Source: Deltaproteobacteria bacterium (lineage in GTDB: Bacteria > Desulfobacterota > Desulfobaccia > Desulfobaccales > 0-14-0-80-60-11). Taken from it: 47,988 nucleotides of DNA. This document shows positions 1 through 47,988 of this stretch, one piece after another. The stretch spans positions 1 to 47,988 of the forward strand of contig JAKAGH010000001.1 of the NCBI GenBank assembly GCA_021817645.1, given 5' to 3'. Each line of letters starts with the position of its first letter. The first letter of the stretch is position 1. The notes beneath the pieces are model-generated. The model was not told the DNA's origin and did not search any database. It saw nothing but the letters and a program-made list of their open reading frames with translations. The position numbers and the translations under genes are program-made.

Positions 1-71
1 ACCTTGCCCCGCTTGGCGTCCAGGGCTCCCTTTTTGCGCTTGATGGTGCTCCACTTGGAATGGCCGGACAT
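1..71 (-). CDS. YebC/PmpR (TACO1) family regulator, N-terminal fragment; the gene runs off the left edge
   Basis: The reverse complement reads MSGHSKWSTIKRKKGALDAKRGK.., which matches the conserved YebC-family N-terminus. An AAGGAG lies 8 nt upstream of the ATG (69..71 on the minus strand). It is absent from the ORF track because it is truncated. Confidence 0.6.
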   Translation of the reverse strand, partial: MSGHSKWSTIKRKKGALDAKRGK

Positions 72-140
72 CTGGCTTACTCCTTAAATTCAGTGGTCAG
101 TGGCCACTAATTTTTCTCTTTGTCTTGGTGGTGAAAATAT

Positions 141-752
141 TTATTCTTTTTCCTTCCCCACCCCAGCCCGCCGGTTCAGGGCCAGGAGATAAATCTCCTT
201 GCTGGCCGCGCGGGAGCCCGGGGGCTTCACCCGGCGGCAGATTTGAAACGCTTTTTCCAACTCCCGGAACAAAACCTCAATCCCGGGGCCTTCAAAGACC
301 TTCACCAGGAAATGCCCTCCGGGCCGGAGCAGCTTCCCGGCCCACCCCCAGGCGGTCAGGGCCAGCTCCAGGGACCGTTGCTGATCCACCTCCCTGATCC
401 CCGTAGTCCTGGGGGCCATATCGCTGACCACTGCGTCGAAATCAGGACTGATGGCGGTAATGGTCTCCAGGTCCAGGGTGGCCAGGTCTCCCAGGACGAA
501 GTGCACGGGCGGCGCCATTTTGATGGCCGGAGGTGTCAGGTCCACCCCCACCACCAGGCCGGCGGGCCCCACCCGGGAGGCGAGGTATTGCAGCCAGGAC
601 CCAGGCGCGCAGCCCAGATCCAGCACACGCTGGCCCCGCTGCAGCAGACGGTACTTTTCGTCAATCGCCTTTAATTTATAGATGGACCGGGCTACATACC
701 CTTCGGCCTGGGCCTTGGTGCGGTAAGAGTCCGGCAACCCGGGGCGAGGCAT
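141..752 (-). CDS. rlmE: 23S rRNA 2'-O-ribose methyltransferase RlmE (FtsJ)
   Basis: 203-aa ORF. It has the SAM-binding motif VLDLGCAPGSW, the DAVVSDMAP motif and a KVF.G segment typical of FtsJ/RlmE. Confidence 0.9.
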   Translation of the reverse strand: MPRPGLPDSYRTKAQAEGYVARSIYKLKAIDEKYRLLQRGQRVLDLGCAPGSWLQYLASRVGPAGLVVGVDLTPPAIKMAPPVHFVLGDLATLDLETITAISPDFDAVVSDMAPRTTGIREVDQQRSLELALTAWGWAGKLLRPGGHFLVKVFEGPGIEVLFRELEKAFQICRRVKPPGSRAASKEIYLLALNRRAGVGKEKE

Positions 753-836
753 GGTTGCAAAGCCTATCTTCGTAAATTAACTGGATTTCTTTTAACACAG
801 GAACCTCTCATTAGCAATCAAAAAACCCTGGTGACA

Positions 837-879
837 CCGGCTTTGTCAATATTTTGACAAAGTCCGGTATCTTTGACAC
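837..879. promoter_or_regulatory. Palindromic operator/UAS candidate: CTTTGTCAA-TATT-TTGACAAAG plus a third half-site, CTTTGACAC
   Basis: Perfect 9-bp inverted repeat at 841..849 and 854..862, flanked by CCGG. A related half-site sits at 871..879. The centre lies about 125 bp upstream of the sigma-54 -12 element. Both arms also read as TTGACA -35 hexamers pointing in opposite directions, in the rlmE/fliL divergent region. Confidence 0.4.
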
Positions 880-962
880 GCTCTCCGGCGCCAATATTCC
901 CGGAAAAATTTAATTTCCTTTGCCTATCAGGGTTTACGTCTCTGCTCCCGGTCTTTTCCGGC

Positions 963-978
963 TGGCACAATCATTGCT
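963..978 (+). promoter_or_regulatory. sigma-54 (RpoN) promoter, -24/-12 type
   Basis: TGGCAC-AATCA-TTGCT matches the TGGCAC-N5-TTGCW consensus exactly. It lies about 40 nt upstream of the fliL ATG. Confidence 0.65.
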
Positions 979-1015
979 CATTGTGACTAAAAAAATTGCG
1001 CGAAGGAGCGCGTTA

Positions 1016-1492
1016 ATGGCCCGAGAAAAAGAACTGCCCCCCGAACCGGTCGAAGAGGCCCCTCCCAGGAAGAAAGGCAAGATGAAGCTCATTCTCTTCA
1101 TCGTCCTGCCGATTCTGCTGCTGGGCGGCGGCTTTTTTGGCTACCTCATCCTCTCCGAGGATTCGGCCCCCGCCAAGGCAGAGCATCAAGAGAAGGCACT
1201 CATGCCCCTGGAGCCCTTTCTGGTAAATCTGGCCGACAAGGACGCGAGGCGCTATCTTAAAGTAAAGATCGACCTGGAAGTGGACAATGAAAAGGCCGCC
1301 AAAGAACTGGAAAAGTCCCTGCCCCGCATCCGGGATCAGCTCATTTTCCTGCTGAGCAGCAAGAGCTATCCGGATATTGCCACTCCGGAAGGCAAACACC
1401 AGTTGAAAAAAGATATCGTGGCCCGGTTGCACGCCATACCTGCAGGCAAGAAGATCAGCGCCGCGTATTTCACCGAATTTGTGGCCCAATAG
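1016..1492 (+). CDS. fliL: Flagellar basal-body-associated protein FliL
   Basis: ATG at 1016 follows a GAAGGAG. The protein has a single N-terminal TM (LILFIVLPILLLGGGFFGYLIL) and a FliL core (LEPFLVNLAD..RYLKVKIDLEV). It lies directly upstream of fliM. Confidence 0.85.
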   Translation: MAREKELPPEPVEEAPPRKKGKMKLILFIVLPILLLGGGFFGYLILSEDSAPAKAEHQEKALMPLEPFLVNLADKDARRYLKVKIDLEVDNEKAAKELEKSLPRIRDQLIFLLSSKSYPDIATPEGKHQLKKDIVARLHAIPAGKKISAAYFTEFVAQ

Positions 1493-1501
1493 GAGTTCAG
1501 C

Positions 1502-2485
1502 GTGACCAAAGTTCTGTCCCAGGAAGAAGTTGATGCCCTCCTCAAGGGGATGATCGAGGGAGAAATCGACGTTGAAACCGACCACGCCGCTCCTGAAGAG
1601 GGGGTAATCAGCTACGATTTCACCTCCCAGGAACGGATCATCCGCGGCCGCATGCCCACCCTGGAAGTGATCAACGAGCATTTCGCCCGGGCCTTCCGGG
1701 TTTCTTTGTCCATGATCCTGCGGCGCAACGTGGATATCCAGACCAACTTCGTGCAGATGGTGAAATTCGGGGAATTCCTCCGGTCCCTGCCCCTGCCCAG
1801 CAGTTTCCACATTCACAAGATGGATCCGCTGCGGGGGCAATGCCTCTTGGTGGTGGACAGCAAGCTGGTCTTCGCCCTGGTGGAGTGTTTCTTAGGGGGA
1901 ACCGCCAAAACCCGGTTTAAGATTGAAGGCCGGGATTTCACCACCATTGAACGCCGCCTGATCAGCAAGGTGGTGCTCATGGCCTTCCAGGATCTGGAAA
2001 AGGCCTGGGCCCCGGTGCATCCGGTGAAAATGAATCTGGTGCGGGTGGAGATCAATCCCATGTTTGTAGGCATCGCCACCCCCAATGACATCGTGGTTAT
2101 CAGCAAGTTCCAGGTGGAAATGGAGCAGACCGACGGTTTCATCACCGTGTGCATCCCCTACTCCACCATTGAACCCATTAAAGGCAAGCTCTATTCCGGG
2201 TTCCAGAGCGAACAGCTGGAGAAGGACAGCAGCTGGACCACCCGCATCCATGAACAGCTCCATGATATGACGGTGAACGTGGTGGTGGAGCTGGCCTCCA
2301 CAGTGATGAACGCCCAGGATGTGCTGAACTTGAGCGTCGGCGATGTCATTCTCTTTGAAAAGAGAGTAACTGACCCGCTGTTGGCCAAGGTGGAAGGCAT
2401 CCCCAAGTTTCTGGGGAGCGCCGGGCAGGTCCGCAACTCCAAGGCCTTTCAGCTACGCAGCATGCTGCATACGCCGTCGCATTAA
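1502..2485 (+). CDS. fliM: Flagellar motor switch protein FliM
   Basis: GTG start follows an AGGAG. The N-terminus LSQEEVDALL is the CheY-P binding motif. Length is 327 aa, and the gene sits between fliL and fliN. Confidence 0.95.
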   Translation: MTKVLSQEEVDALLKGMIEGEIDVETDHAAPEEGVISYDFTSQERIIRGRMPTLEVINEHFARAFRVSLSMILRRNVDIQTNFVQMVKFGEFLRSLPLPSSFHIHKMDPLRGQCLLVVDSKLVFALVECFLGGTAKTRFKIEGRDFTTIERRLISKVVLMAFQDLEKAWAPVHPVKMNLVRVEINPMFVGIATPNDIVVISKFQVEMEQTDGFITVCIPYSTIEPIKGKLYSGFQSEQLEKDSSWTTRIHEQLHDMTVNVVVELASTVMNAQDVLNLSVGDVILFEKRVTDPLLAKVEGIPKFLGSAGQVRNSKAFQLRSMLHTPSH

Positions 2486-2516
2486 CTTTTAAGAATACTG
2501 GAGGAGATCTAGGACT

Positions 2517-2912
2517 ATGGCATCTGATCCGAATACCCCACGCGTAATGGATTACGACTGGGAAAAAGCCCTGGAGCAACCTTCCGGGGCTGAGGAACCT
2601 GGCGCAGCGGCAGCCGCCCCCGATGCGGGCCAAGCAGCCCAGGAAAGAGGCAAAGGCAACCTGGACATGCTCCTGGACATCCCTCTGGAAATCACCGCGG
2701 AGTTGGGCCGGGCCAAAATGATCATCAACGACCTCCTGCAGTTGGGCCAGGGTTCGGTGATCGAACTCAACAAACTGGCCGGAGAACCCCTGGAGATCCT
2801 GATCAACCAGAAGCTCATCGCCCGGGGGGAAGTGGTGGTGGTCAATGAGAAGTTCGGCATCCGCCTGACGGATGTTATCAGTCCCTTGGAACGTATTAAG
2901 CAGTTGACCTGA
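2517..2912 (+). CDS. fliN: Flagellar motor switch protein FliN
   Basis: The C-terminal SpoA domain reads LLDIPLEITAELGRAKMIINDLLQLGQGSVIELNKLAGEPLEILINQKLIARGEVVVVNEKFGIRL. Confidence 0.95.
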   Translation: MASDPNTPRVMDYDWEKALEQPSGAEEPGAAAAAPDAGQAAQERGKGNLDMLLDIPLEITAELGRAKMIINDLLQLGQGSVIELNKLAGEPLEILINQKLIARGEVVVVNEKFGIRLTDVISPLERIKQLT

Positions 2913-2917
2913 GGCGG

Positions 2918-3340
2918 ATGATGATGGATTTCGGGGGATGGATTTTTGGGGGCTGGGGCGGGCTGTGGGCTGCCGCCCAGGATGCAGGCGGGCTGGCTGC
3001 CGCCAACGCCGCGGCCCCGGAATTTCCTTTCTGGCAACATCTCATCCGGGTGGCCGCCGTGTTGAGCGGGATGATGGGCTTGCTGGTTCTGGGCCTGTAT
3101 CTCTGGAAGAGATCCGGGTTTCTGCGCCCCCAAGGGGTGTCCCCGTTAATCCAGGTGCTGGCCACCCATTATCTGGCTCCCAAAAAGGCCCTGATCATAG
3201 TGGCGGTGGGCAAGGAAAGATTGCTCCTGGCCAGCGCCGGAGATCAGTTGCAACTGGTCACTTCCCTGGCCCCGGAAGTCCAGGCGGAAGCGCCGGCGGC
3301 GCCACTCCCTTTAAAAAATGGGAAAGAAGGACGCGGATGA
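2918..3340 (+). CDS. fliO: Flagellar biosynthesis protein FliO
   Basis: 140 aa with a single TM (VAAVLSGMMGLLVLGLYLW). It has the FliO-like segment L..HYLAPKKALIIVAVGKERLLLASAGDQ. It sits between fliN and fliP, and its stop overlaps the fliP ATG (ATGA). Confidence 0.7.
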   Translation: MMMDFGGWIFGGWGGLWAAAQDAGGLAAANAAAPEFPFWQHLIRVAAVLSGMMGLLVLGLYLWKRSGFLRPQGVSPLIQVLATHYLAPKKALIIVAVGKERLLLASAGDQLQLVTSLAPEVQAEAPAAPLPLKNGKEGRG

Positions 3341-4086
3341 AGGCAAGGATTTTTCAGGCTATCTTACTGTTCTTACTCTGCCTGCAGGTCAGGCCCGCCT
3401 GGGCCGCGCCCGCAACCGGCCTGGGGAGCCTGGGTCTGGACCAGATGCTGGCCCCGGAGCGTTTGAGCCTGTCCTTGCAGCTCATGCTGCTCCTCACCGT
3501 TCTCTCCTTGGCCCCCGCCATAGTGATCATGGTCACTTCCTTCACCCGGCTGGCAGTGGTCTTTTCCTTTCTGCGCCAGGCCATGGGCACCCAGCAGATG
3601 CCCCCCAACCAGATTCTTATTGCCCTGGCCCTGTTTCTTACGGTCTTTATCATGGCCCCGGTGTGGCAGGACATCCAGCAAAACGCGGTCAAGCCTTATA
3701 TCAACCAGCAGATGAGCGGGGAAGAGGCAGTGAAAAAGGGGTTGGAACCCTTGCGGGGTTTCATGCTGAAACAAACCCGGGAAAAGGATTTGGGGCTGTT
3801 TGTGAACATCTCCAAGACGCCCCGGCCCAAAACCCCCCAGGACATTCCCATTGCCACCCTGATCCCGGCCTTTATGATCAGCGAGCTCAGGACCGCGTTT
3901 GAGATCGGTTTTCTCATCTACCTGCCCTTTTTGATCATCGACATGGTGGTGGCTTCGGTCCTTTTGTCCATGGGCATGATGATGCTGCCCCCGGTGATGA
4001 TTTCCCTGGTGTTTAAGGTTTTGCTTTTTGTGCTGGTGGACGGCTGGAACCTGGTGGTTGGTTCTTTGGTTCGAAGTTTTCAATGA
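3337..4086 (+). CDS. fliP: Flagellar type III export apparatus protein FliP
   Basis: The internal ATG at 3337 gives a signal peptide, MKARIFQAILLFLLCLQVRPAWA. The conserved FliP core VTSFTRLAVVFSFLRQAMG is present. The longer ORF-track form (from 2938) overlaps fliO and is rejected. Confidence 0.95.
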   Translation: MKARIFQAILLFLLCLQVRPAWAAPATGLGSLGLDQMLAPERLSLSLQLMLLLTVLSLAPAIVIMVTSFTRLAVVFSFLRQAMGTQQMPPNQILIALALFLTVFIMAPVWQDIQQNAVKPYINQQMSGEEAVKKGLEPLRGFMLKQTREKDLGLFVNISKTPRPKTPQDIPIATLIPAFMISELRTAFEIGFLIYLPFLIIDMVVASVLLSMGMMMLPPVMISLVFKVLLFVLVDGWNLVVGSLVRSFQ

Positions 4087-4105
4087 CCCGGAAAAGGGAG
4101 AAGAA

Positions 4106-4375
4106 ATGAGTCCGGAAACAGTGATCGGTGTGGCTCGGCAGGCCCTGCAGGTGACGCTGCTCGTGTCCCTGCCCATCCTGGGTATCGGTTTGGTGGTGGG
4201 CGTCCTGGTCAGCCTGGTGCAAGCCGCCACCCAGATTCAGGAAATGACCCTGACCTTTGTGCCCAAGATTGTCTCCATTTTTGTGGGTCTGCTCCTGCTT
4301 TTACCCTGGATCATGAATCACCTGATGTCGTTTACCCTGGAAATTTTTAACAATATTCCCAATTACGTGCGTTAA
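4106..4375 (+). CDS. fliQ: Flagellar type III export apparatus protein FliQ
   Basis: An 89-aa, two-TM protein starting MSPETVIGVARQALQVTLLVSLPILG, preceded by GGGAGAAG. It occupies the synteny slot between fliP and fliR. Confidence 0.9.
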   Translation: MSPETVIGVARQALQVTLLVSLPILGIGLVVGVLVSLVQAATQIQEMTLTFVPKIVSIFVGLLLLLPWIMNHLMSFTLEIFNNIPNYVR

Positions 4376-4386
4376 CGGAGCCGCGG

Positions 4387-5163
4387 ATGCCCGCTCTGAT
4401 CTTGAAAATGCAACAATTTTTACTGGTGGCGACCCGGGTGGGGTGCATCCTCTTCTTTTTGCCCATCTGGGATAGCCGCCTCATTCCCGTTCAGATCCGG
4501 GTTTTTTCCATCCTGGTGATCTCCCTGGCCTTAACGCCGGTGGTCGCCGGCACCCTGCCGCCCTTTCCCGAGACCTGGCTGGCGGGGGTGGGCCTGGTGC
4601 TCCGGGAGTTGCTCCTGGGCCTATCCCTGGGCATGGTGGTGCGCTTCATCTTCTCCGGGGTGCAGATGGCCGGAGATTTTCTGGGGATCCAGATGGGATT
4701 CGGCATGGTAAACCTGATCGATCCCAACAGCGGCGTCCATACCACGGTGATGGGGGATATCATGCTGCTGGTGGCCACGCTGCTCTTCCTGGCCGCGGAC
4801 GGTCACCACCTGGTCCTGGCGGTCCTGGCCCAAAGTTTTGGGGAAGTGCCGGTGGGGGGGGCGGGGTTGATGCCGGGAGGCCTTTTCAACATCCTGGTGC
4901 CCCTGGGCCACTTGATGTATCAAATGATGGTGAAACTGGTGGCCCCGGTGATCCTGATCCTGTTTTTGACGCAAATCGCCATGGGCCTGGTGGCCCGCAC
5001 TGTCCCCCAGGTGCAGGTGATGATTCTGGCCTTTCCTTTGACCATTGCCCTGGGACTGGTTTTTCTTTCCCTGTCCCTGATGCTCATCGGTCCCTATGTG
5101 GTGGGGCAATTTTCCTGGATGCAACACCCTTTGACCCAGGTTCTGAAGGCCTGGCACGGGTAA
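4387..5163 (+). CDS. fliR: Flagellar type III export apparatus protein FliR
   Basis: 258-aa polytopic membrane protein in the fliP-fliQ-fliR-flhB order. Confidence 0.9.
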   Translation: MPALILKMQQFLLVATRVGCILFFLPIWDSRLIPVQIRVFSILVISLALTPVVAGTLPPFPETWLAGVGLVLRELLLGLSLGMVVRFIFSGVQMAGDFLGIQMGFGMVNLIDPNSGVHTTVMGDIMLLVATLLFLAADGHHLVLAVLAQSFGEVPVGGAGLMPGGLFNILVPLGHLMYQMMVKLVAPVILILFLTQIAMGLVARTVPQVQVMILAFPLTIALGLVFLSLSLMLIGPYVVGQFSWMQHPLTQVLKAWHG

Positions 5164-5167
5164 AAGA

Positions 5168-5213
5168 CGGTTTCCGGTTTCCGGTTAAAGAAATAACCGG
5201 AAACCGGAAACCG
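5168..5213. repeat. Perfect 19-bp-stem hairpin built from CGGTTTC/CCGGAAA heptamers, between fliR and flhB
   Basis: CGGTTTCCGGTTTCCGGTT (5168..5186), loop AAAGAAAT, then AACCGGAAACCGGAAACCG (5195..5213). The arms are exact reverse complements. Confidence 0.85.
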
Positions 5214-5228
5214 AAAACGGATTAAGAA

Positions 5229-6308
5229 ATGTCGGACGATTACCAGGACAAAACAGAGCAACCTACCCCAAAGCGACGGGACGAAGCCCGGAATCAGGGG
5301 CGGGCATCCAAAAGCCGGGATCTGTCCGGGGCTTTGGTGCTCCTTACCGGTCTGCTGGGCCTCATCATTTGGGGACCGGTCCTGGGACGCAAGGTTATGG
5401 AAATGCTCCGGGTCTCGCTGGGCCAGATCCGCCCCGGAATCGTGGGCCCGAATCAGATGTCCGCGTTGTTTATGAACTTCGGCCTCACGTTAGGCGGGAT
5501 GTTGACCCCGATTTTTATCAGCCTGTCCGCGGCTGCGGTCCTGGGCACTTACGCCCAGGTGGGTAAAGTCTTCTCCACCACTCCCATCACTCCGGACTTC
5601 AACCGGCTGCAGCTCTTCTCGGGGTTAAAACGCTTATTTTCGCTAAACACCTTCGTGGAGATGGTGAAATCCATCGCCAAGATCGCCCTCATCGGCGCGG
5701 TGGCCTATTACTCCGTCAAGCGGGAACTCCCGGATATGCTGCCTCTTCTGAACCAGGAGGTGGGTCAGGTGACGTTGACCCTGACCGGCGCCACTTTCCG
5801 GGTTTGCGCCCGCATCATTCTGTCTCTGCTGGTGTTAGGGGCCCTGGATTATTTTTATCAGCGCTACCAGTTTGAAAAGAACCTGAAAATGACCAAGCAG
5901 GAAGTCAAAGACGAAATGCGGCAGACGGAAGGCGATCCCAAGGTCAAGGCCCGCATCCGCAGCCTCATGCGGCAGATGGCCACCAAGCGCATGATCGCCG
6001 ACGTCCCCGACGCCGATGTGGTGGTCACCAACCCCACCCATTACGCGGTGGCTCTGAAATACGACGGCGCCACCATGGTGGCTCCCCAGGTGGTGGCCAA
6101 AGGCCGGGGCTTCATTGCCCTGAAAATTATCGCGGTGGCCCAGGAAGCAGGAGTGCCCCGGGTGGAGAACCGGACCCTGGCCCGCTCCCTCTACCGCGCG
6201 GTGGAAGTGGGCAAGACCATCCCCAATAACCTGTACCGGGCGGTGGCTGAGGTCCTGGCTTATATTTACCGGCTGCGGACCGGGGCGGCGGCGGGAGGGG
6301 CGAGATGA
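5229..6308 (+). CDS. flhB: Flagellar type III export switch protein FlhB
   Basis: N-terminus DKTEQPTPKRRDEARNQG. The NPTH autocleavage motif (VVVTNPTHYAVAL) is present. Length is 359 aa. Confidence 0.95.
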   Translation: MSDDYQDKTEQPTPKRRDEARNQGRASKSRDLSGALVLLTGLLGLIIWGPVLGRKVMEMLRVSLGQIRPGIVGPNQMSALFMNFGLTLGGMLTPIFISLSAAAVLGTYAQVGKVFSTTPITPDFNRLQLFSGLKRLFSLNTFVEMVKSIAKIALIGAVAYYSVKRELPDMLPLLNQEVGQVTLTLTGATFRVCARIILSLLVLGALDYFYQRYQFEKNLKMTKQEVKDEMRQTEGDPKVKARIRSLMRQMATKRMIADVPDADVVVTNPTHYAVALKYDGATMVAPQVVAKGRGFIALKIIAVAQEAGVPRVENRTLARSLYRAVEVGKTIPNNLYRAVAEVLAYIYRLRTGAAAGGAR

Positions 6309-8410
6309 CCACCATGCCTCTGACCCAGAAAGCCTCTGCGCTGCAGGGATTCGGAGTCAACAAGGGCGAGATAGTTGTGGCCGCGGGGGTCATCATCACC
6401 CTCCTGGTGATGATCTTTCCCGTACCGGCCTTGGCTCTGGACCTGCTCTTGAGCTTCAACATCACTTTTTCCCTGATGGTGCTGCTGCTATCCTTGTACA
6501 CCGTCCGGCCCATTGAATTCTTTATCTTCCCTTCCCTGCTGTTGGTGACCACTTTATTCCGCCTCTCCCTGAACGTGGCTTCCACCCGGCTCATCCTCCT
6601 CCACGGTAATGAAGGAATGGAGGCCGCAGGCCGGGTCATCCGCTCCTTCGGGAGCTTTGTGGTGGGGGGCAATTATGTAGTGGGCGGCATCATGTTTTTA
6701 ATCCTGGTGGTCATCAACTTCATCGTTATTATCAAGGGGTCCACCCGGATCGCCGAAGTTGCGGCCCGCTTCACCTTGGATGCCATGCCCGGCAAGCAGA
6801 TGAGCATCGACGCCGACCTCAATGCCGGCTATATCGATGACAATGAGGCCCGGAAACGGCGGGCCGCCCTGTCCCGGGAAGGCGAGTTTTACGGGGCCAT
6901 GGACGGCGCGTCCAAGTTCGTCCGGGGGGAAGCCATGGCCGGCATCCTGATCATGGCCATCAACATCATAGGCGGCCTGATTATCGGCGTGGCCCAACAC
7001 AACATGAGCTTCGGGGACGCAGCCCAAACCTTCAGCCTCCTGACCATCGGTGAAGGTCTGGTGGGGCAGATCCCGGCCTTGCTGGTGTCCGCGTCCGCAG
7101 GTTTGATCGTCAGCAAGGCCGCATCCGAAGCCAGCCTGGGGGATGAATACGCCAAGCAATTCACCCTGAAACCCCAGGCCATGAGCGTGGCCGCGGGGAT
7201 CATCTTCCTCGTCGGCCTGGTTCCGGGCCTGCCCCATGTGCCCTTCCTCGTCCTCGCCCTGTTAGCCGGAGGCGTGGCCTACGCGGCTCGCAACTCCCAG
7301 CAAAAGGCCGAGGCCGCGGCCATCGAAGCCAAGAAAGCTCCAGTTAAGGCCAAGGGGCCGGAGCCCATGGAAAACCTTCTGACCCTGGACCTCCTGGAGT
7401 TAGAGGCGGGCTACGGCTTGATCCCCCTGGTGGATGAATCCCAGGACGGCGAATTGCTGGAACGCATCCGGGCCTTAAGAAGGCAATTCGCCACGGAGAT
7501 GGGAGTGATTGTGCCTCCCATCCATATCCGGGATAACCTGCAGCTCAAGCCGGGGGGCTATGTGATCCTCATTAAGGGGGTGGAAGTGGCCCGGGGCGAA
7601 ATGATGGTCGGCTATTATCTGGCCCTGCACCCCGGAGACACCCTGCGCCAGATCGAAGGCATTCCCACCCGGGAACCTACTTTCAATCTGCCGGCGCTGT
7701 GGATCAACGCCAGCAAGAAAGAAGAAGCCCAACACCTGGGCTATACCGTGGTCAATCAGGCCAGCGTCATCGCCACCCACCTCTCAGAGGTGATCCGCAC
7801 CCACTGCCATGAACTCCTGGGACGGCAGGACGTGCAAAAACTCCTGGACCGCGTGAACCAGTCCAACCCCAAGGTCGTGGAAGAACTGACCCCCACGCTG
7901 CTGTCCGTGGGCGGCATCCAAAAGGTGCTCCAAAACCTGGTCCAGGAACGGATCTCCATCCGGGATATGCTCACCATCCTGGAGACCCTGGCGGATTACG
8001 CCCCGTACACCAAGGACCCGGACATCCTCACGGAATATGTGCGGCAACGCCTGGGCCGGGCCCTGACCAAACCCCTGGAGGGTCCGGACAACAAAGTCAT
8101 GGTCTATTCCCTGGACCCCTTCATCGAGGACCTGATCAAGGACAGCCTGCAAAAGACGGATTACGGCGTCTTTCTGGCCATGGCCCCGGATACGGCCCAG
8201 GAAATCATCAAAGCCTTGCAGGAGGCCGCGGAAAAGGCCACGGCCCTAAACCAGCAACCCATTATCGTGTGTTCTCCCGGAGTACGGCGGCATCTCCGGC
8301 GCCTGGTGGAAAGACAACTGCCCACTTTACGGGTCTTGTCCCACCATGAGCTGGTCACCGATGCCACTATCCAATCCATGGGAGTAGTGAGTTTAAGCCA
8401 TGAAGCTTAA
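6305..8410 (+). CDS. flhA: Flagellar type III export gate protein FlhA
   Basis: 701 aa. The conserved segment INFIVIIKGSTRIAEVAARFTLDAMPGKQMSIDADL is present. The start overlaps the flhB stop (ATGA). Confidence 0.97.
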   Translation: MTTMPLTQKASALQGFGVNKGEIVVAAGVIITLLVMIFPVPALALDLLLSFNITFSLMVLLLSLYTVRPIEFFIFPSLLLVTTLFRLSLNVASTRLILLHGNEGMEAAGRVIRSFGSFVVGGNYVVGGIMFLILVVINFIVIIKGSTRIAEVAARFTLDAMPGKQMSIDADLNAGYIDDNEARKRRAALSREGEFYGAMDGASKFVRGEAMAGILIMAINIIGGLIIGVAQHNMSFGDAAQTFSLLTIGEGLVGQIPALLVSASAGLIVSKAASEASLGDEYAKQFTLKPQAMSVAAGIIFLVGLVPGLPHVPFLVLALLAGGVAYAARNSQQKAEAAAIEAKKAPVKAKGPEPMENLLTLDLLELEAGYGLIPLVDESQDGELLERIRALRRQFATEMGVIVPPIHIRDNLQLKPGGYVILIKGVEVARGEMMVGYYLALHPGDTLRQIEGIPTREPTFNLPALWINASKKEEAQHLGYTVVNQASVIATHLSEVIRTHCHELLGRQDVQKLLDRVNQSNPKVVEELTPTLLSVGGIQKVLQNLVQERISIRDMLTILETLADYAPYTKDPDILTEYVRQRLGRALTKPLEGPDNKVMVYSLDPFIEDLIKDSLQKTDYGVFLAMAPDTAQEIIKALQEAAEKATALNQQPIIVCSPGVRRHLRRLVERQLPTLRVLSHHELVTDATIQSMGVVSLSHEA

Positions 8411-9518
8411 GACATTTTTAGCTCGGGACTTGAAGGATGCCCTGTCTCAAGTGAAAAAGGAGCTGGGGCCGGAAGCGGTGATCCTCTCCACCCAATCCCG
8501 GTGGTTCAAAGAGAACCAGGCCGGCTGGGGCCGGCGGCCGGGGGTGGAAGTGACCGCAGCCGTGGATATGACCGCGTTCCCCAGCAATGGGGACGGCAAC
8601 GGCGATGGCCGGACGGAATGGCTCCCGTCACCCTCGACTCCGGTCAGCCAAATCCAGGAGGATTTGGAAGAAGTCAAGGACCTGCTGCACCAGTGGGTGC
8701 GGCAGAGCGGTCCGCCCTCCTGGCTGATGCAGCACAAAGAACTGACCATGTTTTACCGCTTCCTCACCAGGTCCGGGCTGGATGAGCGCTTCCTGCAGCG
8801 TTGGCTGGATAACGTGCAGGGCATGCTGGAACAACCCGGAGAACAGCCGCTCACCCTCAAAGAGGTGGCCAGCCGTTACTTGATGCAGGCCTTTGAAGTG
8901 GTTGACCCCTGGAAGGCCAAAGATGGCCAGCCCCGCTATTGGGCCTTCATCGGCCCCACCGGTGTGGGCAAGACCACCACCATCGCCAAACTGGCGGCAA
9001 AATTTGGTATCATTGAAAAACATAAAGTTGGATTGATTTCCATGGACAACCAGAGATTGGGCGCCCACAACCAGTTGGCTGCATACGCCCGGCTCGCGGG
9101 GCAGCCCCTGATGGTAGTGCACCAGCGCCAGGAATTGCTGGAGGCCATGGAAAAGCTGGCGGATCTGGATCTGGTCTTGATCGACACTGCCGGCCGCAGC
9201 CCTTATGCCCCGGCGTTGCAGAAAGAATTGCAGGAATCCCTGGGGGAATTGCCGGAATTGGAAAATCATCTGGTGTTGAGCGCCACCACCAAAGAAAGCA
9301 ATCTGATTAATGCCATCAAGCGTTTCAGTGTTCTGCCCATTTCTTCCTATATCATTACTAAACTTGACGAAACCAACGACTTTTCCGCGATCTTTAACCA
9401 ATTGTGCCGTCACCGGGTGCCCGTTTCTTATCTGACTGCGGGCCAACAGGTGCCTGAAGACATCGAACTTTCTTCCCGGCGGCGGGTGACCGAGTTGTTG
9501 CTGCGGCGCCGGAGCTAA
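8400..9518 (+). CDS. flhF: Flagellar SRP-type GTPase FlhF
   Basis: G1 motif GPTGVGKTTTIAKLA and G3 motif DTAGRS are present. It overlaps the flhA end by 11 nt. Confidence 0.9.
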   Translation: MKLKTFLARDLKDALSQVKKELGPEAVILSTQSRWFKENQAGWGRRPGVEVTAAVDMTAFPSNGDGNGDGRTEWLPSPSTPVSQIQEDLEEVKDLLHQWVRQSGPPSWLMQHKELTMFYRFLTRSGLDERFLQRWLDNVQGMLEQPGEQPLTLKEVASRYLMQAFEVVDPWKAKDGQPRYWAFIGPTGVGKTTTIAKLAAKFGIIEKHKVGLISMDNQRLGAHNQLAAYARLAGQPLMVVHQRQELLEAMEKLADLDLVLIDTAGRSPYAPALQKELQESLGELPELENHLVLSATTKESNLINAIKRFSVLPISSYIITKLDETNDFSAIFNQLCRHRVPVSYLTAGQQVPEDIELSSRRRVTELLLRRRS

Positions 9519-9549
9519 GCGCGATTCCAGAGATCAATGGGAGTGGTTT

Positions 9550-10437
9550 ATGAAACCAACCATACTTATTAATGACCCGGACGAACTGGACGAAATGACC
9601 CCAGAGTTGTCCGCGCCATCCCCGCCGCCTTTGCGGATTATTGCCGTAACCTCCGGGAAGGGTGGAGTGGGCAAATCCAACGTGGTGGCCAACCTGGGTG
9701 TGGCCCTGGCCCAAAAAGGGCTCAAGGTCCTCCTTATCGATGCAGACCTGGGTCTGGGCAACCTGGATATCCTCCTGGGACTGGCTCCCCAGTACACCAT
9801 TCATGACGTACTGCAGCTCCGCAAAACCCTGCCGGAGGTCCTGGTGGAGGGGCCGGGGGGCATGAAGATTCTGCCGGCCTCCTCCGGCATCCCGGATCTG
9901 GCGGAACTGGACGAATACCAGAAGATGTTTCTCCTGAACGAATTGGATAATTATTCGGAGAGCATTGATGTGGTGCTGATCGATACCGGGGCCGGCATCT
10001 CCCGCAATGTGCTGTTCTTCAACATTGCGGCCTCCGAGCGGCTGGTGGTGGCCAATAATGAGCCCACCTCCATCACCGACGCCTACGCCTTGATCAAGGT
10101 TCTGGCCACGCAGCACAACGAGCGGCGTTTTAAGCTGCTGGTGAACGGGCTCTCCCAACCCCGGGAAGCGGAGGCGGTGTACCGCACTCTGCTGAAAGTG
10201 TCGGAACGTTTCCTGGGCCGTGACATTTCCCTGGAATATCTGGGCCATATCCCCTATGACGATGCGGTTTCCAAAGCCGTCTTGAAGCAACAACCGGTTT
10301 TGACTCTGTATCCCAAATCCCGGGTCGCCAAGTCCTTTCTCCAGATGGCCCGGAGGCTGTGGGAAATGCCCGCGCCTGATGAAATGGACGGCAATATCAA
10401 GTTCTTTTGGCGGCGCTTGCTGCAATACCAGATTTAG
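9550..10437 (+). CDS. flhG: MinD/ParA-type ATPase FlhG (FleN/YlxH)
   Basis: Deviant Walker A, VTSGKGGVGKSNV. Length is 295 aa, and the gene sits between flhF and fliA. Confidence 0.9.
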   Translation: MKPTILINDPDELDEMTPELSAPSPPPLRIIAVTSGKGGVGKSNVVANLGVALAQKGLKVLLIDADLGLGNLDILLGLAPQYTIHDVLQLRKTLPEVLVEGPGGMKILPASSGIPDLAELDEYQKMFLLNELDNYSESIDVVLIDTGAGISRNVLFFNIAASERLVVANNEPTSITDAYALIKVLATQHNERRFKLLVNGLSQPREAEAVYRTLLKVSERFLGRDISLEYLGHIPYDDAVSKAVLKQQPVLTLYPKSRVAKSFLQMARRLWEMPAPDEMDGNIKFFWRRLLQYQI

Positions 10438-10461
10438 CAGGTTCCAGTGGAAGAGACAGAA

Positions 10462-11253
10462 ATGAAAAAACAAGCATTGGCCCATGACATGTCTGCGGAG
10501 TATTGGCCCGCGGAGGTGGATAATTCCTGGCAAGAGCAGATGGTGCTGCAATATGCGCCTCTGATCAAGTACATCGCCTCTCGCCTGGCGTTGCGCCTGC
10601 CGTCCCATATCTCCCTGGACGATCTGATCAGCTCCGGGATCATCGGCTTGATTGACGCCATCCACAAGTTCGATCCCAGCAAAAACATCAGTTTCAAGAC
10701 CTACGCGGAATTCCGCATCAAAGGCGCCATCCTGGACGAACTGCGCAGCCTGGACTGGATCCCCCGATCGGTGCGCAAAAAGACTCATCTTCTGGAAAAC
10801 GCCTACGCGGAATTACAAAAAACCCTGGGCCGGCCCGCCGAGCCGGAGGAAATAGCCCAGGCCCTGGGCATAGGCATAGAAGAGTTCTACCAGCTGCTGG
10901 ACGAGACCAAGGCGGTTTCTCTGGTGGAACTGGAGGGGGTGTGGAAGGCGATCAGCGGCAGCGCCGAACTCGCGGATAGTGATATGCCCGAAATCCTCCA
11001 GGATGAAAATATCCGGGATCCGTTCATGGCCGTACACTTCTCCCAGCTCCAGGAGGTCATGGTCCGGGGGATCGAGGCTTTGCCTGATAAAGAAAAGTTA
11101 TTGATTTCCCTGTATTACTACGAAGAACTGACCATGAAAGAAATCGGCCAGATCATGGGCTATACCGAATCCCGCATTTCCCAGTTGCATACCCAGGCGA
11201 TGTTGCGCCTCCGGGCCAAGTTGCGGGACCATTTCCAATTTGGAGATAAATAA
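10462..11253 (+). CDS. fliA: Flagellar sigma factor FliA (sigma-28)
   Basis: Sigma-70 family regions 2 (FKTYAEFRIKGAILDELR) and 4.2 (LTMKEIGQIMGYTESRISQLH) are present. ATG at 10462 follows a GGAAGAG; an in-frame GTG at 10447 is an alternative start. Confidence 0.9.
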   Translation: MKKQALAHDMSAEYWPAEVDNSWQEQMVLQYAPLIKYIASRLALRLPSHISLDDLISSGIIGLIDAIHKFDPSKNISFKTYAEFRIKGAILDELRSLDWIPRSVRKKTHLLENAYAELQKTLGRPAEPEEIAQALGIGIEEFYQLLDETKAVSLVELEGVWKAISGSAELADSDMPEILQDENIRDPFMAVHFSQLQEVMVRGIEALPDKEKLLISLYYYEELTMKEIGQIMGYTESRISQLHTQAMLRLRAKLRDHFQFGDK

Positions 11254-11254
11254 A

Positions 11255-11761
11255 ATGTGCCGGCGCTTGCTGCTGCGCGTGTTCCCCTTCTGTCTGGTGC
11301 TGGCCTTCTCTTGGGGTGCCGGAGTCCAGCAGAGTTGGGGCCAGATAAAGCAAATAGCCCCCCCGCAGCCCGGTCCCATCGTGGAGGCCAAGATCGGCGA
11401 GAAACCAGGGACTGAGAATTCCCTGCCGGTCGTGCAGGGCAAGATTGTGGAGAAAACCGGGGCTGGGAATTCCTTGCCTTTGGACCCCTTTTATTTGATT
11501 GAGGAAGAAGGCCCCCGGGTGCGGGTGCTGCGGGTGGCCCTGGCCCTGGAATTTGCGCAACCGGAAGTGAAGGGGGTCGTTGACCCCCAGGCGCCGCGTC
11601 TCAGAGAAATCGTCTACGACTTTTTGGTAAGTAAAGAGCATGACCCCGGCCTGGCAGGAAACGGCGAGCAGAAAATCCTGGCCGGATTAGTAAACCGCTA
11701 CCTGGGGCAGGAGGCGGTTACCGCCGTTAAGGTGGATCAAAGCTACCTCTTGCTCCCCTAG
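11255..11761 (+). CDS. Secreted FliL-like domain protein (FliL paralog candidate)
   Basis: The ATG lies 1 nt after the fliA stop, with a GGAG 9 nt upstream. It has a signal-peptide-like N-terminus (LLLRVFPFCLVLAFSWGAG). The C-terminal block PLDPFYL..RVLRVALALEF..PRLREIVYDFL..LVNRYLG..V aligns by eye with FliL at 1016..1492 (PLEPFLV..RYLKVKIDLEV..PRIRDQLIFLL). An internal 13-aa repeat is present (KIGEKPGTENSLP / KIVEKTGAGNSLP). Confidence 0.5.
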   Translation: MCRRLLLRVFPFCLVLAFSWGAGVQQSWGQIKQIAPPQPGPIVEAKIGEKPGTENSLPVVQGKIVEKTGAGNSLPLDPFYLIEEEGPRVRVLRVALALEFAQPEVKGVVDPQAPRLREIVYDFLVSKEHDPGLAGNGEQKILAGLVNRYLGQEAVTAVKVDQSYLLLP

Positions 11762-11775
11762 AGGGAGGAAAGACC

Positions 11776-11994
11776 ATGGATGGCATTGATTCGTCCGGGA
11801 GGGTTCCTATTATCCCCCCTGACCAGAACCTGATCAGCGACCATGTCCGGGAAAAAGGGGGCCAGTCCCGGCCCCAATATTTTGCCCAGAAACGAAAGCC
11901 AGCGGAGCCCCAACCAGAAGAACTAGTAGAAGAAGAGACCCCGGCTCCGGAAGAACCCGGGAAGCCGAAACACCACATCGACATCAAAGTTTGA
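11776..11994 (+). CDS. Hypothetical 72-aa acidic, Pro-rich protein
   Basis: A strong AGGGAGGAAAG precedes the ATG. It is packed tightly between neighbours on the same strand. No family was recognised. Confidence 0.5.
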   Translation: MDGIDSSGRVPIIPPDQNLISDHVREKGGQSRPQYFAQKRKPAEPQPEELVEEETPAPEEPGKPKHHIDIKV

Positions 11995-12009
11995 CTGCGG
12001 AGAAAAGTC

Positions 12010-12459
12010 GTGTCTGCCAAAAACATGGAATATTGGATTTTCATCCAGATGATCCTGGAACTGGGCCTGATTGTAGTGGTGGCGATATCCTTGCTGCGGA
12101 TCAGGTCCTGGTACAAGAATATCATGGCGATGCAGGCAGGGCTGCCTTCCCGGGAAGACGCGGCCAAGATGGCGGAACTGGCCGCAGTTATGGAGGAACG
12201 GCGTCAGCATCTGGAAGAACTCCTAGGGCAACTGGAACAGAAAGCCACGGCTCTCCAGAAAAATCTCTCCCGGGGAGGGTCCAGGACCCAGTCCCCCGGC
12301 GACTCCCCGGCCCCCTGGGAAAGCGGCGTGTCCCTGCGCGTCCAGGTGGAGAATCTGTACCGCCAGGGCTGCTCCACCGAAGAGATCGCCCGGCGTCTGC
12401 AGATGAACCTGGCGGAAGTGAAAATGGCCCTGGACCTCTCCCGGGCCCGCCCGCGGTGA
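12010..12459 (+). CDS. Membrane-anchored protein with a C-terminal HTH, DUF2802-like (flagellar-cluster associated)
   Basis: It has an N-terminal TM (WIFIQMILELGLIVVVAISLL) and a coiled-coil-like middle. The C-terminus VENLYRQGCSTEEIARRLQMNLAEVKMALDL resembles the DUF2802/sigma region-4-like HTH found at the ends of flagellar/chemotaxis clusters. The start is GTG at 12010 or ATG at 12025. Confidence 0.5.
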   Translation: MSAKNMEYWIFIQMILELGLIVVVAISLLRIRSWYKNIMAMQAGLPSREDAAKMAELAAVMEERRQHLEELLGQLEQKATALQKNLSRGGSRTQSPGDSPAPWESGVSLRVQVENLYRQGCSTEEIARRLQMNLAEVKMALDLSRARPR

Positions 12460-12654
12460 GACATTTTTGAGAATCGGCGTGGTGCCGCAAAAAAGCAAAG
12501 AACAAATTCTTCTCTGTCACGGTGCGGTCTTTTCAGGGAATTGTATTAAACTGTCATTCGGAACGGCGCACAGCTTCGTTAAAAAGCTCGGATCAGGAGG
12601 GGAAAATATTGGGGAACTGATACCTTGATCTGGCGAGGGGGTAAACCAAAATAC

Positions 12655-13302
12655 CTAAACCATAGCTATATCATTAACATACCTACCGAATTCCTGGTCC
12701 ATCATCTTAATGTGCCCTGCAATCCATGATGAGATAATATCGCTGATATTATTAGGCGATAGCTGATTGTCAGTATAATAATCGTCTTCAAGCCCCATCA
12801 GTTTCTTCAGAAATTCATCGTGTTTTTCCCTATGCTCGAAATATTTTGGATAACCATACTTAATCATATACTCTTCTTCGGTCATAAAATGCTTAAAAAC
12901 ATATCTTCTCATATTCAAGATATAGAGATATATTTTCATCTTTACGTCTTTATCCACTATTATGATTGAAGGAGATGCATAAGTATCTCTGAACTTTTCA
13001 AACATTTTCAGAAATATTTCATGTTGTTTATCAATTTCGTTGATGCCAATGACGTAGGCATCATCCCCCAGGCCGCCTGCTGGCCTGCTGGCCGGCAGAG
13101 CCGGAAACTCACCCATTAAATGCTGATACGCGGTGTTAATTTCTTGCATCCGTCTCTCCCCCTGCATTTGCCTCCAGGGATCATCGGGAAAAAGGTCCGG
13201 ATGCCAGGCCTTGACCAGGCGCCGGTAAGCCAGCTTCACCTCTGGCAAGGAGGCGCCGGCTTTTATGCCTAGAGCAGCATAATACTGTAAAAGATGGTCC
13301 AT
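12655..13302 (-). CDS. J-domain (DnaJ-like) protein fused to a complete hemerythrin-like domain
   Basis: Single 215-codon frame. The N-terminal J domain reads YYAALGIKAGASLPEVKLAYRRLVKAWHPDLF, with an intact HPD. After a Pro/Ala/Gly linker come the hemerythrin metal ligand motifs DKQHEIF, KHFMTEEEYM, FEHREKHDEF and GHIKMMDQEF. Confidence 0.8.
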   Translation of the reverse strand: MDHLLQYYAALGIKAGASLPEVKLAYRRLVKAWHPDLFPDDPWRQMQGERRMQEINTAYQHLMGEFPALPASRPAGGLGDDAYVIGINEIDKQHEIFLKMFEKFRDTYASPSIIIVDKDVKMKIYLYILNMRRYVFKHFMTEEEYMIKYGYPKYFEHREKHDEFLKKLMGLEDDYYTDNQLSPNNISDIISSWIAGHIKMMDQEFGRYVNDIAMV

Positions 13303-13377
13303 GCCTCTATTCCGGTCAGCAGAAACTTATACCAAGTTCACTTCTTTGAGCAGCAAATTGAGAGTACCGCCGTGTAT

Positions 13378-13420
13378 CGGCGTGCATCGGCGGCTAATAT
13401 TTAACCGCCGGTGCACGCCG
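13378..13420. repeat. GC-rich 16-bp inverted repeat (one mismatch) between the two hemerythrin genes
   Basis: CGGCGTGCATCGGCGG, loop CTAATATTTAA, then CCGCCGGTGCACGCCG. On the plus strand it is followed by TTGTTCTTTCGTTT. There is no U-tract in the minus-strand sense. Confidence 0.7.
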
Positions 13421-13472
13421 TTGTTCTTTCGTTTAGTGACAGGTCAATATAAATTTGGCATTACATCGCTGA

Positions 13473-13913
13473 TTACGACTTCACCCCCACCATTGCTTTA
13501 TAATAATTGCCGAAAGCCTTATCCACCTTTTGGATATGTCCTTCCAACCAACTTAACATAAAATTTATTAACTTTTGCGGAGATATTTCTTGAGAATTAA
13601 TCACAGCTTCTTCTAATTCAAATACTTTCTTTATAAAAGCATCGTGTTGTTTTTTATGTTCAAAATATTGTTGATATTTACTACTAATCATATATTTCTC
13701 TTCCGTTAAGAAATGGTTAAATGCGTATTTTCTCAGGTTTAATACATCTAAATACATCTTCATTTTGACTTCATCATTTCCCAAAGAGTTAGACATATTT
13801 TCATAAGTTTCACTTACTCGATTGAGAAGATTTACAAATGATTCATGTTGAGCATCTATTTCATTTATGCCGATATTATAAAATTTATCCCAAATAAAAG
13901 GCATTTCGGGCAC
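13473..13913 (-). CDS. Bacteriohemerythrin (stand-alone, 146 aa)
   Basis: All four ligand motifs are present: IDAQHESF, NHFLTEEKYM, FEHKKQHDAF and GHIQKVDKAF. The gene is AT-rich compared with its surroundings. Confidence 0.85.
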   Translation of the reverse strand: MPEMPFIWDKFYNIGINEIDAQHESFVNLLNRVSETYENMSNSLGNDEVKMKMYLDVLNLRKYAFNHFLTEEKYMISSKYQQYFEHKKQHDAFIKKVFELEEAVINSQEISPQKLINFMLSWLEGHIQKVDKAFGNYYKAMVGVKS

Positions 13914-13937
13914 CTGTTGAGGACTGAATATTAAAAA

Positions 13938-13966
13938 GATTTTTCAAAAATTAATAACTGGCTAGA
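13938..13966 (-). promoter_or_regulatory. Candidate sigma-70 promoter for the hemerythrin gene(s)
   Basis: The minus strand reads TTGACA-17 nt-TAATTT, about 25-50 nt upstream of the 13913 start. Confidence 0.3.
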
Positions 13967-14276
13967 TGATTGTCAATTATTCGACACTCTGAATTTTATG
14001 GGACTCTCCTGTGCCTGGCAGATGCCGGTGGCGCGCCGCACTGCGATCCCCGGCCCCAACCGCTCCTAACCGTGGGCGCCGGGTTGACAAGATGGCAGGT
14101 GCGATGGCGTCCCGCCCCGGGATGCAGCCTTCTCCCTTTTCCTCCTCTCCCCTCGTAAGTTATCTTTGCACCGCGGCCTTTTTCTAATAAGATGGTGGAG
14201 AAGATTTTTAGGGAGAAATGGGAGCTGCACCCCTGCAGGTCTCCCTGCTAACCAATTTTCCGAGGTCACGCGATCC

Positions 14277-15995
14277 ATGGATCTCAACCGATGGCAGCAG
14301 CGGCTTCAGGCGGCGCGGGGTGAAGTGCCCGCGGATTTGGTGCTCGCCGGCGCCAAGGTGGCCGGCGTCTATACCGGCGAATGGCGGCAAGCGGACGTGG
14401 CCATTTTTGACGGGGTGATTGTCGGCCTGGGGGAATACTCCGGCCCCCGGCTGGACCTCTCGGGCCGCTTTCTCCTGCCGGGCCTGATCGACGGCCATCT
14501 GCACCTGGAGAGCAGTATGCTCACGCCCCGGGAGTTGGCCCGGGCCCTCCTGCCTTTGGGCACCACTTCGGTGGTGGCCGACCCCCACGAGATCGCCAAT
14601 GTTTGGGGCGCGCAGGGCCTGGATTACCTCCTGGCGGCCAGTGAGGGACTCCCCCTGGACATCTTTTTCATGCTCCCTTCCTGTGTCCCGGCCTCGCCCC
14701 TGGAGACCGCGGGGGCCCGGCTGGAGGCCCCGGACCTCCAGCCTTACGTGCGCCACCCCCGGGTCCTGGGCCTGGCGGAAGTAATGAACTTTCCCGGAGT
14801 GGTGGCCGGCGATCCGGGTCTGGCTGCGAAGATCGCCCTCTTCCCCCACCGGCCCGTGGACGGCCACGCCCCCCTGCTCTCCGGCAAGGGTCTGAATGCC
14901 TACCGGCTGGCGGGGATCGGCTCCGACCACGAATGTACCCAGCTGGCCGAGGCCCGGGAGAAACTGGAACTGGGTTTTCACCTCATGCTCCGGGAAGGGA
15001 GCCTGGCGAAAAATTTGGCCGATCTGCTGCCCGCGGTCACCCCGGCTTCCCTCGGTCGCACCATGCTGGTCACGGACGACTGCCACCCGGAAGATATTTT
15101 GGCGCACGGCCACCTGAACCATTTGCTGCGCCTGAGCGTTTCTCTGGGGCTGGACCCCCTGGCCGCCGTGACCATGGCCACCCTCAACCCTGCCTCTTAC
15201 TTTCGGCTGCGGGACCGGGGCGCGGTGGCCCCGGGCCTGGCCGCGGACCTGGTGGCGGTGGAGAATCTGGAGACCTTCCACATCGACAAGGTCTTGAAAA
15301 ACGGCAAGTTGTTGGTGGATGGAGGACGTCTTACCGGCGGTCTAGAATTTCCCCCTTATACAACACCGGTGCCGACCATGCGGGTCAAGATGCCGGAGTT
15401 GGCGGCCTTTTCTCCCCCGGCCGGGGGTGAGCTGGTCAAGGTCATCGGCCTCATTCCCGGCCAACTGCTGACGGAGAAACGAGTCCTGCCTGCGCCCGTC
15501 CGCCATGGCCGCCTGGCCGCGGACCCGTTACAAGACCTGCTGAAACTGGCGGTGGTGGAGCGCCACCACGGCAGCGGCAACCTGGGGCTGGGCCTGGTCC
15601 AGGGCTTCGGCTTAAAGCGGGGGGCGCTGGCCTCTTCAGTGGCCCATGATTCCCACAATATCGTGGTGGTGGGCGCGGATGAAGCGGATATGCTTCGGGC
15701 CGTGGCCCATCTGGTTAAGCTTAAAGGCGGCCTGGCGGTGGTGGCCGGGGGCCAGGTGCTGGCGGACCTGCCTTTGCCCATCGCCGGACTCATCAGTCCC
15801 CGCCCCCTGGAGGAAGTAGCCGCGGCTTACGGCCGCGTACAGGCGGCCTACCGGTCCCTGGGCGGGGAACTGCCCGATCCCTTCATGGCCCTGTCCTTCC
15901 TGGCCCTGCCGGTGATCCCGGCGTTAAAACTGACCGACCTGGGGTTGGTGGATGTGAATAAGTTTGAGGTGGTGCCGCTGTTTGGAGAAGATTAG
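14277..15995 (+). CDS. ade: Adenine deaminase
   Basis: Amidohydrolase motifs LPGLIDGHLHLESSML and GTTSVVADPHEIANV are present. About 572 aa from the ATG at 14277. The longer ORF-track start at 14166 has no support. Confidence 0.85.
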   Translation: MDLNRWQQRLQAARGEVPADLVLAGAKVAGVYTGEWRQADVAIFDGVIVGLGEYSGPRLDLSGRFLLPGLIDGHLHLESSMLTPRELARALLPLGTTSVVADPHEIANVWGAQGLDYLLAASEGLPLDIFFMLPSCVPASPLETAGARLEAPDLQPYVRHPRVLGLAEVMNFPGVVAGDPGLAAKIALFPHRPVDGHAPLLSGKGLNAYRLAGIGSDHECTQLAEAREKLELGFHLMLREGSLAKNLADLLPAVTPASLGRTMLVTDDCHPEDILAHGHLNHLLRLSVSLGLDPLAAVTMATLNPASYFRLRDRGAVAPGLAADLVAVENLETFHIDKVLKNGKLLVDGGRLTGGLEFPPYTTPVPTMRVKMPELAAFSPPAGGELVKVIGLIPGQLLTEKRVLPAPVRHGRLAADPLQDLLKLAVVERHHGSGNLGLGLVQGFGLKRGALASSVAHDSHNIVVVGADEADMLRAVAHLVKLKGGLAVVAGGQVLADLPLPIAGLISPRPLEEVAAAYGRVQAAYRSLGGELPDPFMALSFLALPVIPALKLTDLGLVDVNKFEVVPLFGED

Positions 15996-16158
15996 CTCAA
16001 ACTTCAAGTTTTATGTCTCGGGCATCTTTCGTTGAAGATTTTCGAACTTTCCGTCTCATCACCGGATAGTACCAAGATCCTTCCGGGCCTGGCGCAGTTG
16101 GTTTTCCACCTGAATTGAAGAAAAAGTGTTATCATAACTGCACAATACGGAGCTTCTG

Positions 16159-16479
16159 ATGGGAGGAGAGGCCATCAAAACAAAACAGGACGTATTGAAG
16201 ACCCTGCGCCAAAACCGCGACCGCCTCAAGGCACTTGGGGTAAGCAGGATTGGGTTATTCGGCTCATTCGTGCGCGGAGAACAACATTCCGGCAGCGATA
16301 TTGATCTGCTGGTGGAATTTGAGGCGGGACAGAAAACCTTTGATGCCTTTATGGAATTGTCCTTTCTGCTAGAGGAAATTTTGCAGCATAGAATTGAACT
16401 GGTGACGCTGGAATCCCTCAGTCCTTATATCGGGCCGCATATTTTAAAAGAGGTGGAATATGCCGCTCTCGCCGCTTGA
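16159..16479 (+). CDS. mntA: MntA-type nucleotidyltransferase antitoxin (type VII TA)
   Basis: Minimal nucleotidyltransferase motif [23 protein letters not shown]. Length is 106 aa, and it overlaps the downstream HEPN gene. Confidence 0.85.
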
Positions 16480-16813
16480 ATATCTGCGCCATATCCTTGA
16501 TGAAACCGGATATCTGATCTCTGACAGTAAAGGGTTGAGCAAAGACCGCTTCATGGGCAGCGGGACATTGAAGCGGGCTTTTGTGCGAAGCATTGAGATC
16601 ATCGGCGAGGCCTCGAAGAAAGTTCCAAATGAATTAAAACAAAAATATCCTGAGGTAAATTGGCGTTCAATAGCGGGAATGAGGGATCGTCTCATTCATG
16701 ACTACTTCGGGGTTGACTATGATATTGTTTGGGATGTCGTTCAAAATAAGATTCCAGAACTCCATCAGAAGATAGAGGAGATACTGACCCAAGAAAGGGA
16801 ATGGGGGAAATAG
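16460..16813 (+). CDS. hepT: HepT (DUF86/HEPN) toxin
   Basis: HEPN R-x4-H motif within [11 protein letters not shown]. Length is 117 aa, with a 20-nt overlap with mntA. Confidence 0.85.
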
Positions 16814-16911
16814 CCTCGCAGTTCGAAACCTGGTATCTTGACGCCTGATATTCCGTATTTAACCTGGAACTTCAAACTGAAAACTGACTTCCTACTATAT
16901 ACGGAGGAAAT

Positions 16912-17895
16912 ATGAGCCTTGTCCTGACCGGTCCGGAAGTGATGCAGGTCCTGGACATGGACCTGGCCCTGGCTGCGGCCGAGGAAGCTTTCCGGGCCTA
17001 CGGCGAAGGCCGGGTGAACATGCCCCCCAAGTCTTACCTGACCCTGGAGAAAGGCGATTTCCGGGCCATGTACGGGGAGATCTTTTTGCCGGAGGGCCAT
17101 ATCTGCGGCCTGAAATGGGTCAATGTGCATCCGGGCAACCCGGCCCAAGGCCTGCTCACGGTGATGGCCAAGATTTTGCTGAACGATCCGGACACCGGAC
17201 TGGAGTTCGCGGACCTGGACGGCACCCGCGTCACAGATTTCCGCACCGGCGCCGCGGGGGGAGTGGCCGCCAAATTACTGGCCCGGACCGACGCCGCCCG
17301 TCTGGGGGTCATCGGCGCCGGGGCCCAGGCCCGCACCCAGATAGCTGCGATTCTGAAAGTGCGGGCCATCCAGGAAGTTTTTGTTTTTGACCGCCATCTG
17401 GCGCATTCTCAGGCCTTTGCGGATCATGCCGCGGCCACCCATGGAATCGTGGCCCGTCCTGTTGCCGACGCCGCGGACGCGGTCCGGGAGATGGATATCG
17501 TGGTCACCACCACCCCCAGCAACCAACCGGTGGTCTGGCGGGATTGGGTCTCGCCCGGCACTCATATCAACGCCATCGGCGCGGACGCCGCGGGCAAGCA
17601 GGAGTTGGACCCGGCCATCCTGCAGGCCGCGAGGATCGTGGTGGACGATTGGGCCCAGGCGTCGCACTCCGGCGAAATCAACGTCGCCCTGGGGAAAGGG
17701 CAGATCAAACCGGAGCAGATTTACGGCTCCCTGGGGGAGATCGCGGCCGGGAAGAAGCCGGGGCGCACCGCGCCGGAAGAAATCACCGTCTTCGATTCCA
17801 CCGGCCTGATCATCCAGGACCTGGCCCTGGCTTTTGCCGTCTACCGCCGGGCTAAGGAGCAAGGCCTGGGGCGGGAGATGAATTTTTTGGGCTGA
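16912..17895 (+). CDS. Ornithine cyclodeaminase/mu-crystallin family oxidoreductase (possibly an archaeal-type alanine dehydrogenase)
   Basis: Rossmann motif LGVIGAGAQARTQ. Family-typical segments TDFRTGAAGGVAAKLLAR and INAIGADAAGKQELD are present. Length is 327 aa. Confidence 0.8.
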   Translation: MSLVLTGPEVMQVLDMDLALAAAEEAFRAYGEGRVNMPPKSYLTLEKGDFRAMYGEIFLPEGHICGLKWVNVHPGNPAQGLLTVMAKILLNDPDTGLEFADLDGTRVTDFRTGAAGGVAAKLLARTDAARLGVIGAGAQARTQIAAILKVRAIQEVFVFDRHLAHSQAFADHAAATHGIVARPVADAADAVREMDIVVTTTPSNQPVVWRDWVSPGTHINAIGADAAGKQELDPAILQAARIVVDDWAQASHSGEINVALGKGQIKPEQIYGSLGEIAAGKKPGRTAPEEITVFDSTGLIIQDLALAFAVYRRAKEQGLGREMNFLG

Positions 17896-17951
17896 AAAAT
17901 TTTAGGCAGCGCTCCCAAGCCGTTGGCTGGCCTATTAGATATAAATATTTT

Positions 17952-17989
17952 TTGCGTCTTACCTTGCGCCTTCGCGTCTTGGCGTGAGG
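17952..17989 (-). repeat. Dispersed intergenic repeat, module A, copy a (inverted)
   Basis: The reverse complement reads CCTCACGCCAAGACGCGAAGGCGCAAGGTAAGACGCAA, matching the copies at 19318, 20358, 25130 and 30918. Confidence 0.8.
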
Positions 17990-18035
17990 CCAATCTTTTC
18001 AGAATAAAATAATCAATGTTACCGTTATCAACGCC

Positions 18036-19301
18036 ATGAAATGGTTTGAAAACTTCTTGCCGCTGGGGCCGGGTAAGCCGTCCCGGGATGAGCCCCTGCC
18101 TGCCGCAGAGGATCAATCCGGCCTGGCGGAAAAGATCGCCTGGCTGCTCTTTTGCGCCACTTCCCTGCAGATGATGTTTCTCCAGCCCTCCATCGTGCTG
18201 CTGCCGGGGGAACGCACCAATCTGTTTTCGGCTTCACTGGCCGCCCTGTCCCTGGCCGCGACGGTCTGGGCGGCAAAAAAAGGGGCCTGGTCCCGCAGGC
18301 GGGGGGAGCTGGCCCTGTGCCTGATCCTGACGGCCCTGGTGCTGGCCAGCGGCTTTCTCAGCGCGGTGCCCCGGACCAATACCTTACGGGGCTTCGCACT
18401 CCTGGCCCCCGCGCTGGGGGGATTCTGGGGGGCCAGAATCCTGCTGGCCGCGCCCTTGAGAAAGCGTGCCTTTCTCTTGCTCAGTCTGGTGATGTTAGGC
18501 GTTTTCGTCCTGATAGGCCTGGTCTCCCGGGGGGTGACCGGCCAGATCACCACGGCCATGGATCCCAAATATCACTCCCTGGCCACCAAGGTGATGCTCC
18601 TGTGGTTTGCGCCGCTGGCCCTGCTCTGGGGCCGCTCTCCCCAGAAAATTCTGGGTGTGCTCCTCATTGCCTTGAGTTATCTTCTCCTGCTATTGACCCA
18701 GTTGCGCTCGGCCATGGCTATTCCTTTGATCCTAGGGGGGCTAGCGGTTTTTTTCGGCGGCATGCGCCTAAAATACTTTTTGCTGCTTCTCCTGGCCCTG
18801 TCCGCCATCCTGGTTTATTTCATCCGCCATCTGCCCCCGGAAAGAACCGGCCTGCAATATGAGCCGGCTTACTACCGGGTGGAATACCTGATGTTTTCCT
18901 GGCATATCGCCGCGCAGCATCCCCTTTTGGGCATCGGCCTGCTGACGCCCCGGGAGGAATTTTTGCAGGATTATGCTATAAAATATCCCTACGTGACCCG
19001 GGAGAAGTTTCGCCACTCGCTGCAGGGCATTATCGTCGCCGATAATATGTTTCTGACTTTTATGGTGGGCGTGGGCTTTCCTTTTCTCTTGCTGTATTCC
19101 TTTGCCCTCATCAAGCTCCTGGCCGGATTGGTGAGGATGAGCGGCGCGGGTCCGCCAGGCGGCGGCATTCCTCCCCTGGCTTTATTTTTGCCTCTGGCCG
19201 CGGGAATTTTGACCTTTTTGGTTTATGACCTGCTGCTGCACCCCCAGGTGTGCTGGTTCTTCCACCTGCTGTTGGGGCTGATCCCCCGGAACCGGGATTA
19301 A
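18036..19301 (+). CDS. O-antigen ligase/polymerase-like (Wzy_C-type) polytopic membrane protein
   Basis: 421 aa with about 10 or more hydrophobic spans. It lies at the head of the glycan locus. The family assignment rests on architecture only. Confidence 0.5.
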   Translation: MKWFENFLPLGPGKPSRDEPLPAAEDQSGLAEKIAWLLFCATSLQMMFLQPSIVLLPGERTNLFSASLAALSLAATVWAAKKGAWSRRRGELALCLILTALVLASGFLSAVPRTNTLRGFALLAPALGGFWGARILLAAPLRKRAFLLLSLVMLGVFVLIGLVSRGVTGQITTAMDPKYHSLATKVMLLWFAPLALLWGRSPQKILGVLLIALSYLLLLLTQLRSAMAIPLILGGLAVFFGGMRLKYFLLLLLALSAILVYFIRHLPPERTGLQYEPAYYRVEYLMFSWHIAAQHPLLGIGLLTPREEFLQDYAIKYPYVTREKFRHSLQGIIVADNMFLTFMVGVGFPFLLLYSFALIKLLAGLVRMSGAGPPGGGIPPLALFLPLAAGILTFLVYDLLLHPQVCWFFHLLLGLIPRNRD

Positions 19302-19317
19302 GGGGAAAGACTGTTTC

Positions 19318-19356
19318 CCTCACGCCAAGACGCCAAGACGCAAAGAGAGACGCAAG
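19318..19356 (+). repeat. Dispersed intergenic repeat, module A, copy b
   Basis: CCTCACGCCAAGACGCCAAGACGCAAAGAGAGACGCAAG, lying directly after the stop at 19301. Confidence 0.8.
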
Positions 19357-19411
19357 AAAAATGGATGGGCCGCAGGCCGATGAGAAACCGTCCCGGATTG
19401 ATCCGGTTAGT

Positions 19412-19470
19412 TGGTGGCACAGGCGTCTCGCCTGTGCTGCCGAGGCGGGTGGGGACGAACGCCGCTACGG
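19412..19470 (+). repeat. Dispersed intergenic repeat, module B (hairpin element), copy 1
   Basis: TGGTGGCACAGGCGTCTCGCCTGTGCTG...GACGAACGCCGCTACGG. The stem is GCACAGGCG/CGCCTGTGC. Confidence 0.8.
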
Positions 19471-19507
19471 ATTTGCCATGTCGCCTGGAGAGGCCAACGG
19501 CCCCAAA

Positions 19508-19543
19508 CTTTGAACCTTGAACCTTGAACTTTGAACCTTGAAC
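19508..19543 (+). repeat. Tandem heptamer array, (C/T)TTGAAC x5, abutting the GT2 start codon
   Basis: CTTTGAAC CTTGAAC CTTGAAC TTTGAAC CTTGAAC, then TAATA-ATG. Confidence 0.85.
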
Positions 19544-19548
19544 TAATA

Positions 19549-20337
19549 ATGAGCGACCTGCCCCCCTTCTACGTCATTACCGTAAATTACCATGCGGGGT
19601 CCTATCTGCCGGAGTTCATTGCTTCCCTGGCGGCGCTGCCGTTTCTGAAGCGGTTGATTATCGTCAACCATTCCCCGGAAGAGAGTCTGGCGGCCTTATC
19701 GGCGCCCTTCCCGCTGCAAGTCATCAATCAGAAGAACGCCGGGTATGGCGCGGGCTTAAACCGGGGGCTGCGGGAGATCGGCGAGAAGAACGCCGTGGCC
19801 TTGCTGTGCAATCCCGACCTGGCCCTGGCGACCCCGGCAAAAGTGGCGGAGGCCCTGGCTTATATGGCCGCGCAGCCCCGGGTGGGCTGCCTGATCCCGC
19901 GCTCCGTGACCTTTGAGGGGCAACCTATTCTGGCCTGCCGGGAGTTTTACACCTGGAAGACCCTGCTCGCTGTCAGGATTGGTTTCTTTCGCCGCGTCTT
20001 TGCCGAGCCTTACCGCCGACACCTGATGCTGGATGCTCCGGTTGAGGGGCCCCTGGAAGTGGACTGGGGCTACGGCGCGGCCATGTTTTTCCGGGTGTCT
20101 GCGTTCGGAGGCGCGCCCGCGTTCGACGAAAACTTTTTCCTTTATATGGAGGACGTGGACCTGTGCGTCAATCTCTGGCGGACCGGCCTCTCTGTGGTTT
20201 CCTATCCGGAGGTGCTCTTCCGGCACCACAGCCAGCGGGACAGCACCCGGCGCTGGCGCTTCCTCCGCTACCATCTGGTCAGCCTGGCGAAATTTATCTG
20301 GAAATACCGCGGCCTGCCGCAACGCTCGATCCGGTGA
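19549..20337 (+). CDS. Family 2 glycosyltransferase
   Basis: The N-terminus FYVITVNYH, the NAGYGAGLNRG motif and the acidic motif YMEDVDLC are typical of GT2 (rhamnosyltransferase-like) enzymes. An in-frame TTG at 19531 inside the repeat array is an alternative start. Confidence 0.85.
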   Translation: MSDLPPFYVITVNYHAGSYLPEFIASLAALPFLKRLIIVNHSPEESLAALSAPFPLQVINQKNAGYGAGLNRGLREIGEKNAVALLCNPDLALATPAKVAEALAYMAAQPRVGCLIPRSVTFEGQPILACREFYTWKTLLAVRIGFFRRVFAEPYRRHLMLDAPVEGPLEVDWGYGAAMFFRVSAFGGAPAFDENFFLYMEDVDLCVNLWRTGLSVVSYPEVLFRHHSQRDSTRRWRFLRYHLVSLAKFIWKYRGLPQRSIR

Positions 20338-20357
20338 GGTGAGGCAAGAAAAGTTTT

Positions 20358-20395
20358 CCTGACCCAAAGACGCAAACGAGCAAAGAAAGACGCAA
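20358..20395 (+). repeat. Dispersed intergenic repeat, module A, copy c (diverged)
   Basis: CCTGACCCAAAGACGCAAACGAGCAAAGAAAGACGCAA. Confidence 0.65.
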
Positions 20396-20411
20396 TATTT
20401 TAAGGAATAAA

Positions 20412-20470
20412 TGGTGGCGCAGGCGTCTCGCCTGCGCTGACTCGGGCGGACGAGACGCCCGCCGCTACGA
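20412..20470 (+). repeat. Dispersed intergenic repeat, module B (hairpin element), copy 2
   Basis: TGGTGGCGCAGGCGTCTCGCCTGCGCTG...GACGAGACGCCCGCCGCTACGA. The stem is GCGCAGGCG/CGCCTGCGC and differs from copy 1 by a paired A>G / T>C change. Confidence 0.8.
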
Positions 20471-20529
20471 AATTTTTATAACTTGAGTTGAGCCGAAGGC
20501 TCATATTTAACCACACCAGTTTTTTTTAG

Positions 20530-20546
20530 CGGAAAACGGAAAACGG
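20530..20546 (+). repeat. CGGAAAA heptamer repeat (2.4 units) after a T7 run, directly upstream of AsnB-like 1
   Basis: TTTTTTTAG-CGGAAAACGGAAAACGG-TAATTT-ATG. It is related to the CCGGAAA arm units of the 5168..5213 hairpin. Confidence 0.7.
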
Positions 20547-20552
20547 TAATTT

Positions 20553-22433
20553 ATGTGCGGCATCTGCGGTTTTACCGGGGAATCTGACCCGGCCACGCTC
20601 CAAAAAATGACCCAACGCCTGTGGCATCGCGGCCCGGATGACGACGGCTTTTACCACGATGGCGCGGTGAATCTGGGGATGCGGCGGCTGGCCATCGTCG
20701 ACGTGGAGATGGGGAAACAGCCGCAGTTCAACGAGGACCGGTCCCTGGTGGTGATGCAAAACGGTGAGATCTATAACCACCAGGTCTTGCGGGACGAACT
20801 GGAGCAACGGGGCCACCGCTTCCGCACCCACCACAGCGACACCGAACTCATCCCCCACCTCTACGAGGAATACGGCGAAAACTGGCCGCACCGGGTCAAC
20901 GGCATGTTCGGCGCCGCGCTGTGGGATACTCGGGATAAGAAACTCCTCCTTTACCGGGACCGGATCGGCAAGAAGCCCCTCTACTACGCCGTGAAAAACG
21001 GGCAAATCGTCTTTGCTTCGGAGATCAAGGCCATTCTGGCTCATCCCCTAATTTCCGGAGACCTGGATTACGGGGCCTTGTACCGCTATTTCGCGCTGAA
21101 GAACATCAGCGCCCCCCACACCGCGTTCGCGGACATCCGCCAGTTGCCGCCGGGCCATTTCCTGACCTGGCAATCCGGGCAGATCAAGGCCTGCCGCAGT
21201 TACTGGCAGCCAGATTTCAGTGCGGTCCTGGAGGATATCACCGAAGAGGACGCAGCCCGGCATTTGTTGGAACTCCTACAAGACGCGGTGAAAATCCGGA
21301 TGCAGTGCGATGTGCCTTACGGCGCCTATCTTTCCGGAGGGGTGGACTCCACCGCGGTGGTGGCCTTGATGTGCCAGAACCAGACGCAACCGGTGAAAAC
21401 CTTTTGCCTGGGCTATGAGGATAAGGCGGAAGGCCAGTTTGTGGGCAAATCCCAGGACCTCTATTTCGCCCGCACCATGTCGAAACAATTGGGGACCGAG
21501 CACTATGAATACATCATTAATGCCGCCCAGTTTGCGGAGCAAATGCCTGCAATCATGGCCGCGTTTGATGAGCCTTTTTCCGGCACGGTCTCCACTTTTT
21601 TTCTCTCCATCCTGATTAAACAGCATGTCAAAGTAGCCCTATCCGGAGACGGTGCGGACGAACTTTTCGGCAGTTACCTGGCCCACCGCCTGGCCCTGCC
21701 CCTGGAGCGCTACCTCGGCCTGGCCGCCGGCGGCAAGGCTTCTTGGCAGGACTTGACCGGAACAGAGCGCGGCTCCCTAACCCCTTTTGACACCCCCGAG
21801 CAGTTTGCCTTCCTGCAACGCATCGCCTCTCCCAGCCTGGCGGTCTGGCGCCGCCGCCTGGGAGTCTTCCAGGAAGACGAACTCCAGCAAATGCTGACTA
21901 CGGATTTCTTGCAGCGCGCCGCGAATCCGGGCCAACCGGACCCTTACCAGGAGTTGGAGCCCCGTCTCAGCGCCAGGGATAGCCTGAACAAAAATCTGGA
22001 GCTGGACCAGTTGGAGCTGCTGCCCAACCAGGTCCTGCCCTTTGTGGACCGGCTCTCCATGGCTCATGCCATCGAAGTGCGATGCCCCTATCTCGACTAC
22101 CGCCTCATCGACTTTGCGGACCGGTTGCCAGGGAGGCTGAAGATCAAAAACGGCGTGGTCAAACACCTCCACAAACTCGCGGTCTCCAAACTGCTGCCAG
22201 CGGAGCTGGTGCAGCGCCCCAAGGAAGGTTTTGTGCAGCCCGTTTACTCCTGGATGCGCGGCAGCTTGCAAGACTGGGTGGAGCGCCGCCTGGACGCGCT
22301 CCCAGATAGCGTGTTTAACCGGGACTTTATTGTCAACCTGCGAGGGGCTTTTAGAGAAGGGAAGCCGGGGCTGGAAGCCAAAATTTGGAATTTACTCTGT
22401 TTCGGTTTATTCTATAAGCAGCATGGCCGTTAA
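20553..22433 (+). CDS. Asparagine synthase (glutamine-hydrolysing)-like amidotransferase 1
   Basis: It has an MCGICGF N-terminal nucleophile Cys and the PP-loop YLSGGVDSTAVVALM. Length is 626 aa. Confidence 0.9.
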   Translation: MCGICGFTGESDPATLQKMTQRLWHRGPDDDGFYHDGAVNLGMRRLAIVDVEMGKQPQFNEDRSLVVMQNGEIYNHQVLRDELEQRGHRFRTHHSDTELIPHLYEEYGENWPHRVNGMFGAALWDTRDKKLLLYRDRIGKKPLYYAVKNGQIVFASEIKAILAHPLISGDLDYGALYRYFALKNISAPHTAFADIRQLPPGHFLTWQSGQIKACRSYWQPDFSAVLEDITEEDAARHLLELLQDAVKIRMQCDVPYGAYLSGGVDSTAVVALMCQNQTQPVKTFCLGYEDKAEGQFVGKSQDLYFARTMSKQLGTEHYEYIINAAQFAEQMPAIMAAFDEPFSGTVSTFFLSILIKQHVKVALSGDGADELFGSYLAHRLALPLERYLGLAAGGKASWQDLTGTERGSLTPFDTPEQFAFLQRIASPSLAVWRRRLGVFQEDELQQMLTTDFLQRAANPGQPDPYQELEPRLSARDSLNKNLELDQLELLPNQVLPFVDRLSMAHAIEVRCPYLDYRLIDFADRLPGRLKIKNGVVKHLHKLAVSKLLPAELVQRPKEGFVQPVYSWMRGSLQDWVERRLDALPDSVFNRDFIVNLRGAFREGKPGLEAKIWNLLCFGLFYKQHGR

Positions 22434-22450
22434 AATACAGTTTTTAGTTC

Positions 22451-22480
22451 TTGGTTTTAGTAAAATAATCACAATATAAT
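22451..22480 (+). promoter_or_regulatory. Candidate sigma-70 promoter for the GNAT-rSAM-rSAM unit
   Basis: TTGGTT-18 nt-TATAAT within an AT-rich 115-bp spacer. Confidence 0.3.
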
Positions 22481-22548
22481 TAGTATATTAAATAGATGGT
22501 TTGTTGCCTTTGGTTCGATATGCCGGAAGGGATAAGCGGGGCAATCTG

Positions 22549-23073
22549 ATGATGATGGGCAAAAAGGTGCGGTTGGTCCACCTGGAGAAAGAGGATCTGG
22601 CCAAGTCCCAGGGCTGGGTCAATGACCCGGCAATCAAAGCCCTGATGCTCCGGGTGCTGCCGGTGACTCGGATGGACCAGGAAAAGTGGCTGGAGGACAT
22701 TGCCCGGAACCCCGCCAAGATGGTGTTCGCCATCAAGCTGCTGGGCACCGGCGAGCATATCGGCAACACGGGTTTTTACCAGATCGATTGGCTGCACCGG
22801 CGGGCGGAATTCTGGATCTTGATCGGCGAACGCGGCTCTTGGGGCCAGGGGGTGGGCACCGAAGTGGTGCGGCTCATGCTGCGCTTTGGTTTTGGCGACC
22901 TCAATTTGCACAAAATATATTTGCACGTGGGCAGCACCAACGAACCAGCCATTTCCCTATACAAAAAGCTCAATTTCGCCGTCGACGGGAGGCTCCGGGA
23001 GCACTATTTCCTGGAGGGCAATTATCTCGATGTGCTGGCCATGTCAATTTTAAAAAAAGATTATGCCGGCTAA
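22549..23073 (+). CDS. GNAT family N-acetyltransferase (RimJ/RimL-like)
   Basis: The acetyl-CoA binding motif WGQGVGTEVVRLML and the C-terminal NEPAISLYKKLNF are present. ATG cluster at 22549. Confidence 0.8.
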   Translation: MMMGKKVRLVHLEKEDLAKSQGWVNDPAIKALMLRVLPVTRMDQEKWLEDIARNPAKMVFAIKLLGTGEHIGNTGFYQIDWLHRRAEFWILIGERGSWGQGVGTEVVRLMLRFGFGDLNLHKIYLHVGSTNEPAISLYKKLNFAVDGRLREHYFLEGNYLDVLAMSILKKDYAG

Positions 23074-24013
23074 AAGTGACCATCGCCGCGCGGACCGCAC
23101 CGCCGAGGCCGAGGATTTCCCCCGGGTGATCCTCCTCGATAATTGCAACGCCTGCAATCTGCGCTGCTCCATGTGCGACCACCAGAACGTCAAGAAGTTC
23201 CGGAAAATCCAGCTCATGGATTTTAAGTTGTATCAGCGCCTCATCGACGAGATTGCCCGGGAAAACCCCGGAGCCCGGGTCTGGGAGATTTTCTTCGGCG
23301 ACCCTTTCATGTGCCGGGATATGGCGGAACGCATCCGCTACGCCAAGGAGCAAGGATTAAAGGACGTAGTACTCAACTCCAACGGCGTGCTGATGACCGC
23401 GCGCCGGGCCCGGGCCGTAATCGAGGCCGGGCTGGACGCCATGTACGTGGGCATCGACGCGGCCACGGAGGAGACTTACAACCGTATCCGGGTGGGTGGG
23501 GATTTCTCCAGGGCCGTGGCCCAGACTCTGGGATACCGGGACTTGCTCTTAAAGTATGGTACGGACCGGCAGAAATTGTTCGTCCAATTCGTGGTGAGCG
23601 AACTTAATGAAAGCGAAGTGGAGAGCTTCACCGCGTTCTGGAGCCGGGCGGGGGTGAACGTCAAGATCCGCCCCAAAGTGAGTTGGGCCGGTCTGGTGGA
23701 GGCCAACAATCTCCAGGCCAACGCCGCGCTGGAGCGCCGCCCCTGCTACTGGCTGATGCAGACCATCAATATCTGCGCGGACGGGGAGGTGGCCCTGTGT
23801 GCGGTGGACGTTCACTGCCGGGTGAAGTGCGGCAATGCCCGGGAGCATACTATCAAGGAATTGTGGCATGCCCAGCTGCAAGAGTATCGCCGCCTCCATA
23901 AAGAAGGCCGCTTCGACGCCCTGCCGGAGATGTGCCGGGAGTGCCCGGACTGGCAATCCGGCTATGCGGACTATGTCCAATCCCAACCCCAAGCGCAAGC
24001 AGGATGTTCATGA
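23063..24013 (+). CDS. Radical SAM protein with a SPASM/twitch-like Cys-rich C-terminus (paralog 1)
   Basis: CNLRCSMC gives the CxxxCxxC cluster. The C-terminus reads CYWLMQTINICADGEVALCAVDVHCRVKCGN...CRECPDW. It overlaps the GNAT stop by 11 nt. Confidence 0.85.
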   Translation: MPAKSDHRRADRTAEAEDFPRVILLDNCNACNLRCSMCDHQNVKKFRKIQLMDFKLYQRLIDEIARENPGARVWEIFFGDPFMCRDMAERIRYAKEQGLKDVVLNSNGVLMTARRARAVIEAGLDAMYVGIDAATEETYNRIRVGGDFSRAVAQTLGYRDLLLKYGTDRQKLFVQFVVSELNESEVESFTAFWSRAGVNVKIRPKVSWAGLVEANNLQANAALERRPCYWLMQTINICADGEVALCAVDVHCRVKCGNAREHTIKELWHAQLQEYRRLHKEGRFDALPEMCRECPDWQSGYADYVQSQPQAQAGCS

Positions 24014-24975
24014 CCGAACTACATACCCAGGAAACCTATACCGTCCGGGAGGCAGCCCGGGATTTTCCCATGATGGTGGTGCTGTCTTTCGTCTATGTCT
24101 GCAATGCCCAATGTCCCAACTGCCCCTATAACAACTCGGAGATCCGGGCCACTTATAAAGACGCCCTGATCATGCCGCCGGACCTCTTCCGGCAGATCGC
24201 GGACGAATGCGGCCCCCATGGGGCCATGCTGAGGATCTCCGGCGGCGGCGAGCCCATGCTGCACCCCCAGGCGGTGGAGCTCATGGTTTACGCCAAGGAG
24301 CGGGGCGCCCGGGTGGGGCTGATCACCAACGGCTCCCGCTTTACCGAGGAGTCTCTCACCGCGCTGATCACGGCGGACCTGGACGCCATCGAGTTTTCCG
24401 TGGACGCGGGCGATGCCGCCACCTACCGCCTGGTGCGGCCCGGCCTCGATTGGGACCGGCTCAATGCCAGCGTGCGCCTGGCCGCGGCTCTGCGGGAACG
24501 CCTGCATGCTGGCACCCGCCTCATTGTCAGCGTCATTAACCAGCAGGGGGTGGATGTGGCCGCGGCCGAGGCCCACTGGTCGCGCCTGGTGGATAAGGTG
24601 CAGATCCGCAAATACCTCACCTGGGGCTACAACGAAGACCTATCGGCGGACCCTTCGCCCTATCTTCCCCCGGAGCAGCGTATCCCCTGCCCCTGGCTCT
24701 TCGAGCGCCTCAATATCGACTCCCGGGGCGACGTGACCCTGTGCGGAGAAGATATCGCTTTTGCCGAAAAATTTGCCAACATCAGAGAAAGGTCCATTAA
24801 AGAGATTTGGAATGGGCCGGAATTTCAACATCTCCGGGACCTGCATCTGGCCCGGCGGGGCGAAGAGATCGCCATCTGCTCCCGGTGCCCGGATTGGAAA
24901 TACCGGTCCTGGCAATACAATTACTGGAAGGTGCTGCGGGATGCGGAAATGAAGCGCCAGTCCCGGCAAAGCTGA
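24004..24975 (+). CDS. Radical SAM protein with a SPASM/twitch-like C-terminus (paralog 2)
   Basis: CNAQCPNC gives the CxxxCxxC cluster, and the GGGEPMLHP motif is present. The C-terminus reads CPWLFERLNIDSRGDVTLCGED...CSRCPDW. The start is ATG at 24004 or 24010; the latter forms an ATGA overlap with the upstream stop. Confidence 0.85.
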   Translation: MFMTELHTQETYTVREAARDFPMMVVLSFVYVCNAQCPNCPYNNSEIRATYKDALIMPPDLFRQIADECGPHGAMLRISGGGEPMLHPQAVELMVYAKERGARVGLITNGSRFTEESLTALITADLDAIEFSVDAGDAATYRLVRPGLDWDRLNASVRLAAALRERLHAGTRLIVSVINQQGVDVAAAEAHWSRLVDKVQIRKYLTWGYNEDLSADPSPYLPPEQRIPCPWLFERLNIDSRGDVTLCGEDIAFAEKFANIRERSIKEIWNGPEFQHLRDLHLARRGEEIAICSRCPDWKYRSWQYNYWKVLRDAEMKRQSRQS

Positions 24976-25061
24976 AATCTCTCTCGCCACCCGTTCAAGG
25001 GACTTGGCTCAGCCATAAAGTTGATAAATCAGGCAGTCAAGGAATTGGCGGGCAGTGCCCA

Positions 25062-25087
25062 CCCTAAAACAACTTGTTGTTTTAGGG
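25062..25087 (+). terminator. Hairpin, candidate intrinsic terminator after rSAM paralog 2
   Basis: CCCTAAAACAA-CTTG-TTGTTTTAGGG, a perfect 11-bp stem, followed by AATAATTTTGTTG. Confidence 0.45.
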
Positions 25088-25129
25088 AATAATTTTGTTG
25101 AGAAGGGACTGCCTTTGATTTCCATTATT

Positions 25130-25155
25130 TTGCGCCTTGGCGTCTTTGCGTGAGG
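25130..25155 (-). repeat. Dispersed intergenic repeat, module A, copy d (inverted, short)
   Basis: The reverse complement reads CCTCACGCAAAGACGCCAAGGCGCAA. Confidence 0.75.
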
Positions 25156-25177
25156 ACTATCTCTTCGGAACAGCAAA

Positions 25178-25912
25178 ATGACCAACTCGCAGTTTCCGGC
25201 CTCCGGCAAAATAATCGGTATCCTCCAGCCCGGCTATCTGCCCTGGCTGGGTTTTTGGGAGCAGTTGCACGCCACCGATATCTTTGTGATTTATGATGAT
25301 GTGCAGTATGATAAGCATGGCTGGCGCAACCGCAACCGGATCAAGACCCCCCAGGGCCCCCAGTGGCTGACCGTCCCCGTCCGGGTGAATTTCTCCCAGG
25401 GGCCGCTGATCTTGGAAGTGAAAGTAAATAATCGGGAGAATTGGCGCAAGAAACATCTTTTTTCCATCCGGCAGAATTACGCCAGGGCGCCTTTTTTCAG
25501 CCGTTATATCGACTTTTTTGCCGAGGCTTACCAGCGGGACTGGGAATATCTCATCGACCTGGACCTGCATCTGCTCCGCCACCTGGCGGCCTTCCTGGGG
25601 ATCGACCCGGCGAAAATCGTCAGGTCTTCCAGCCTGGAGGTGACGGGTGACCGGATCACCAGGCTGATCGGCATCTGCCAAAAACTAGGGGCCGCCACTT
25701 TTTATGAAGGGGCCTCGGGCCGCAACTATATCGAGACGGCCGCGTTCCGGGAGCAGGGGATCGAGGTGGTTTACCAGGATTACCACCATCCGGTGTATCC
25801 TCAGCTTTACGGAGATTTTATTGCCAACCTGTCGATTATCGACCTTCTTTTTAACTGTGGGGATGAGAGTTTGGCCATCCTGACCCACCAAAATTCGGGG
25901 GAGCCGAAGTAG
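25178..25912 (+). CDS. WbqC-like family protein
   Basis: The N-terminal signature ILQPGYLPWLGFWEQL...FVIYDDVQYDKHGWRNRNRI resembles the WbqC family (function unknown, found in O-antigen loci). Confidence 0.7.
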   Translation: MTNSQFPASGKIIGILQPGYLPWLGFWEQLHATDIFVIYDDVQYDKHGWRNRNRIKTPQGPQWLTVPVRVNFSQGPLILEVKVNNRENWRKKHLFSIRQNYARAPFFSRYIDFFAEAYQRDWEYLIDLDLHLLRHLAAFLGIDPAKIVRSSSLEVTGDRITRLIGICQKLGAATFYEGASGRNYIETAAFREQGIEVVYQDYHHPVYPQLYGDFIANLSIIDLLFNCGDESLAILTHQNSGEPK

Positions 25913-26950
25913 ATGGGCAAGACCGTACTGATTACCGGCGGCGCCGGTTTTATGGGCAGCAATTTCGTCAGCTATCTCTACAATAAGTATCCTGATTATA
26001 AGATCATCGTCCTGGATGCCCTGACCTATGCCGGCAGCATCGACAACCTGCCGGTGAATCTCAATGAAGCCAACGGCGGCCGGCTGGTATTCTGGTACGG
26101 CAACGTGCGCAACGCCGAACTGGTGGACACCCTGATGTCCCAGGCAGATGTGGTGGTCCATTTTGCCGCGGAAACCCACGTAACCCGCTCCATTTATGAC
26201 AATTTTCTCTTTTTTGAGACCGATGTCCTGGGCACCCAGACCATTGCCAATGCATCCTTGAAATACCGGGACCGGGTGGAGCGCTTCATTCACATCTCCT
26301 CTTCGGAAGTCTATGGCACCGCCCTGGGCGAGCGGATGGCGGAAGACCACCCGCTGCTGCCCCTGAGCCCTTACGCCTCTGCCAAGGCCGGGGCCGACCG
26401 CCTGGTTTATTCTTATTGGGCCACCTACGAACTGCCGGTCATCATCCTGCGACCTTTTAACAATTTTGGCCCCAGGCAGCACCTGGAGAAGGCCATTCCC
26501 CGCTTCATCACCAGCTGTATCCTGGATGAGCCCATCCGGGTGCACGGCGACGGCAGCGCGGCCCGGGATTATATCTTTGTGGGCGACCTCTGCCGGGCTT
26601 TAGACTTATTCCTGCAAGCCGACCCCGGGCAGGTGGCCGGCCAGGTTTTCAATGTGGCCACCGGGGAGCACCGCTCCATTCTCTCCATTGCCCGGGACAT
26701 CGTGCGCCTGATGGGCAAAGACGAGAGCATCATCACTTTTGTGGGGGACCGGCCGGGCCAGGTCTTCAGGCATACCGGGGATATCGCCAAGCTGCAGGGC
26801 CGCTTCGGCTGGCAGCCTCAAGTCGGCTGGCAGGACGGCCTGCAACAGACCATCCAGTGGTATGAGCAGAACCGCCCCTGGTGGGAAAAGCAGCTGTGGA
26901 TGCGGGCGGTGCCCATCATTACCAAATCGGGCAAGCGGGAACTGCATTAA
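25913..26950 (+). CDS. NDP-hexose 4,6-dehydratase (RfbB-like SDR)
   Basis: TGGAGFMGSN Rossmann motif, HFAAETHV, and the catalytic YxxxK in PYASAKAG. The start directly abuts the WbqC-like stop. Confidence 0.85.
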   Translation: MGKTVLITGGAGFMGSNFVSYLYNKYPDYKIIVLDALTYAGSIDNLPVNLNEANGGRLVFWYGNVRNAELVDTLMSQADVVVHFAAETHVTRSIYDNFLFFETDVLGTQTIANASLKYRDRVERFIHISSSEVYGTALGERMAEDHPLLPLSPYASAKAGADRLVYSYWATYELPVIILRPFNNFGPRQHLEKAIPRFITSCILDEPIRVHGDGSAARDYIFVGDLCRALDLFLQADPGQVAGQVFNVATGEHRSILSIARDIVRLMGKDESIITFVGDRPGQVFRHTGDIAKLQGRFGWQPQVGWQDGLQQTIQWYEQNRPWWEKQLWMRAVPIITKSGKRELH

Positions 26951-26968
26951 AATCATTAAGGATGCAGG

Positions 26969-28261
26969 TTGGCCTTTAAACGCAATTTTCTCTGGATGCT
27001 GGCCAGCAGAATCGTACAGATGTCTGCTGGCCTTTTTATGGGCGCGCTCATCAACCGTTCCCTGGGGCCCGCGGGCCGGGGCATTTATGCGGAAGTGCTG
27101 ACCTGGGTAAGCCTGTTCGTGATGGTTTTTGGGTTAAGCATAGACACGGCCATTTATCATCTGGCCAATCGCAGCGCTTACGGCGAGGACGACGCGTCCC
27201 GGTTCGCCACCATCCTTTGGCTGAACCTGGGCTACTCCCTGCTGGCGGTGGCGGGCCTAAGCGTCCTGGTGCATTACTGGTCCCACCTGGTCTCCGCCAC
27301 CACGGCGCAGCACGTTTTTCTCCTGGCGGTGCTGATCCTGGTCTCCATGCTGGCCAGCAACCTGCTGGTCTTTTACCAGGCCATGGGCAACATCAAAGCC
27401 GCCGCGGTCATCGGCATGGCCCAGCTCCTGGTGCAAGCGGCCTTGATTATCGCCGCTTATCTCGGCGGCTTTCTGACCCTGCCCTTTATCTTCTGGAGCA
27501 TGGTCATCATGCAACTCGCGGGCGTGATCCTGCTGCTGGGGCTGGCCTGGCAAAGCCGGCTCATGAGCGGGCGCTTTTCCCTGGAGATGGCCAAAATTAT
27601 TTTATCCGCAGGGCTGAAGCAGCATGTGGCCACCATTTGCACCTTTGCCTATACGAAGGTTAACCAGTTAATCTTATTCAGATATTGTGGCGAGGTGGCC
27701 ACCGGCATCTTTTCCGTCTCCCTGGCCATCGCCCTGGCCCTGATGTTTATCCCTCAGACTTTTCAAACGGTCCTCTATCCCCGGGTAATTCACGGGGATG
27801 ACGACTACGAAGTGACGGTGCGCGCCCTGCGGGTGGGCTTTTATACCTGGGGTCTGATGGTCCTGGGGATCATGCTCCTGGCCCGGCCGATCCTCCTGGT
27901 TTATGGCGGCGCCAGCTTTCTTTCCTCCGTCAACCTGCTGCGCATCCTGATGATCGGGGCCTGGTTTTTGCCGCTGTCCTCCCTGGTTGCCCCCTATTAC
28001 GTCAAGAAGGGGGCTTTTGGCCTGGGTTCTACTTCCGCGGTGATCCTGGCCGTTTTTAGTATCGGGTTGAACTTTATCTTGGTGCCTCGCTATGCTGCGG
28101 TGGGGGCGGCCCTGGCCACCTCCGTTACCTGCCTGGTGGGTTTCGGCCTGGTGCTGGGATTATTGTATCTGATCTCCAAAAAGAATCCCCTGGTGATCTT
28201 TATCCCGGCCCTGGCCAGGGAATTGAAGCAGTTGCGAATTAAAAACTTGTTTTCTTCTTAG
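26969..28261 (+). CDS. Wzx-type oligosaccharide flippase (MOP superfamily)
   Basis: 430 aa with about 12 or more TM spans. TTG start lies 5 nt after an AAGGA. The polysaccharide locus context supports the call. Confidence 0.7.
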   Translation: MAFKRNFLWMLASRIVQMSAGLFMGALINRSLGPAGRGIYAEVLTWVSLFVMVFGLSIDTAIYHLANRSAYGEDDASRFATILWLNLGYSLLAVAGLSVLVHYWSHLVSATTAQHVFLLAVLILVSMLASNLLVFYQAMGNIKAAAVIGMAQLLVQAALIIAAYLGGFLTLPFIFWSMVIMQLAGVILLLGLAWQSRLMSGRFSLEMAKIILSAGLKQHVATICTFAYTKVNQLILFRYCGEVATGIFSVSLAIALALMFIPQTFQTVLYPRVIHGDDDYEVTVRALRVGFYTWGLMVLGIMLLARPILLVYGGASFLSSVNLLRILMIGAWFLPLSSLVAPYYVKKGAFGLGSTSAVILAVFSIGLNFILVPRYAAVGAALATSVTCLVGFGLVLGLLYLISKKNPLVIFIPALARELKQLRIKNLFSS

Positions 28262-28294
28262 ATGAATCTCACTGAGCAAAATCGGTCTTAAACA

Positions 28295-29518
28295 ATGAAG
28301 GCAAAATTTTATTTTCTGCCATTATTGCTGCTTTATGTGGCTATCATTCTCTTAGCCTACCATAATAATTTGCAGGACGACGAAATCCGCTACGTAACTT
28401 TCGCCAGGAATTTATCCCAAGGTTTTTATAGCCCCGCCGATAACATTAATCTCTGGAGCGGCCCCGGTTATCCGCTGCTGCTGTTGCCCTTCGTAATCTT
28501 GAAATTAGATGGCCTGCCCATCAAAATACTGAATGCCTTTTTGTTATTTTTTGCCGTTATCTACTTTTACAATACCTTAAAAATATATTTGGATCAGAAA
28601 TACGCCCTATATATCTCATATATCCTAGGCTTATACCCGCCGATCTTGCGGGATCTACACATGATCCTGACCGAAACTTTTGTCTGCTTTCTTATTTGCG
28701 GGTTTATTTACCATTTCTGCAAGCTTCTGCAACATGAGGCCACAAATAGATTTCATCTGGTCATTGCCTCTTTGTACCTGGCGTTTATCGCCCTGACCAA
28801 AATAATATTTGGATATGTGATATTAATAGTAATCGCAATATTTTTTGTAGTCTCCGCGATAAGACGAAAAAAGAGCGTGATGAAAGTATTAGCCGTTAAT
28901 ATCATCGCCATGCTTTTCTGTTTGCCCTATCTTTTTTATACTTATTCACTTACCGGTAAGATGTTTTATTGGGGAACTTCCGGGGGCATGTCCCTCTATT
29001 GGATGTCCACTCCTTACAGCGGCGAACTTGGCAATTGGTGTGATTGGAGTCAGGTATATGCGCAGCCGCAGTTATATGCCAACCATCATCAATTTTTTGA
29101 CCGGATTGCCCCGCTGGACAACGTGCAGCGGGACGAAGAGTTCAAGAAACAAGGATTAAGAAACATCTGGGCGCATCCGCAGAAATTTCTGGCAAACTGG
29201 ATGTGTAATCTGGGACGCCTGTTGTTTTCTTATCCTTTTTCTTATAAACTCCAATCACCCACAACATTCTTTTATTTAATACCTAATATGTTTTTGGTGG
29301 TCCTCTCAATTTTATGTATTTACCCCACGATAACAAGGTACCACAATGTACCATTTGAAATAATTATTCTTCTTTTAATATCTGTCATATATTTAGGCGG
29401 ATCAACCTTGCTCAGTGCTTATGAAAGGCAATTACGCCCGATTTTCCCCATTTTATTCTTATGGATATCTTTCACCTTGTTGAGAATTATGGAAATCAGG
29501 ATACGTGCGGCTGATTAA
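28295..29518 (+). CDS. GT-C fold membrane glycosyltransferase (ArnT/PMT-like), AT-rich
   Basis: 407-aa polytopic protein. The first loop carries LQDDEIRYVTFARNL...GPGYPLLLLPF, resembling the acidic DE/DD motif of GT39/GT83-type enzymes. Its composition is markedly more AT-rich than its neighbours. Confidence 0.5.
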   Translation: MKAKFYFLPLLLLYVAIILLAYHNNLQDDEIRYVTFARNLSQGFYSPADNINLWSGPGYPLLLLPFVILKLDGLPIKILNAFLLFFAVIYFYNTLKIYLDQKYALYISYILGLYPPILRDLHMILTETFVCFLICGFIYHFCKLLQHEATNRFHLVIASLYLAFIALTKIIFGYVILIVIAIFFVVSAIRRKKSVMKVLAVNIIAMLFCLPYLFYTYSLTGKMFYWGTSGGMSLYWMSTPYSGELGNWCDWSQVYAQPQLYANHHQFFDRIAPLDNVQRDEEFKKQGLRNIWAHPQKFLANWMCNLGRLLFSYPFSYKLQSPTTFFYLIPNMFLVVLSILCIYPTITRYHNVPFEIIILLLISVIYLGGSTLLSAYERQLRPIFPILFLWISFTLLRIMEIRIRAAD

Positions 29519-29770
29519 TGCCATTTCGTGATCAAGAAATCTGCAATTTTAGGGACTCACTCGCATGTGCCAGCACTGCCGGGCCGACACGTGAGTCCGC
29601 CGCTGCCGGGCCCGCCCCCCGGAAGAATTGCCGTTTCCGGGCGATCTGGTATGAGTTAACAATAGCAGGTATTTAGGTTATGATAAGGGCCAAATACCCT
29701 CTGATGTGGAGAAGCCGGACCTGCGCGGCTGGCGTGCCGGTGCGGCAATACTAAGGAATCCAGGCGCAAC

Positions 29771-30913
29771 ATGGAAAAAATCGAATTTTTCAAACACAAT
29801 CTGACCGAAGAAGACCTGGACCGGGCCTGTCAGGTGATGCGCTCCACCTTTCTCACCACCGGGCCCCAGGTGGCGGCCTTTGAAAAGAAGCTCGCCCAGT
29901 ATCTGGACAGCCCCGAGGCGGTGGGCCTGACCAGCTGCACCGGGGCCATGCACCTGGTCCTCCTGAAGCACGGCATCGGTGAAGGCGATGAAGTCATCAC
30001 CACTCCCATGACCTTTGTGGCCACGGCTACGGCGATCCTGGAAGCGGGGGCCACCCCGGTCTTTGTGGATGTCTGCCCCCAGAGCGGGCTGCTCCTCCCG
30101 GAGGCCGTGGACGCGGCCGTCTCTCCCAAAACCAGGGCTATTCTGCCGGTACATCTTTATGGGCGGATGGTGGACATGCGGGGCTTTGCCCGGGTGGCGG
30201 CCAAGCACGGCCTGTTGCTCCTGGAAGATGCGGCCCATTGCCTGGAAGGCAGCCGGGACCAGGTGCGGCCGGGACAACTCAGCGCCGCGGCCTGTTTCTC
30301 CTTTTACGCCACCAAGAGCATGACTTGCGGGGAAGGAGGGGCCCTGGTGTGCCGTTCCCCGGAAGACGCGGCCTGGTACCGCTCGGCCCGGCACCATGGC
30401 ATCTCCAAGAACGCCTCCTCCCGCTATACCCAGAAATACGAACATTGGGACATGGAGATGATGGGCTGGAAATACAACATGGATGACATCCAGGCGGCCC
30501 TGCTCCTGCATCAGATTGACCGCCTGGACACCTACCGCCAGCGGCGCCAGGATTTGGAAAACCTTTACCGGGAATTGCTGGCGGACGTGGCCGGCCTCGA
30601 TTTTCTGGAGGCCCCGGCCCCGGGAGAGCTAAGCGGCCACCATCTGCTTACCGTGCTTTTGCCGCCCCAGGTGGACCGGGACGAAGTCATCAGGTTGGTG
30701 CAGGAGATGGGAGTGGGCTGCGCCGTCAATTACCGGGCCGTGCACGTGCTCCGCTATTTCCGGGAGCGCTACGGCTACCGGCCCGAGGACTTCCCCAACG
30801 CTTATCAGATCGGCCAGAGGACCATCAGCCTGCCCCTTTATCCCCGGCTGACGGAGGCGGAAGTGACCCGGGTCTGCGATACCTTGAAAAAAGTGGTCTC
30901 TGCTTCCAAATGA
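29771..30913 (+). CDS. DegT/DnrJ/EryC1/StrS family PLP-dependent sugar aminotransferase
   Basis: The PLP-lysine motif FSFYATKSMTCGEGGALV is present. Length is 380 aa. Confidence 0.9.
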   Translation: MEKIEFFKHNLTEEDLDRACQVMRSTFLTTGPQVAAFEKKLAQYLDSPEAVGLTSCTGAMHLVLLKHGIGEGDEVITTPMTFVATATAILEAGATPVFVDVCPQSGLLLPEAVDAAVSPKTRAILPVHLYGRMVDMRGFARVAAKHGLLLLEDAAHCLEGSRDQVRPGQLSAAACFSFYATKSMTCGEGGALVCRSPEDAAWYRSARHHGISKNASSRYTQKYEHWDMEMMGWKYNMDDIQAALLLHQIDRLDTYRQRRQDLENLYRELLADVAGLDFLEAPAPGELSGHHLLTVLLPPQVDRDEVIRLVQEMGVGCAVNYRAVHVLRYFRERYGYRPEDFPNAYQIGQRTISLPLYPRLTEAEVTRVCDTLKKVVSASK

Positions 30914-30917
30914 TAGT

Positions 30918-30947
30918 CCTCACGCCAAGGCGCCAAGAAAGACGCAA
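30918..30947 (+). repeat. Dispersed intergenic repeat, module A, copy e
   Basis: CCTCACGCCAAGGCGCCAAGAAAGACGCAA, lying directly after the DegT stop. Confidence 0.8.
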
Positions 30948-31058
30948 ATTTAATTTTCGGCGGAGCGGCAAGCTCACGGGTTGCGGCCGGATAATGAAAG
31001 AAATCTCGGGAAAGAGCAGCAGGCGTGGTTATTCCCATCTCCCCTGCCCTCGAAGACC

Positions 31059-32270
31059 ATGAGTTACCTGATCTTTTGTTCCTTCGAAGTGGGGGGCTTG
31101 CCCTACCGCATGGCGGAAATCCTGAACGCCCATGGGGTGGAAACCTATTACGCCTCCATTGCCAGGCCCAATAATACCCATGATTCCACCCAATTCCACT
31201 ACGGCCGCCCCAACGTTCCCTGGGATCTCACTCCCAGGTTCAGGGAGGTAATGTGGTCTGACGAGAAAGTCATGGCTCTGCTCAGTCAAGTCCAACAAGA
31301 ATTTCACCTCACTCGCGTCCTGGCCACCGGCCAAAAGGCCTATCTGCTCCGGCAAGCCGGCTTGCCTTATCATTACTGGTCTTATGGGTCCGACCTGGAT
31401 TTTCTGGTCAATTTCTTGCCGACTCTCAACCACTGTTATCCCTGGTGGGCCAGGCCCAAAGGATTATTGGTGTATCTGCTGCGCTTCCGGCGGGAAGCCA
31501 GCCGGGCCTTCGCCAATGCTACAGCCGTGATGATTGCGCCTTATCAGTTCGCCGCCTACCGCCAGGTTTGCCCTGATAAGCCCATGTTTTTTTTCCCCCA
31601 TTTTTTAAAATTGTCAGAGTGGGAAACCCTGGGCCCCCAAAAGCTGGCCAGCCGGCGGGAGATAGAGGCGAAAATCGGTGCGAGCCGGTTTTTCTTTTCC
31701 TCCACCCGACACGTCTGGTCCGGCTGCCTGCGCAAATCTGCGGACACTAAAGGTAATGACGTGATTATGTATTCGTTTAAGGAATACCTGAATCTCTCCG
31801 GGGATCAGGGGGCCAAGTTGGTGCTGGTGGACAAAGGTCCCAATGTTGCGGCTTCCCGAGCCCTGGCACAAGAGCTCAATATCGCCGCCCAGGTGGTATG
31901 GGTCGGGGAAATGAGACGAGACCAACTGGATCAATATTACCAGGGGGCCGCGCTCTGCTTTGGCCAGTTCGGCACGCCGGTGCTGGCATTCACTGCCCTG
32001 GAGCCCCTGGCCCAGGCCAATGTCGCGATTTCCGCTTTTGAGCGGGTTGACCCGCGGGTCCCTTTTTACCCGGAAGATCCTCCCATCTTTAAAAGCAAAG
32101 CCCCCCGCAAAATCGCGGAGTTCATGGCCCAGATGGTGGCCCAGCCGCAGCAACACGCGAATCTGTGCCGGCGCTCCTGGGAGTGGATCAAAGAAAATTG
32201 TTCTGAAGAAAGATTCGCCGCAGAGTTTGTGAAGTCCTTCAGCCTTAATTCAGGCCGTTCTCACGGTTAA
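31059..32270 (+). CDS. Hypothetical protein, possibly a divergent GT-B fold glycosyltransferase
   Basis: 403 aa from the ATG at 31059. The C-terminal segment FGQFGTPVLAFTALEPLAQANVAIS loosely resembles the GT4 E-x7-E region. The N-terminal extension in the ORF track lacks support. Confidence 0.4.
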   Translation: MSYLIFCSFEVGGLPYRMAEILNAHGVETYYASIARPNNTHDSTQFHYGRPNVPWDLTPRFREVMWSDEKVMALLSQVQQEFHLTRVLATGQKAYLLRQAGLPYHYWSYGSDLDFLVNFLPTLNHCYPWWARPKGLLVYLLRFRREASRAFANATAVMIAPYQFAAYRQVCPDKPMFFFPHFLKLSEWETLGPQKLASRREIEAKIGASRFFFSSTRHVWSGCLRKSADTKGNDVIMYSFKEYLNLSGDQGAKLVLVDKGPNVAASRALAQELNIAAQVVWVGEMRRDQLDQYYQGAALCFGQFGTPVLAFTALEPLAQANVAISAFERVDPRVPFYPEDPPIFKSKAPRKIAEFMAQMVAQPQQHANLCRRSWEWIKENCSEERFAAEFVKSFSLNSGRSHG

Positions 32271-32317
32271 TCCTGGACAAATATCTCGGATATGGAAACG
32301 GTTTTTAGGAAGCGTTC

Positions 32318-33430
32318 ATGAGGAAAATCTTATTGGTTATCGGTCAGCTGGGTTTCGGCGGCGCCGAACGACAATTGCTTTATTTACTACAAGGTCTTGA
32401 TCGCCGCCAGTTCGAGCCGTTATTGTGTGTTCTGAACCCTGGGGATGTGATCCCCGGATACCAATCCATCGATGTCCCCATTGTTAATCTGAAAAGATAT
32501 CTCCCCCGGAATGATGTCTTGCGCCTGTTCAGTTTATCGGCGCTGATCAGACGCTGGCGCCCCGATCTGGTTCATTCCTTTCTGGCAAACATCTACGCAT
32601 TTCTAGCTGCCCAGATTAACCGGGTTCCCCATTTAATTTCTGAAAGGAACATAGAAACCCCGGCATGTGAGGAAAAAAACTTTCTCCAGAGGGTGATGGA
32701 GCCGGTGATGTTTTCCAGAGCTGTGGCAATAGTGGCCAACAGCCAGGCGGGTGCGGCCATGGCTGCAAAGACCAAACGCGCCAGGCCGGAAAGGATTTTC
32801 GTTGTCCCTAATGGAATAGATCCTAAGGCCTTCGATACCTTTCGCTCCCCCCAGGCCATGCGGCGGGAACTGGGGGTGGACCCGGACATTTTCAGCATCG
32901 GCATCATCGGCTCAATAGTCGGCAAGCGGAAAGACCACACCACCTTTCTGCGGGCCATGCATTCCCTGACCCGACTTTGCGGCCCTAAATTTCAAGTGGT
33001 TTGCGTGGGCGATGGCCCCAAGTTGGAGGAGACCCGGGCACTGGCCCGGGAATTGGGGTTGGCAGAACGCACCCGGTTCACCGGCATCAGGACGGATGTG
33101 CCGGAGATTCTGGCGGCTTTGGACCTGGTGGTTTCCAGTTCCCAATGGGAAGGAATGCCCAACGTCATCATGGAGGCCATGGCCGCGGGCAAACCGGTGG
33201 TCGCCACCGCAGTGGGAGGGACTCCGGAGTTGGTAACCCCAGAAGAGACCGGCCTCCTGGTCCCTCCCCAGGATCCCGAGGCTCTGGCTCAAGCCTGCCA
33301 AAAAATGATGGAGAACCCGGACCGGGCCGTGGAGATGGGCCGGGCCGGGCGCAGCCGGATAGAAAAATCCTTTAGTATTGAAAAAATGGTCCGGGACACG
33401 GAGAATATTTATCGACGTCTGCTTTCCTGA
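32318..33430 (+). CDS. Family 4 (GT-B) glycosyltransferase
   Basis: SSQWEGMPNVIMEAMAAGKPVVATAVGGTPELV, which carries the E-x7-E motif. Confidence 0.9.
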   Translation: MRKILLVIGQLGFGGAERQLLYLLQGLDRRQFEPLLCVLNPGDVIPGYQSIDVPIVNLKRYLPRNDVLRLFSLSALIRRWRPDLVHSFLANIYAFLAAQINRVPHLISERNIETPACEEKNFLQRVMEPVMFSRAVAIVANSQAGAAMAAKTKRARPERIFVVPNGIDPKAFDTFRSPQAMRRELGVDPDIFSIGIIGSIVGKRKDHTTFLRAMHSLTRLCGPKFQVVCVGDGPKLEETRALARELGLAERTRFTGIRTDVPEILAALDLVVSSSQWEGMPNVIMEAMAAGKPVVATAVGGTPELVTPEETGLLVPPQDPEALAQACQKMMENPDRAVEMGRAGRSRIEKSFSIEKMVRDTENIYRRLLS

Positions 33431-33469
33431 GAAGGCCTTCCCGCCCAAGCCTTTCCGGAGATATTCCTG

Positions 33470-35431
33470 ATGTGCGGCATTACCGGTTTTTTAGATCTCC
33501 AGTCCACGCGCACCTTCGAAGAATTGGAGTCCATAGTGCGCCCCATGGCCGATACCTTGAGCCATCGAGGGCCGGATGATTTCGGATTTTGGGTTGATGC
33601 CGCCCTGGGACTGGCACTGGGGCATCGCCGCCTTTCCATCATCGATTTATCCCCCCTGGGACGTCAGCCCATGGCTTCGGCCGACGGCCGTTACGTCATT
33701 ACTTATAACGGCGAGATTTATAATTTCCCGGGGCTCAGAAAGGAATTGGAGGGCCTGGGAGAGAGCTTTCGCAGCACCTCGGACACGGAAGTGCTGCTGG
33801 TCGCCATCAGCCGCTGGGGTCTGGAAGAAGCCCTCAAGCGCGGCCGCGGCATGTTTGCCCTGGCCTTGTGGGACCGGGAAGAAAGGGTGCTGTCCCTGGC
33901 CCGGGACCGGGTGGGGGAGAAACCCCTCTATTACGGCTGGCAGGGGAAAACTTTTTTATTCGGCTCGGAGCTCAAGGCCCTCCGCCAATGGCCTGGTTTT
34001 CAGGGCATGATTGACCGCAACTCCCTGGCTCTTTTTCTCCGCCTCCATTACGTGCCCGCGCCCTATTCCATTTATCAGGGGATGCACAAGCTGCCTCCGG
34101 GGACCTTTTTGCGGCTGCCTTGGGAGGAAATGACCCCCGGGGAATGCCCCGCTCCCATCCCTTACTGGTCAGCTCGGAAAGTGGTCGAAGAGGAGCACCG
34201 GGCTCCTTTTGCCGGCAGCACCGCTCAAGCCCTGGAGGAATTAGACTGGCTGCTCAAAGACGCAATCAAGCAACAAATGGTGGCCGACGTGCCCCTGGGA
34301 GCGCTTCTGTCCGGCGGTATAGATTCCTCCACAGTGGTGGCTCTGATGCAGGCCCAGAGCAGCCGGCCCATCAAGACTTTTACCATCGGCTTTCACGAAG
34401 ACGCTTTCAACGAAGCGGTCCATGCCCAGGCAGTCGCCCGTCATTTGGGAACCGACCACACCGAGTTATATGTGACCGCGGCGGACGCTCTGGGGGTAAT
34501 TCCCCGATTGCCGGCGCTCTACGACGAGCCTTTCGCCGATGCGTCCCAAATTCCGACATTTCTGGTGTGTCAACTGGCCCGGAGCCAGGTAACCGTGGCC
34601 CTTACCGGCGATGCGGGTGATGAACTCTTTGGCGGCTATCCCATCTACGTCCGCACCCAGGAAATTTGGGACCTGGTCCATCTCCTGCCCGCGTGGTGCC
34701 GCCGGGTGGCAGGCAAGTTTCTGACCCTGCTGCCGGCAGCCTTCTGGGACCGGCTCCTGACGCTGCTGGAGCCGGGTTTGCCCCGGCGCTTGCGCCTCCA
34801 ACCTTATAGCGAAAAGATTTATCGGTTGGCGGAATATTTAAGCACCAGCAGCCCGGAAGAGATTTACTATCGGCAGATTTCCCAATGGCACCAGCCCCTG
34901 GAAGTAGCCCGGGAAGCGGTGGAATATCCCACCATCATTACGGACCGAAGCCGCCTGGCGGCTTTGCCGGACCTGATGCCGCGTCTGATGTATTTTGATT
35001 TGGGACTCTATCTCCCGGATGATATCCTGGTAAAGGTGGATCGCGCCGCCATGGGCGTCAGCCTGGAAACCCGGGTGCCGCTCCTGGATCACCGGGTAGT
35101 GGAATTTGCCTGGCGGCTGCCCCTGTCCCTGAAGATCAGAAACAAGCAGGGAAAATGGCTGCTCCGGGAGTTGCTGTGCCGTTATGTGCCCCGGGAATTG
35201 GTGGAGCGGCCGAAGATGGGTTTTGCCGTACCCATTGCCGAGTGGCTTACGGGCCCTTTAAGGGATTGGGCGGAAAACCTCCTGGACCGGCAGCGCCTGC
35301 AGCAGGACGGCTTTTTTTATCCCGAACCCATCCGCGGCAAATGGCAGGAACATTTGGCCGGGAGTCCCAGGTGGCATCAACATCTGTGGAATATCCTGAT
35401 GTTTCAGGCCTGGCTGGAGTCGAATTCATGA
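33470..35431 (+). CDS. Asparagine synthase (glutamine-hydrolysing)-like amidotransferase 2
   Basis: It has an MCGITGF nucleophile and the PP-loop LLSGGIDSSTVVALM. Length is 653 aa. Confidence 0.9.
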   Translation: MCGITGFLDLQSTRTFEELESIVRPMADTLSHRGPDDFGFWVDAALGLALGHRRLSIIDLSPLGRQPMASADGRYVITYNGEIYNFPGLRKELEGLGESFRSTSDTEVLLVAISRWGLEEALKRGRGMFALALWDREERVLSLARDRVGEKPLYYGWQGKTFLFGSELKALRQWPGFQGMIDRNSLALFLRLHYVPAPYSIYQGMHKLPPGTFLRLPWEEMTPGECPAPIPYWSARKVVEEEHRAPFAGSTAQALEELDWLLKDAIKQQMVADVPLGALLSGGIDSSTVVALMQAQSSRPIKTFTIGFHEDAFNEAVHAQAVARHLGTDHTELYVTAADALGVIPRLPALYDEPFADASQIPTFLVCQLARSQVTVALTGDAGDELFGGYPIYVRTQEIWDLVHLLPAWCRRVAGKFLTLLPAAFWDRLLTLLEPGLPRRLRLQPYSEKIYRLAEYLSTSSPEEIYYRQISQWHQPLEVAREAVEYPTIITDRSRLAALPDLMPRLMYFDLGLYLPDDILVKVDRAAMGVSLETRVPLLDHRVVEFAWRLPLSLKIRNKQGKWLLRELLCRYVPRELVERPKMGFAVPIAEWLTGPLRDWAENLLDRQRLQQDGFFYPEPIRGKWQEHLAGSPRWHQHLWNILMFQAWLESNS

Positions 35432-36585
35432 CGGGGAATAAAATCAAAGTTCATCACCTCATCACTTCCTTCTGGACCAGCCACGGCCCCAGCAATTGCA
35501 TTATGGCCCAGATCCGGAGCCATGACCTCCGGCAATTTGACTTTTCCATCTGGTCCCTGTATGCGCCGGCGCCGGCCCAGGACCCTCGGGAACTGATCAA
35601 AAAAGCCGGACTGGGGTACCAGGTCTTCCCCATGGGCGCGTCCTTTCTGGACTTCCGGGTTTTATGGCCTCTGGTGCGCCAGTTACGGCGGGAGCCGCCG
35701 GATATCCTGCACTGCCATCTGGTCCGGGCTAATCTCTATGGCCGCGTTGCCGGCCGGTTAGCCGGAATCGAGCACATCATCAACACGATTCATGGGGTGG
35801 ATGAATATCTGCTGGGGGGGGATTTATTTCCCCGCTCCGTGCGCATGGTGGAGCGTTTCAGCGCGGGCTGGGTTTCCCAATACGTGGCGGTTTCTGAAAA
35901 TGCCCGGCAAGCGGTGATCAAGCAGTTGCAACTACCCCAGGGGAAAATCTCCACCATTCTCAACGCCCTGGACCTGGCTCCCTTTCAAACCAGGCCCGCG
36001 GTCCACAAGTCGCGGCGCCGGGAATTGGGGCTTGATCCGGAAGCGGTAGTAGTGGGTTCAGTGGGCAACCTGTTGCCCCTCAAAAATTATGGCAGCCTGG
36101 TGCGCTGGTTCGGTGATCTGGCAGCCCAGTTTCCCCAGGTGCAAATGCTCATCATCGGTGAGGGCGAAGAGCGCCAGGCTTTGGAGAGTTTGGTGGCTCA
36201 ACTGCGCCTGACAGACAGGGTGCGGTTGCCGGGATTCCGGGCCGATATCCCGGAAGTCCTGGGAGCTATGGATATGTTCGCCTTTCCTTCCCTCTCCGAA
36301 GGACTCTCCATGGCCCTCCTGGAAGCCATGGCTGCGGGCCTGCCCTGCGTGGCTCTGAATATAGGCGGCAACGCCGAAGCCGTGGTGGACGGCGAGACCG
36401 GCTATGTGGTTTCTTCTGAAGATGAACCGGGCTTTAAAGAGGCGCTCATCCGGCTGATTAACGACCGCGAATTACGGAAAAAGTTGGGAGCGGCTGGCAA
36501 AAAACGCGCTTTTACGCTATTTAATCCTAAACGCCTGGCCGCGCAATATGCAGAGCTTTACCTATCGCTATTAAATCGGAGTTAG
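35428..36585 (+). CDS. Family 4 (GT-B) glycosyltransferase
   Basis: The ATG overlaps the AsnB-like 2 stop (ATGA). The motif FAFPSLSEGLSMALLEAMAAGLPCVALNIGGNAEAV is present. Confidence 0.9.
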   Translation: MTGNKIKVHHLITSFWTSHGPSNCIMAQIRSHDLRQFDFSIWSLYAPAPAQDPRELIKKAGLGYQVFPMGASFLDFRVLWPLVRQLRREPPDILHCHLVRANLYGRVAGRLAGIEHIINTIHGVDEYLLGGDLFPRSVRMVERFSAGWVSQYVAVSENARQAVIKQLQLPQGKISTILNALDLAPFQTRPAVHKSRRRELGLDPEAVVVGSVGNLLPLKNYGSLVRWFGDLAAQFPQVQMLIIGEGEERQALESLVAQLRLTDRVRLPGFRADIPEVLGAMDMFAFPSLSEGLSMALLEAMAAGLPCVALNIGGNAEAVVDGETGYVVSSEDEPGFKEALIRLINDRELRKKLGAAGKKRAFTLFNPKRLAAQYAELYLSLLNRS

Positions 36586-36592
36586 GATCCTC

Positions 36593-38113
36593 GTGGCTGA
36601 GATGAACCTGCCCCTGGGCATGGCCGTTTTACTATTGGTCTTTGGTTTTGCGGTGACCTATGCGGTTATTCCCCAGGCCAAGAAGTTAGGCGAGAGATGG
36701 GGACTGGTCGCGCCCCCGGGCGGCAGACGCCATCATCCCCAAGATACGCCTCTGACCGGGGGGTGGGCATTATTCCTGCCTTTGATGGCGGCCTTTCTGG
36801 TCTTTTTTGGCCTGGCCCTGCTGGGGAGATTGCCGCGGCTGCGCCCCGAGTGGCCCCGGATGTTATCACTGTTTCTGGGCACCACCTGGATTCTCATCCT
36901 GGGGACCGTCGACGACCGGCTGATCCTGAACTGGAAGCAGAAGCTGGGCGGCCAGTTCCTGGGGGGGCTCATCCTGGTTCTGGGGGGACATACCGTCACC
37001 ATGGCCAATATCCCCTGGGTAGGGCCGGTCTATTTTGGCTGGTATGGCATCCCCTTTTTCCTGATCGCGGTCGTTACCATCACCAATGCCATGAATCTCA
37101 TCGACGGCCTAGACGGCCTGGCCGGTGGCATTTGCTTTTTCGCGGCCCTCACCAGTGCGGTCATTGCCTCGGTAAAAGGCGACCTCTTTACCGCCACCCT
37201 CGGTTTCACCCTGGCCGGGAGCCTGTTGGGATTTCTCCGGTTTAATTTTCCCCCGGCTTCCATTTTCCTGGGAGACGGGGGCAGCATGATGCTCGGGTTC
37301 CTGTTGGGCACCCTGGCCATCAGCTCCACGGCCTTCTTTCCCGGCCAGCGTTTGGGGACCAGCATCATGATCCTGGTGCCTTTCCTGCCCCTGGGCATCC
37401 CCTTGTTTGAAGTAGGTCTGTCCGTCCTGAGGAGATGGGCCACCGGCCAGGCGCTCTTCCTGGGAGACGGCAACCATCTGCACCATCGCCTGTTGGGCAA
37501 ACTTAAGGCCGCCCGGCCCACGGTGGGAATTTTTTACTTCTTCAGCGCCTCTCTCTGCACCCTGACCCTGCTTATGGTGCTGGAAGTCCATTCTCCCGGG
37601 ATCAGGTTTTTCGCCGGCTTTCTCACCCTGGTCCTGATGCTGGCGGTCACCTGGTCGCTCCGGCTCTACGGAGAACGCGGATTTTTGCGCACTCTGCGCA
37701 ATCGCCCCCATTTCAAATTTCTGGGGGAATTCCTCCGCTTCATGAAATTACGGGCCGCCAGAGCCAAGTCGGTCGCCGACCTCCTGTCTTTGCTGGAATC
37801 GGGGGTCAGAGACCTGGACTTCGACCGCGTCGAGCTGGTCTATCAGGGCCGGGTTCTCAAGCAATGGACCAATCCCCAGCCGGTGCATGCCGACAGCCCC
37901 CGCCTCACCTTCGAAGAATCCCTGGCCCCTTGGGACCTCCGCATCAACTGGGCCCGCCCCCTGCATGGGGACGAAGACTATAACGAATATCTCCAGTTGA
38001 CCTGGCGCCGCGTTCTGTCGGTCATCAAGTCCGGGCTGCCGGAACATGACCCCGGGTTGGAGGTTGGAGGCGGCGGCATGGCTGGGCCAGGATCGGTGGC
38101 CCGGGCTTCTTGA
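36593..38113 (+). CDS. WecA/MraY-family polyprenyl-phosphate sugar-1-phosphate transferase with an extra C-terminal cytoplasmic domain
   Basis: The motif VTITNAMNLIDGLDGLAGG is present in a polytopic core of about 345 aa. This is followed by about 160 non-membrane residues. Confidence 0.85.
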   Translation: MAEMNLPLGMAVLLLVFGFAVTYAVIPQAKKLGERWGLVAPPGGRRHHPQDTPLTGGWALFLPLMAAFLVFFGLALLGRLPRLRPEWPRMLSLFLGTTWILILGTVDDRLILNWKQKLGGQFLGGLILVLGGHTVTMANIPWVGPVYFGWYGIPFFLIAVVTITNAMNLIDGLDGLAGGICFFAALTSAVIASVKGDLFTATLGFTLAGSLLGFLRFNFPPASIFLGDGGSMMLGFLLGTLAISSTAFFPGQRLGTSIMILVPFLPLGIPLFEVGLSVLRRWATGQALFLGDGNHLHHRLLGKLKAARPTVGIFYFFSASLCTLTLLMVLEVHSPGIRFFAGFLTLVLMLAVTWSLRLYGERGFLRTLRNRPHFKFLGEFLRFMKLRAARAKSVADLLSLLESGVRDLDFDRVELVYQGRVLKQWTNPQPVHADSPRLTFEESLAPWDLRINWARPLHGDEDYNEYLQLTWRRVLSVIKSGLPEHDPGLEVGGGGMAGPGSVARAS

Positions 38114-38198
38114 GGTGACTTGCGGCCGGTGATGTGCCACCAGGGTATAATACTAGAATCTCAAGCTATCCTTGCCACCCAGGATTGACCTCCGGATC

Positions 38199-39902
38199 AT
38201 GTTAGCGCTACTCATCATCTGGCTTTATGCAGGAGCCCTCTGTTTTATTTATGGCTGCGCGGCCAGCAGGTTGTTGTCGGCGATCTTGCCAGAAAAAGAT
38301 TCTGGGAGGTTATCCTTCCCTCTCCTGGTTATTTTAGGATTATGTTTAGTAACCACGATAGCGGGCTACCTCTCCCTGGTGATAAAAATAGCCTTAGGCG
38401 CCGATGCCCTCCTTTTCCTGGGAGCTTTACTTCTGTGCGGCATTTATCGGGCGGAAATAATCGCGGGCTTGAAGTCCGGCATGCGGGAGTTATTATCCCT
38501 CAATAAATATGTGTTATTCTTATTTTTATTAAGTTTTTTGTTCATCCTGATCAAATCGGCGGCCACCCCCTCTGCCTTTGACACCGGCCTGTACCACGCC
38601 CAGGCCATCCGCTGGATTGAAGAATATCCGGTGGTGCCGGGATTGGGCAACCTGCACGGCCGGCTGGCCTTCAATTCCGCCTGGTTTCCGGCCAACGCCC
38701 TTTTCGGCTTCTCGTTTTTGCAGCTCCAACCCTTCTATGTCCTGAACGGTTTTTTCGTATTAATCTTTGCCTTTATTTGCCTGCAAGGTTTGAGTAATCT
38801 CCTCGCCAGCCAATATCGCCTCAGCAATATTCTCCGGGCCGCGCTTTCTCTCCCCGGGCTCTTGGTCTTTAAAGACCAGTTGTCGTCCCCGACTCCGGAT
38901 CTACCCGCGGCCTTATTGGTTTGCCTCATTTTCATCTATTACCTGCAACTCCAGGAAAAAGCAGATGGCCTGCCGGAGCAGTTCGGGTCTTTGGTCATTT
39001 GCCTCCTGGCGGCCTGGACTATTACCATTAAATTATCTGCCCTGCCGTTGGCCTTGTTTTTGGTGGTGCTGGCGTACCAGGCGTTAGTGCGAGGCCGGCC
39101 GGCCCACCTGGGGATCATCACCGGGGGCGTGATAGTCCTGGTGATCCCTTATTTTCTCAGAAATATCTGGCTCTCGGGGTATCTGGTCTACCCTCTGCCG
39201 GGGCTCGACCTGTTCCCATTTGATTGGCAGGTGCCCCGGGCCGCGGCCCTGGCCGAGAAGCAGGCCGTGGAGGCCTTTGCCCGGGACCCCGGCTATCTGT
39301 TACCCCAGGTAAAGTGCGCTTTTTCGTGGGTGCCCCTCTGGTGTCACCAGACTCTCGCGGATTACGGCAGCAAATTAGGGAAAATTTTCCTCCCGGGTCT
39401 GATCATCCTGCTGGACGGCCTGCTGCATCTGCGGCCAATGAAAGTCCACAAAATCACTTGGGGAGAAATCGGTCAATATAAAGTTATCTATCTCCTGGCC
39501 GCCGCGGGCCTGCTCTTTTGGTTTTTGACCGCGCCCGATCCCCGTTTCGGCATGGGGTTCATCATGATTGCCGCGGTCATTATCTTTATCCCTCTGCTTC
39601 AGGCCTTTGATTATCAGGTAACAGGATTTTTCCCCTGGTCCCTGTCTTTATTATTGCTTTACTTTCTGGTGGCGTTTGGGCTCCTGGATATCTCTGCCGT
39701 TGGTCCTCGACTCTTATTACCTTCGCCTTATCCCCAGGAACAGTTGGTCGTTGAGGACATCCAGGGCCACCAGGTCTATTTCCCCCGGAGCCGAAAGGGG
39801 AAATGCTGGTATGCCCCTCTTCCCAGCGCCTATCGCCCGGCTAATTTTGCCTTTCGGGGAGCCAGCCTGGCCGATGGTTTCAAAGCCCGGAGAGCGCCCT
39901 GA
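38199..39902 (+). CDS. Large polytopic membrane protein, family unassigned (polymerase/ligase-like candidate)
   Basis: About 567 aa with many TM spans. The conserved-looking loop DTGLYHAQAIRWIEEYPVVPGLGNLHGRLAFNSAWF is notable. An in-frame TTG at 38172 is an alternative start. Confidence 0.5.
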   Translation: MLALLIIWLYAGALCFIYGCAASRLLSAILPEKDSGRLSFPLLVILGLCLVTTIAGYLSLVIKIALGADALLFLGALLLCGIYRAEIIAGLKSGMRELLSLNKYVLFLFLLSFLFILIKSAATPSAFDTGLYHAQAIRWIEEYPVVPGLGNLHGRLAFNSAWFPANALFGFSFLQLQPFYVLNGFFVLIFAFICLQGLSNLLASQYRLSNILRAALSLPGLLVFKDQLSSPTPDLPAALLVCLIFIYYLQLQEKADGLPEQFGSLVICLLAAWTITIKLSALPLALFLVVLAYQALVRGRPAHLGIITGGVIVLVIPYFLRNIWLSGYLVYPLPGLDLFPFDWQVPRAAALAEKQAVEAFARDPGYLLPQVKCAFSWVPLWCHQTLADYGSKLGKIFLPGLIILLDGLLHLRPMKVHKITWGEIGQYKVIYLLAAAGLLFWFLTAPDPRFGMGFIMIAAVIIFIPLLQAFDYQVTGFFPWSLSLLLLYFLVAFGLLDISAVGPRLLLPSPYPQEQLVVEDIQGHQVYFPRSRKGKCWYAPLPSAYRPANFAFRGASLADGFKARRAP

Positions 39903-39962
39903 CCCGGGGCGCCCTACCCTGCTCCCCTCCTCTTCCCGGGTCAGCATATGAGGAGAAGTTAA

Positions 39963-41174
39963 TTGGCAAGCAAAAATAATCTCGAGCAGCAATCATGGCG
40001 GCTTTTGATAAAAAAATCTGCCAGGGCCTGCGGTCTTTTTCTCAAAACGTCCTGGTTGATTATCGGGGCCACCCTGTTGCTGCTCTTATTTTTGGAAGTA
40101 ACCTGCGGCCTGGTTTATCACCTGTTGCCGGCGAAGAGCGGTCCGGAATATTTTCAAAAAAGCGAGAGCTATAAAAACTCTCCCTGGGCGCGAGATTACG
40201 ATAGAGAACTTTTCGCCAGTTACAATACTTCCTGGCGGCCTTATGTCTATTGGCGCAGAACCCCTCTGCAAGGGAAGCATATCAATGTCGACGCCCAGGG
40301 CCGGCGTTACACCGTCCCGCCGGCAAAAAACGCCGGCAACGCTGCCCGGAAGCTGAAAATCTTCATGTTCGGCGGGTCCACCTTGTGGGGGGAGGGAGTC
40401 CGGGACCGGTACACTCTCCCCTCCCTGGTGTGGCAGGATCTGGCCGCCCGCCAGATCAGCGCGGAAATAACCAATTTCGGCGAAGTTGCGTATGTTAATA
40501 CCCAGGAACTGATCGACTTAATCCAGCAGCTCGAGCGGGGCAATGTCCCGGACGTCGTGATCTTCTATGACGGTTATAATGATGTTTATGCGGCCTTGCA
40601 GAATCAGAGCGCAGGTTATACCCAGTTTGAATGGAAGAGGGAGCTGGAATACAATATCTCCACCCGTTACCGGAAGCTGAAGAAGGTATTTTGGCTGAAT
40701 ACTCTCGATAGATTTTATTTAGGCAAATTAATCAGGTATTTTTCTAATAAACTCAGCTACGAGAGACCATTCTCGCAAAAGAGCAATTCTTTGAAAGAAG
40801 ATATCGTCGAAGTTTATTTAAATAATATTAAAATCATTACCGCGTTGGGAAAGGCTTACGGTTTCGTGCCGCTATTTTATTGGCAGCCGGTAATCTACAC
40901 TAAAAATAACTTGACCCCTTTTGAAAAAACCTATGCCACCGAGCCCTTGGGGACCTTATATCGCCAGGCTAATACCGTGCTGCAGGCAAATCAGCAAAAA
41001 TTTGCGCCCTACCATTTCTTTGATATCAGCGGCATCTTTGCCGGGGACAATCATGAGGTGTATCTGGATTTTTGCCATGTCAACGAAGACGCCAACCAGA
41101 TTATCGCCCATCGGATCAGTGCTGATTTACTGAAGATTATCCCTCCCCCTCCTTCCGGGCCGGCCGCACCGTAA
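39963..41174 (+). CDS. Membrane-anchored SGNH/GDSL-type hydrolase or acyltransferase
   Basis: TTG start lies 8 nt after a GAGGAG. It has an N-terminal TM, block I KIFMFGGSTLWGEG and block V DFCHVNEDANQIIA (DxxH). Confidence 0.6.
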   Translation: MASKNNLEQQSWRLLIKKSARACGLFLKTSWLIIGATLLLLLFLEVTCGLVYHLLPAKSGPEYFQKSESYKNSPWARDYDRELFASYNTSWRPYVYWRRTPLQGKHINVDAQGRRYTVPPAKNAGNAARKLKIFMFGGSTLWGEGVRDRYTLPSLVWQDLAARQISAEITNFGEVAYVNTQELIDLIQQLERGNVPDVVIFYDGYNDVYAALQNQSAGYTQFEWKRELEYNISTRYRKLKKVFWLNTLDRFYLGKLIRYFSNKLSYERPFSQKSNSLKEDIVEVYLNNIKIITALGKAYGFVPLFYWQPVIYTKNNLTPFEKTYATEPLGTLYRQANTVLQANQQKFAPYHFFDISGIFAGDNHEVYLDFCHVNEDANQIIAHRISADLLKIIPPPPSGPAAP

Positions 41175-41389
41175 TTCCAGGTGCAGAGCCCGGCGCCGGC
41201 GCGCCTGCGGTCCCGCGCCGCGGCCCGCGGCCCTTCCCGCAAAAATAGCAAGGATGGTAAATTCGTGCTAAATTAAAGAAAAAAGGGGGGTCCGCCATTC
41301 GCCAAGTTGCGGAGGCAATTTTCCCTATGGCCTGGTGCCTTACAGACGGATTACCCGGCGGCCTCCCGCGCTTAGAGCCATAAAGGCAA

Positions 41390-41974
41390 ATGTCCCAGCG
41401 TCCACTTTTAGGTTTGGTGTCCTTGGGCCCGGTTGATCCGGAGATCCTCCAACATTTGCGCCAGCCCATTGCCGATTTTCTTTCACTGACGGTACGCATA
41501 CTGCCTCCCAAGCCGCTGCCGGCGCAGGTCTATCATGTGGCCCGGGACCAGCACCATTCCACGCAGCTCCTGGAATACCTGTTGGCCGTCGACGACTACC
41601 AGGACTTTTCCCGGATTCTGGGAATAACCGCTGTGGATCTGTACATCCCCATATTTACCTTCGTTTTTGGCGAGGCCCAATTAGACGGCAAAGCCGCCAT
41701 CATTTCGACGTTTCGTCCCCGGCAGGGCCCCGCTGGCACCAGCGCACCCCATTCAATTTTTATGACCCGTCTCATCAAGTTAAGCCTCCATGAATTGGGC
41801 CATACCTTCGGCCTGCCCCATTGCCGCCAGGACGGGTGTCTCATGGGGTTTGACTCCAACCTGGAGAAATTGGACCAGAAGAACCCCAAGTACTGCGAGT
41901 ATTGCCGGATCATGCTGGACGATTACTACACCAGAAATGGTTTTGATCAACCTTTGCAAAGAGTTAAAGTCTAA
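41390..41974 (+). CDS. amzA: Archaemetzincin (peptidase M54 family)
   Basis: The signature HELGHTFGLPHCRQDGCLMGF...YCEYC corresponds to HExxHxxGxxHCxxxxCxM...CxxC. Confidence 0.85.
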   Translation: MSQRPLLGLVSLGPVDPEILQHLRQPIADFLSLTVRILPPKPLPAQVYHVARDQHHSTQLLEYLLAVDDYQDFSRILGITAVDLYIPIFTFVFGEAQLDGKAAIISTFRPRQGPAGTSAPHSIFMTRLIKLSLHELGHTFGLPHCRQDGCLMGFDSNLEKLDQKNPKYCEYCRIMLDDYYTRNGFDQPLQRVKV

Positions 41975-42023
41975 ACGCCCAGCCTGGCTGTGCCCTTATC
42001 GTTGCCCCAGGCTCCAACTTCGT

Positions 42024-43976
42024 CTACTCCGGGGTAAAGCGCACCCTCTCCCCCAGCCCCACGGTCACTAGAATCTCGTTGGTGCGCCCCACCAGCCGTT
42101 GGAGCCAGGACGAGGCGGTCTGCAGGCGGCAACCCTCCCGGCATTCCTTGAGAACCAAACCGGTGGCCCGCATTTCAAATGGAGCCAGCAGGTCTTCCTG
42201 CTGCAGCAGCTTCAGACAATCCCACCACACGGTATCCGGGGCCTGGAGTTCCTCCCGGCTGCTCACCCCCCGCAGACAGGCAAAAACCACCTCCCGGGGG
42301 CCCTGCATCAGGATTTCCGCCAACCTGGCGCGCCAGGTGGCAGGCTCCAAACGGCGGATATTGATGGCGTAGGCCGGGCACTGGGAGGCGCACCAGCCGC
42401 AGGCAATGCAGGTTTCCTCGGGAAAGACCGCATAATTTTCCATCATTGGCACCCCAAAGGGGCAACAGCGCACACAGGTGAGGCAACGGACGCACTTGCG
42501 CTCGATCAATTCCGCGCCCCGGCCGCAATGCAGGCAGCGCCGCGCCTCAATCAAGGCTTCGCTCTCCTCATAGACCAGTTCGGCGCTGTCGAAATCTTTG
42601 AGGCGCTCCGCCACCGGCCGCTCTTTCAGTGGCCGGGTGGGGACACGGTCAATGCTGGCGGCCTGTTCTTGCGGCAACCGGGAAATGGGCCGGGGGCACT
42701 CCTCAGTGACGCGCAGGTGCCCCCCGGTGCGCAGAAAATGATCGATAGCTAACGCAGCGCGGCGGCCGCTGGCCGCGGCGGCCACGGCCAGCGTCGGCCC
42801 AGTGAAGATCTCCCCGGCCAAAAAAAGCCCTCCGGCAAAGACTCCGGGCAGAGAAGTGGCCATGGTTTGCTGGTCGGCCCTGATCCTGCCCCCGGCCAGG
42901 GCCAGGTTTTCCTGCTGGGCGGCTTCCAGTTCCGCCTCCTGGCCGATGGCAAAGATCAGGGTGTCCGCGGCCAGGCGCTGGCTCCGGGACTCGTCATAGG
43001 TGGGGGCAAAGCGCCCCGCGGCATCGAAGAGGGAAGTGCAGGCCATCAAATCTATCCCGGTTACCCGTCCCCCCTCGGCCTGCACCACCTTGGGGGCCCA
43101 TTGGTAAATGAGGTCGATGACTTCGTCCTTGGCGCGTTCAGTTTCCACCGGTGAGGCGAACAACTGGTTGGGCGCTTCCAGACAGATCATCAACACCTCC
43201 GGGGCCCCCAGGCGTTTTACTGCCCGGGCCGCGTCCATGGCCACGTTGCCGCAACCGATGACCAGGACCTTCTGACCCAGCCGCGGGGCCTGCCCCTGGG
43301 CCACCTGGCGCAAAAAAGGCAACGCCAGATGCACCCCGGCTGCGTCCATGCCGGGAACCGGCAGCCCCCGGCCCTTTTGCAAGCCGATGGCCAACACCAC
43401 CGCGTGATAGCCCTGCTCTTGCAAATCCTTGAGGGAAAAATCCCGGCCCCAGGCCTGGCCGGTGCGGAATTCAGCTCCCAGGGCCTCCAATTCATGCAGA
43501 TCCTCCCAGACCACGGCCTTGGGGAGCCGGAACTTCGGCACCACTTGCATGGGCATCCCCCCCGGCTCCGACTCCCGCTCGAACAGGGTCACCGGGTAAC
43601 CCTGGAGCAGCAGGTCCCGGGCCGCGGCCAGGCCCGCGGGGCCGCTGCCCACAAGGGCCACCCGTTGGGGCCGGGTCAGGGCCGCCCGCCGGTAGCCGCG
43701 GCGGCGGAATTTCCGGGTCTGGTCCATGACAAACCGCTTCAGGGCCCGGATGGCCAGGGGGCCTTCCACATACTGCCGTCGGCAGGCGTCTTCACAGGGA
43801 TGGGCGCAGATATAGGCGCAGACTGAAGGGATGACGTTATTGGCCTTGATGACCTCCAGGGCCTCTTCATACCGTCCCTGGTAAATGAGGCCCACATAGC
43901 GCCTGGCATCGGTGCCCACCGGACAGGCGGCAGTGCATGGCGGGGGCAATGGTTCCCGGACCTGGGACTGCATCAT
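42024..43976 (-). CDS. GltD/SudA-like NAD(P)H flavin oxidoreductase fused to a 2x[4Fe-4S] ferredoxin and an MvhD/FlpD-like domain
   Basis: The N-terminal Cys cluster region is CTAACPVG...CAYICAHPCEDAC. FAD motif VALVGSGPAGLAAA and NAD(P) motif VLVIGCGNVAMDAA are present. The ferredoxin part reads CLHCG...CVRCLTCVRCCP and CIACGWCASQCP. The C-terminus VVFACLRG...LVLKECREGCRL is MvhD-like. Confidence 0.8.
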   Translation of the reverse strand: MMQSQVREPLPPPCTAACPVGTDARRYVGLIYQGRYEEALEVIKANNVIPSVCAYICAHPCEDACRRQYVEGPLAIRALKRFVMDQTRKFRRRGYRRAALTRPQRVALVGSGPAGLAAARDLLLQGYPVTLFERESEPGGMPMQVVPKFRLPKAVVWEDLHELEALGAEFRTGQAWGRDFSLKDLQEQGYHAVVLAIGLQKGRGLPVPGMDAAGVHLALPFLRQVAQGQAPRLGQKVLVIGCGNVAMDAARAVKRLGAPEVLMICLEAPNQLFASPVETERAKDEVIDLIYQWAPKVVQAEGGRVTGIDLMACTSLFDAAGRFAPTYDESRSQRLAADTLIFAIGQEAELEAAQQENLALAGGRIRADQQTMATSLPGVFAGGLFLAGEIFTGPTLAVAAAASGRRAALAIDHFLRTGGHLRVTEECPRPISRLPQEQAASIDRVPTRPLKERPVAERLKDFDSAELVYEESEALIEARRCLHCGRGAELIERKCVRCLTCVRCCPFGVPMMENYAVFPEETCIACGWCASQCPAYAINIRRLEPATWRARLAEILMQGPREVVFACLRGVSSREELQAPDTVWWDCLKLLQQEDLLAPFEMRATGLVLKECREGCRLQTASSWLQRLVGRTNEILVTVGLGERVRFTPE

Positions 43977-43991
43977 CTTTCTTCCAACTTG

Positions 43992-44018
43992 AAAAAAAAA
44001 GGGACCGGTGACGATCCC
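43992..44018 (-). terminator. Intrinsic terminator (6-bp stem plus T9) downstream of mucR, ending 15 nt before the next start codon
   Basis: The minus strand reads GGGATC-GTCACC-GGTCCC followed by TTTTTTTTT. Confidence 0.6.
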
Positions 44019-44097
44019 TTGAAAACCTCGGGACGGAGCGGGGGCATGCCTCTGCTCTCCCAGGTAATGAGCAATTAGGAAAAATTACTTCGTTGCA

Positions 44098-44544
44098 TTA
44101 AGCCGGTTTGGCGGCTTTACGTGCGCCTCTTTTGGCGCCCAGGCCTTTTTCTACCGCCAGCTTCCGGCGCTGCTCAGAATATTCCTTGCATACTAGAGGA
44201 TATTTCTTGGGATCCAGGTCGAATCTCTTAAAATATTCTTTCGGCATTAAATTGTGGGCCTTACGGATATGGGCCTTTAAAGTGCGCATCTTCTTGCCGC
44301 ACTCCAGACAAACCACGTACTTTTCTTTGACAATGTCCTTGAGGGGAATCGAGGGCTTCTTTACCCCTTCCACTTCTTTGCCCTTTGCCAGCTCGGGGCC
44401 TTCCAACAATGCCCCGCCTTCCAAAGAGGCCAAGGCATTATAGACCTCTTTAATTTCGTCCACTAACTCTGTGGAGGTGAGTTCACTCATTGATGCATGG
44501 GAGATTACAATCTGGGCTGTTAACTTTAACACTTCCGTAGCCAT
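44098..44544 (-). CDS. mucR: MucR/Ros family zinc-finger transcriptional regulator
   Basis: The N-terminus MATEVLKLTAQIVISHAS and the zinc site VVCLECGKKMRTLKAHIRKAH are present. The ATG at 44544 follows a GAGGAAG. The longer ORF-track form translates AT-rich leader sequence. Confidence 0.85.
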   Translation of the reverse strand: MATEVLKLTAQIVISHASMSELTSTELVDEIKEVYNALASLEGGALLEGPELAKGKEVEGVKKPSIPLKDIVKEKYVVCLECGKKMRTLKAHIRKAHNLMPKEYFKRFDLDPKKYPLVCKEYSEQRRKLAVEKGLGAKRGARKAAKPA

Positions 44545-44803
44545 AAAATTCTTCCTCTCTCTTTTGCTAGAATTATTTTCCGTAAATGATATAATTTTTA
44601 TTATTCTTTTTATCTTGTCAAGGTTTTTGTTTTGATTTCGTTTTTTTTTACTTAGTAAACATTCTTGAATTTGCTGCCGGTGACTCTTTTTCCCCTTGGA
44701 AGCAATCGATGTTTGCCAATAAATTTCCCCGAGATAAGTTTTGCTGGTAACAGCACCTTTCACCTGTTAATTGCCGCTGACGATCCCCCCACCTACAGAG
44801 AAA

Positions 44804-44832
44804 TTACTTTTCAGGACAATATTTGCTATCAT
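44804..44832 (+). promoter_or_regulatory. Candidate sigma-70 promoter for the DUF218 gene
   Basis: TTACTT-17 nt-TATCAT. Confidence 0.3.
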
Positions 44833-44946
44833 GGCCGCCATAAGGATTCTCCTTCAAGAAAAGAAACTTCGAGGAGCCCCAGCTAAAGAGGTGTTGGCAC
44901 CTGTTTCCTGCGCAGTCAGGATTATCAACTAACTCCGGAATAACCT

Positions 44947-45747
44947 ATGTTCTTGCTCAAAAAAATTGTGGCGCCGTTTTTGTACCCCCTACCGCTGTGC
45001 CTCTGGATATTGCTCTTGGGTCTGGTTATCCTCTGGGGCACCCGGAGGCAGCGCCTGGGAAAGGCCCTGGTGACCTTGGGAACCGTTCTGCTCTTCCTGT
45101 TGAGTTCTTATTTTTTCACTTCCCAGCTGACGCAGCCGTTGGAGCAACAGTATCCACCCCTCCTCCAGACCCAGGCCTTGTCACGTGAGGGGAGCGGGGG
45201 TGATCCCTCTCCCGCCTGGATTGTGGTTTTGGGGGGAGGAGCTGTTTCGGACCCGTCTCTGCCAGCCAACAGCCAACTCAACCGGATATCTCTAAGCCGG
45301 GTAGTGGAAGGGGTGCGCCTCTACCATTCTCTTCCGGGCCGCAAACTGCTGCTATCCGGCGGCGCGGTCTTTAATACCGAGCCTGAGGCCAAGATCATGG
45401 GCCAGGTGGCCCGGCTTCTGGGAGTCAACGCCGCTGATATCCTGTTGGAACCGGACTCCCGGGACACTGGGGAGCAGGCCGAGTTTATTGCCAGGATGCT
45501 GGGCCGCAAGACGGTCATCCTGGTTACTTCCGCGGTCCATCTGCCGCGCGCCATGCGCCTTTTTGAGAACCGGGGGCTGCGCCCCATTCCGGCGCCCACC
45601 GCTTATGAATCTCTGCAGCCGGCGCAGTTCTGTCCTGCCATGTTCTTCCCCAACCCCGCATCGCTTACCAGGGCCGAAAGCGCCATCCATGAGTATCTGG
45701 GCCTCACCTGGATCTGGCTGCGCCGGACACTGCCGGGAGGTGGTTGA
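44947..45747 (+). CDS. DUF218 (ElyC/YdcF/SanA family) membrane-associated protein
   Basis: It has N-terminal TMs, WIVVLGGG, and ILVTSAVHLPRAMRLF. Confidence 0.8.
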   Translation: MFLLKKIVAPFLYPLPLCLWILLLGLVILWGTRRQRLGKALVTLGTVLLFLLSSYFFTSQLTQPLEQQYPPLLQTQALSREGSGGDPSPAWIVVLGGGAVSDPSLPANSQLNRISLSRVVEGVRLYHSLPGRKLLLSGGAVFNTEPEAKIMGQVARLLGVNAADILLEPDSRDTGEQAEFIARMLGRKTVILVTSAVHLPRAMRLFENRGLRPIPAPTAYESLQPAQFCPAMFFPNPASLTRAESAIHEYLGLTWIWLRRTLPGGG

Positions 45748-45800
45748 CAGCGGCGGCAGGCGAACTTATTTAATGAACAATAACCACCGGAGGCAAGACC

Positions 45801-45980
45801 ATGATTCTGAAAGAAATTAAAGACAAAGCGAAGGATCTGGGGGTGAGGAATTACTCGAAATTGGCCAAACCCGATTTGATCCGGGCCATCCAGGAAAAAG
45901 AAGGGAACGCCCCCTGCTTTCAGAGCATTTATGATTGCTGGCAATTCGATTGTTTGTGGCGGCCTGACTGCCAGGGCTAA
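45801..45980 (+). CDS. Small Rho_N/SAP-like protein with a Cys-rich tail (59 aa)
   Basis: My own translation is MILKEIKDKAKDLGVRNYSKLAKPDLIRAIQEKEGNAPCFQSIYDCWQFDCLWRPDCQG. A GGAGG lies 8 nt upstream. It falls below the 60-aa ORF-track cutoff. Confidence 0.6.
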   Translation: MILKEIKDKAKDLGVRNYSKLAKPDLIRAIQEKEGNAPCFQSIYDCWQFDCLWRPDCQG

Positions 45981-46134
45981 AGGTCCGCGGTTGCCGGTTG
46001 CTCCTTGAGTGGTTTAATGTCCTCAGGCTGAAACTAGGCTTGCAGGAGACCGCTGCTTCCCCCTGAAATAGTCAGGTACCAGACAGCCAGGGCAATCTGC
46101 CAGCAGCCGTGAATGCCGCGAGCCTCCGGCGTTA

Positions 46135-46542
46135 CTAGCGCACGGCGACTTCTAGGGTATAGTCTGCTTTGGCCCCCTCTTTTCTGGCGCCGGCCCGCAG
46201 CATCAGCACCCTGATCACATAATCGCCGGTCTCCTGAAGAACCCCTGACCATTCTTTTTCCTCTGGCGTCAGATTCTCCAAGCTTTCTCCCTTTTTTATA
46301 AATATGACCGCATAGGTGTAAATATTTTGGCTTTGCAGATGTATGGTCAGACGTTGTCCGGCTCGGGCTTGCAAAAGGTAATCTTTCACGTCATAGCCCC
46401 TGATCCTCCCCTGGCGGGTGGCCGCACCCTGACCTTGGGGGAAGGACAGGCGTTCCCTTTGATTTTCAGCCCCAACCCAGGCGGGGATAAGTGCCAGCGA
46501 GATCACTAGCAAGCAGGCAACGCGGACTTTTCTGTGCGCCAT
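46135..46542 (-). CDS. Small secreted hypothetical protein
   Basis: The ATG at 46542 follows a GGAGG. The signal peptide is MAHRKVRVACLLVISLALIPAWVGA. It lies 41 nt downstream of the POT transporter gene on the same strand. Confidence 0.55.
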   Translation of the reverse strand: MAHRKVRVACLLVISLALIPAWVGAENQRERLSFPQGQGAATRQGRIRGYDVKDYLLQARAGQRLTIHLQSQNIYTYAVIFIKKGESLENLTPEEKEWSGVLQETGDYVIRVLMLRAGARKEGAKADYTLEVAVR

Positions 46543-46583
46543 GGAACCTCCGGGTGACATGTGGTTAGGCGTTTCCCTCGCCT

Positions 46584-47988
46584 CTAGGCATTGATATCCT
46601 GCCACTTCCTGGCAAAGTGATTAAACACGAACAGAGCCACCGCGGCCAAAAGACCGGCAATGGCAAAAGGCATCCAGACGCGGCTGGGATCATACTTCTC
46701 CCAGAGGAGCTGCGTCACCGCCGCAGGGCTCTGGCCCATGATCTCGGTAAGCCTGGTAAACGCCTGGGTGCGCGGCGGCAGCTCTTGCACCTGCAGCACC
46801 TCGGACAGGTAGCGCAGGGCCAGTCCGGCCTTTTCCCCGGCGCGTTCGTAGATCTGCCCGCCGATAAAGGAACCGTAACCCCAGCCCAGGGCTATGGGAA
46901 TATTGGCGTAGCCCATATAAAGCGCCTTCTTATCCGCCGGCGCAATCACCCCCAGGTACTCATTCATCTTCGGGGAACACAGCATTTCCCCCACCGAGAA
47001 GCAGGCGATGCCGGCCAGGCAGATATAAATGGACCGGCTCGAACCCGCGGCATAAACCCCCAGCCCGGCGATGACAAAGCCCCAGAACATGGAAGTGAGC
47101 CGCCGCATCTTTTTATTGACCAACCAAGACAGGGGCGCCACGAAGAGGATGATCAAAAAGGGATTGAAATTGATCACCCACTCCTGGGCGATCTGGGGGC
47201 CCCGGGTGAGATCATGGGACAACATGAACCCCGGCAGATGCTGCGCCAGGGAGGAACTGTCCACCCAGTCGACGATGAAATTGGGCAGCATGTCCCAGAG
47301 CTGCATGAGCACGGCCCAGAAGATCGAGGCGATCAACATAAAAGCCAGGAGCCGCCCGTTCATGAGGTGGCGGGCCGTGGTGGCCACCACGTGCCAGACG
47401 TTGGTGGTGCGGTCGGCCCCGGAATCCACCCGGCGGTAGGAGAGAAGCCACAGCAGGTTGAAGCTGACCAAAACCGCACAACCATAGAAAACCGCGGGCC
47501 AGGAATAGCCGCAAAGAAAATGCGCCAGCGGCGGGCCCAGAAAACCGCCGACATTGACCACCATATAGAAAATCCCCCAGCCCACGCCGGAGGTCTCGGT
47601 AGTCAGCGTTTTGACAAAGGTCCCCTGAATGGGGGGCTTGAAGATGGCCGTGCCTGCGGCCAGCAGCAGGCAGCCGTAGAAAAACGGCCAAAACTCGCGC
47701 TGGGTGGCCATCAGCACGTAGCCCAGTGACTTCAAGAAGACTGCAACCACGACCTGCCGCTTATAACCGTAGCGATCCGCGAAGCCGCCGGTGAAGACCG
47801 GCAGGGCCGACTGCACCACGGCCCACCACAGGAAGATGAAACCCTTGTCGCCCTGGGTGAAGTGGAGGCCGCCGATCTCGTCCGCCTGGGCGATATAAAT
47901 GGGGATGACCACGCGCACGCCGTAGTAGGCCAGGCGTTCGATCATCTCCATGATGTTCGCAGCCCAGAACGGCCAGGTCAGGCCCCGG
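46584..47988 (-). CDS. POT/PTR2-family MFS peptide transporter; the 5' end runs off the right edge
   Basis: The POT signature E-x2-ER-x-YYG appears as IMEMIERLAYYG near the N-terminus. The frame stays open upstream of the track's ATG to position 47988 (..RGLTWPFWAANI..). The protein is polytopic. Confidence 0.8.
   Translation of the reverse strand, partial: RGLTWPFWAANIMEMIERLAYYGVRVVIPIYIAQADEIGGLHFTQGDKGFIFLWWAVVQSALPVFTGGFADRYGYKRQVVVAVFLKSLGYVLMATQREFWPFFYGCLLLAAGTAIFKPPIQGTFVKTLTTETSGVGWGIFYMVVNVGGFLGPPLAHFLCGYSWPAVFYGCAVLVSFNLLWLLSYRRVDSGADRTTNVWHVVATTARHLMNGRLLAFMLIASIFWAVLMQLWDMLPNFIVDWVDSSSLAQHLPGFMLSHDLTRGPQIAQEWVINFNPFLIILFVAPLSWLVNKKMRRLTSMFWGFVIAGLGVYAAGSSRSIYICLAGIACFSVGEMLCSPKMNEYLGVIAPADKKALYMGYANIPIALGWGYGSFIGGQIYERAGEKAGLALRYLSEVLQVQELPPRTQAFTRLTEIMGQSPAAVTQLLWEKYDPSRVWMPFAIAGLLAAVALFVFNHFARKWQDINA

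Follow-up and report, generated by a model that had tools for sequence, protein, structure and literature searches.

Where Hsp70 acts, and when, is determined by J-domain proteins; hemerythrin domains, in turn, are well-established sensors of oxygen and redox state. According to a review of bacterial hemerythrins, the characterized classes of hemerythrin fusions serve chemotaxis, c-di-GMP signaling, and transport only (PMC9388753), and the text of a survey of 56 hemerythrin architectures makes no mention of DnaJ or chaperones. In DcrH, the hemerythrin domain is located at the C-terminal end and is connected via its N terminus, and the N-terminal loop of this domain is ordered in the met (oxidized) form and disordered in the deoxy (reduced) form (PMC9388753). 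Hemerythrins of C. jejuni help to protect Fe-S enzymes from oxygen (PMC4257069). In eukaryotes, FBXL5 is an iron-responsive E3 ligase, and reporters have been built on the stability of its hemerythrin-like domain (PMC3537052, PMC12379171). For the DnaJ-Fer proteins a coupling of redox state to Hsp70 has been proposed, the function of CDJ3-5 being stated as unknown (PMC3564930; bioRxiv 10.1101/2025.08.22.671721).

In the window, i.e., the whole stretch of 47,988 nucleotides that was analyzed, a J domain and a hemerythrin domain are encoded together by the fusion gene J-Hr (12655..13302, minus strand), the second gene of a two-gene cassette. J-Hr is a single ORF with an ATG start that codes for 215 amino acyl residues plus a stop, and the ORF analysis of the window detects neither a stop codon nor a frameshift across the 215 codons, in agreement with the first-pass annotation, which had read both domains in one uninterrupted frame. 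DnaJ and Hemerythrin are the only Pfam families in J-Hr, and a Gly/Phe region, a zinc finger, and the DnaJ C-terminal domains are absent, a lack that distinguishes class C from classes A and B. Full-length DnaJ equivalog models reach 20-43 bits on J-Hr (cut-offs 338-619). By its predicted domains, J-Hr is shown to be a class C (type III) J-domain protein, the sole non-J module of which is a hemerythrin domain paralogous to that of the neighboring gene. Our favored reading, to which we assign a probability of roughly 45%, is that this hemerythrin domain would act as a di-iron sensor and targeting domain sensitive to O2 or redox state, and that J-Hr would recruit DnaK in an O2- or iron-dependent manner in an anaerobe.

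The J domain (residues 1-66; 13105..13302, minus strand) comprises helix I, helix II, the HPD loop, and helix III, a clear helix IV being absent, and residues 6-63 match positions 1-54 of the 63 positions of the Pfam DnaJ profile PF00226 with 44.8 bits (cut-off 27.8). The HPD tripeptide (H34, P35, and D36; 13195..13203, minus strand), already recognized as intact at first reading, is invariant in seven of seven family members. Helix II is basic, and its residues Y26, R27, L29, and K31 are invariant in the seven fusion proteins. Aligned with a presumed J-domain sequence of E. coli DnaJ, the J domain of J-Hr shows 35% identity (E = 2e-10), and Y26, R27, R28, and L29 align with Y25, K26, R27, and L28 of this DnaJ sequence. 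Many solved J domains are matched by the family profile, e.g., 2dmx (E = 1.6e-10) and 5nro_B (E = 3.4e-7). The J domain is followed by a linker of 13 residues (residues 67-79; 13066..13104, minus strand) which, as had been proposed, is short and rich in Pro, Ala, and Gly; it is flexible and evolves fast, varies in sequence, and is four residues shorter in one member of the family.

The hemerythrin domain occupies residues 80-215 (12658..13065, minus strand). Pfam Hemerythrin PF01814 covers residues 86-206 with 42.0 bits (cut-off 25.3), so that both domains score above the Pfam thresholds in the HMM check that the first-pass annotation had suggested. The NCBIfam model TIGR02481 reaches 86.4 bits (cut-off 51.75) and NF033749 reaches 82.7 bits, just below its cut-off of 84. 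All seven iron ligands, i.e., H94, H138, E142, H157, H161, H197, and D202, are present in the canonical pattern H ... HxxxE ... HxxxH ... HxxxxD; the initial claim of a complete ligand set holds, but there is only one HxxxE motif and not two, as had been counted. F139, W193, and I194 correspond in the alignment to residues that form the pocket and the gate in McHr, and the motif SW(I/L)xxHI aligns with the position of the McHr gate residue L114. McHr (4xpx; E = 6e-12) and DcrH-Hr are the best solved relatives. With respect to McHr, the A-B loop carries an insertion of 8 residues, which includes the hydrophobic run IIIV in the window protein. A structure was predicted from the 7-sequence alignment (mean pLDDT 62.9) and used for the hemerythrin fold only. 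Its hemerythrin helices (residues 88-108, 118-148, 154-177, and 183-212) have pLDDT values of about 70-80, and the hemerythrin part superposes on McHr 4xpx with a target-normalized TM score of 0.83 and on DcrH-Hr with 0.81. In the J part, helices are predicted for residues 2-10, 19-33, and 48-63 at a poor pLDDT below 50, and the model carries no information on inter-domain contacts.

The in-frame fusion of J and hemerythrin domains is confirmed as real. Clustering at 90% identity yields seven J-Hr protein clusters, which originate from NCBI, ENA, JGI, and Logan assemblies, and independent assemblies, including contigs of 13 kb and 94 kb, contain the in-frame fusion together with the same partner gene at 50-85% identity. 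One 79%-identical ortholog resides in a fully syntenic locus of a MAG annotated as Desulfobaccales, which makes an anaerobic host plausible; the carriers of this conserved gene are a small set of bacteria related to sulfate reducers. Composition changes abruptly within the linker, the GC-rich J part having a GC3 of about 0.6 and the AT-rich hemerythrin part one of 0.26-0.39 (stand-alone hemerythrin gene, 0.28); this mosaic suggests that DNA of two origins was joined at the linker. Such a sharp break at the junction is also what one might expect if an assembly chimera or a sequencing frameshift had joined two genes, and in one assembly, L089, the two domains indeed reside on separate, overlapping ORFs. 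However, both the in-frame junction and the GC break recur in all the independent assemblies that contain the junction, and the linker of J-Hr harbors two tandem copies of an 8-nt repeat, GGCCAGCA GGCCAGCA (13078..13093, minus strand), one of which is lost in L089. The resulting shift in frame leaves a J ORF of 77 and a hemerythrin ORF of 149 amino acids, and because it is due to the loss of one repeat copy, the split represents a derived state. An artifact is thus refuted for practical purposes.

Selection speaks for a function of the fusion. The HPD tripeptide and the seven iron ligands are invariant in the seven fusion proteins down to 50% identity, and dN/dS amounts to 0.25-0.5 for the J domain, to 0.16-0.3 for the hemerythrin domain of J-Hr, and to 0.08-0.27 for the stand-alone hemerythrin, with a value of about 1 in the linker region (residues 67-82). 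By these ratios, both domains of J-Hr are under purifying selection and the fusion is functional. If the two domains were independent of each other, the hemerythrin part would scavenge or buffer O2, and the J domain would aid folding or solubility of its own protein or be a neutral passenger, acquired when the 5' end of a J-protein gene became fused by accident. The mosaic composition, the very narrow family, which forms one cluster at 50% identity, the disappearance of J-Hr from sister lineages, and the existence of a split variant would fit with such independence. However, the J domain, with its HPD motif and Y26, R27, L29, and K31, has been conserved over a synonymous divergence greater than 1, and a neutral passenger would have decayed over this distance; we consider independent domains very unlikely.

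In three sister lineages, J-Hr has been deleted and the plain hemerythrin gene has been kept, so the fusion is dispensable there. When a word-index search was performed with the J domain alone, only the split variant was retrieved. Three observations go beyond the first-pass annotation: the mosaic composition of the gene, the split variant, and the fact that sister lineages have lost the fusion secondarily. With the fusion present, deleted with a relic, or split by an 8-nt slippage, these natural variants offer ready-made controls.

Directly upstream of J-Hr, on the same (minus) strand, lies the first gene of the cassette (13473..13904), which starts with the ATG at 13904 and codes for a stand-alone bacteriohemerythrin of 143 amino acids. 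Its designation as a neighboring paralog was correct, the hemerythrin parts of both genes sharing 45% identity over 129 residues in a gap-free alignment (E = 1e-42), but the length of 146 amino acids given for it, which would require the GTG at 13913 as an alternative start, is probably not: the orthologs in L001, L004, L005, and L087 all have 143 amino acids, and since every ortholog starts at the equivalent ATG, 143 is the most likely length. The protein passes all three hemerythrin models (Pfam PF01814, 47.6 bits; TIGR02481, 97.7 bits; NF033749, 97.4 bits against the cut-off of 84) and is shown by these profile matches to be a single-domain bacteriohemerythrin of the predicted O2-binding di-iron type. 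The ligand positions of J-Hr are kept in the stand-alone paralogs as well. In phylogenetic trees, the stand-alone hemerythrins and the hemerythrin domains of J-Hr form sister clades whose internal branching agrees, as would result from a single ancient duplication.

Wherever a locus is long enough to show the order, the hemerythrin gene comes before J-Hr, and this includes the most divergent family member, L004, in which the cassette is flanked by unrelated LEA_2 and DUF362 genes. In the window, the intergenic spacer (13303..13472, minus strand) has 170 nt, with a window-specific insertion of about 130 nt that has a strong hairpin at 13379-13419 (z = -4.5 for the fold); spacers in other loci have 33-44 nt or are replaced by a 4-nt overlap of the two genes, and the hairpin motif is absent from every other locus that was fetched. 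No Rfam family scores above threshold in the whole window or around the cassette. Upstream of the stand-alone hemerythrin gene there is a promoter-like element of the sigma-70 type (13948..13976, minus strand; TTGACA, 17 nt, TAATTT). In five of five loci, the non-syntenic L004 included, TTGACAA is invariant, the downstream hexamer retains its T, its A, and its last T (TAnnnT), and the spacing is equal. The element is missing from the list of the consensus scanner because its -10 hexamer matches in only 3 of 6 positions. Co-transcription of the two genes as a two-gene module is the best explanation for these arrangements, and it forms part of the reading to which the above probability of roughly 45% applies as a whole.

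The pair had been placed directly after the tail of the fliA operon, and a link to motility or aerotaxis control had been considered conceivable but unsupported. fliA (10447..11253) and the tail genes are encoded on the plus strand, and the pair is therefore convergent with them and not downstream. The convergent orientation, the conserved sigma-70-type promoter that the pair seems to own in five loci, and the different neighborhood in L004 leave such a link unsupported, and membership in a flagellar or sigma-28 regulon is rejected on these grounds; inspection of the aligned upstream regions by eye revealed no sigma-28 or sigma-54 consensus. Overall, the interpretation offered by the first-pass annotation is partly supported.

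The strict pairing of two genes that lie close together or overlap, and the paralogy of their two hemerythrin parts, might also suggest that J-Hr is a dedicated co-chaperone for a metallo-center, comparable to HscB acting on IscU. J-Hr would then dock on its paralog via the shared four-helix-bundle fold and bring DnaK, which would load, repair, or strip the di-iron site of the partner after autoxidation, and this partner, an O2 scavenger or iron store, would be the real effector. A class C J protein usually has just one client, the model case being HscB and its client IscU, and the hemerythrin gene persists in lineages devoid of J-Hr, as should be the case if J-Hr were an accessory to it. However, the J domain does not belong to the HscB type, as NCBIfam HscB models yield 13-14 bits (cut-offs 47-189) and BLASTP gives no alignment with a presumed sequence of E. 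coli HscB. Also, J-Hr has retained its full set of seven iron ligands under purifying selection, whereas a domain used for docking alone could do without them. Neither residue differences between the clades nor net charges hint at a dedicated interface between the hemerythrin and J-Hr. We regard this explanation as unlikely.

According to the favored reading of J-Hr as a class C protein with a sensory hemerythrin domain, homology predicts that the HPD loop and the basic helix II would stimulate DnaK to hydrolyze ATP. The hemerythrin domain, which by homology with its solved relatives should bind iron, would serve for sensing and targeting, with a di-iron site that reacts with O2 or oxidants. 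The loop of J-Hr that is equivalent to the N-terminal loop of DcrH directly follows the linker; if it is ordered by redox state in the same way, redox state would set the access of the J domain to DnaK, or would set what the hemerythrin domain holds beside it. The most economical client would be a hemerythrin, i.e., either the co-expressed paralog or the oxidized or iron-free domain of J-Hr itself. As a net effect, recruitment of DnaK would depend on the oxygen or iron status of an anaerobe. What counts against this explanation is that J-Hr is deleted in three sister lineages, that it is split in one assembly, that there is no dnaK gene in the window, and that residue differences between the clades and net charges reveal no interface with the partner hemerythrin. 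Moreover, the solved bacterial hemerythrin domains closest to that of J-Hr are monomeric, so that assembly into a hetero-oligomer with the partner cannot be taken for granted.

The hemerythrin domain might instead be a folding switch dependent on iron or oxygen, similar to that of FBXL5: in its iron-free or oxidized state it would unfold and become a DnaK client in cis via its own J domain, whereby DnaK would be titrated and a heat-shock or stress regulon induced. There is eukaryotic precedent for hemerythrin domains as iron sensors coupled to the proteostasis machinery, a flexible linker would let the J domain act in cis, and the 8-residue insertion in the A-B loop with its IIIV run in the window protein would fit with this proposal. 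The hydrophobic loop run is not conserved across the family, however, and the strict pairing with a second hemerythrin is left unexplained, so that a folding switch appears quite improbable. Within the favored reading of O2- or iron-dependent DnaK recruitment, one version goes further and is doubtful: J-Hr would be the first J-domain co-chaperone gated by a gas or by redox state, in which oxidation of the di-iron site by O2 hides or exposes the J domain and allows an obligate anaerobe to direct DnaK within seconds of oxygen exposure. If such gating were true, the task of DnaK could be to rescue or recycle iron proteins, such as hemerythrin, or to induce a stress regulon.

The combination of J domain and hemerythrin is very rare and appears to be undescribed. 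Among 1.84 billion representative proteins, both domains occur together in one cluster at 50% identity. Other fusions of the two domains are absent from the best 150 of 11,528 exhaustive HMMER matches, those among these 150 that match in several stretches being tandem hemerythrins or proteins with a J domain accompanied by WD40, by RDD/TPR, or by nothing else. The literature search yielded no paper linking hemerythrin with a J domain, and the initial statement that no characterized example was known is borne out by the rarity in protein clusters and by this lack of a description. A wider association of hemerythrin and J-protein genes was also considered and rejected, as our own HMMs of both domains, run against six-frame translations of 80 genome and 80 metagenome loci with their flanks, found no locus outside the family that has both domains. 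Pattern scans of genome and metagenome contigs returned at least 600 rows each of unspecific J-domain or hemerythrin matches; no J-hemerythrin fusion is among the matches listed for genome contigs, but known family members are not among the matches listed either, and these scans therefore say little about the frequency of the family. Given its narrow distribution, with one cluster and losses in sister lineages, the general biological weight of J-Hr is limited. If the favored reading is true, J-Hr would put chaperone recruitment under the direct control of a small molecule (O2, oxidants, or iron) within one compact system, would add a fourth output to chemotaxis, c-di-GMP, and transport for bacterial hemerythrin sensors, and would be a bacterial counterpart to the chloroplast DnaJ-Fer proteins and to iron sensing of the FBXL5 type. 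With only 215 residues, the protein is easy to test.

Like DcrH (MCP-Hr), Bhr-DGC (Hr-GGDEF), Bhr-HD-GYP, and the P1B-5 ATPase, J-Hr has a ligand-complete di-iron hemerythrin domain fused to an effector. DcrH and J-Hr are also alike in that the hemerythrin domain is C-terminal and joined via its N-terminal loop, for which redox-dependent order has been shown in DcrH (PMC9388753). In contrast to the chemotaxis, c-di-GMP, or transport domains of DcrH- and Bhr-type sensors, the effector of J-Hr is a J domain, i.e., an Hsp70 co-chaperone module; an MCP, GGDEF, HD-GYP, or kinase output domain is lacking, the J domain being the only other domain. By analogy, J-Hr may work like these hemerythrin sensors, but it belongs to no described class of them.

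The DnaJ-Fer proteins (CDJ3-CDJ5) from chloroplasts and Thaumarchaeota resemble J-Hr as class C J proteins with a domain for a redox-active iron cofactor. However, their cofactor domain is a 4Fe-4S ferredoxin and that of J-Hr a di-iron four-helix bundle, the folds are unrelated and the lineages differ. The Pfam scan of J-Hr detects no Fer4 family, and the likeness to the DnaJ-Fer proteins is one of analogy only. HscB/Jac1, the co-chaperone for IscU, shares with J-Hr the order of a J domain and, behind it, a small domain that is entirely helical, a connection to iron-cofactor biology, and a single dedicated partner encoded nearby. Unlike HscB, J-Hr possesses a DnaJ-like J domain and a C-terminal domain that would itself be a metalloprotein, and no isc or hscA genes are situated nearby. 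FBXL5 and the plant BTS/HRZ proteins likewise combine a hemerythrin-type sensor for iron or oxygen with an effector for protein quality control; they are eukaryotic, employ an E3 ligase, and belong to a divergent hemerythrin-like branch, whereas J-Hr employs an Hsp70 co-chaperone module and a hemerythrin of the O2-binding bacteriohemerythrin type. McHr and C. jejuni HerA/HerB are single-domain bacteriohemerythrins, and the stand-alone gene of the cassette is an ordinary member of this group, for which protection of Fe-S enzymes as in C. jejuni would be a plausible role in an anaerobe. The cassette subfamily differs from McHr in that its A-B loop is 8 residues longer and that one of its two copies carries a J domain.

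J-Hr, the 215-aa protein encoded from an ATG start at 12655..13302 on the minus strand, matches the Pfam DnaJ profile at residues 6-63 (44.8 bits versus a cut-off of 27.8) and the Pfam Hemerythrin profile at residues 86-206 (42.0 bits versus 25.3), so that its description in the first-pass annotation as a J domain joined in one frame to a hemerythrin is correct in substance. Its NCBIfam scores are 86.4 bits for TIGR02481 (cut-off 51.75) and 82.7 bits for the bacteriohemerythrin model NF033749, i.e., 1.3 below the cut-off of 84. The neighboring gene scores above the cut-off of all hemerythrin models (Pfam 47.6, TIGR02481 97.7, and NF033749 97.4 bits) and shares 45% identity with the hemerythrin part of J-Hr over 129 residues without gaps (E = 1e-42), which bears out the earlier proposal that it is a paralog. 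The two genes do lie on the same strand, as had been stated, although the detail was imprecise in that the strand is minus for both. The ORF of the stand-alone hemerythrin spans 13473..13913 (-) and gives a protein of 146 aa if translation starts at a GTG and of 143 aa if it starts at the ATG at position 13904; since every orthologue has 143 aa, the longer version originally given is most probably incorrect. Likewise, the HxxxE motif, reported to occur twice, is present once in J-Hr, whose iron ligand set comprises H94, H138/E142, H157/H161, and H197/D202. By its sequence, J-Hr is a class C J-domain protein and a member of the bacteriohemerythrin family, displaying all defining features of both that can be read from sequence except for a score above the NF033749 cut-off.

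A search among 5.8 billion clustered proteins identified seven clusters with the DnaJ+Hemerythrin architecture (100, 85, 79, 63, 58, 58, and 50% identity), and as their assemblies come from NCBI, ENA, JGI, and Logan, it is extremely improbable that the fusion is an artefact. J-Hr is a genuine fusion that has been conserved. When the seven fusion proteins are aligned, no change is seen in the HPD tripeptide, in residues Y26, R27, L29, and K31 of helix II, or in any of the seven iron ligands, and the linker sequence is highly variable. By the Nei-Gojobori method, dN/dS within the fusion is 0.25-0.5 in the J domain, 0.16-0.3 in its hemerythrin domain, and close to 1 in the linker; the stand-alone hemerythrin gene has 0.08-0.27. 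These values indicate that both domains of J-Hr are kept by selection and that the linker, neutral and flexible, acts as a tether. That the domains function independently, with the J domain as a mere passenger, is quite unlikely. The J domain under selection is canonical and of the DnaJ type. Compared with provisional E. coli sequences, it can be aligned to the DnaJ J domain (35% identity, E = 2e-10) and not at all to HscB. As the Pfam match ends at position 54 of the 63 in the profile and the structural model gives three J-domain helices, helix IV seems to be absent or replaced by the linker. The hemerythrin domain, also under selection, is complete and predicted to be of the O2-binding type.

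In all sufficiently long contigs (loci L001, L004, L005, L087, and L088), the 143-aa hemerythrin gene is situated directly upstream of the fusion gene on the same strand, separated by a 33-44 nt gap or overlapping by 4 nt. The 94-kb contig L087 belongs to a MAG whose annotation is Desulfobaccales (class Desulfobaccia, phylum Thermodesulfobacteriota), and it shows full synteny with the window; in both, flagellar export genes, flhF, flhG, fliA, two small ORFs, and a DUF6115 gene form a block on one strand, and the cassette lies convergently on the other, followed by genes for adenine deaminase, ornithine cyclodeaminase, and O-antigen ligase. In L004, the most divergent member, the pair is flanked by unrelated LEA_2 and DUF362 genes, indicating that the conserved unit is the pair and not its surroundings. 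Five of five loci carry, ahead of the first gene, a predicted sigma-70-type promoter composed of TTGACA and TAnnnT at a spacing of 17 nt; no sigma-28 or sigma-54 consensus was seen by eye in the five aligned upstream regions. The pair had been placed directly after the fliA operon tail; however, the fliA operon sits on the opposite strand, and this convergent orientation, together with the promoter type, removes the suggested tie to the fliA/motility regulon. J-Hr is obligately paired with its paralogous hemerythrin under one conserved promoter. A dedicated maturation or repair co-chaperone for this partner, comparable to HscB, is a conceivable but somewhat unlikely reading of the fusion.

Several features around the cassette deserve mention. 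In the window genome alone, the spacer between the two genes (13303-13472) carries an insertion of about 130 nt with a near-perfect hairpin at 13379-13419 (15-bp arms, z = -4.5, no T-run behind it); the motif is absent from every other fetched locus and might modulate how the fusion is expressed or uncouple its expression. The stretches 11240-11994 and 12010-12459 (+) after fliA encode two small ORFs that lack a Pfam match and a weak DUF6115 protein (26.7 bits versus a cut-off of 27); every syntenic locus keeps their order, and they make up an uncharacterised flagellar-operon tail. On the other side, the adenine deaminase ORF at 14166-15995 (+), read mechanically as 609 aa from a TTG, is probably too long, as its orthologues have 572 aa and start with MDLNRW, corresponding to the ATG at 14277. 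The gene is preceded by a leader of some 290 nt (13990-14276, +), conserved in six loci, that contains a GC-rich, terminator-like stem followed by a T-run; it has no Rfam match, its RNAalifold covariation term is unfavourable (+3.5 kcal/mol), and it may act as an attenuator or represent a regulatory RNA not yet characterised.

In a neighbour-joining tree, stand-alone hemerythrins and fusion hemerythrin domains form two sister clades (bootstrap 93.5 and 89.5%, 84% for their union; 68, 66, and 40%, respectively, with three more sequences in the tree). This topology and the congruent branching within both clades point to a single duplication, which would predate the divergence of the known members. 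The flanking housekeeping genes of the window differ from those of L087 by a synonymous divergence of about 0.3 and from those of L001 by 0.6-0.9; as that of the cassette is similar or higher, vertical inheritance of the cassette would fit. In three sister lineages, the same syntenic slot holds a stand-alone hemerythrin only (L091:2666-3022, L092:8433-8789, and L090:8424-8669). Since the spacer after the hemerythrin gene in L091 and L092 still encodes a relic of the fusion C-terminus, SWLYYHIKRMDQDFGRYFNEIIG (tblastn E = 1e-8), and the hemerythrins of all three are nested within the clade of fusion-carrying genomes, the fusion has been lost secondarily there, with the plain hemerythrin kept, and is hence dispensable in these lineages. 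In L089 (GCA_040960625.1), the 8-nt tandem repeat GGCCAGCA of the linker (13078-13093 in the window) lacks one copy, and the fusion at L089:158-797 is thereby split into two ORFs, one for the J domain (77 aa) and one for the hemerythrin (149 aa); either a sequencing error or a genuine slippage variant could account for this.

Both hemerythrin stretches have 27-35% GC compared with a window average of 57%. GC3 is 0.28 for the stand-alone gene, 0.38-0.39 for the hemerythrin part and 0.61-0.62 for the J-domain part of the fusion, and 0.71-0.80 for neighboring genes; the break falls within the linker. Across the window, L001, L004, L005, and L087, the hemerythrin stretches (12655-13065 and 13473-13904 in the window) show GC3 values of 0.26-0.44, their neighbors 0.71-0.83, and the J part about 0.6, and a mosaic found in five of five independent loci is not an assembly effect. 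In the simplest history, hemerythrin DNA of foreign, low-GC origin would have been joined to a GC-richer J-domain segment, although its persistence without amelioration over a synonymous divergence of 0.5-1.5 is puzzling. A ROS/MucR-family regulator (44098-44763, -; Pfam 119.9 bits) is encoded within another low-GC island (41% GC). MucR proteins of alphaproteobacteria are H-NS-like silencers binding AT-rich DNA, and by analogy one idea is that AT-rich islands including the hemerythrin cassette could be silenced in this way. A further low-GC island (28200-29400, about 40% GC) inside a glycosyltransferase/O-antigen cluster harbors an ORF (28295-29518, +; 407 aa, no Pfam match) that resembles a polysaccharide gene gained by horizontal transfer.

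When 1.84 billion representatives at 50% identity were searched exhaustively with HMMER, there were 11,528 hits, and a single representative, P0009 (219 aa), matched over both domains. Each of the remaining multi-stretch matches among the best 150 hits is either a tandem hemerythrin or a J domain joined to a different partner; as domain scores are additive, a fusion from another lineage would be expected among these 150. Among the best 80 loci listed from 185,579 species (one genome each), none combined the two domains, whether in a single gene or at a distance of up to 10 kb, and none of the best 80 metagenome loci listed did so within 4-kb flanks; these loci are weak evidence on the frequency of the fusion. 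Among the papers searched, none relevantly pairs hemerythrin with a J domain or DnaJ, in agreement with the first-pass annotation, which knew of no characterised example. The hemerythrin-sensor classes named in a 2022 review are limited to chemotaxis, c-di-GMP, and P-type ATPase (PMC9388753), and the text of a 2016 survey of 56 hemerythrin architectures mentions neither DnaJ nor chaperones. J-Hr is very rare, narrowly distributed, and apparently undescribed.

The best solved relatives by sequence are Methylococcus bacteriohemerythrin McHr (4xpx, E = 6e-12), the hemerythrin domain of DcrH (DcrH-Hr), and numerous J domains solved on their own; among these relatives, no chain spans both parts. 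The AlphaFold2 model, built on a shallow 7-sequence alignment, is mediocre (mean pLDDT 62.9; 70-80 for the hemerythrin part, below 50 for the J part), and its hemerythrin part superposes on 4xpx with a TM of 0.83 and on DcrH-Hr with 0.81. In contrast to J-Hr, McHr has an A-B loop that is 8 residues shorter, and its W113-L114 aligns with the pocket/gate motif SW(I/L)xxHI of J-Hr. The N-terminal loop of the DcrH hemerythrin is ordered in the oxidised state and disordered in the reduced one (PMC9388753). We tentatively favor, at a probability of roughly 0.45, a reading in which the J domain would trigger ATP hydrolysis in DnaK, the di-iron site would sense O2 or oxidants, and the N-terminal loop just after the linker would couple the redox state to J-domain availability or client holding. 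That J-Hr is instead a folding switch like FBXL5, titrating DnaK, is unlikely. For the loop-coupled sensor, the most economical client would be a hemerythrin, either the partner or the oxidised or iron-free domain of J-Hr itself. J-Hr is not an HscB protein and belongs to none of the described hemerythrin-sensor classes, although it may work in a similar mode to these sensors; nor is it a DnaJ-Fer protein, whose mode of working it may also resemble.

Follow-up and report, generated by a model that had tools for sequence, protein, structure and literature searches.

Two paralogous radical SAM proteins and an N-acetyltransferase as the core of a conserved, probable nucleotide-sugar tailoring cassette in a bacterial surface-polysaccharide locus

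The analysed window, a stretch of 47,988 nucleotides from a Desulfobaccales-like bacterium, included a surface-polysaccharide locus of the Wzx/Wzy type. Three overlapping genes on its forward strand encoded a SpeG/RimL-like GNAT N-acetyltransferase (22549..23073; PF13302), a radical SAM protein with a Cys-rich, SPASM-like C-terminal domain (rSAM1, 23063..24013; PF04055 and PF13186) and a paralogous radical SAM protein with a four-Cys twitch-type domain (rSAM2, 24010..24975; PF04055 and PF13186). The ORF check agreed with the earlier note on this layout: the GNAT and rSAM1 genes shared 11 nt, and the rSAM1 stop codon (24011-24013) gave an overlap with rSAM2 of 4 nt when the ATG at 24010 was used and of 10 nt with the ATG at 24004. 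In a 97%-identical relative, the annotated start of rSAM2 was the equivalent of 24010. Both proteins (316-321 aa) carried the CxxxCxxC motif and the shared C-x2-CPDW end that had been ascribed to them, namely CNLRCSMC and MCRECPDW in rSAM1 and CNAQCPNC and ICSRCPDW in rSAM2, and their proposed paralogy was borne out by 31% identity over 292 residues (E 5e-37).

The spacer preceding the GNAT gene (22434..22548) had a GC content of 33%, compared with 57% for the window, and in it a weak -35 element (TTGGTT) stood 18 nt upstream of a perfect TATAAT (22475-22480). It had been described as promoter-like; its AT-richness and its TATAAT were confirmed, but the -35 element was weak and the consensus promoter scan called nothing in the spacer, the sequence of which was not conserved in the closest relative (L086, 95% identical). 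It may hold an internal promoter. Downstream of rSAM2, the 11-bp hairpin (25062..25087, forward strand) said to close the operon was real, but it was a weak terminator-like site, AT-rich with four G-C pairs, a poor T-tail and a fold z-score of only -1.46. It was located in an indel-variable spacer, where positions 24974-25128 of the window stood in place of a 1347-bp stretch of L086 that contained a GalU-like nucleotidyltransferase gene.

The flanking genes considered here lay on the same strand. AsnB1 (20553..22433), the first gene of the cassette described below, encoded a glutamine-dependent amidotransferase of the asparagine-synthase family (GATase_7 and Asn_synthase domains; TIGR01536 at 436 bits, over the cut-off), and both the nucleophile Cys2 in the N-terminus MCGICGF and the PP-loop SGGVDS were retained. 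Directly after rSAM2 was a gene for a WbqC-family protein (25178..25912; PF08889, 269 bits), whose AF2 model (pLDDT 87.6) had no significant fold match in the PDB; no PDB sequence match was found either, and none of the TyrRS-like Foldseek hits reached significance (E of 0.14 and above). The next gene encoded an RmlB-like NDP-hexose 4,6-dehydratase (25913..26950; PF16363) that fell short of the TIGR01181 cut-off (324 bits, cut-off 365) and was 57-80% identical to the copies in cassettes elsewhere. After a Wzx gene and one gene of no assigned function came the gene for an ArnB/PseC-like C4 aminotransferase of the DegT family (29771..30913; PF01041, 363 bits), which reached 318 bits with the PseC model and 276 bits with the ArnB model, each below its cut-off, and had ArnB as its best solved relative (E 4e-68).

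The earlier note had presented the triad as a discrete operon, which did not hold: the borders of the triad were not kept in relatives, where the median gaps were 43 bp from AsnB to GNAT and 72 bp from rSAM2 to WbqC, and the triad was the core of a larger cassette of seven genes in the order AsnB, N-acyltransferase, rSAM1, rSAM2, WbqC, RmlB-like 4,6-dehydratase and ArnB/PseC-like aminotransferase. This cassette recurred in species genomes of more than 10 phyla, with carriers in Desulfobacterota, Nitrospirota, Planctomycetota, Omnitrophota, Elusimicrobia, Riflebacteria, Negativicutes and other groups, and the same gene set was present on Pfam-annotated contigs of Desulfohalovibrio, Fundidesulfovibrio and a Brocadiaceae MAG. 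Orthologs of rSAM1 across phyla were 64-97% identical and those of rSAM2 67-96%, with an identity between phyla of about 70% for both. Among the loci whose rSAM1 was at least 55% identical, AsnB (27/38), rSAM2 (25/38), WbqC (21/38), RmlB (17/38) and DegT (16/38) lay within 8 kb of it, and only three of the 38 had an orphan rSAM1. The sugar context noticed in the window was also that of the orthologs, which travelled with AsnB, WbqC, the dehydratase and the aminotransferase in a sample of 80 species-representative genome loci. The adjacent pairs counted there were WbqC>RmlB (36), rSAM2>WbqC (29), rSAM1>rSAM2 (26), rSAM1>AsnB (23), AsnB>GNAT (15), GNAT>rSAM1 (14, median gap -2) and DegT>rSAM1 (11); AsnB adjoined either GNAT or rSAM1 in 38 loci, and DegT adjoined RmlB in 25. 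Many cassettes also held an ArnC-like GT2, a flippase-like protein and an 800-aa GT-C-like protein. The set was not invariant, as some genomes had the cassette without rSAM2 and one cassette bearing a fusion protein was without AsnB, so that the two radical SAM proteins need not act sequentially on one substrate. Genes of an rSAM1-like branch of low identity were found in non-sugar contexts, which counts against the nucleotide-sugar reading given below. Our literature search found no paper on the cassette.

The two radical SAM proteins differed in their auxiliary cysteines. Both belonged to the superfamily, with PF04055 scores of 63.1 bits (rSAM1) and 58.7 bits (rSAM2) against a Pfam cut-off of 29.5, and the CxxxCxxC motif (C31-x3-C35-x2-C38 in rSAM1) was invariant in the 25-sequence alignment of each. 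The SPASM model PF13186 matched both as well (37.8 and 48.6 bits, cut-off 21.5). A SPASM domain binds two extra [4Fe-4S] clusters through seven or eight conserved C-terminal Cys residues (PMC9477430), and a twitch domain binds one through three or four (PMC9477430, PMC9012708). In the alignment, rSAM1 had eight invariant Cys besides C31, C35 and C38, comprising C84 and the seven C-terminal residues C228, C238, C246, C252, C256, C291 and C294, a number sufficient for two clusters. Compared with the canonical spacing used here (CX9-15GX4C ... CX2CX5CX3C ... C), rSAM1 held C228-x12-G-x4-C246, but the order of the remainder, C246-x5-C252-x3-C256 ... C291-x2-C294, was different; the low-identity branch was without C84, C238, C252 and C256. 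rSAM2 had exactly four invariant auxiliary Cys, spaced C-x17-C ... C-x2-C. The pair had been called SPASM/twitch; by Cys count, only rSAM1 has enough for a two-cluster SPASM domain, and rSAM2 is twitch-type.

In the PDB, both sequence and profile searches put BtrN first among the solved relatives of rSAM1 and rSAM2. This twitch dehydrogenase has an aminocyclitol as its substrate and ligates its auxiliary cluster through four Cys residues (PMC9012708). The match extended to the hairpin Cys of the twitch domain and to the CxxC, and these two elements of rSAM2 aligned to the BtrN twitch domain (E 8e-11). By fold the relationship was remote: the alignment to BtrN had 15-18% identity and a TM score of about 0.55, and the Foldseek neighbours of the rSAM1 AF2 model (pLDDT 80.5) were only generic radical SAM proteins, with DesII scoring no better than MoaA, anSME, BtrN, SuiB or EpeE. 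DesII did not appear among the phmmer or profile matches of either protein to the PDB. The Pfam and NCBIfam classification that had been proposed placed neither protein in an already characterised family. No curated NCBIfam cut-off was reached by either, and the NCBIfam matches listed included no curated model for BtrN. The spiro-SPASM model TIGR04321 gave 98.2 bits for rSAM1 and 62.9 bits for rSAM2 against a cut-off of 250, with the matches confined to model positions of about 224-505 of 510, the model including an N-terminal domain.

The GNAT belonged to its superfamily by PF13302 (73.1 bits, cut-off 25.4) and PF00583 (45.8 bits, cut-off 20.7), and its best solved relative was SpeG (E 4e-23), with PseH at E 1.6e-6. 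It remained below the NCBIfam cut-offs for PseH (TIGR03585, 62.9 against 93.1) and SpeG (NF011709, 84.1 against 218). On these sequence comparisons it is closest to the SpeG-type amine acetyltransferases, and its likeness to PseH is weak. The position of the gene was a variable acyltransferase slot, which in other loci was occupied by an ArnA/Fmt-like formyltransferase of the folate type, a small GNAT or a hexapeptide transferase. One relative encoded an rSAM/SPASM-GNAT fusion within a cassette of rSAM, WbqC, SDR and DegT genes, and another encoded a hexapeptide-transferase-rSAM fusion protein.

Gene content and sequence relationships suggest that the triad probably forms the centre of a conserved cassette for the tailoring of nucleotide sugars, in which a UDP- or dTDP-4-amino-4,6-dideoxyhexose would be modified by radical chemistry. 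From family membership, the RmlB-like enzyme would form the 4-keto-6-deoxy sugar from an NDP-hexose that is probably UDP- or dTDP-glucose, the ArnB/PseC-like transaminase would produce the 4-amino-4,6-dideoxy sugar, and the GNAT would cap an amine with an acetyl group, replaced by formyl or another acyl group in other genomes. Hints to the nucleotide were the resemblance of DegT to ArnB and PseC and the GalU-like gene in the cassette of the closest relative. By analogy, each radical SAM protein would cleave SAM and remove a hydrogen from one of the carbons in the sugar or in its N-linked substituent. The auxiliary cluster may then take up the electron as in BtrN, for a net two-electron oxidation of CH-OH to a ketone, and this ketone might be aminated by the same aminotransferase, as BtrS does in 2-deoxystreptamine synthesis, or re-reduced to the epimer. 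BtrN-type oxidation as the particular reaction is a tentative proposal drawn from this analogy. Oxidation, epimerisation, dehydration, decarboxylation and C-C coupling all occur as reactions of relatives in this clade, and homology therefore could not tell which type applies here. On the product, AsnB might finally amidate a carboxylate, and WbqC might add or rearrange some group. A point against this reading is that AsnB needs a carboxylate, which is not an obvious feature of a 6-deoxy amino sugar; WbqC, being without a fold match, is also left unexplained by it.

An alternative that we consider unlikely, though less so than the others, is that the radical SAM proteins act on an amino-acid-derived N-acyl substituent and not on the sugar ring. 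WbqC would put an amino acid on the 4-amino group, and the alpha-amine of that amino acid would be capped by the GNAT, the formyltransferase or the hexapeptide enzyme. The aminoacyl carbon would be epimerised or altered in some other way by one or both radical SAM proteins, in the manner of radical SAM peptide epimerases, and AsnB would amidate the carboxylate that is left. This would supply the missing carboxylate and explain both the exchangeable capping enzymes and the tight pairs rSAM2-WbqC and rSAM1-AsnB, and the AsnB-free cassette would fit if amidation were an optional last step. SpeG, the nearest relative of the GNAT, acetylates primary alkyl amines, and EpeE-type epimerases were among the fold neighbours. 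WbqC takes its name from the E. coli O121 cluster, and the O121 O-antigen presumably bears an N-acetylglycyl-amino sugar, which would also favour this alternative. A further point for it is that WbqC in actinomycetes is found in one operon with a dedicated ProRS and tRNA (PMC10404621). On the other side, no ligase or aminoacyl transferase matched WbqC by fold, the TyrRS-like hits lacked significance, and WbqC-DegT pairs occurred in some genomes without any radical SAM gene, so that the chemistry of WbqC needs no radical steps.

The earlier note had relied on the DesI/DesII logic, in which the product of the aminotransferase would be radically deaminated to a 3-keto-4,6-dideoxy sugar. The conserved partnership with a DegT aminotransferase and a 4,6-dehydratase agreed with it, and DesII structures were in the Foldseek list (E about 1e-9, TMq 0.56-0.61), but their score was no better than those of the other radical SAM neighbours, and the PDB sequence and profile matches were led by BtrN with DesII missing. 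Loss of the amine would also rob the conserved N-acyltransferase of its obvious substrate, and the second radical SAM protein, AsnB and WbqC would stay unexplained. Deamination of this type is improbable on these grounds, and BtrN with BtrS was the better analogy, BtrN being the best solved relative and DesII a generic fold neighbour.

Elp3 abstracts a hydrogen from the methyl group of acetyl-CoA and adds the resulting acetyl radical to its substrate. In an Elp3-like route, the GNAT would present acetyl-CoA, rSAM1 would take the methyl hydrogen, and the radical would add to a sugar carbon, giving a C-carboxymethyl branch that AsnB converts to carbamoylmethyl. The rSAM-GNAT fusion with Elp3 domain order in a homologous cassette, the tight order AsnB, GNAT and rSAM1 with the GNAT overlapping rSAM1, and the provision of a carboxylate for AsnB pointed to this route. 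In many loci, however, a formyltransferase or hexapeptide transferase occupied the GNAT slot while AsnB and rSAM1 stayed, so that acetyl-CoA fits poorly as radical donor; in addition, the fusion-bearing cassette was without AsnB, and by sequence the GNAT was a plain SpeG-like amine acetyltransferase. The route is decidedly improbable.

Finally, it is very unlikely that the pair are maturases of RiPPs or proteins and neighbours of sugar genes only by chance, because neither a conserved small ORF nor a peptide-recognition domain was found. As the earlier note had observed for the window, no precursor-like ORF was adjacent, and the search extended to related loci gave no conserved precursor gene: among 418 intergenic small ORFs of about 80 loci, no family occurred in more than three loci, the families common to up to three were antisense shadows, and the spacers of the window had only non-conserved ORFs of 23-32 aa. 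No Pfam match to an RRE/PqqD domain was found in either protein, with the radical SAM core beginning at about residue 25; the proteins were short, and their synteny with sugar genes extended across more than 10 phyla. The SPASM matches in both proteins favoured a maturase role, as did weak matches to many NCBIfam peptide-maturase models, although every one of these was far under its cut-off (26-81 bits against 265-850). A distant tandem-rSAM relative, 28% identical, belonged to a RiPP-like cluster that also contained a 57-aa ORF and a C39 peptidase, and this likewise counts against the nucleotide-sugar reading.

For the nucleotide-sugar cassette, it is quite possible that an undescribed family of surface sugars is made in many, mostly anaerobic, phyla by radical chemistry at the nucleotide-sugar stage, as part of primary cell-envelope synthesis, with poly-aminated, carbon-branched or amino-acid-bearing amidated 4-amino-4,6-dideoxyhexoses as candidate products; WbqC would then be a new fold with a new activity. 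Sugar tailoring by radical SAM enzymes is known almost only from antibiotic pathways (BtrN, DesII, AprD4 and NeoN), and here the same enzyme class was embedded in cell-surface glycan loci. Identification of the product would give bacterial glycobiology a new sugar or sugar family and would provide functions for two large unnamed radical SAM families and for the widespread orphan family WbqC (PF08889). The cassette is also a testable case of how two paralogous twitch/SPASM enzymes split work on a small molecule, and experiments are within reach because Sporomusa ovata DSM 2662, Desulfohalovibrio reitneri and Fundidesulfovibrio agrisoli carry it and are in culture.

Among known systems, the RiPP maturases AlbA, PqqE, SuiB and EpeE share the Radical_SAM and SPASM architecture and are fold neighbours, but the window had no precursor gene, RRE, nearby peptidase or exporter, and its neighbours were sugar genes. 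The resemblance to Elp3, a radical SAM-GNAT enzyme for carboxymethylation of tRNA U34, consisted of the same domain order in the fusion protein and of a neighbouring amidotransferase that recalls the conversion of cm5U to ncm5U; it is an analogy only, the GNAT here being replaceable by a formyltransferase. In the PseB/PseC/PseH and ArnA/ArnB/ArnC pathways, the nearest counterparts of DegT were ArnB and PseC, the GNAT was weakly PseH-like, and the alternative ArnA/Fmt-like formyltransferase and the ArnC-like GT2 of many cassettes added to the likeness to Arn. Nevertheless, the cut-offs for PseC, PseH and ArnB were not reached, the dehydratase was RmlB-like and not PseB- or ArnA-like, and both pathways are without radical SAM enzymes, AsnB and WbqC. 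The DesI/DesII pathway has the same upstream logic, in which a C4 aminotransferase follows a 4,6-dehydratase, and acts on TDP-4-amino-4,6-dideoxyglucose; the two systems have in common the general idea of a deoxy-amino sugar being changed by radical chemistry while linked to a nucleotide. The conserved N-acyltransferase here, however, argues that the amine is retained, and DesII is not known to have a twitch/SPASM auxiliary cluster. The system with most in common was BtrN/BtrS of butirosin and 2-deoxystreptamine synthesis. Like the proteins of the window, BtrN is a short single chain with a DegT-family aminotransferase as partner, it shares with rSAM2 a four-Cys auxiliary site made of a hairpin Cys and a C-terminal CxxC, and its substrate is a small carbohydrate-like molecule (PMC9012708). 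In contrast to BtrN, which belongs to an antibiotic cluster and acts on an aminocyclitol, the cassette was set in a cell-surface polysaccharide locus with a nucleotide sugar as the likely substrate, comprised two paralogs of which rSAM1 had four further invariant Cys, and kept AsnB and WbqC, which have no Btr counterpart, as conserved neighbours.

The triad formed by GNAT, rSAM1 and rSAM2 belongs to a larger conserved cassette, which lies in a surface-polysaccharide locus spanning 18.0 to ~41 kb of the window. The locus started with a Wzy-like gene and a GT2-like gene, followed by AsnB1 (20553-22433, with catalytic Cys2 and the PP-loop retained), GNAT, rSAM1, rSAM2, WbqC (25178-25912) and an RmlB-like 4,6-dehydratase (25913-26950). 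The dehydratase was followed by Wzx, a low-GC membrane protein without family assignment, DegT (29771-30913), glycosyltransferases, AsnB2 and one more glycosyltransferase, and the locus ended with a WecA-like transferase, a LIC_10190-family membrane protein and a GDSL-like protein. The three overlapping ORFs described in the earlier note were confirmed by the ORF coordinates. GNAT (22549-23073) overlapped rSAM1 (23063-24013) by 11 nt, and the rSAM1 stop overlapped the rSAM2 start by 4 nt from the ATG at 24010 or by 10 nt from the ATG at 24004; a 97%-identical homolog from a Desulfobaccales MAG was annotated with the start equivalent to 24010. Pfam analysis showed that Radical_SAM and SPASM exceeded the gathering score in both rSAM proteins and that GNAT matched PF13302, consistent with the domain calls made from the sequence. 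The CxxxCxxC and terminal C-x2-CPDW motifs were present in both rSAM proteins, and the proposed paralogy was borne out by 31% identity over 292 residues (E 5e-37). The upstream spacer, previously read as promoter-like, had 33% GC vs 57% for the window and a perfect TATAAT at 22475-22480, but its -35 was weak and it was not flagged by a consensus scan. Similarly, the 11-bp hairpin at 25062-25087 existed, but its stem was AT-rich, its T-tail poor and its z-score unremarkable. The idea of a discrete operon did not hold, as the neighbors in relatives were tightly spaced and the borders differed in the closest relative, a Desulfobaccales contig (L086) with 95% DNA identity across the triad. The upstream spacer of L086 differed from that of the window, and an insert of 1.35 kb carrying a GalU-like nucleotidyltransferase lay exactly at the hairpin spacer, so that window 24974-25128 (the 155-bp spacer and hairpin) corresponded to L086 11912-13258, with the GalU-like gene between rSAM2 and WbqC. 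Because tight same-strand spacing was found across the cassette in relatives, the borders are local and not conserved. L086 also carried an additional 415-aa methyltransferase-like gene after Wzx, compared with the window.

At E 1e-10 or better, over 1,200 relatives were retrieved for each rSAM. The best 120 of these for each were 64-97% identical, came from several phyla and carried no more specific name than “radical SAM/SPASM domain-containing protein” or the like. The sole match in a plasmid collection was one remote sequence. Pfam-annotated contigs showed the order AsnB, GNAT, rSAM1, WbqC, dehydratase, DegT, AsnB without rSAM2 in Desulfohalovibrio reitneri, AsnB, GNAT, rSAM1, rSAM2, GT2, WbqC, dehydratase in Fundidesulfovibrio agrisoli, and rSAM1, AsnB, hexapeptide transferase, WbqC in a Brocadiaceae MAG. 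A scan in which each GTDB species was represented by a single genome yielded 80 loci, onto which the window proteins were mapped; these loci were distributed in Desulfobacterota, Nitrospirota, Planctomycetota, Omnitrophota, Elusimicrobia, Riflebacteria, Lentisphaerae, Dehalococcoidia, Bacillota (including Sporomusa ovata DSM 2662), Saccharibacteria and others. Within 8 kb of rSAM1 in the 38 loci with at least 55% rSAM1 identity, AsnB was found in 27/38, rSAM2 in 25/38, WbqC in 21/38, dehydratase in 17/38 and DegT in 16/38, and only 3/38 had none of these. The adjacent same-strand pairs were WbqC-dehydratase (36 loci, median gap 28 bp), rSAM2-WbqC (29 loci, 72 bp), rSAM1-rSAM2 (26 loci, 56 bp), dehydratase-DegT (25 loci, 28 bp), rSAM1-AsnB (23 loci, 20 bp), AsnB-GNAT (15 loci, 43 bp), GNAT-rSAM1 (14 loci, -2 bp) and DegT-rSAM1 (11 loci, 67 bp).

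ORF clustering across all loci revealed that the GNAT position was occupied elsewhere by an Fmt/ArnA-like formyltransferase, a small unrelated GNAT or a CysE/EpsC-like hexapeptide transferase; such exchangeable enzymes are the usual pattern of N-acyl diversification in amino sugars. An exhaustive representative search at E 1e-30 or better gave 288 clusters (50% identity), whose proteins were mostly 300-340 aa long. In one relative, an rSAM/SPASM protein was fused to a C-terminal GNAT in the context rSAM, rSAM-GNAT, WbqC, SDR, DegT, SDR, without AsnB, and in another a hexapeptide transferase was fused to an rSAM. Tandem rSAM-rSAM fusions were not counted as support for the pair because they occurred at 28% identity in a RiPP-like multi-rSAM cluster. 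Many cassettes also contained an ArnC-like GT2, a flippase-like protein, a methyltransferase and an 800-aa GT-C-like protein, and these additions suggest a lipid-carrier route of the Arn type there.

No NCBIfam model reached its cut-off for GNAT, rSAM1, rSAM2 or WbqC, and the best rSAM score was that of spiro-SPASM (98 bits vs a cut-off of 250). In both single-sequence and profile searches, the best solved relative of the two rSAM proteins was BtrN (profile E 1e-12 for rSAM1 and 8e-11 for rSAM2), followed by tetraether lipid synthase and the sugar-nucleoside decarboxylase BlsE. BtrN, a dehydrogenase with a twitch domain, converts an aminocyclitol alcohol to a ketone and has an auxiliary cluster with four Cys ligands (PMC9012708). 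The Cys of the twitch hairpin and the CxxC at the C-terminus fell within the BtrN alignments, and rSAM2 had four invariant auxiliary Cys in the twitch pattern. The rSAM1 clade of the window had the same four together with C84, C238, C252 and C256, a complement that would be enough for a second cluster, with non-canonical spacing. The AF2 model of rSAM1 (pLDDT 80.5) had only generic Foldseek neighbors (MoaA, DesII, anSME, BtrN, SkfB, SuiB, EpeE, PqqE and viperin, TM 0.5-0.6), and therefore no substrate was inferred from the structure. A lower-identity rSAM1 branch (43-49%) had only the four auxiliary Cys, without C84, C238, C252 and C256, and many of its members were found in a permuted cassette (DegT, rSAM1, AsnB, acyltransferase, rSAM2, WbqC, dehydratase). 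About 14 members had no cassette gene within 8 kb, and the five of these that were inspected had non-sugar gene surroundings. A conserved ...CSMCFHK... motif was seen in this branch (related loci L051, L053, L060, L065, L077 and others); solitary genes in non-sugar contexts came from Burkholderiales, Eremiobacterota, Selenomonadaceae and Vulcanimicrobiota, and the rSAM1-like gene adjoined another radical-SAM-like gene in L060 and L077.

DegT was nearest to ArnB (E 4e-68) and PseC, which are C4 aminotransferases for UDP-4-keto sugars. The 4,6-dehydratase and a C4 aminotransferase would yield an NDP-4-amino-4,6-dideoxyhexose, and the acyltransferase would cap an amine; both steps are supported, as is the proposal that rSAM1 and rSAM2 would act on that small molecule and not on a peptide. 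GNAT itself was nearest to SpeG, with a weak likeness to PseH. By analogy, a BtrN-like oxidation appears to be the most economical model for the rSAM step: hydrogen would be abstracted at a carbinol carbon, an electron would be lost to the auxiliary cluster to give a ketone, and the ketone could be re-aminated by DegT or re-reduced to the epimer. In the BtrN pathway, the ketone is used by a DegT-family aminotransferase. However, AsnB requires a carboxylate, which leaves the tightest partner of rSAM1 unexplained by the BtrN-like oxidation, and WbqC is given no role. The main rival, in which the radical step would modify an N-acyl group derived from an amino acid and placed by WbqC, accounts better for AsnB and the capping enzymes but depends on a putative activity of WbqC. 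This protein had no match in the PDB by phmmer, and its confident AF2 model had no significant Foldseek fold match there either; TyrRS/NaMNAT-like matches were set aside as weak (E 0.14 or worse). WbqC-DegT pairs also occurred in rSAM-free loci, such as BT2884-85 of B. thetaiotaomicron. WbqC has been called uncharacterised (PMC5532660), and in actinomycetes it lies beside a dedicated ProRS and tRNA (PMC10404621). The idea that Cj1324/PtmG might be a WbqC homolog was dropped, since it is described in the literature as an amidotransferase. DesII-type deamination, which the earlier note had listed among its candidates by analogy with DesI/DesII, is less likely than these two models, as is Elp3-like carboxymethylation. 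Peptide maturation is also less likely: ORFs of 18-100 aa from all six frames of the intergenic regions near the rSAMs were clustered across all loci, and no conserved small ORF was found, in line with the original failure to see a precursor.

A ~45-nt intergenic element made of 8-9-nt sub-repeats (TTGCGYCTT...) with the core GCGYCTTSGCGTCTTKGCGTGAGG was located at 17945-17989 (+), 19318-19362 (-), 25129-25173 (+) and 30900-30947 (-), with a degenerate copy at 20370-20395. Three copies had the full core (0 expected by chance), one was shorter and one degenerate. Inverted copies flanked Wzy as well as the block running from WbqC to DegT, and the element was also present in L086; its copies could serve as regulator sites or as a junction for module shuffling. 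The GT2/NTP-transferase-like gene at 19531-20337 lay between the two copies of a 63-nt direct repeat (19412-19474 and 20412-20474, 78% identity). The 407-aa low-GC (~43%) ORF at 28295-29518, between Wzx and DegT, had only a faint PMT_2 match and 75% DNA identity to the relative vs 86-94% for its neighbors, and may be a polymerase or glycosyltransferase specific to the serotype. The 576-aa LIC_10190-family protein (38172-39902, 319 bits vs a cut-off of 100) lay beside the GDSL-like protein; the family takes its name from Leptospira. An Rfam search of the whole window gave no match.

A flagellar export/regulation block (920-11253; FliL, FliM, FliP, FliR, FlhB, FlhA, FlhF, FlhG, FliA) preceded the polysaccharide locus by ~7 kb, with genes for a DnaJ-hemerythrin protein, adenine deaminase and an OCD-family dehydrogenase in between, and no link between this block and the cassette was found. 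Flagellin glycosylation was considered, but because of the ~7 kb of unrelated genes and the Wzx, Wzy and WecA-like genes in the locus, the product is more likely a polysaccharide repeat unit than a flagellin glycan.

No curated family covered rSAM1 or rSAM2, and no description of an rSAM, WbqC and AsnB cassette was found in the literature. The cassette is a real, widespread, uncharacterised and testable system. Radical SAM tailoring of sugars is a known kind of chemistry, and the reaction of the cassette may be an ordinary oxidation or epimerisation; what is new is a conserved cassette that joins twin rSAMs to AsnB and WbqC in the surface-glycan loci of many phyla.
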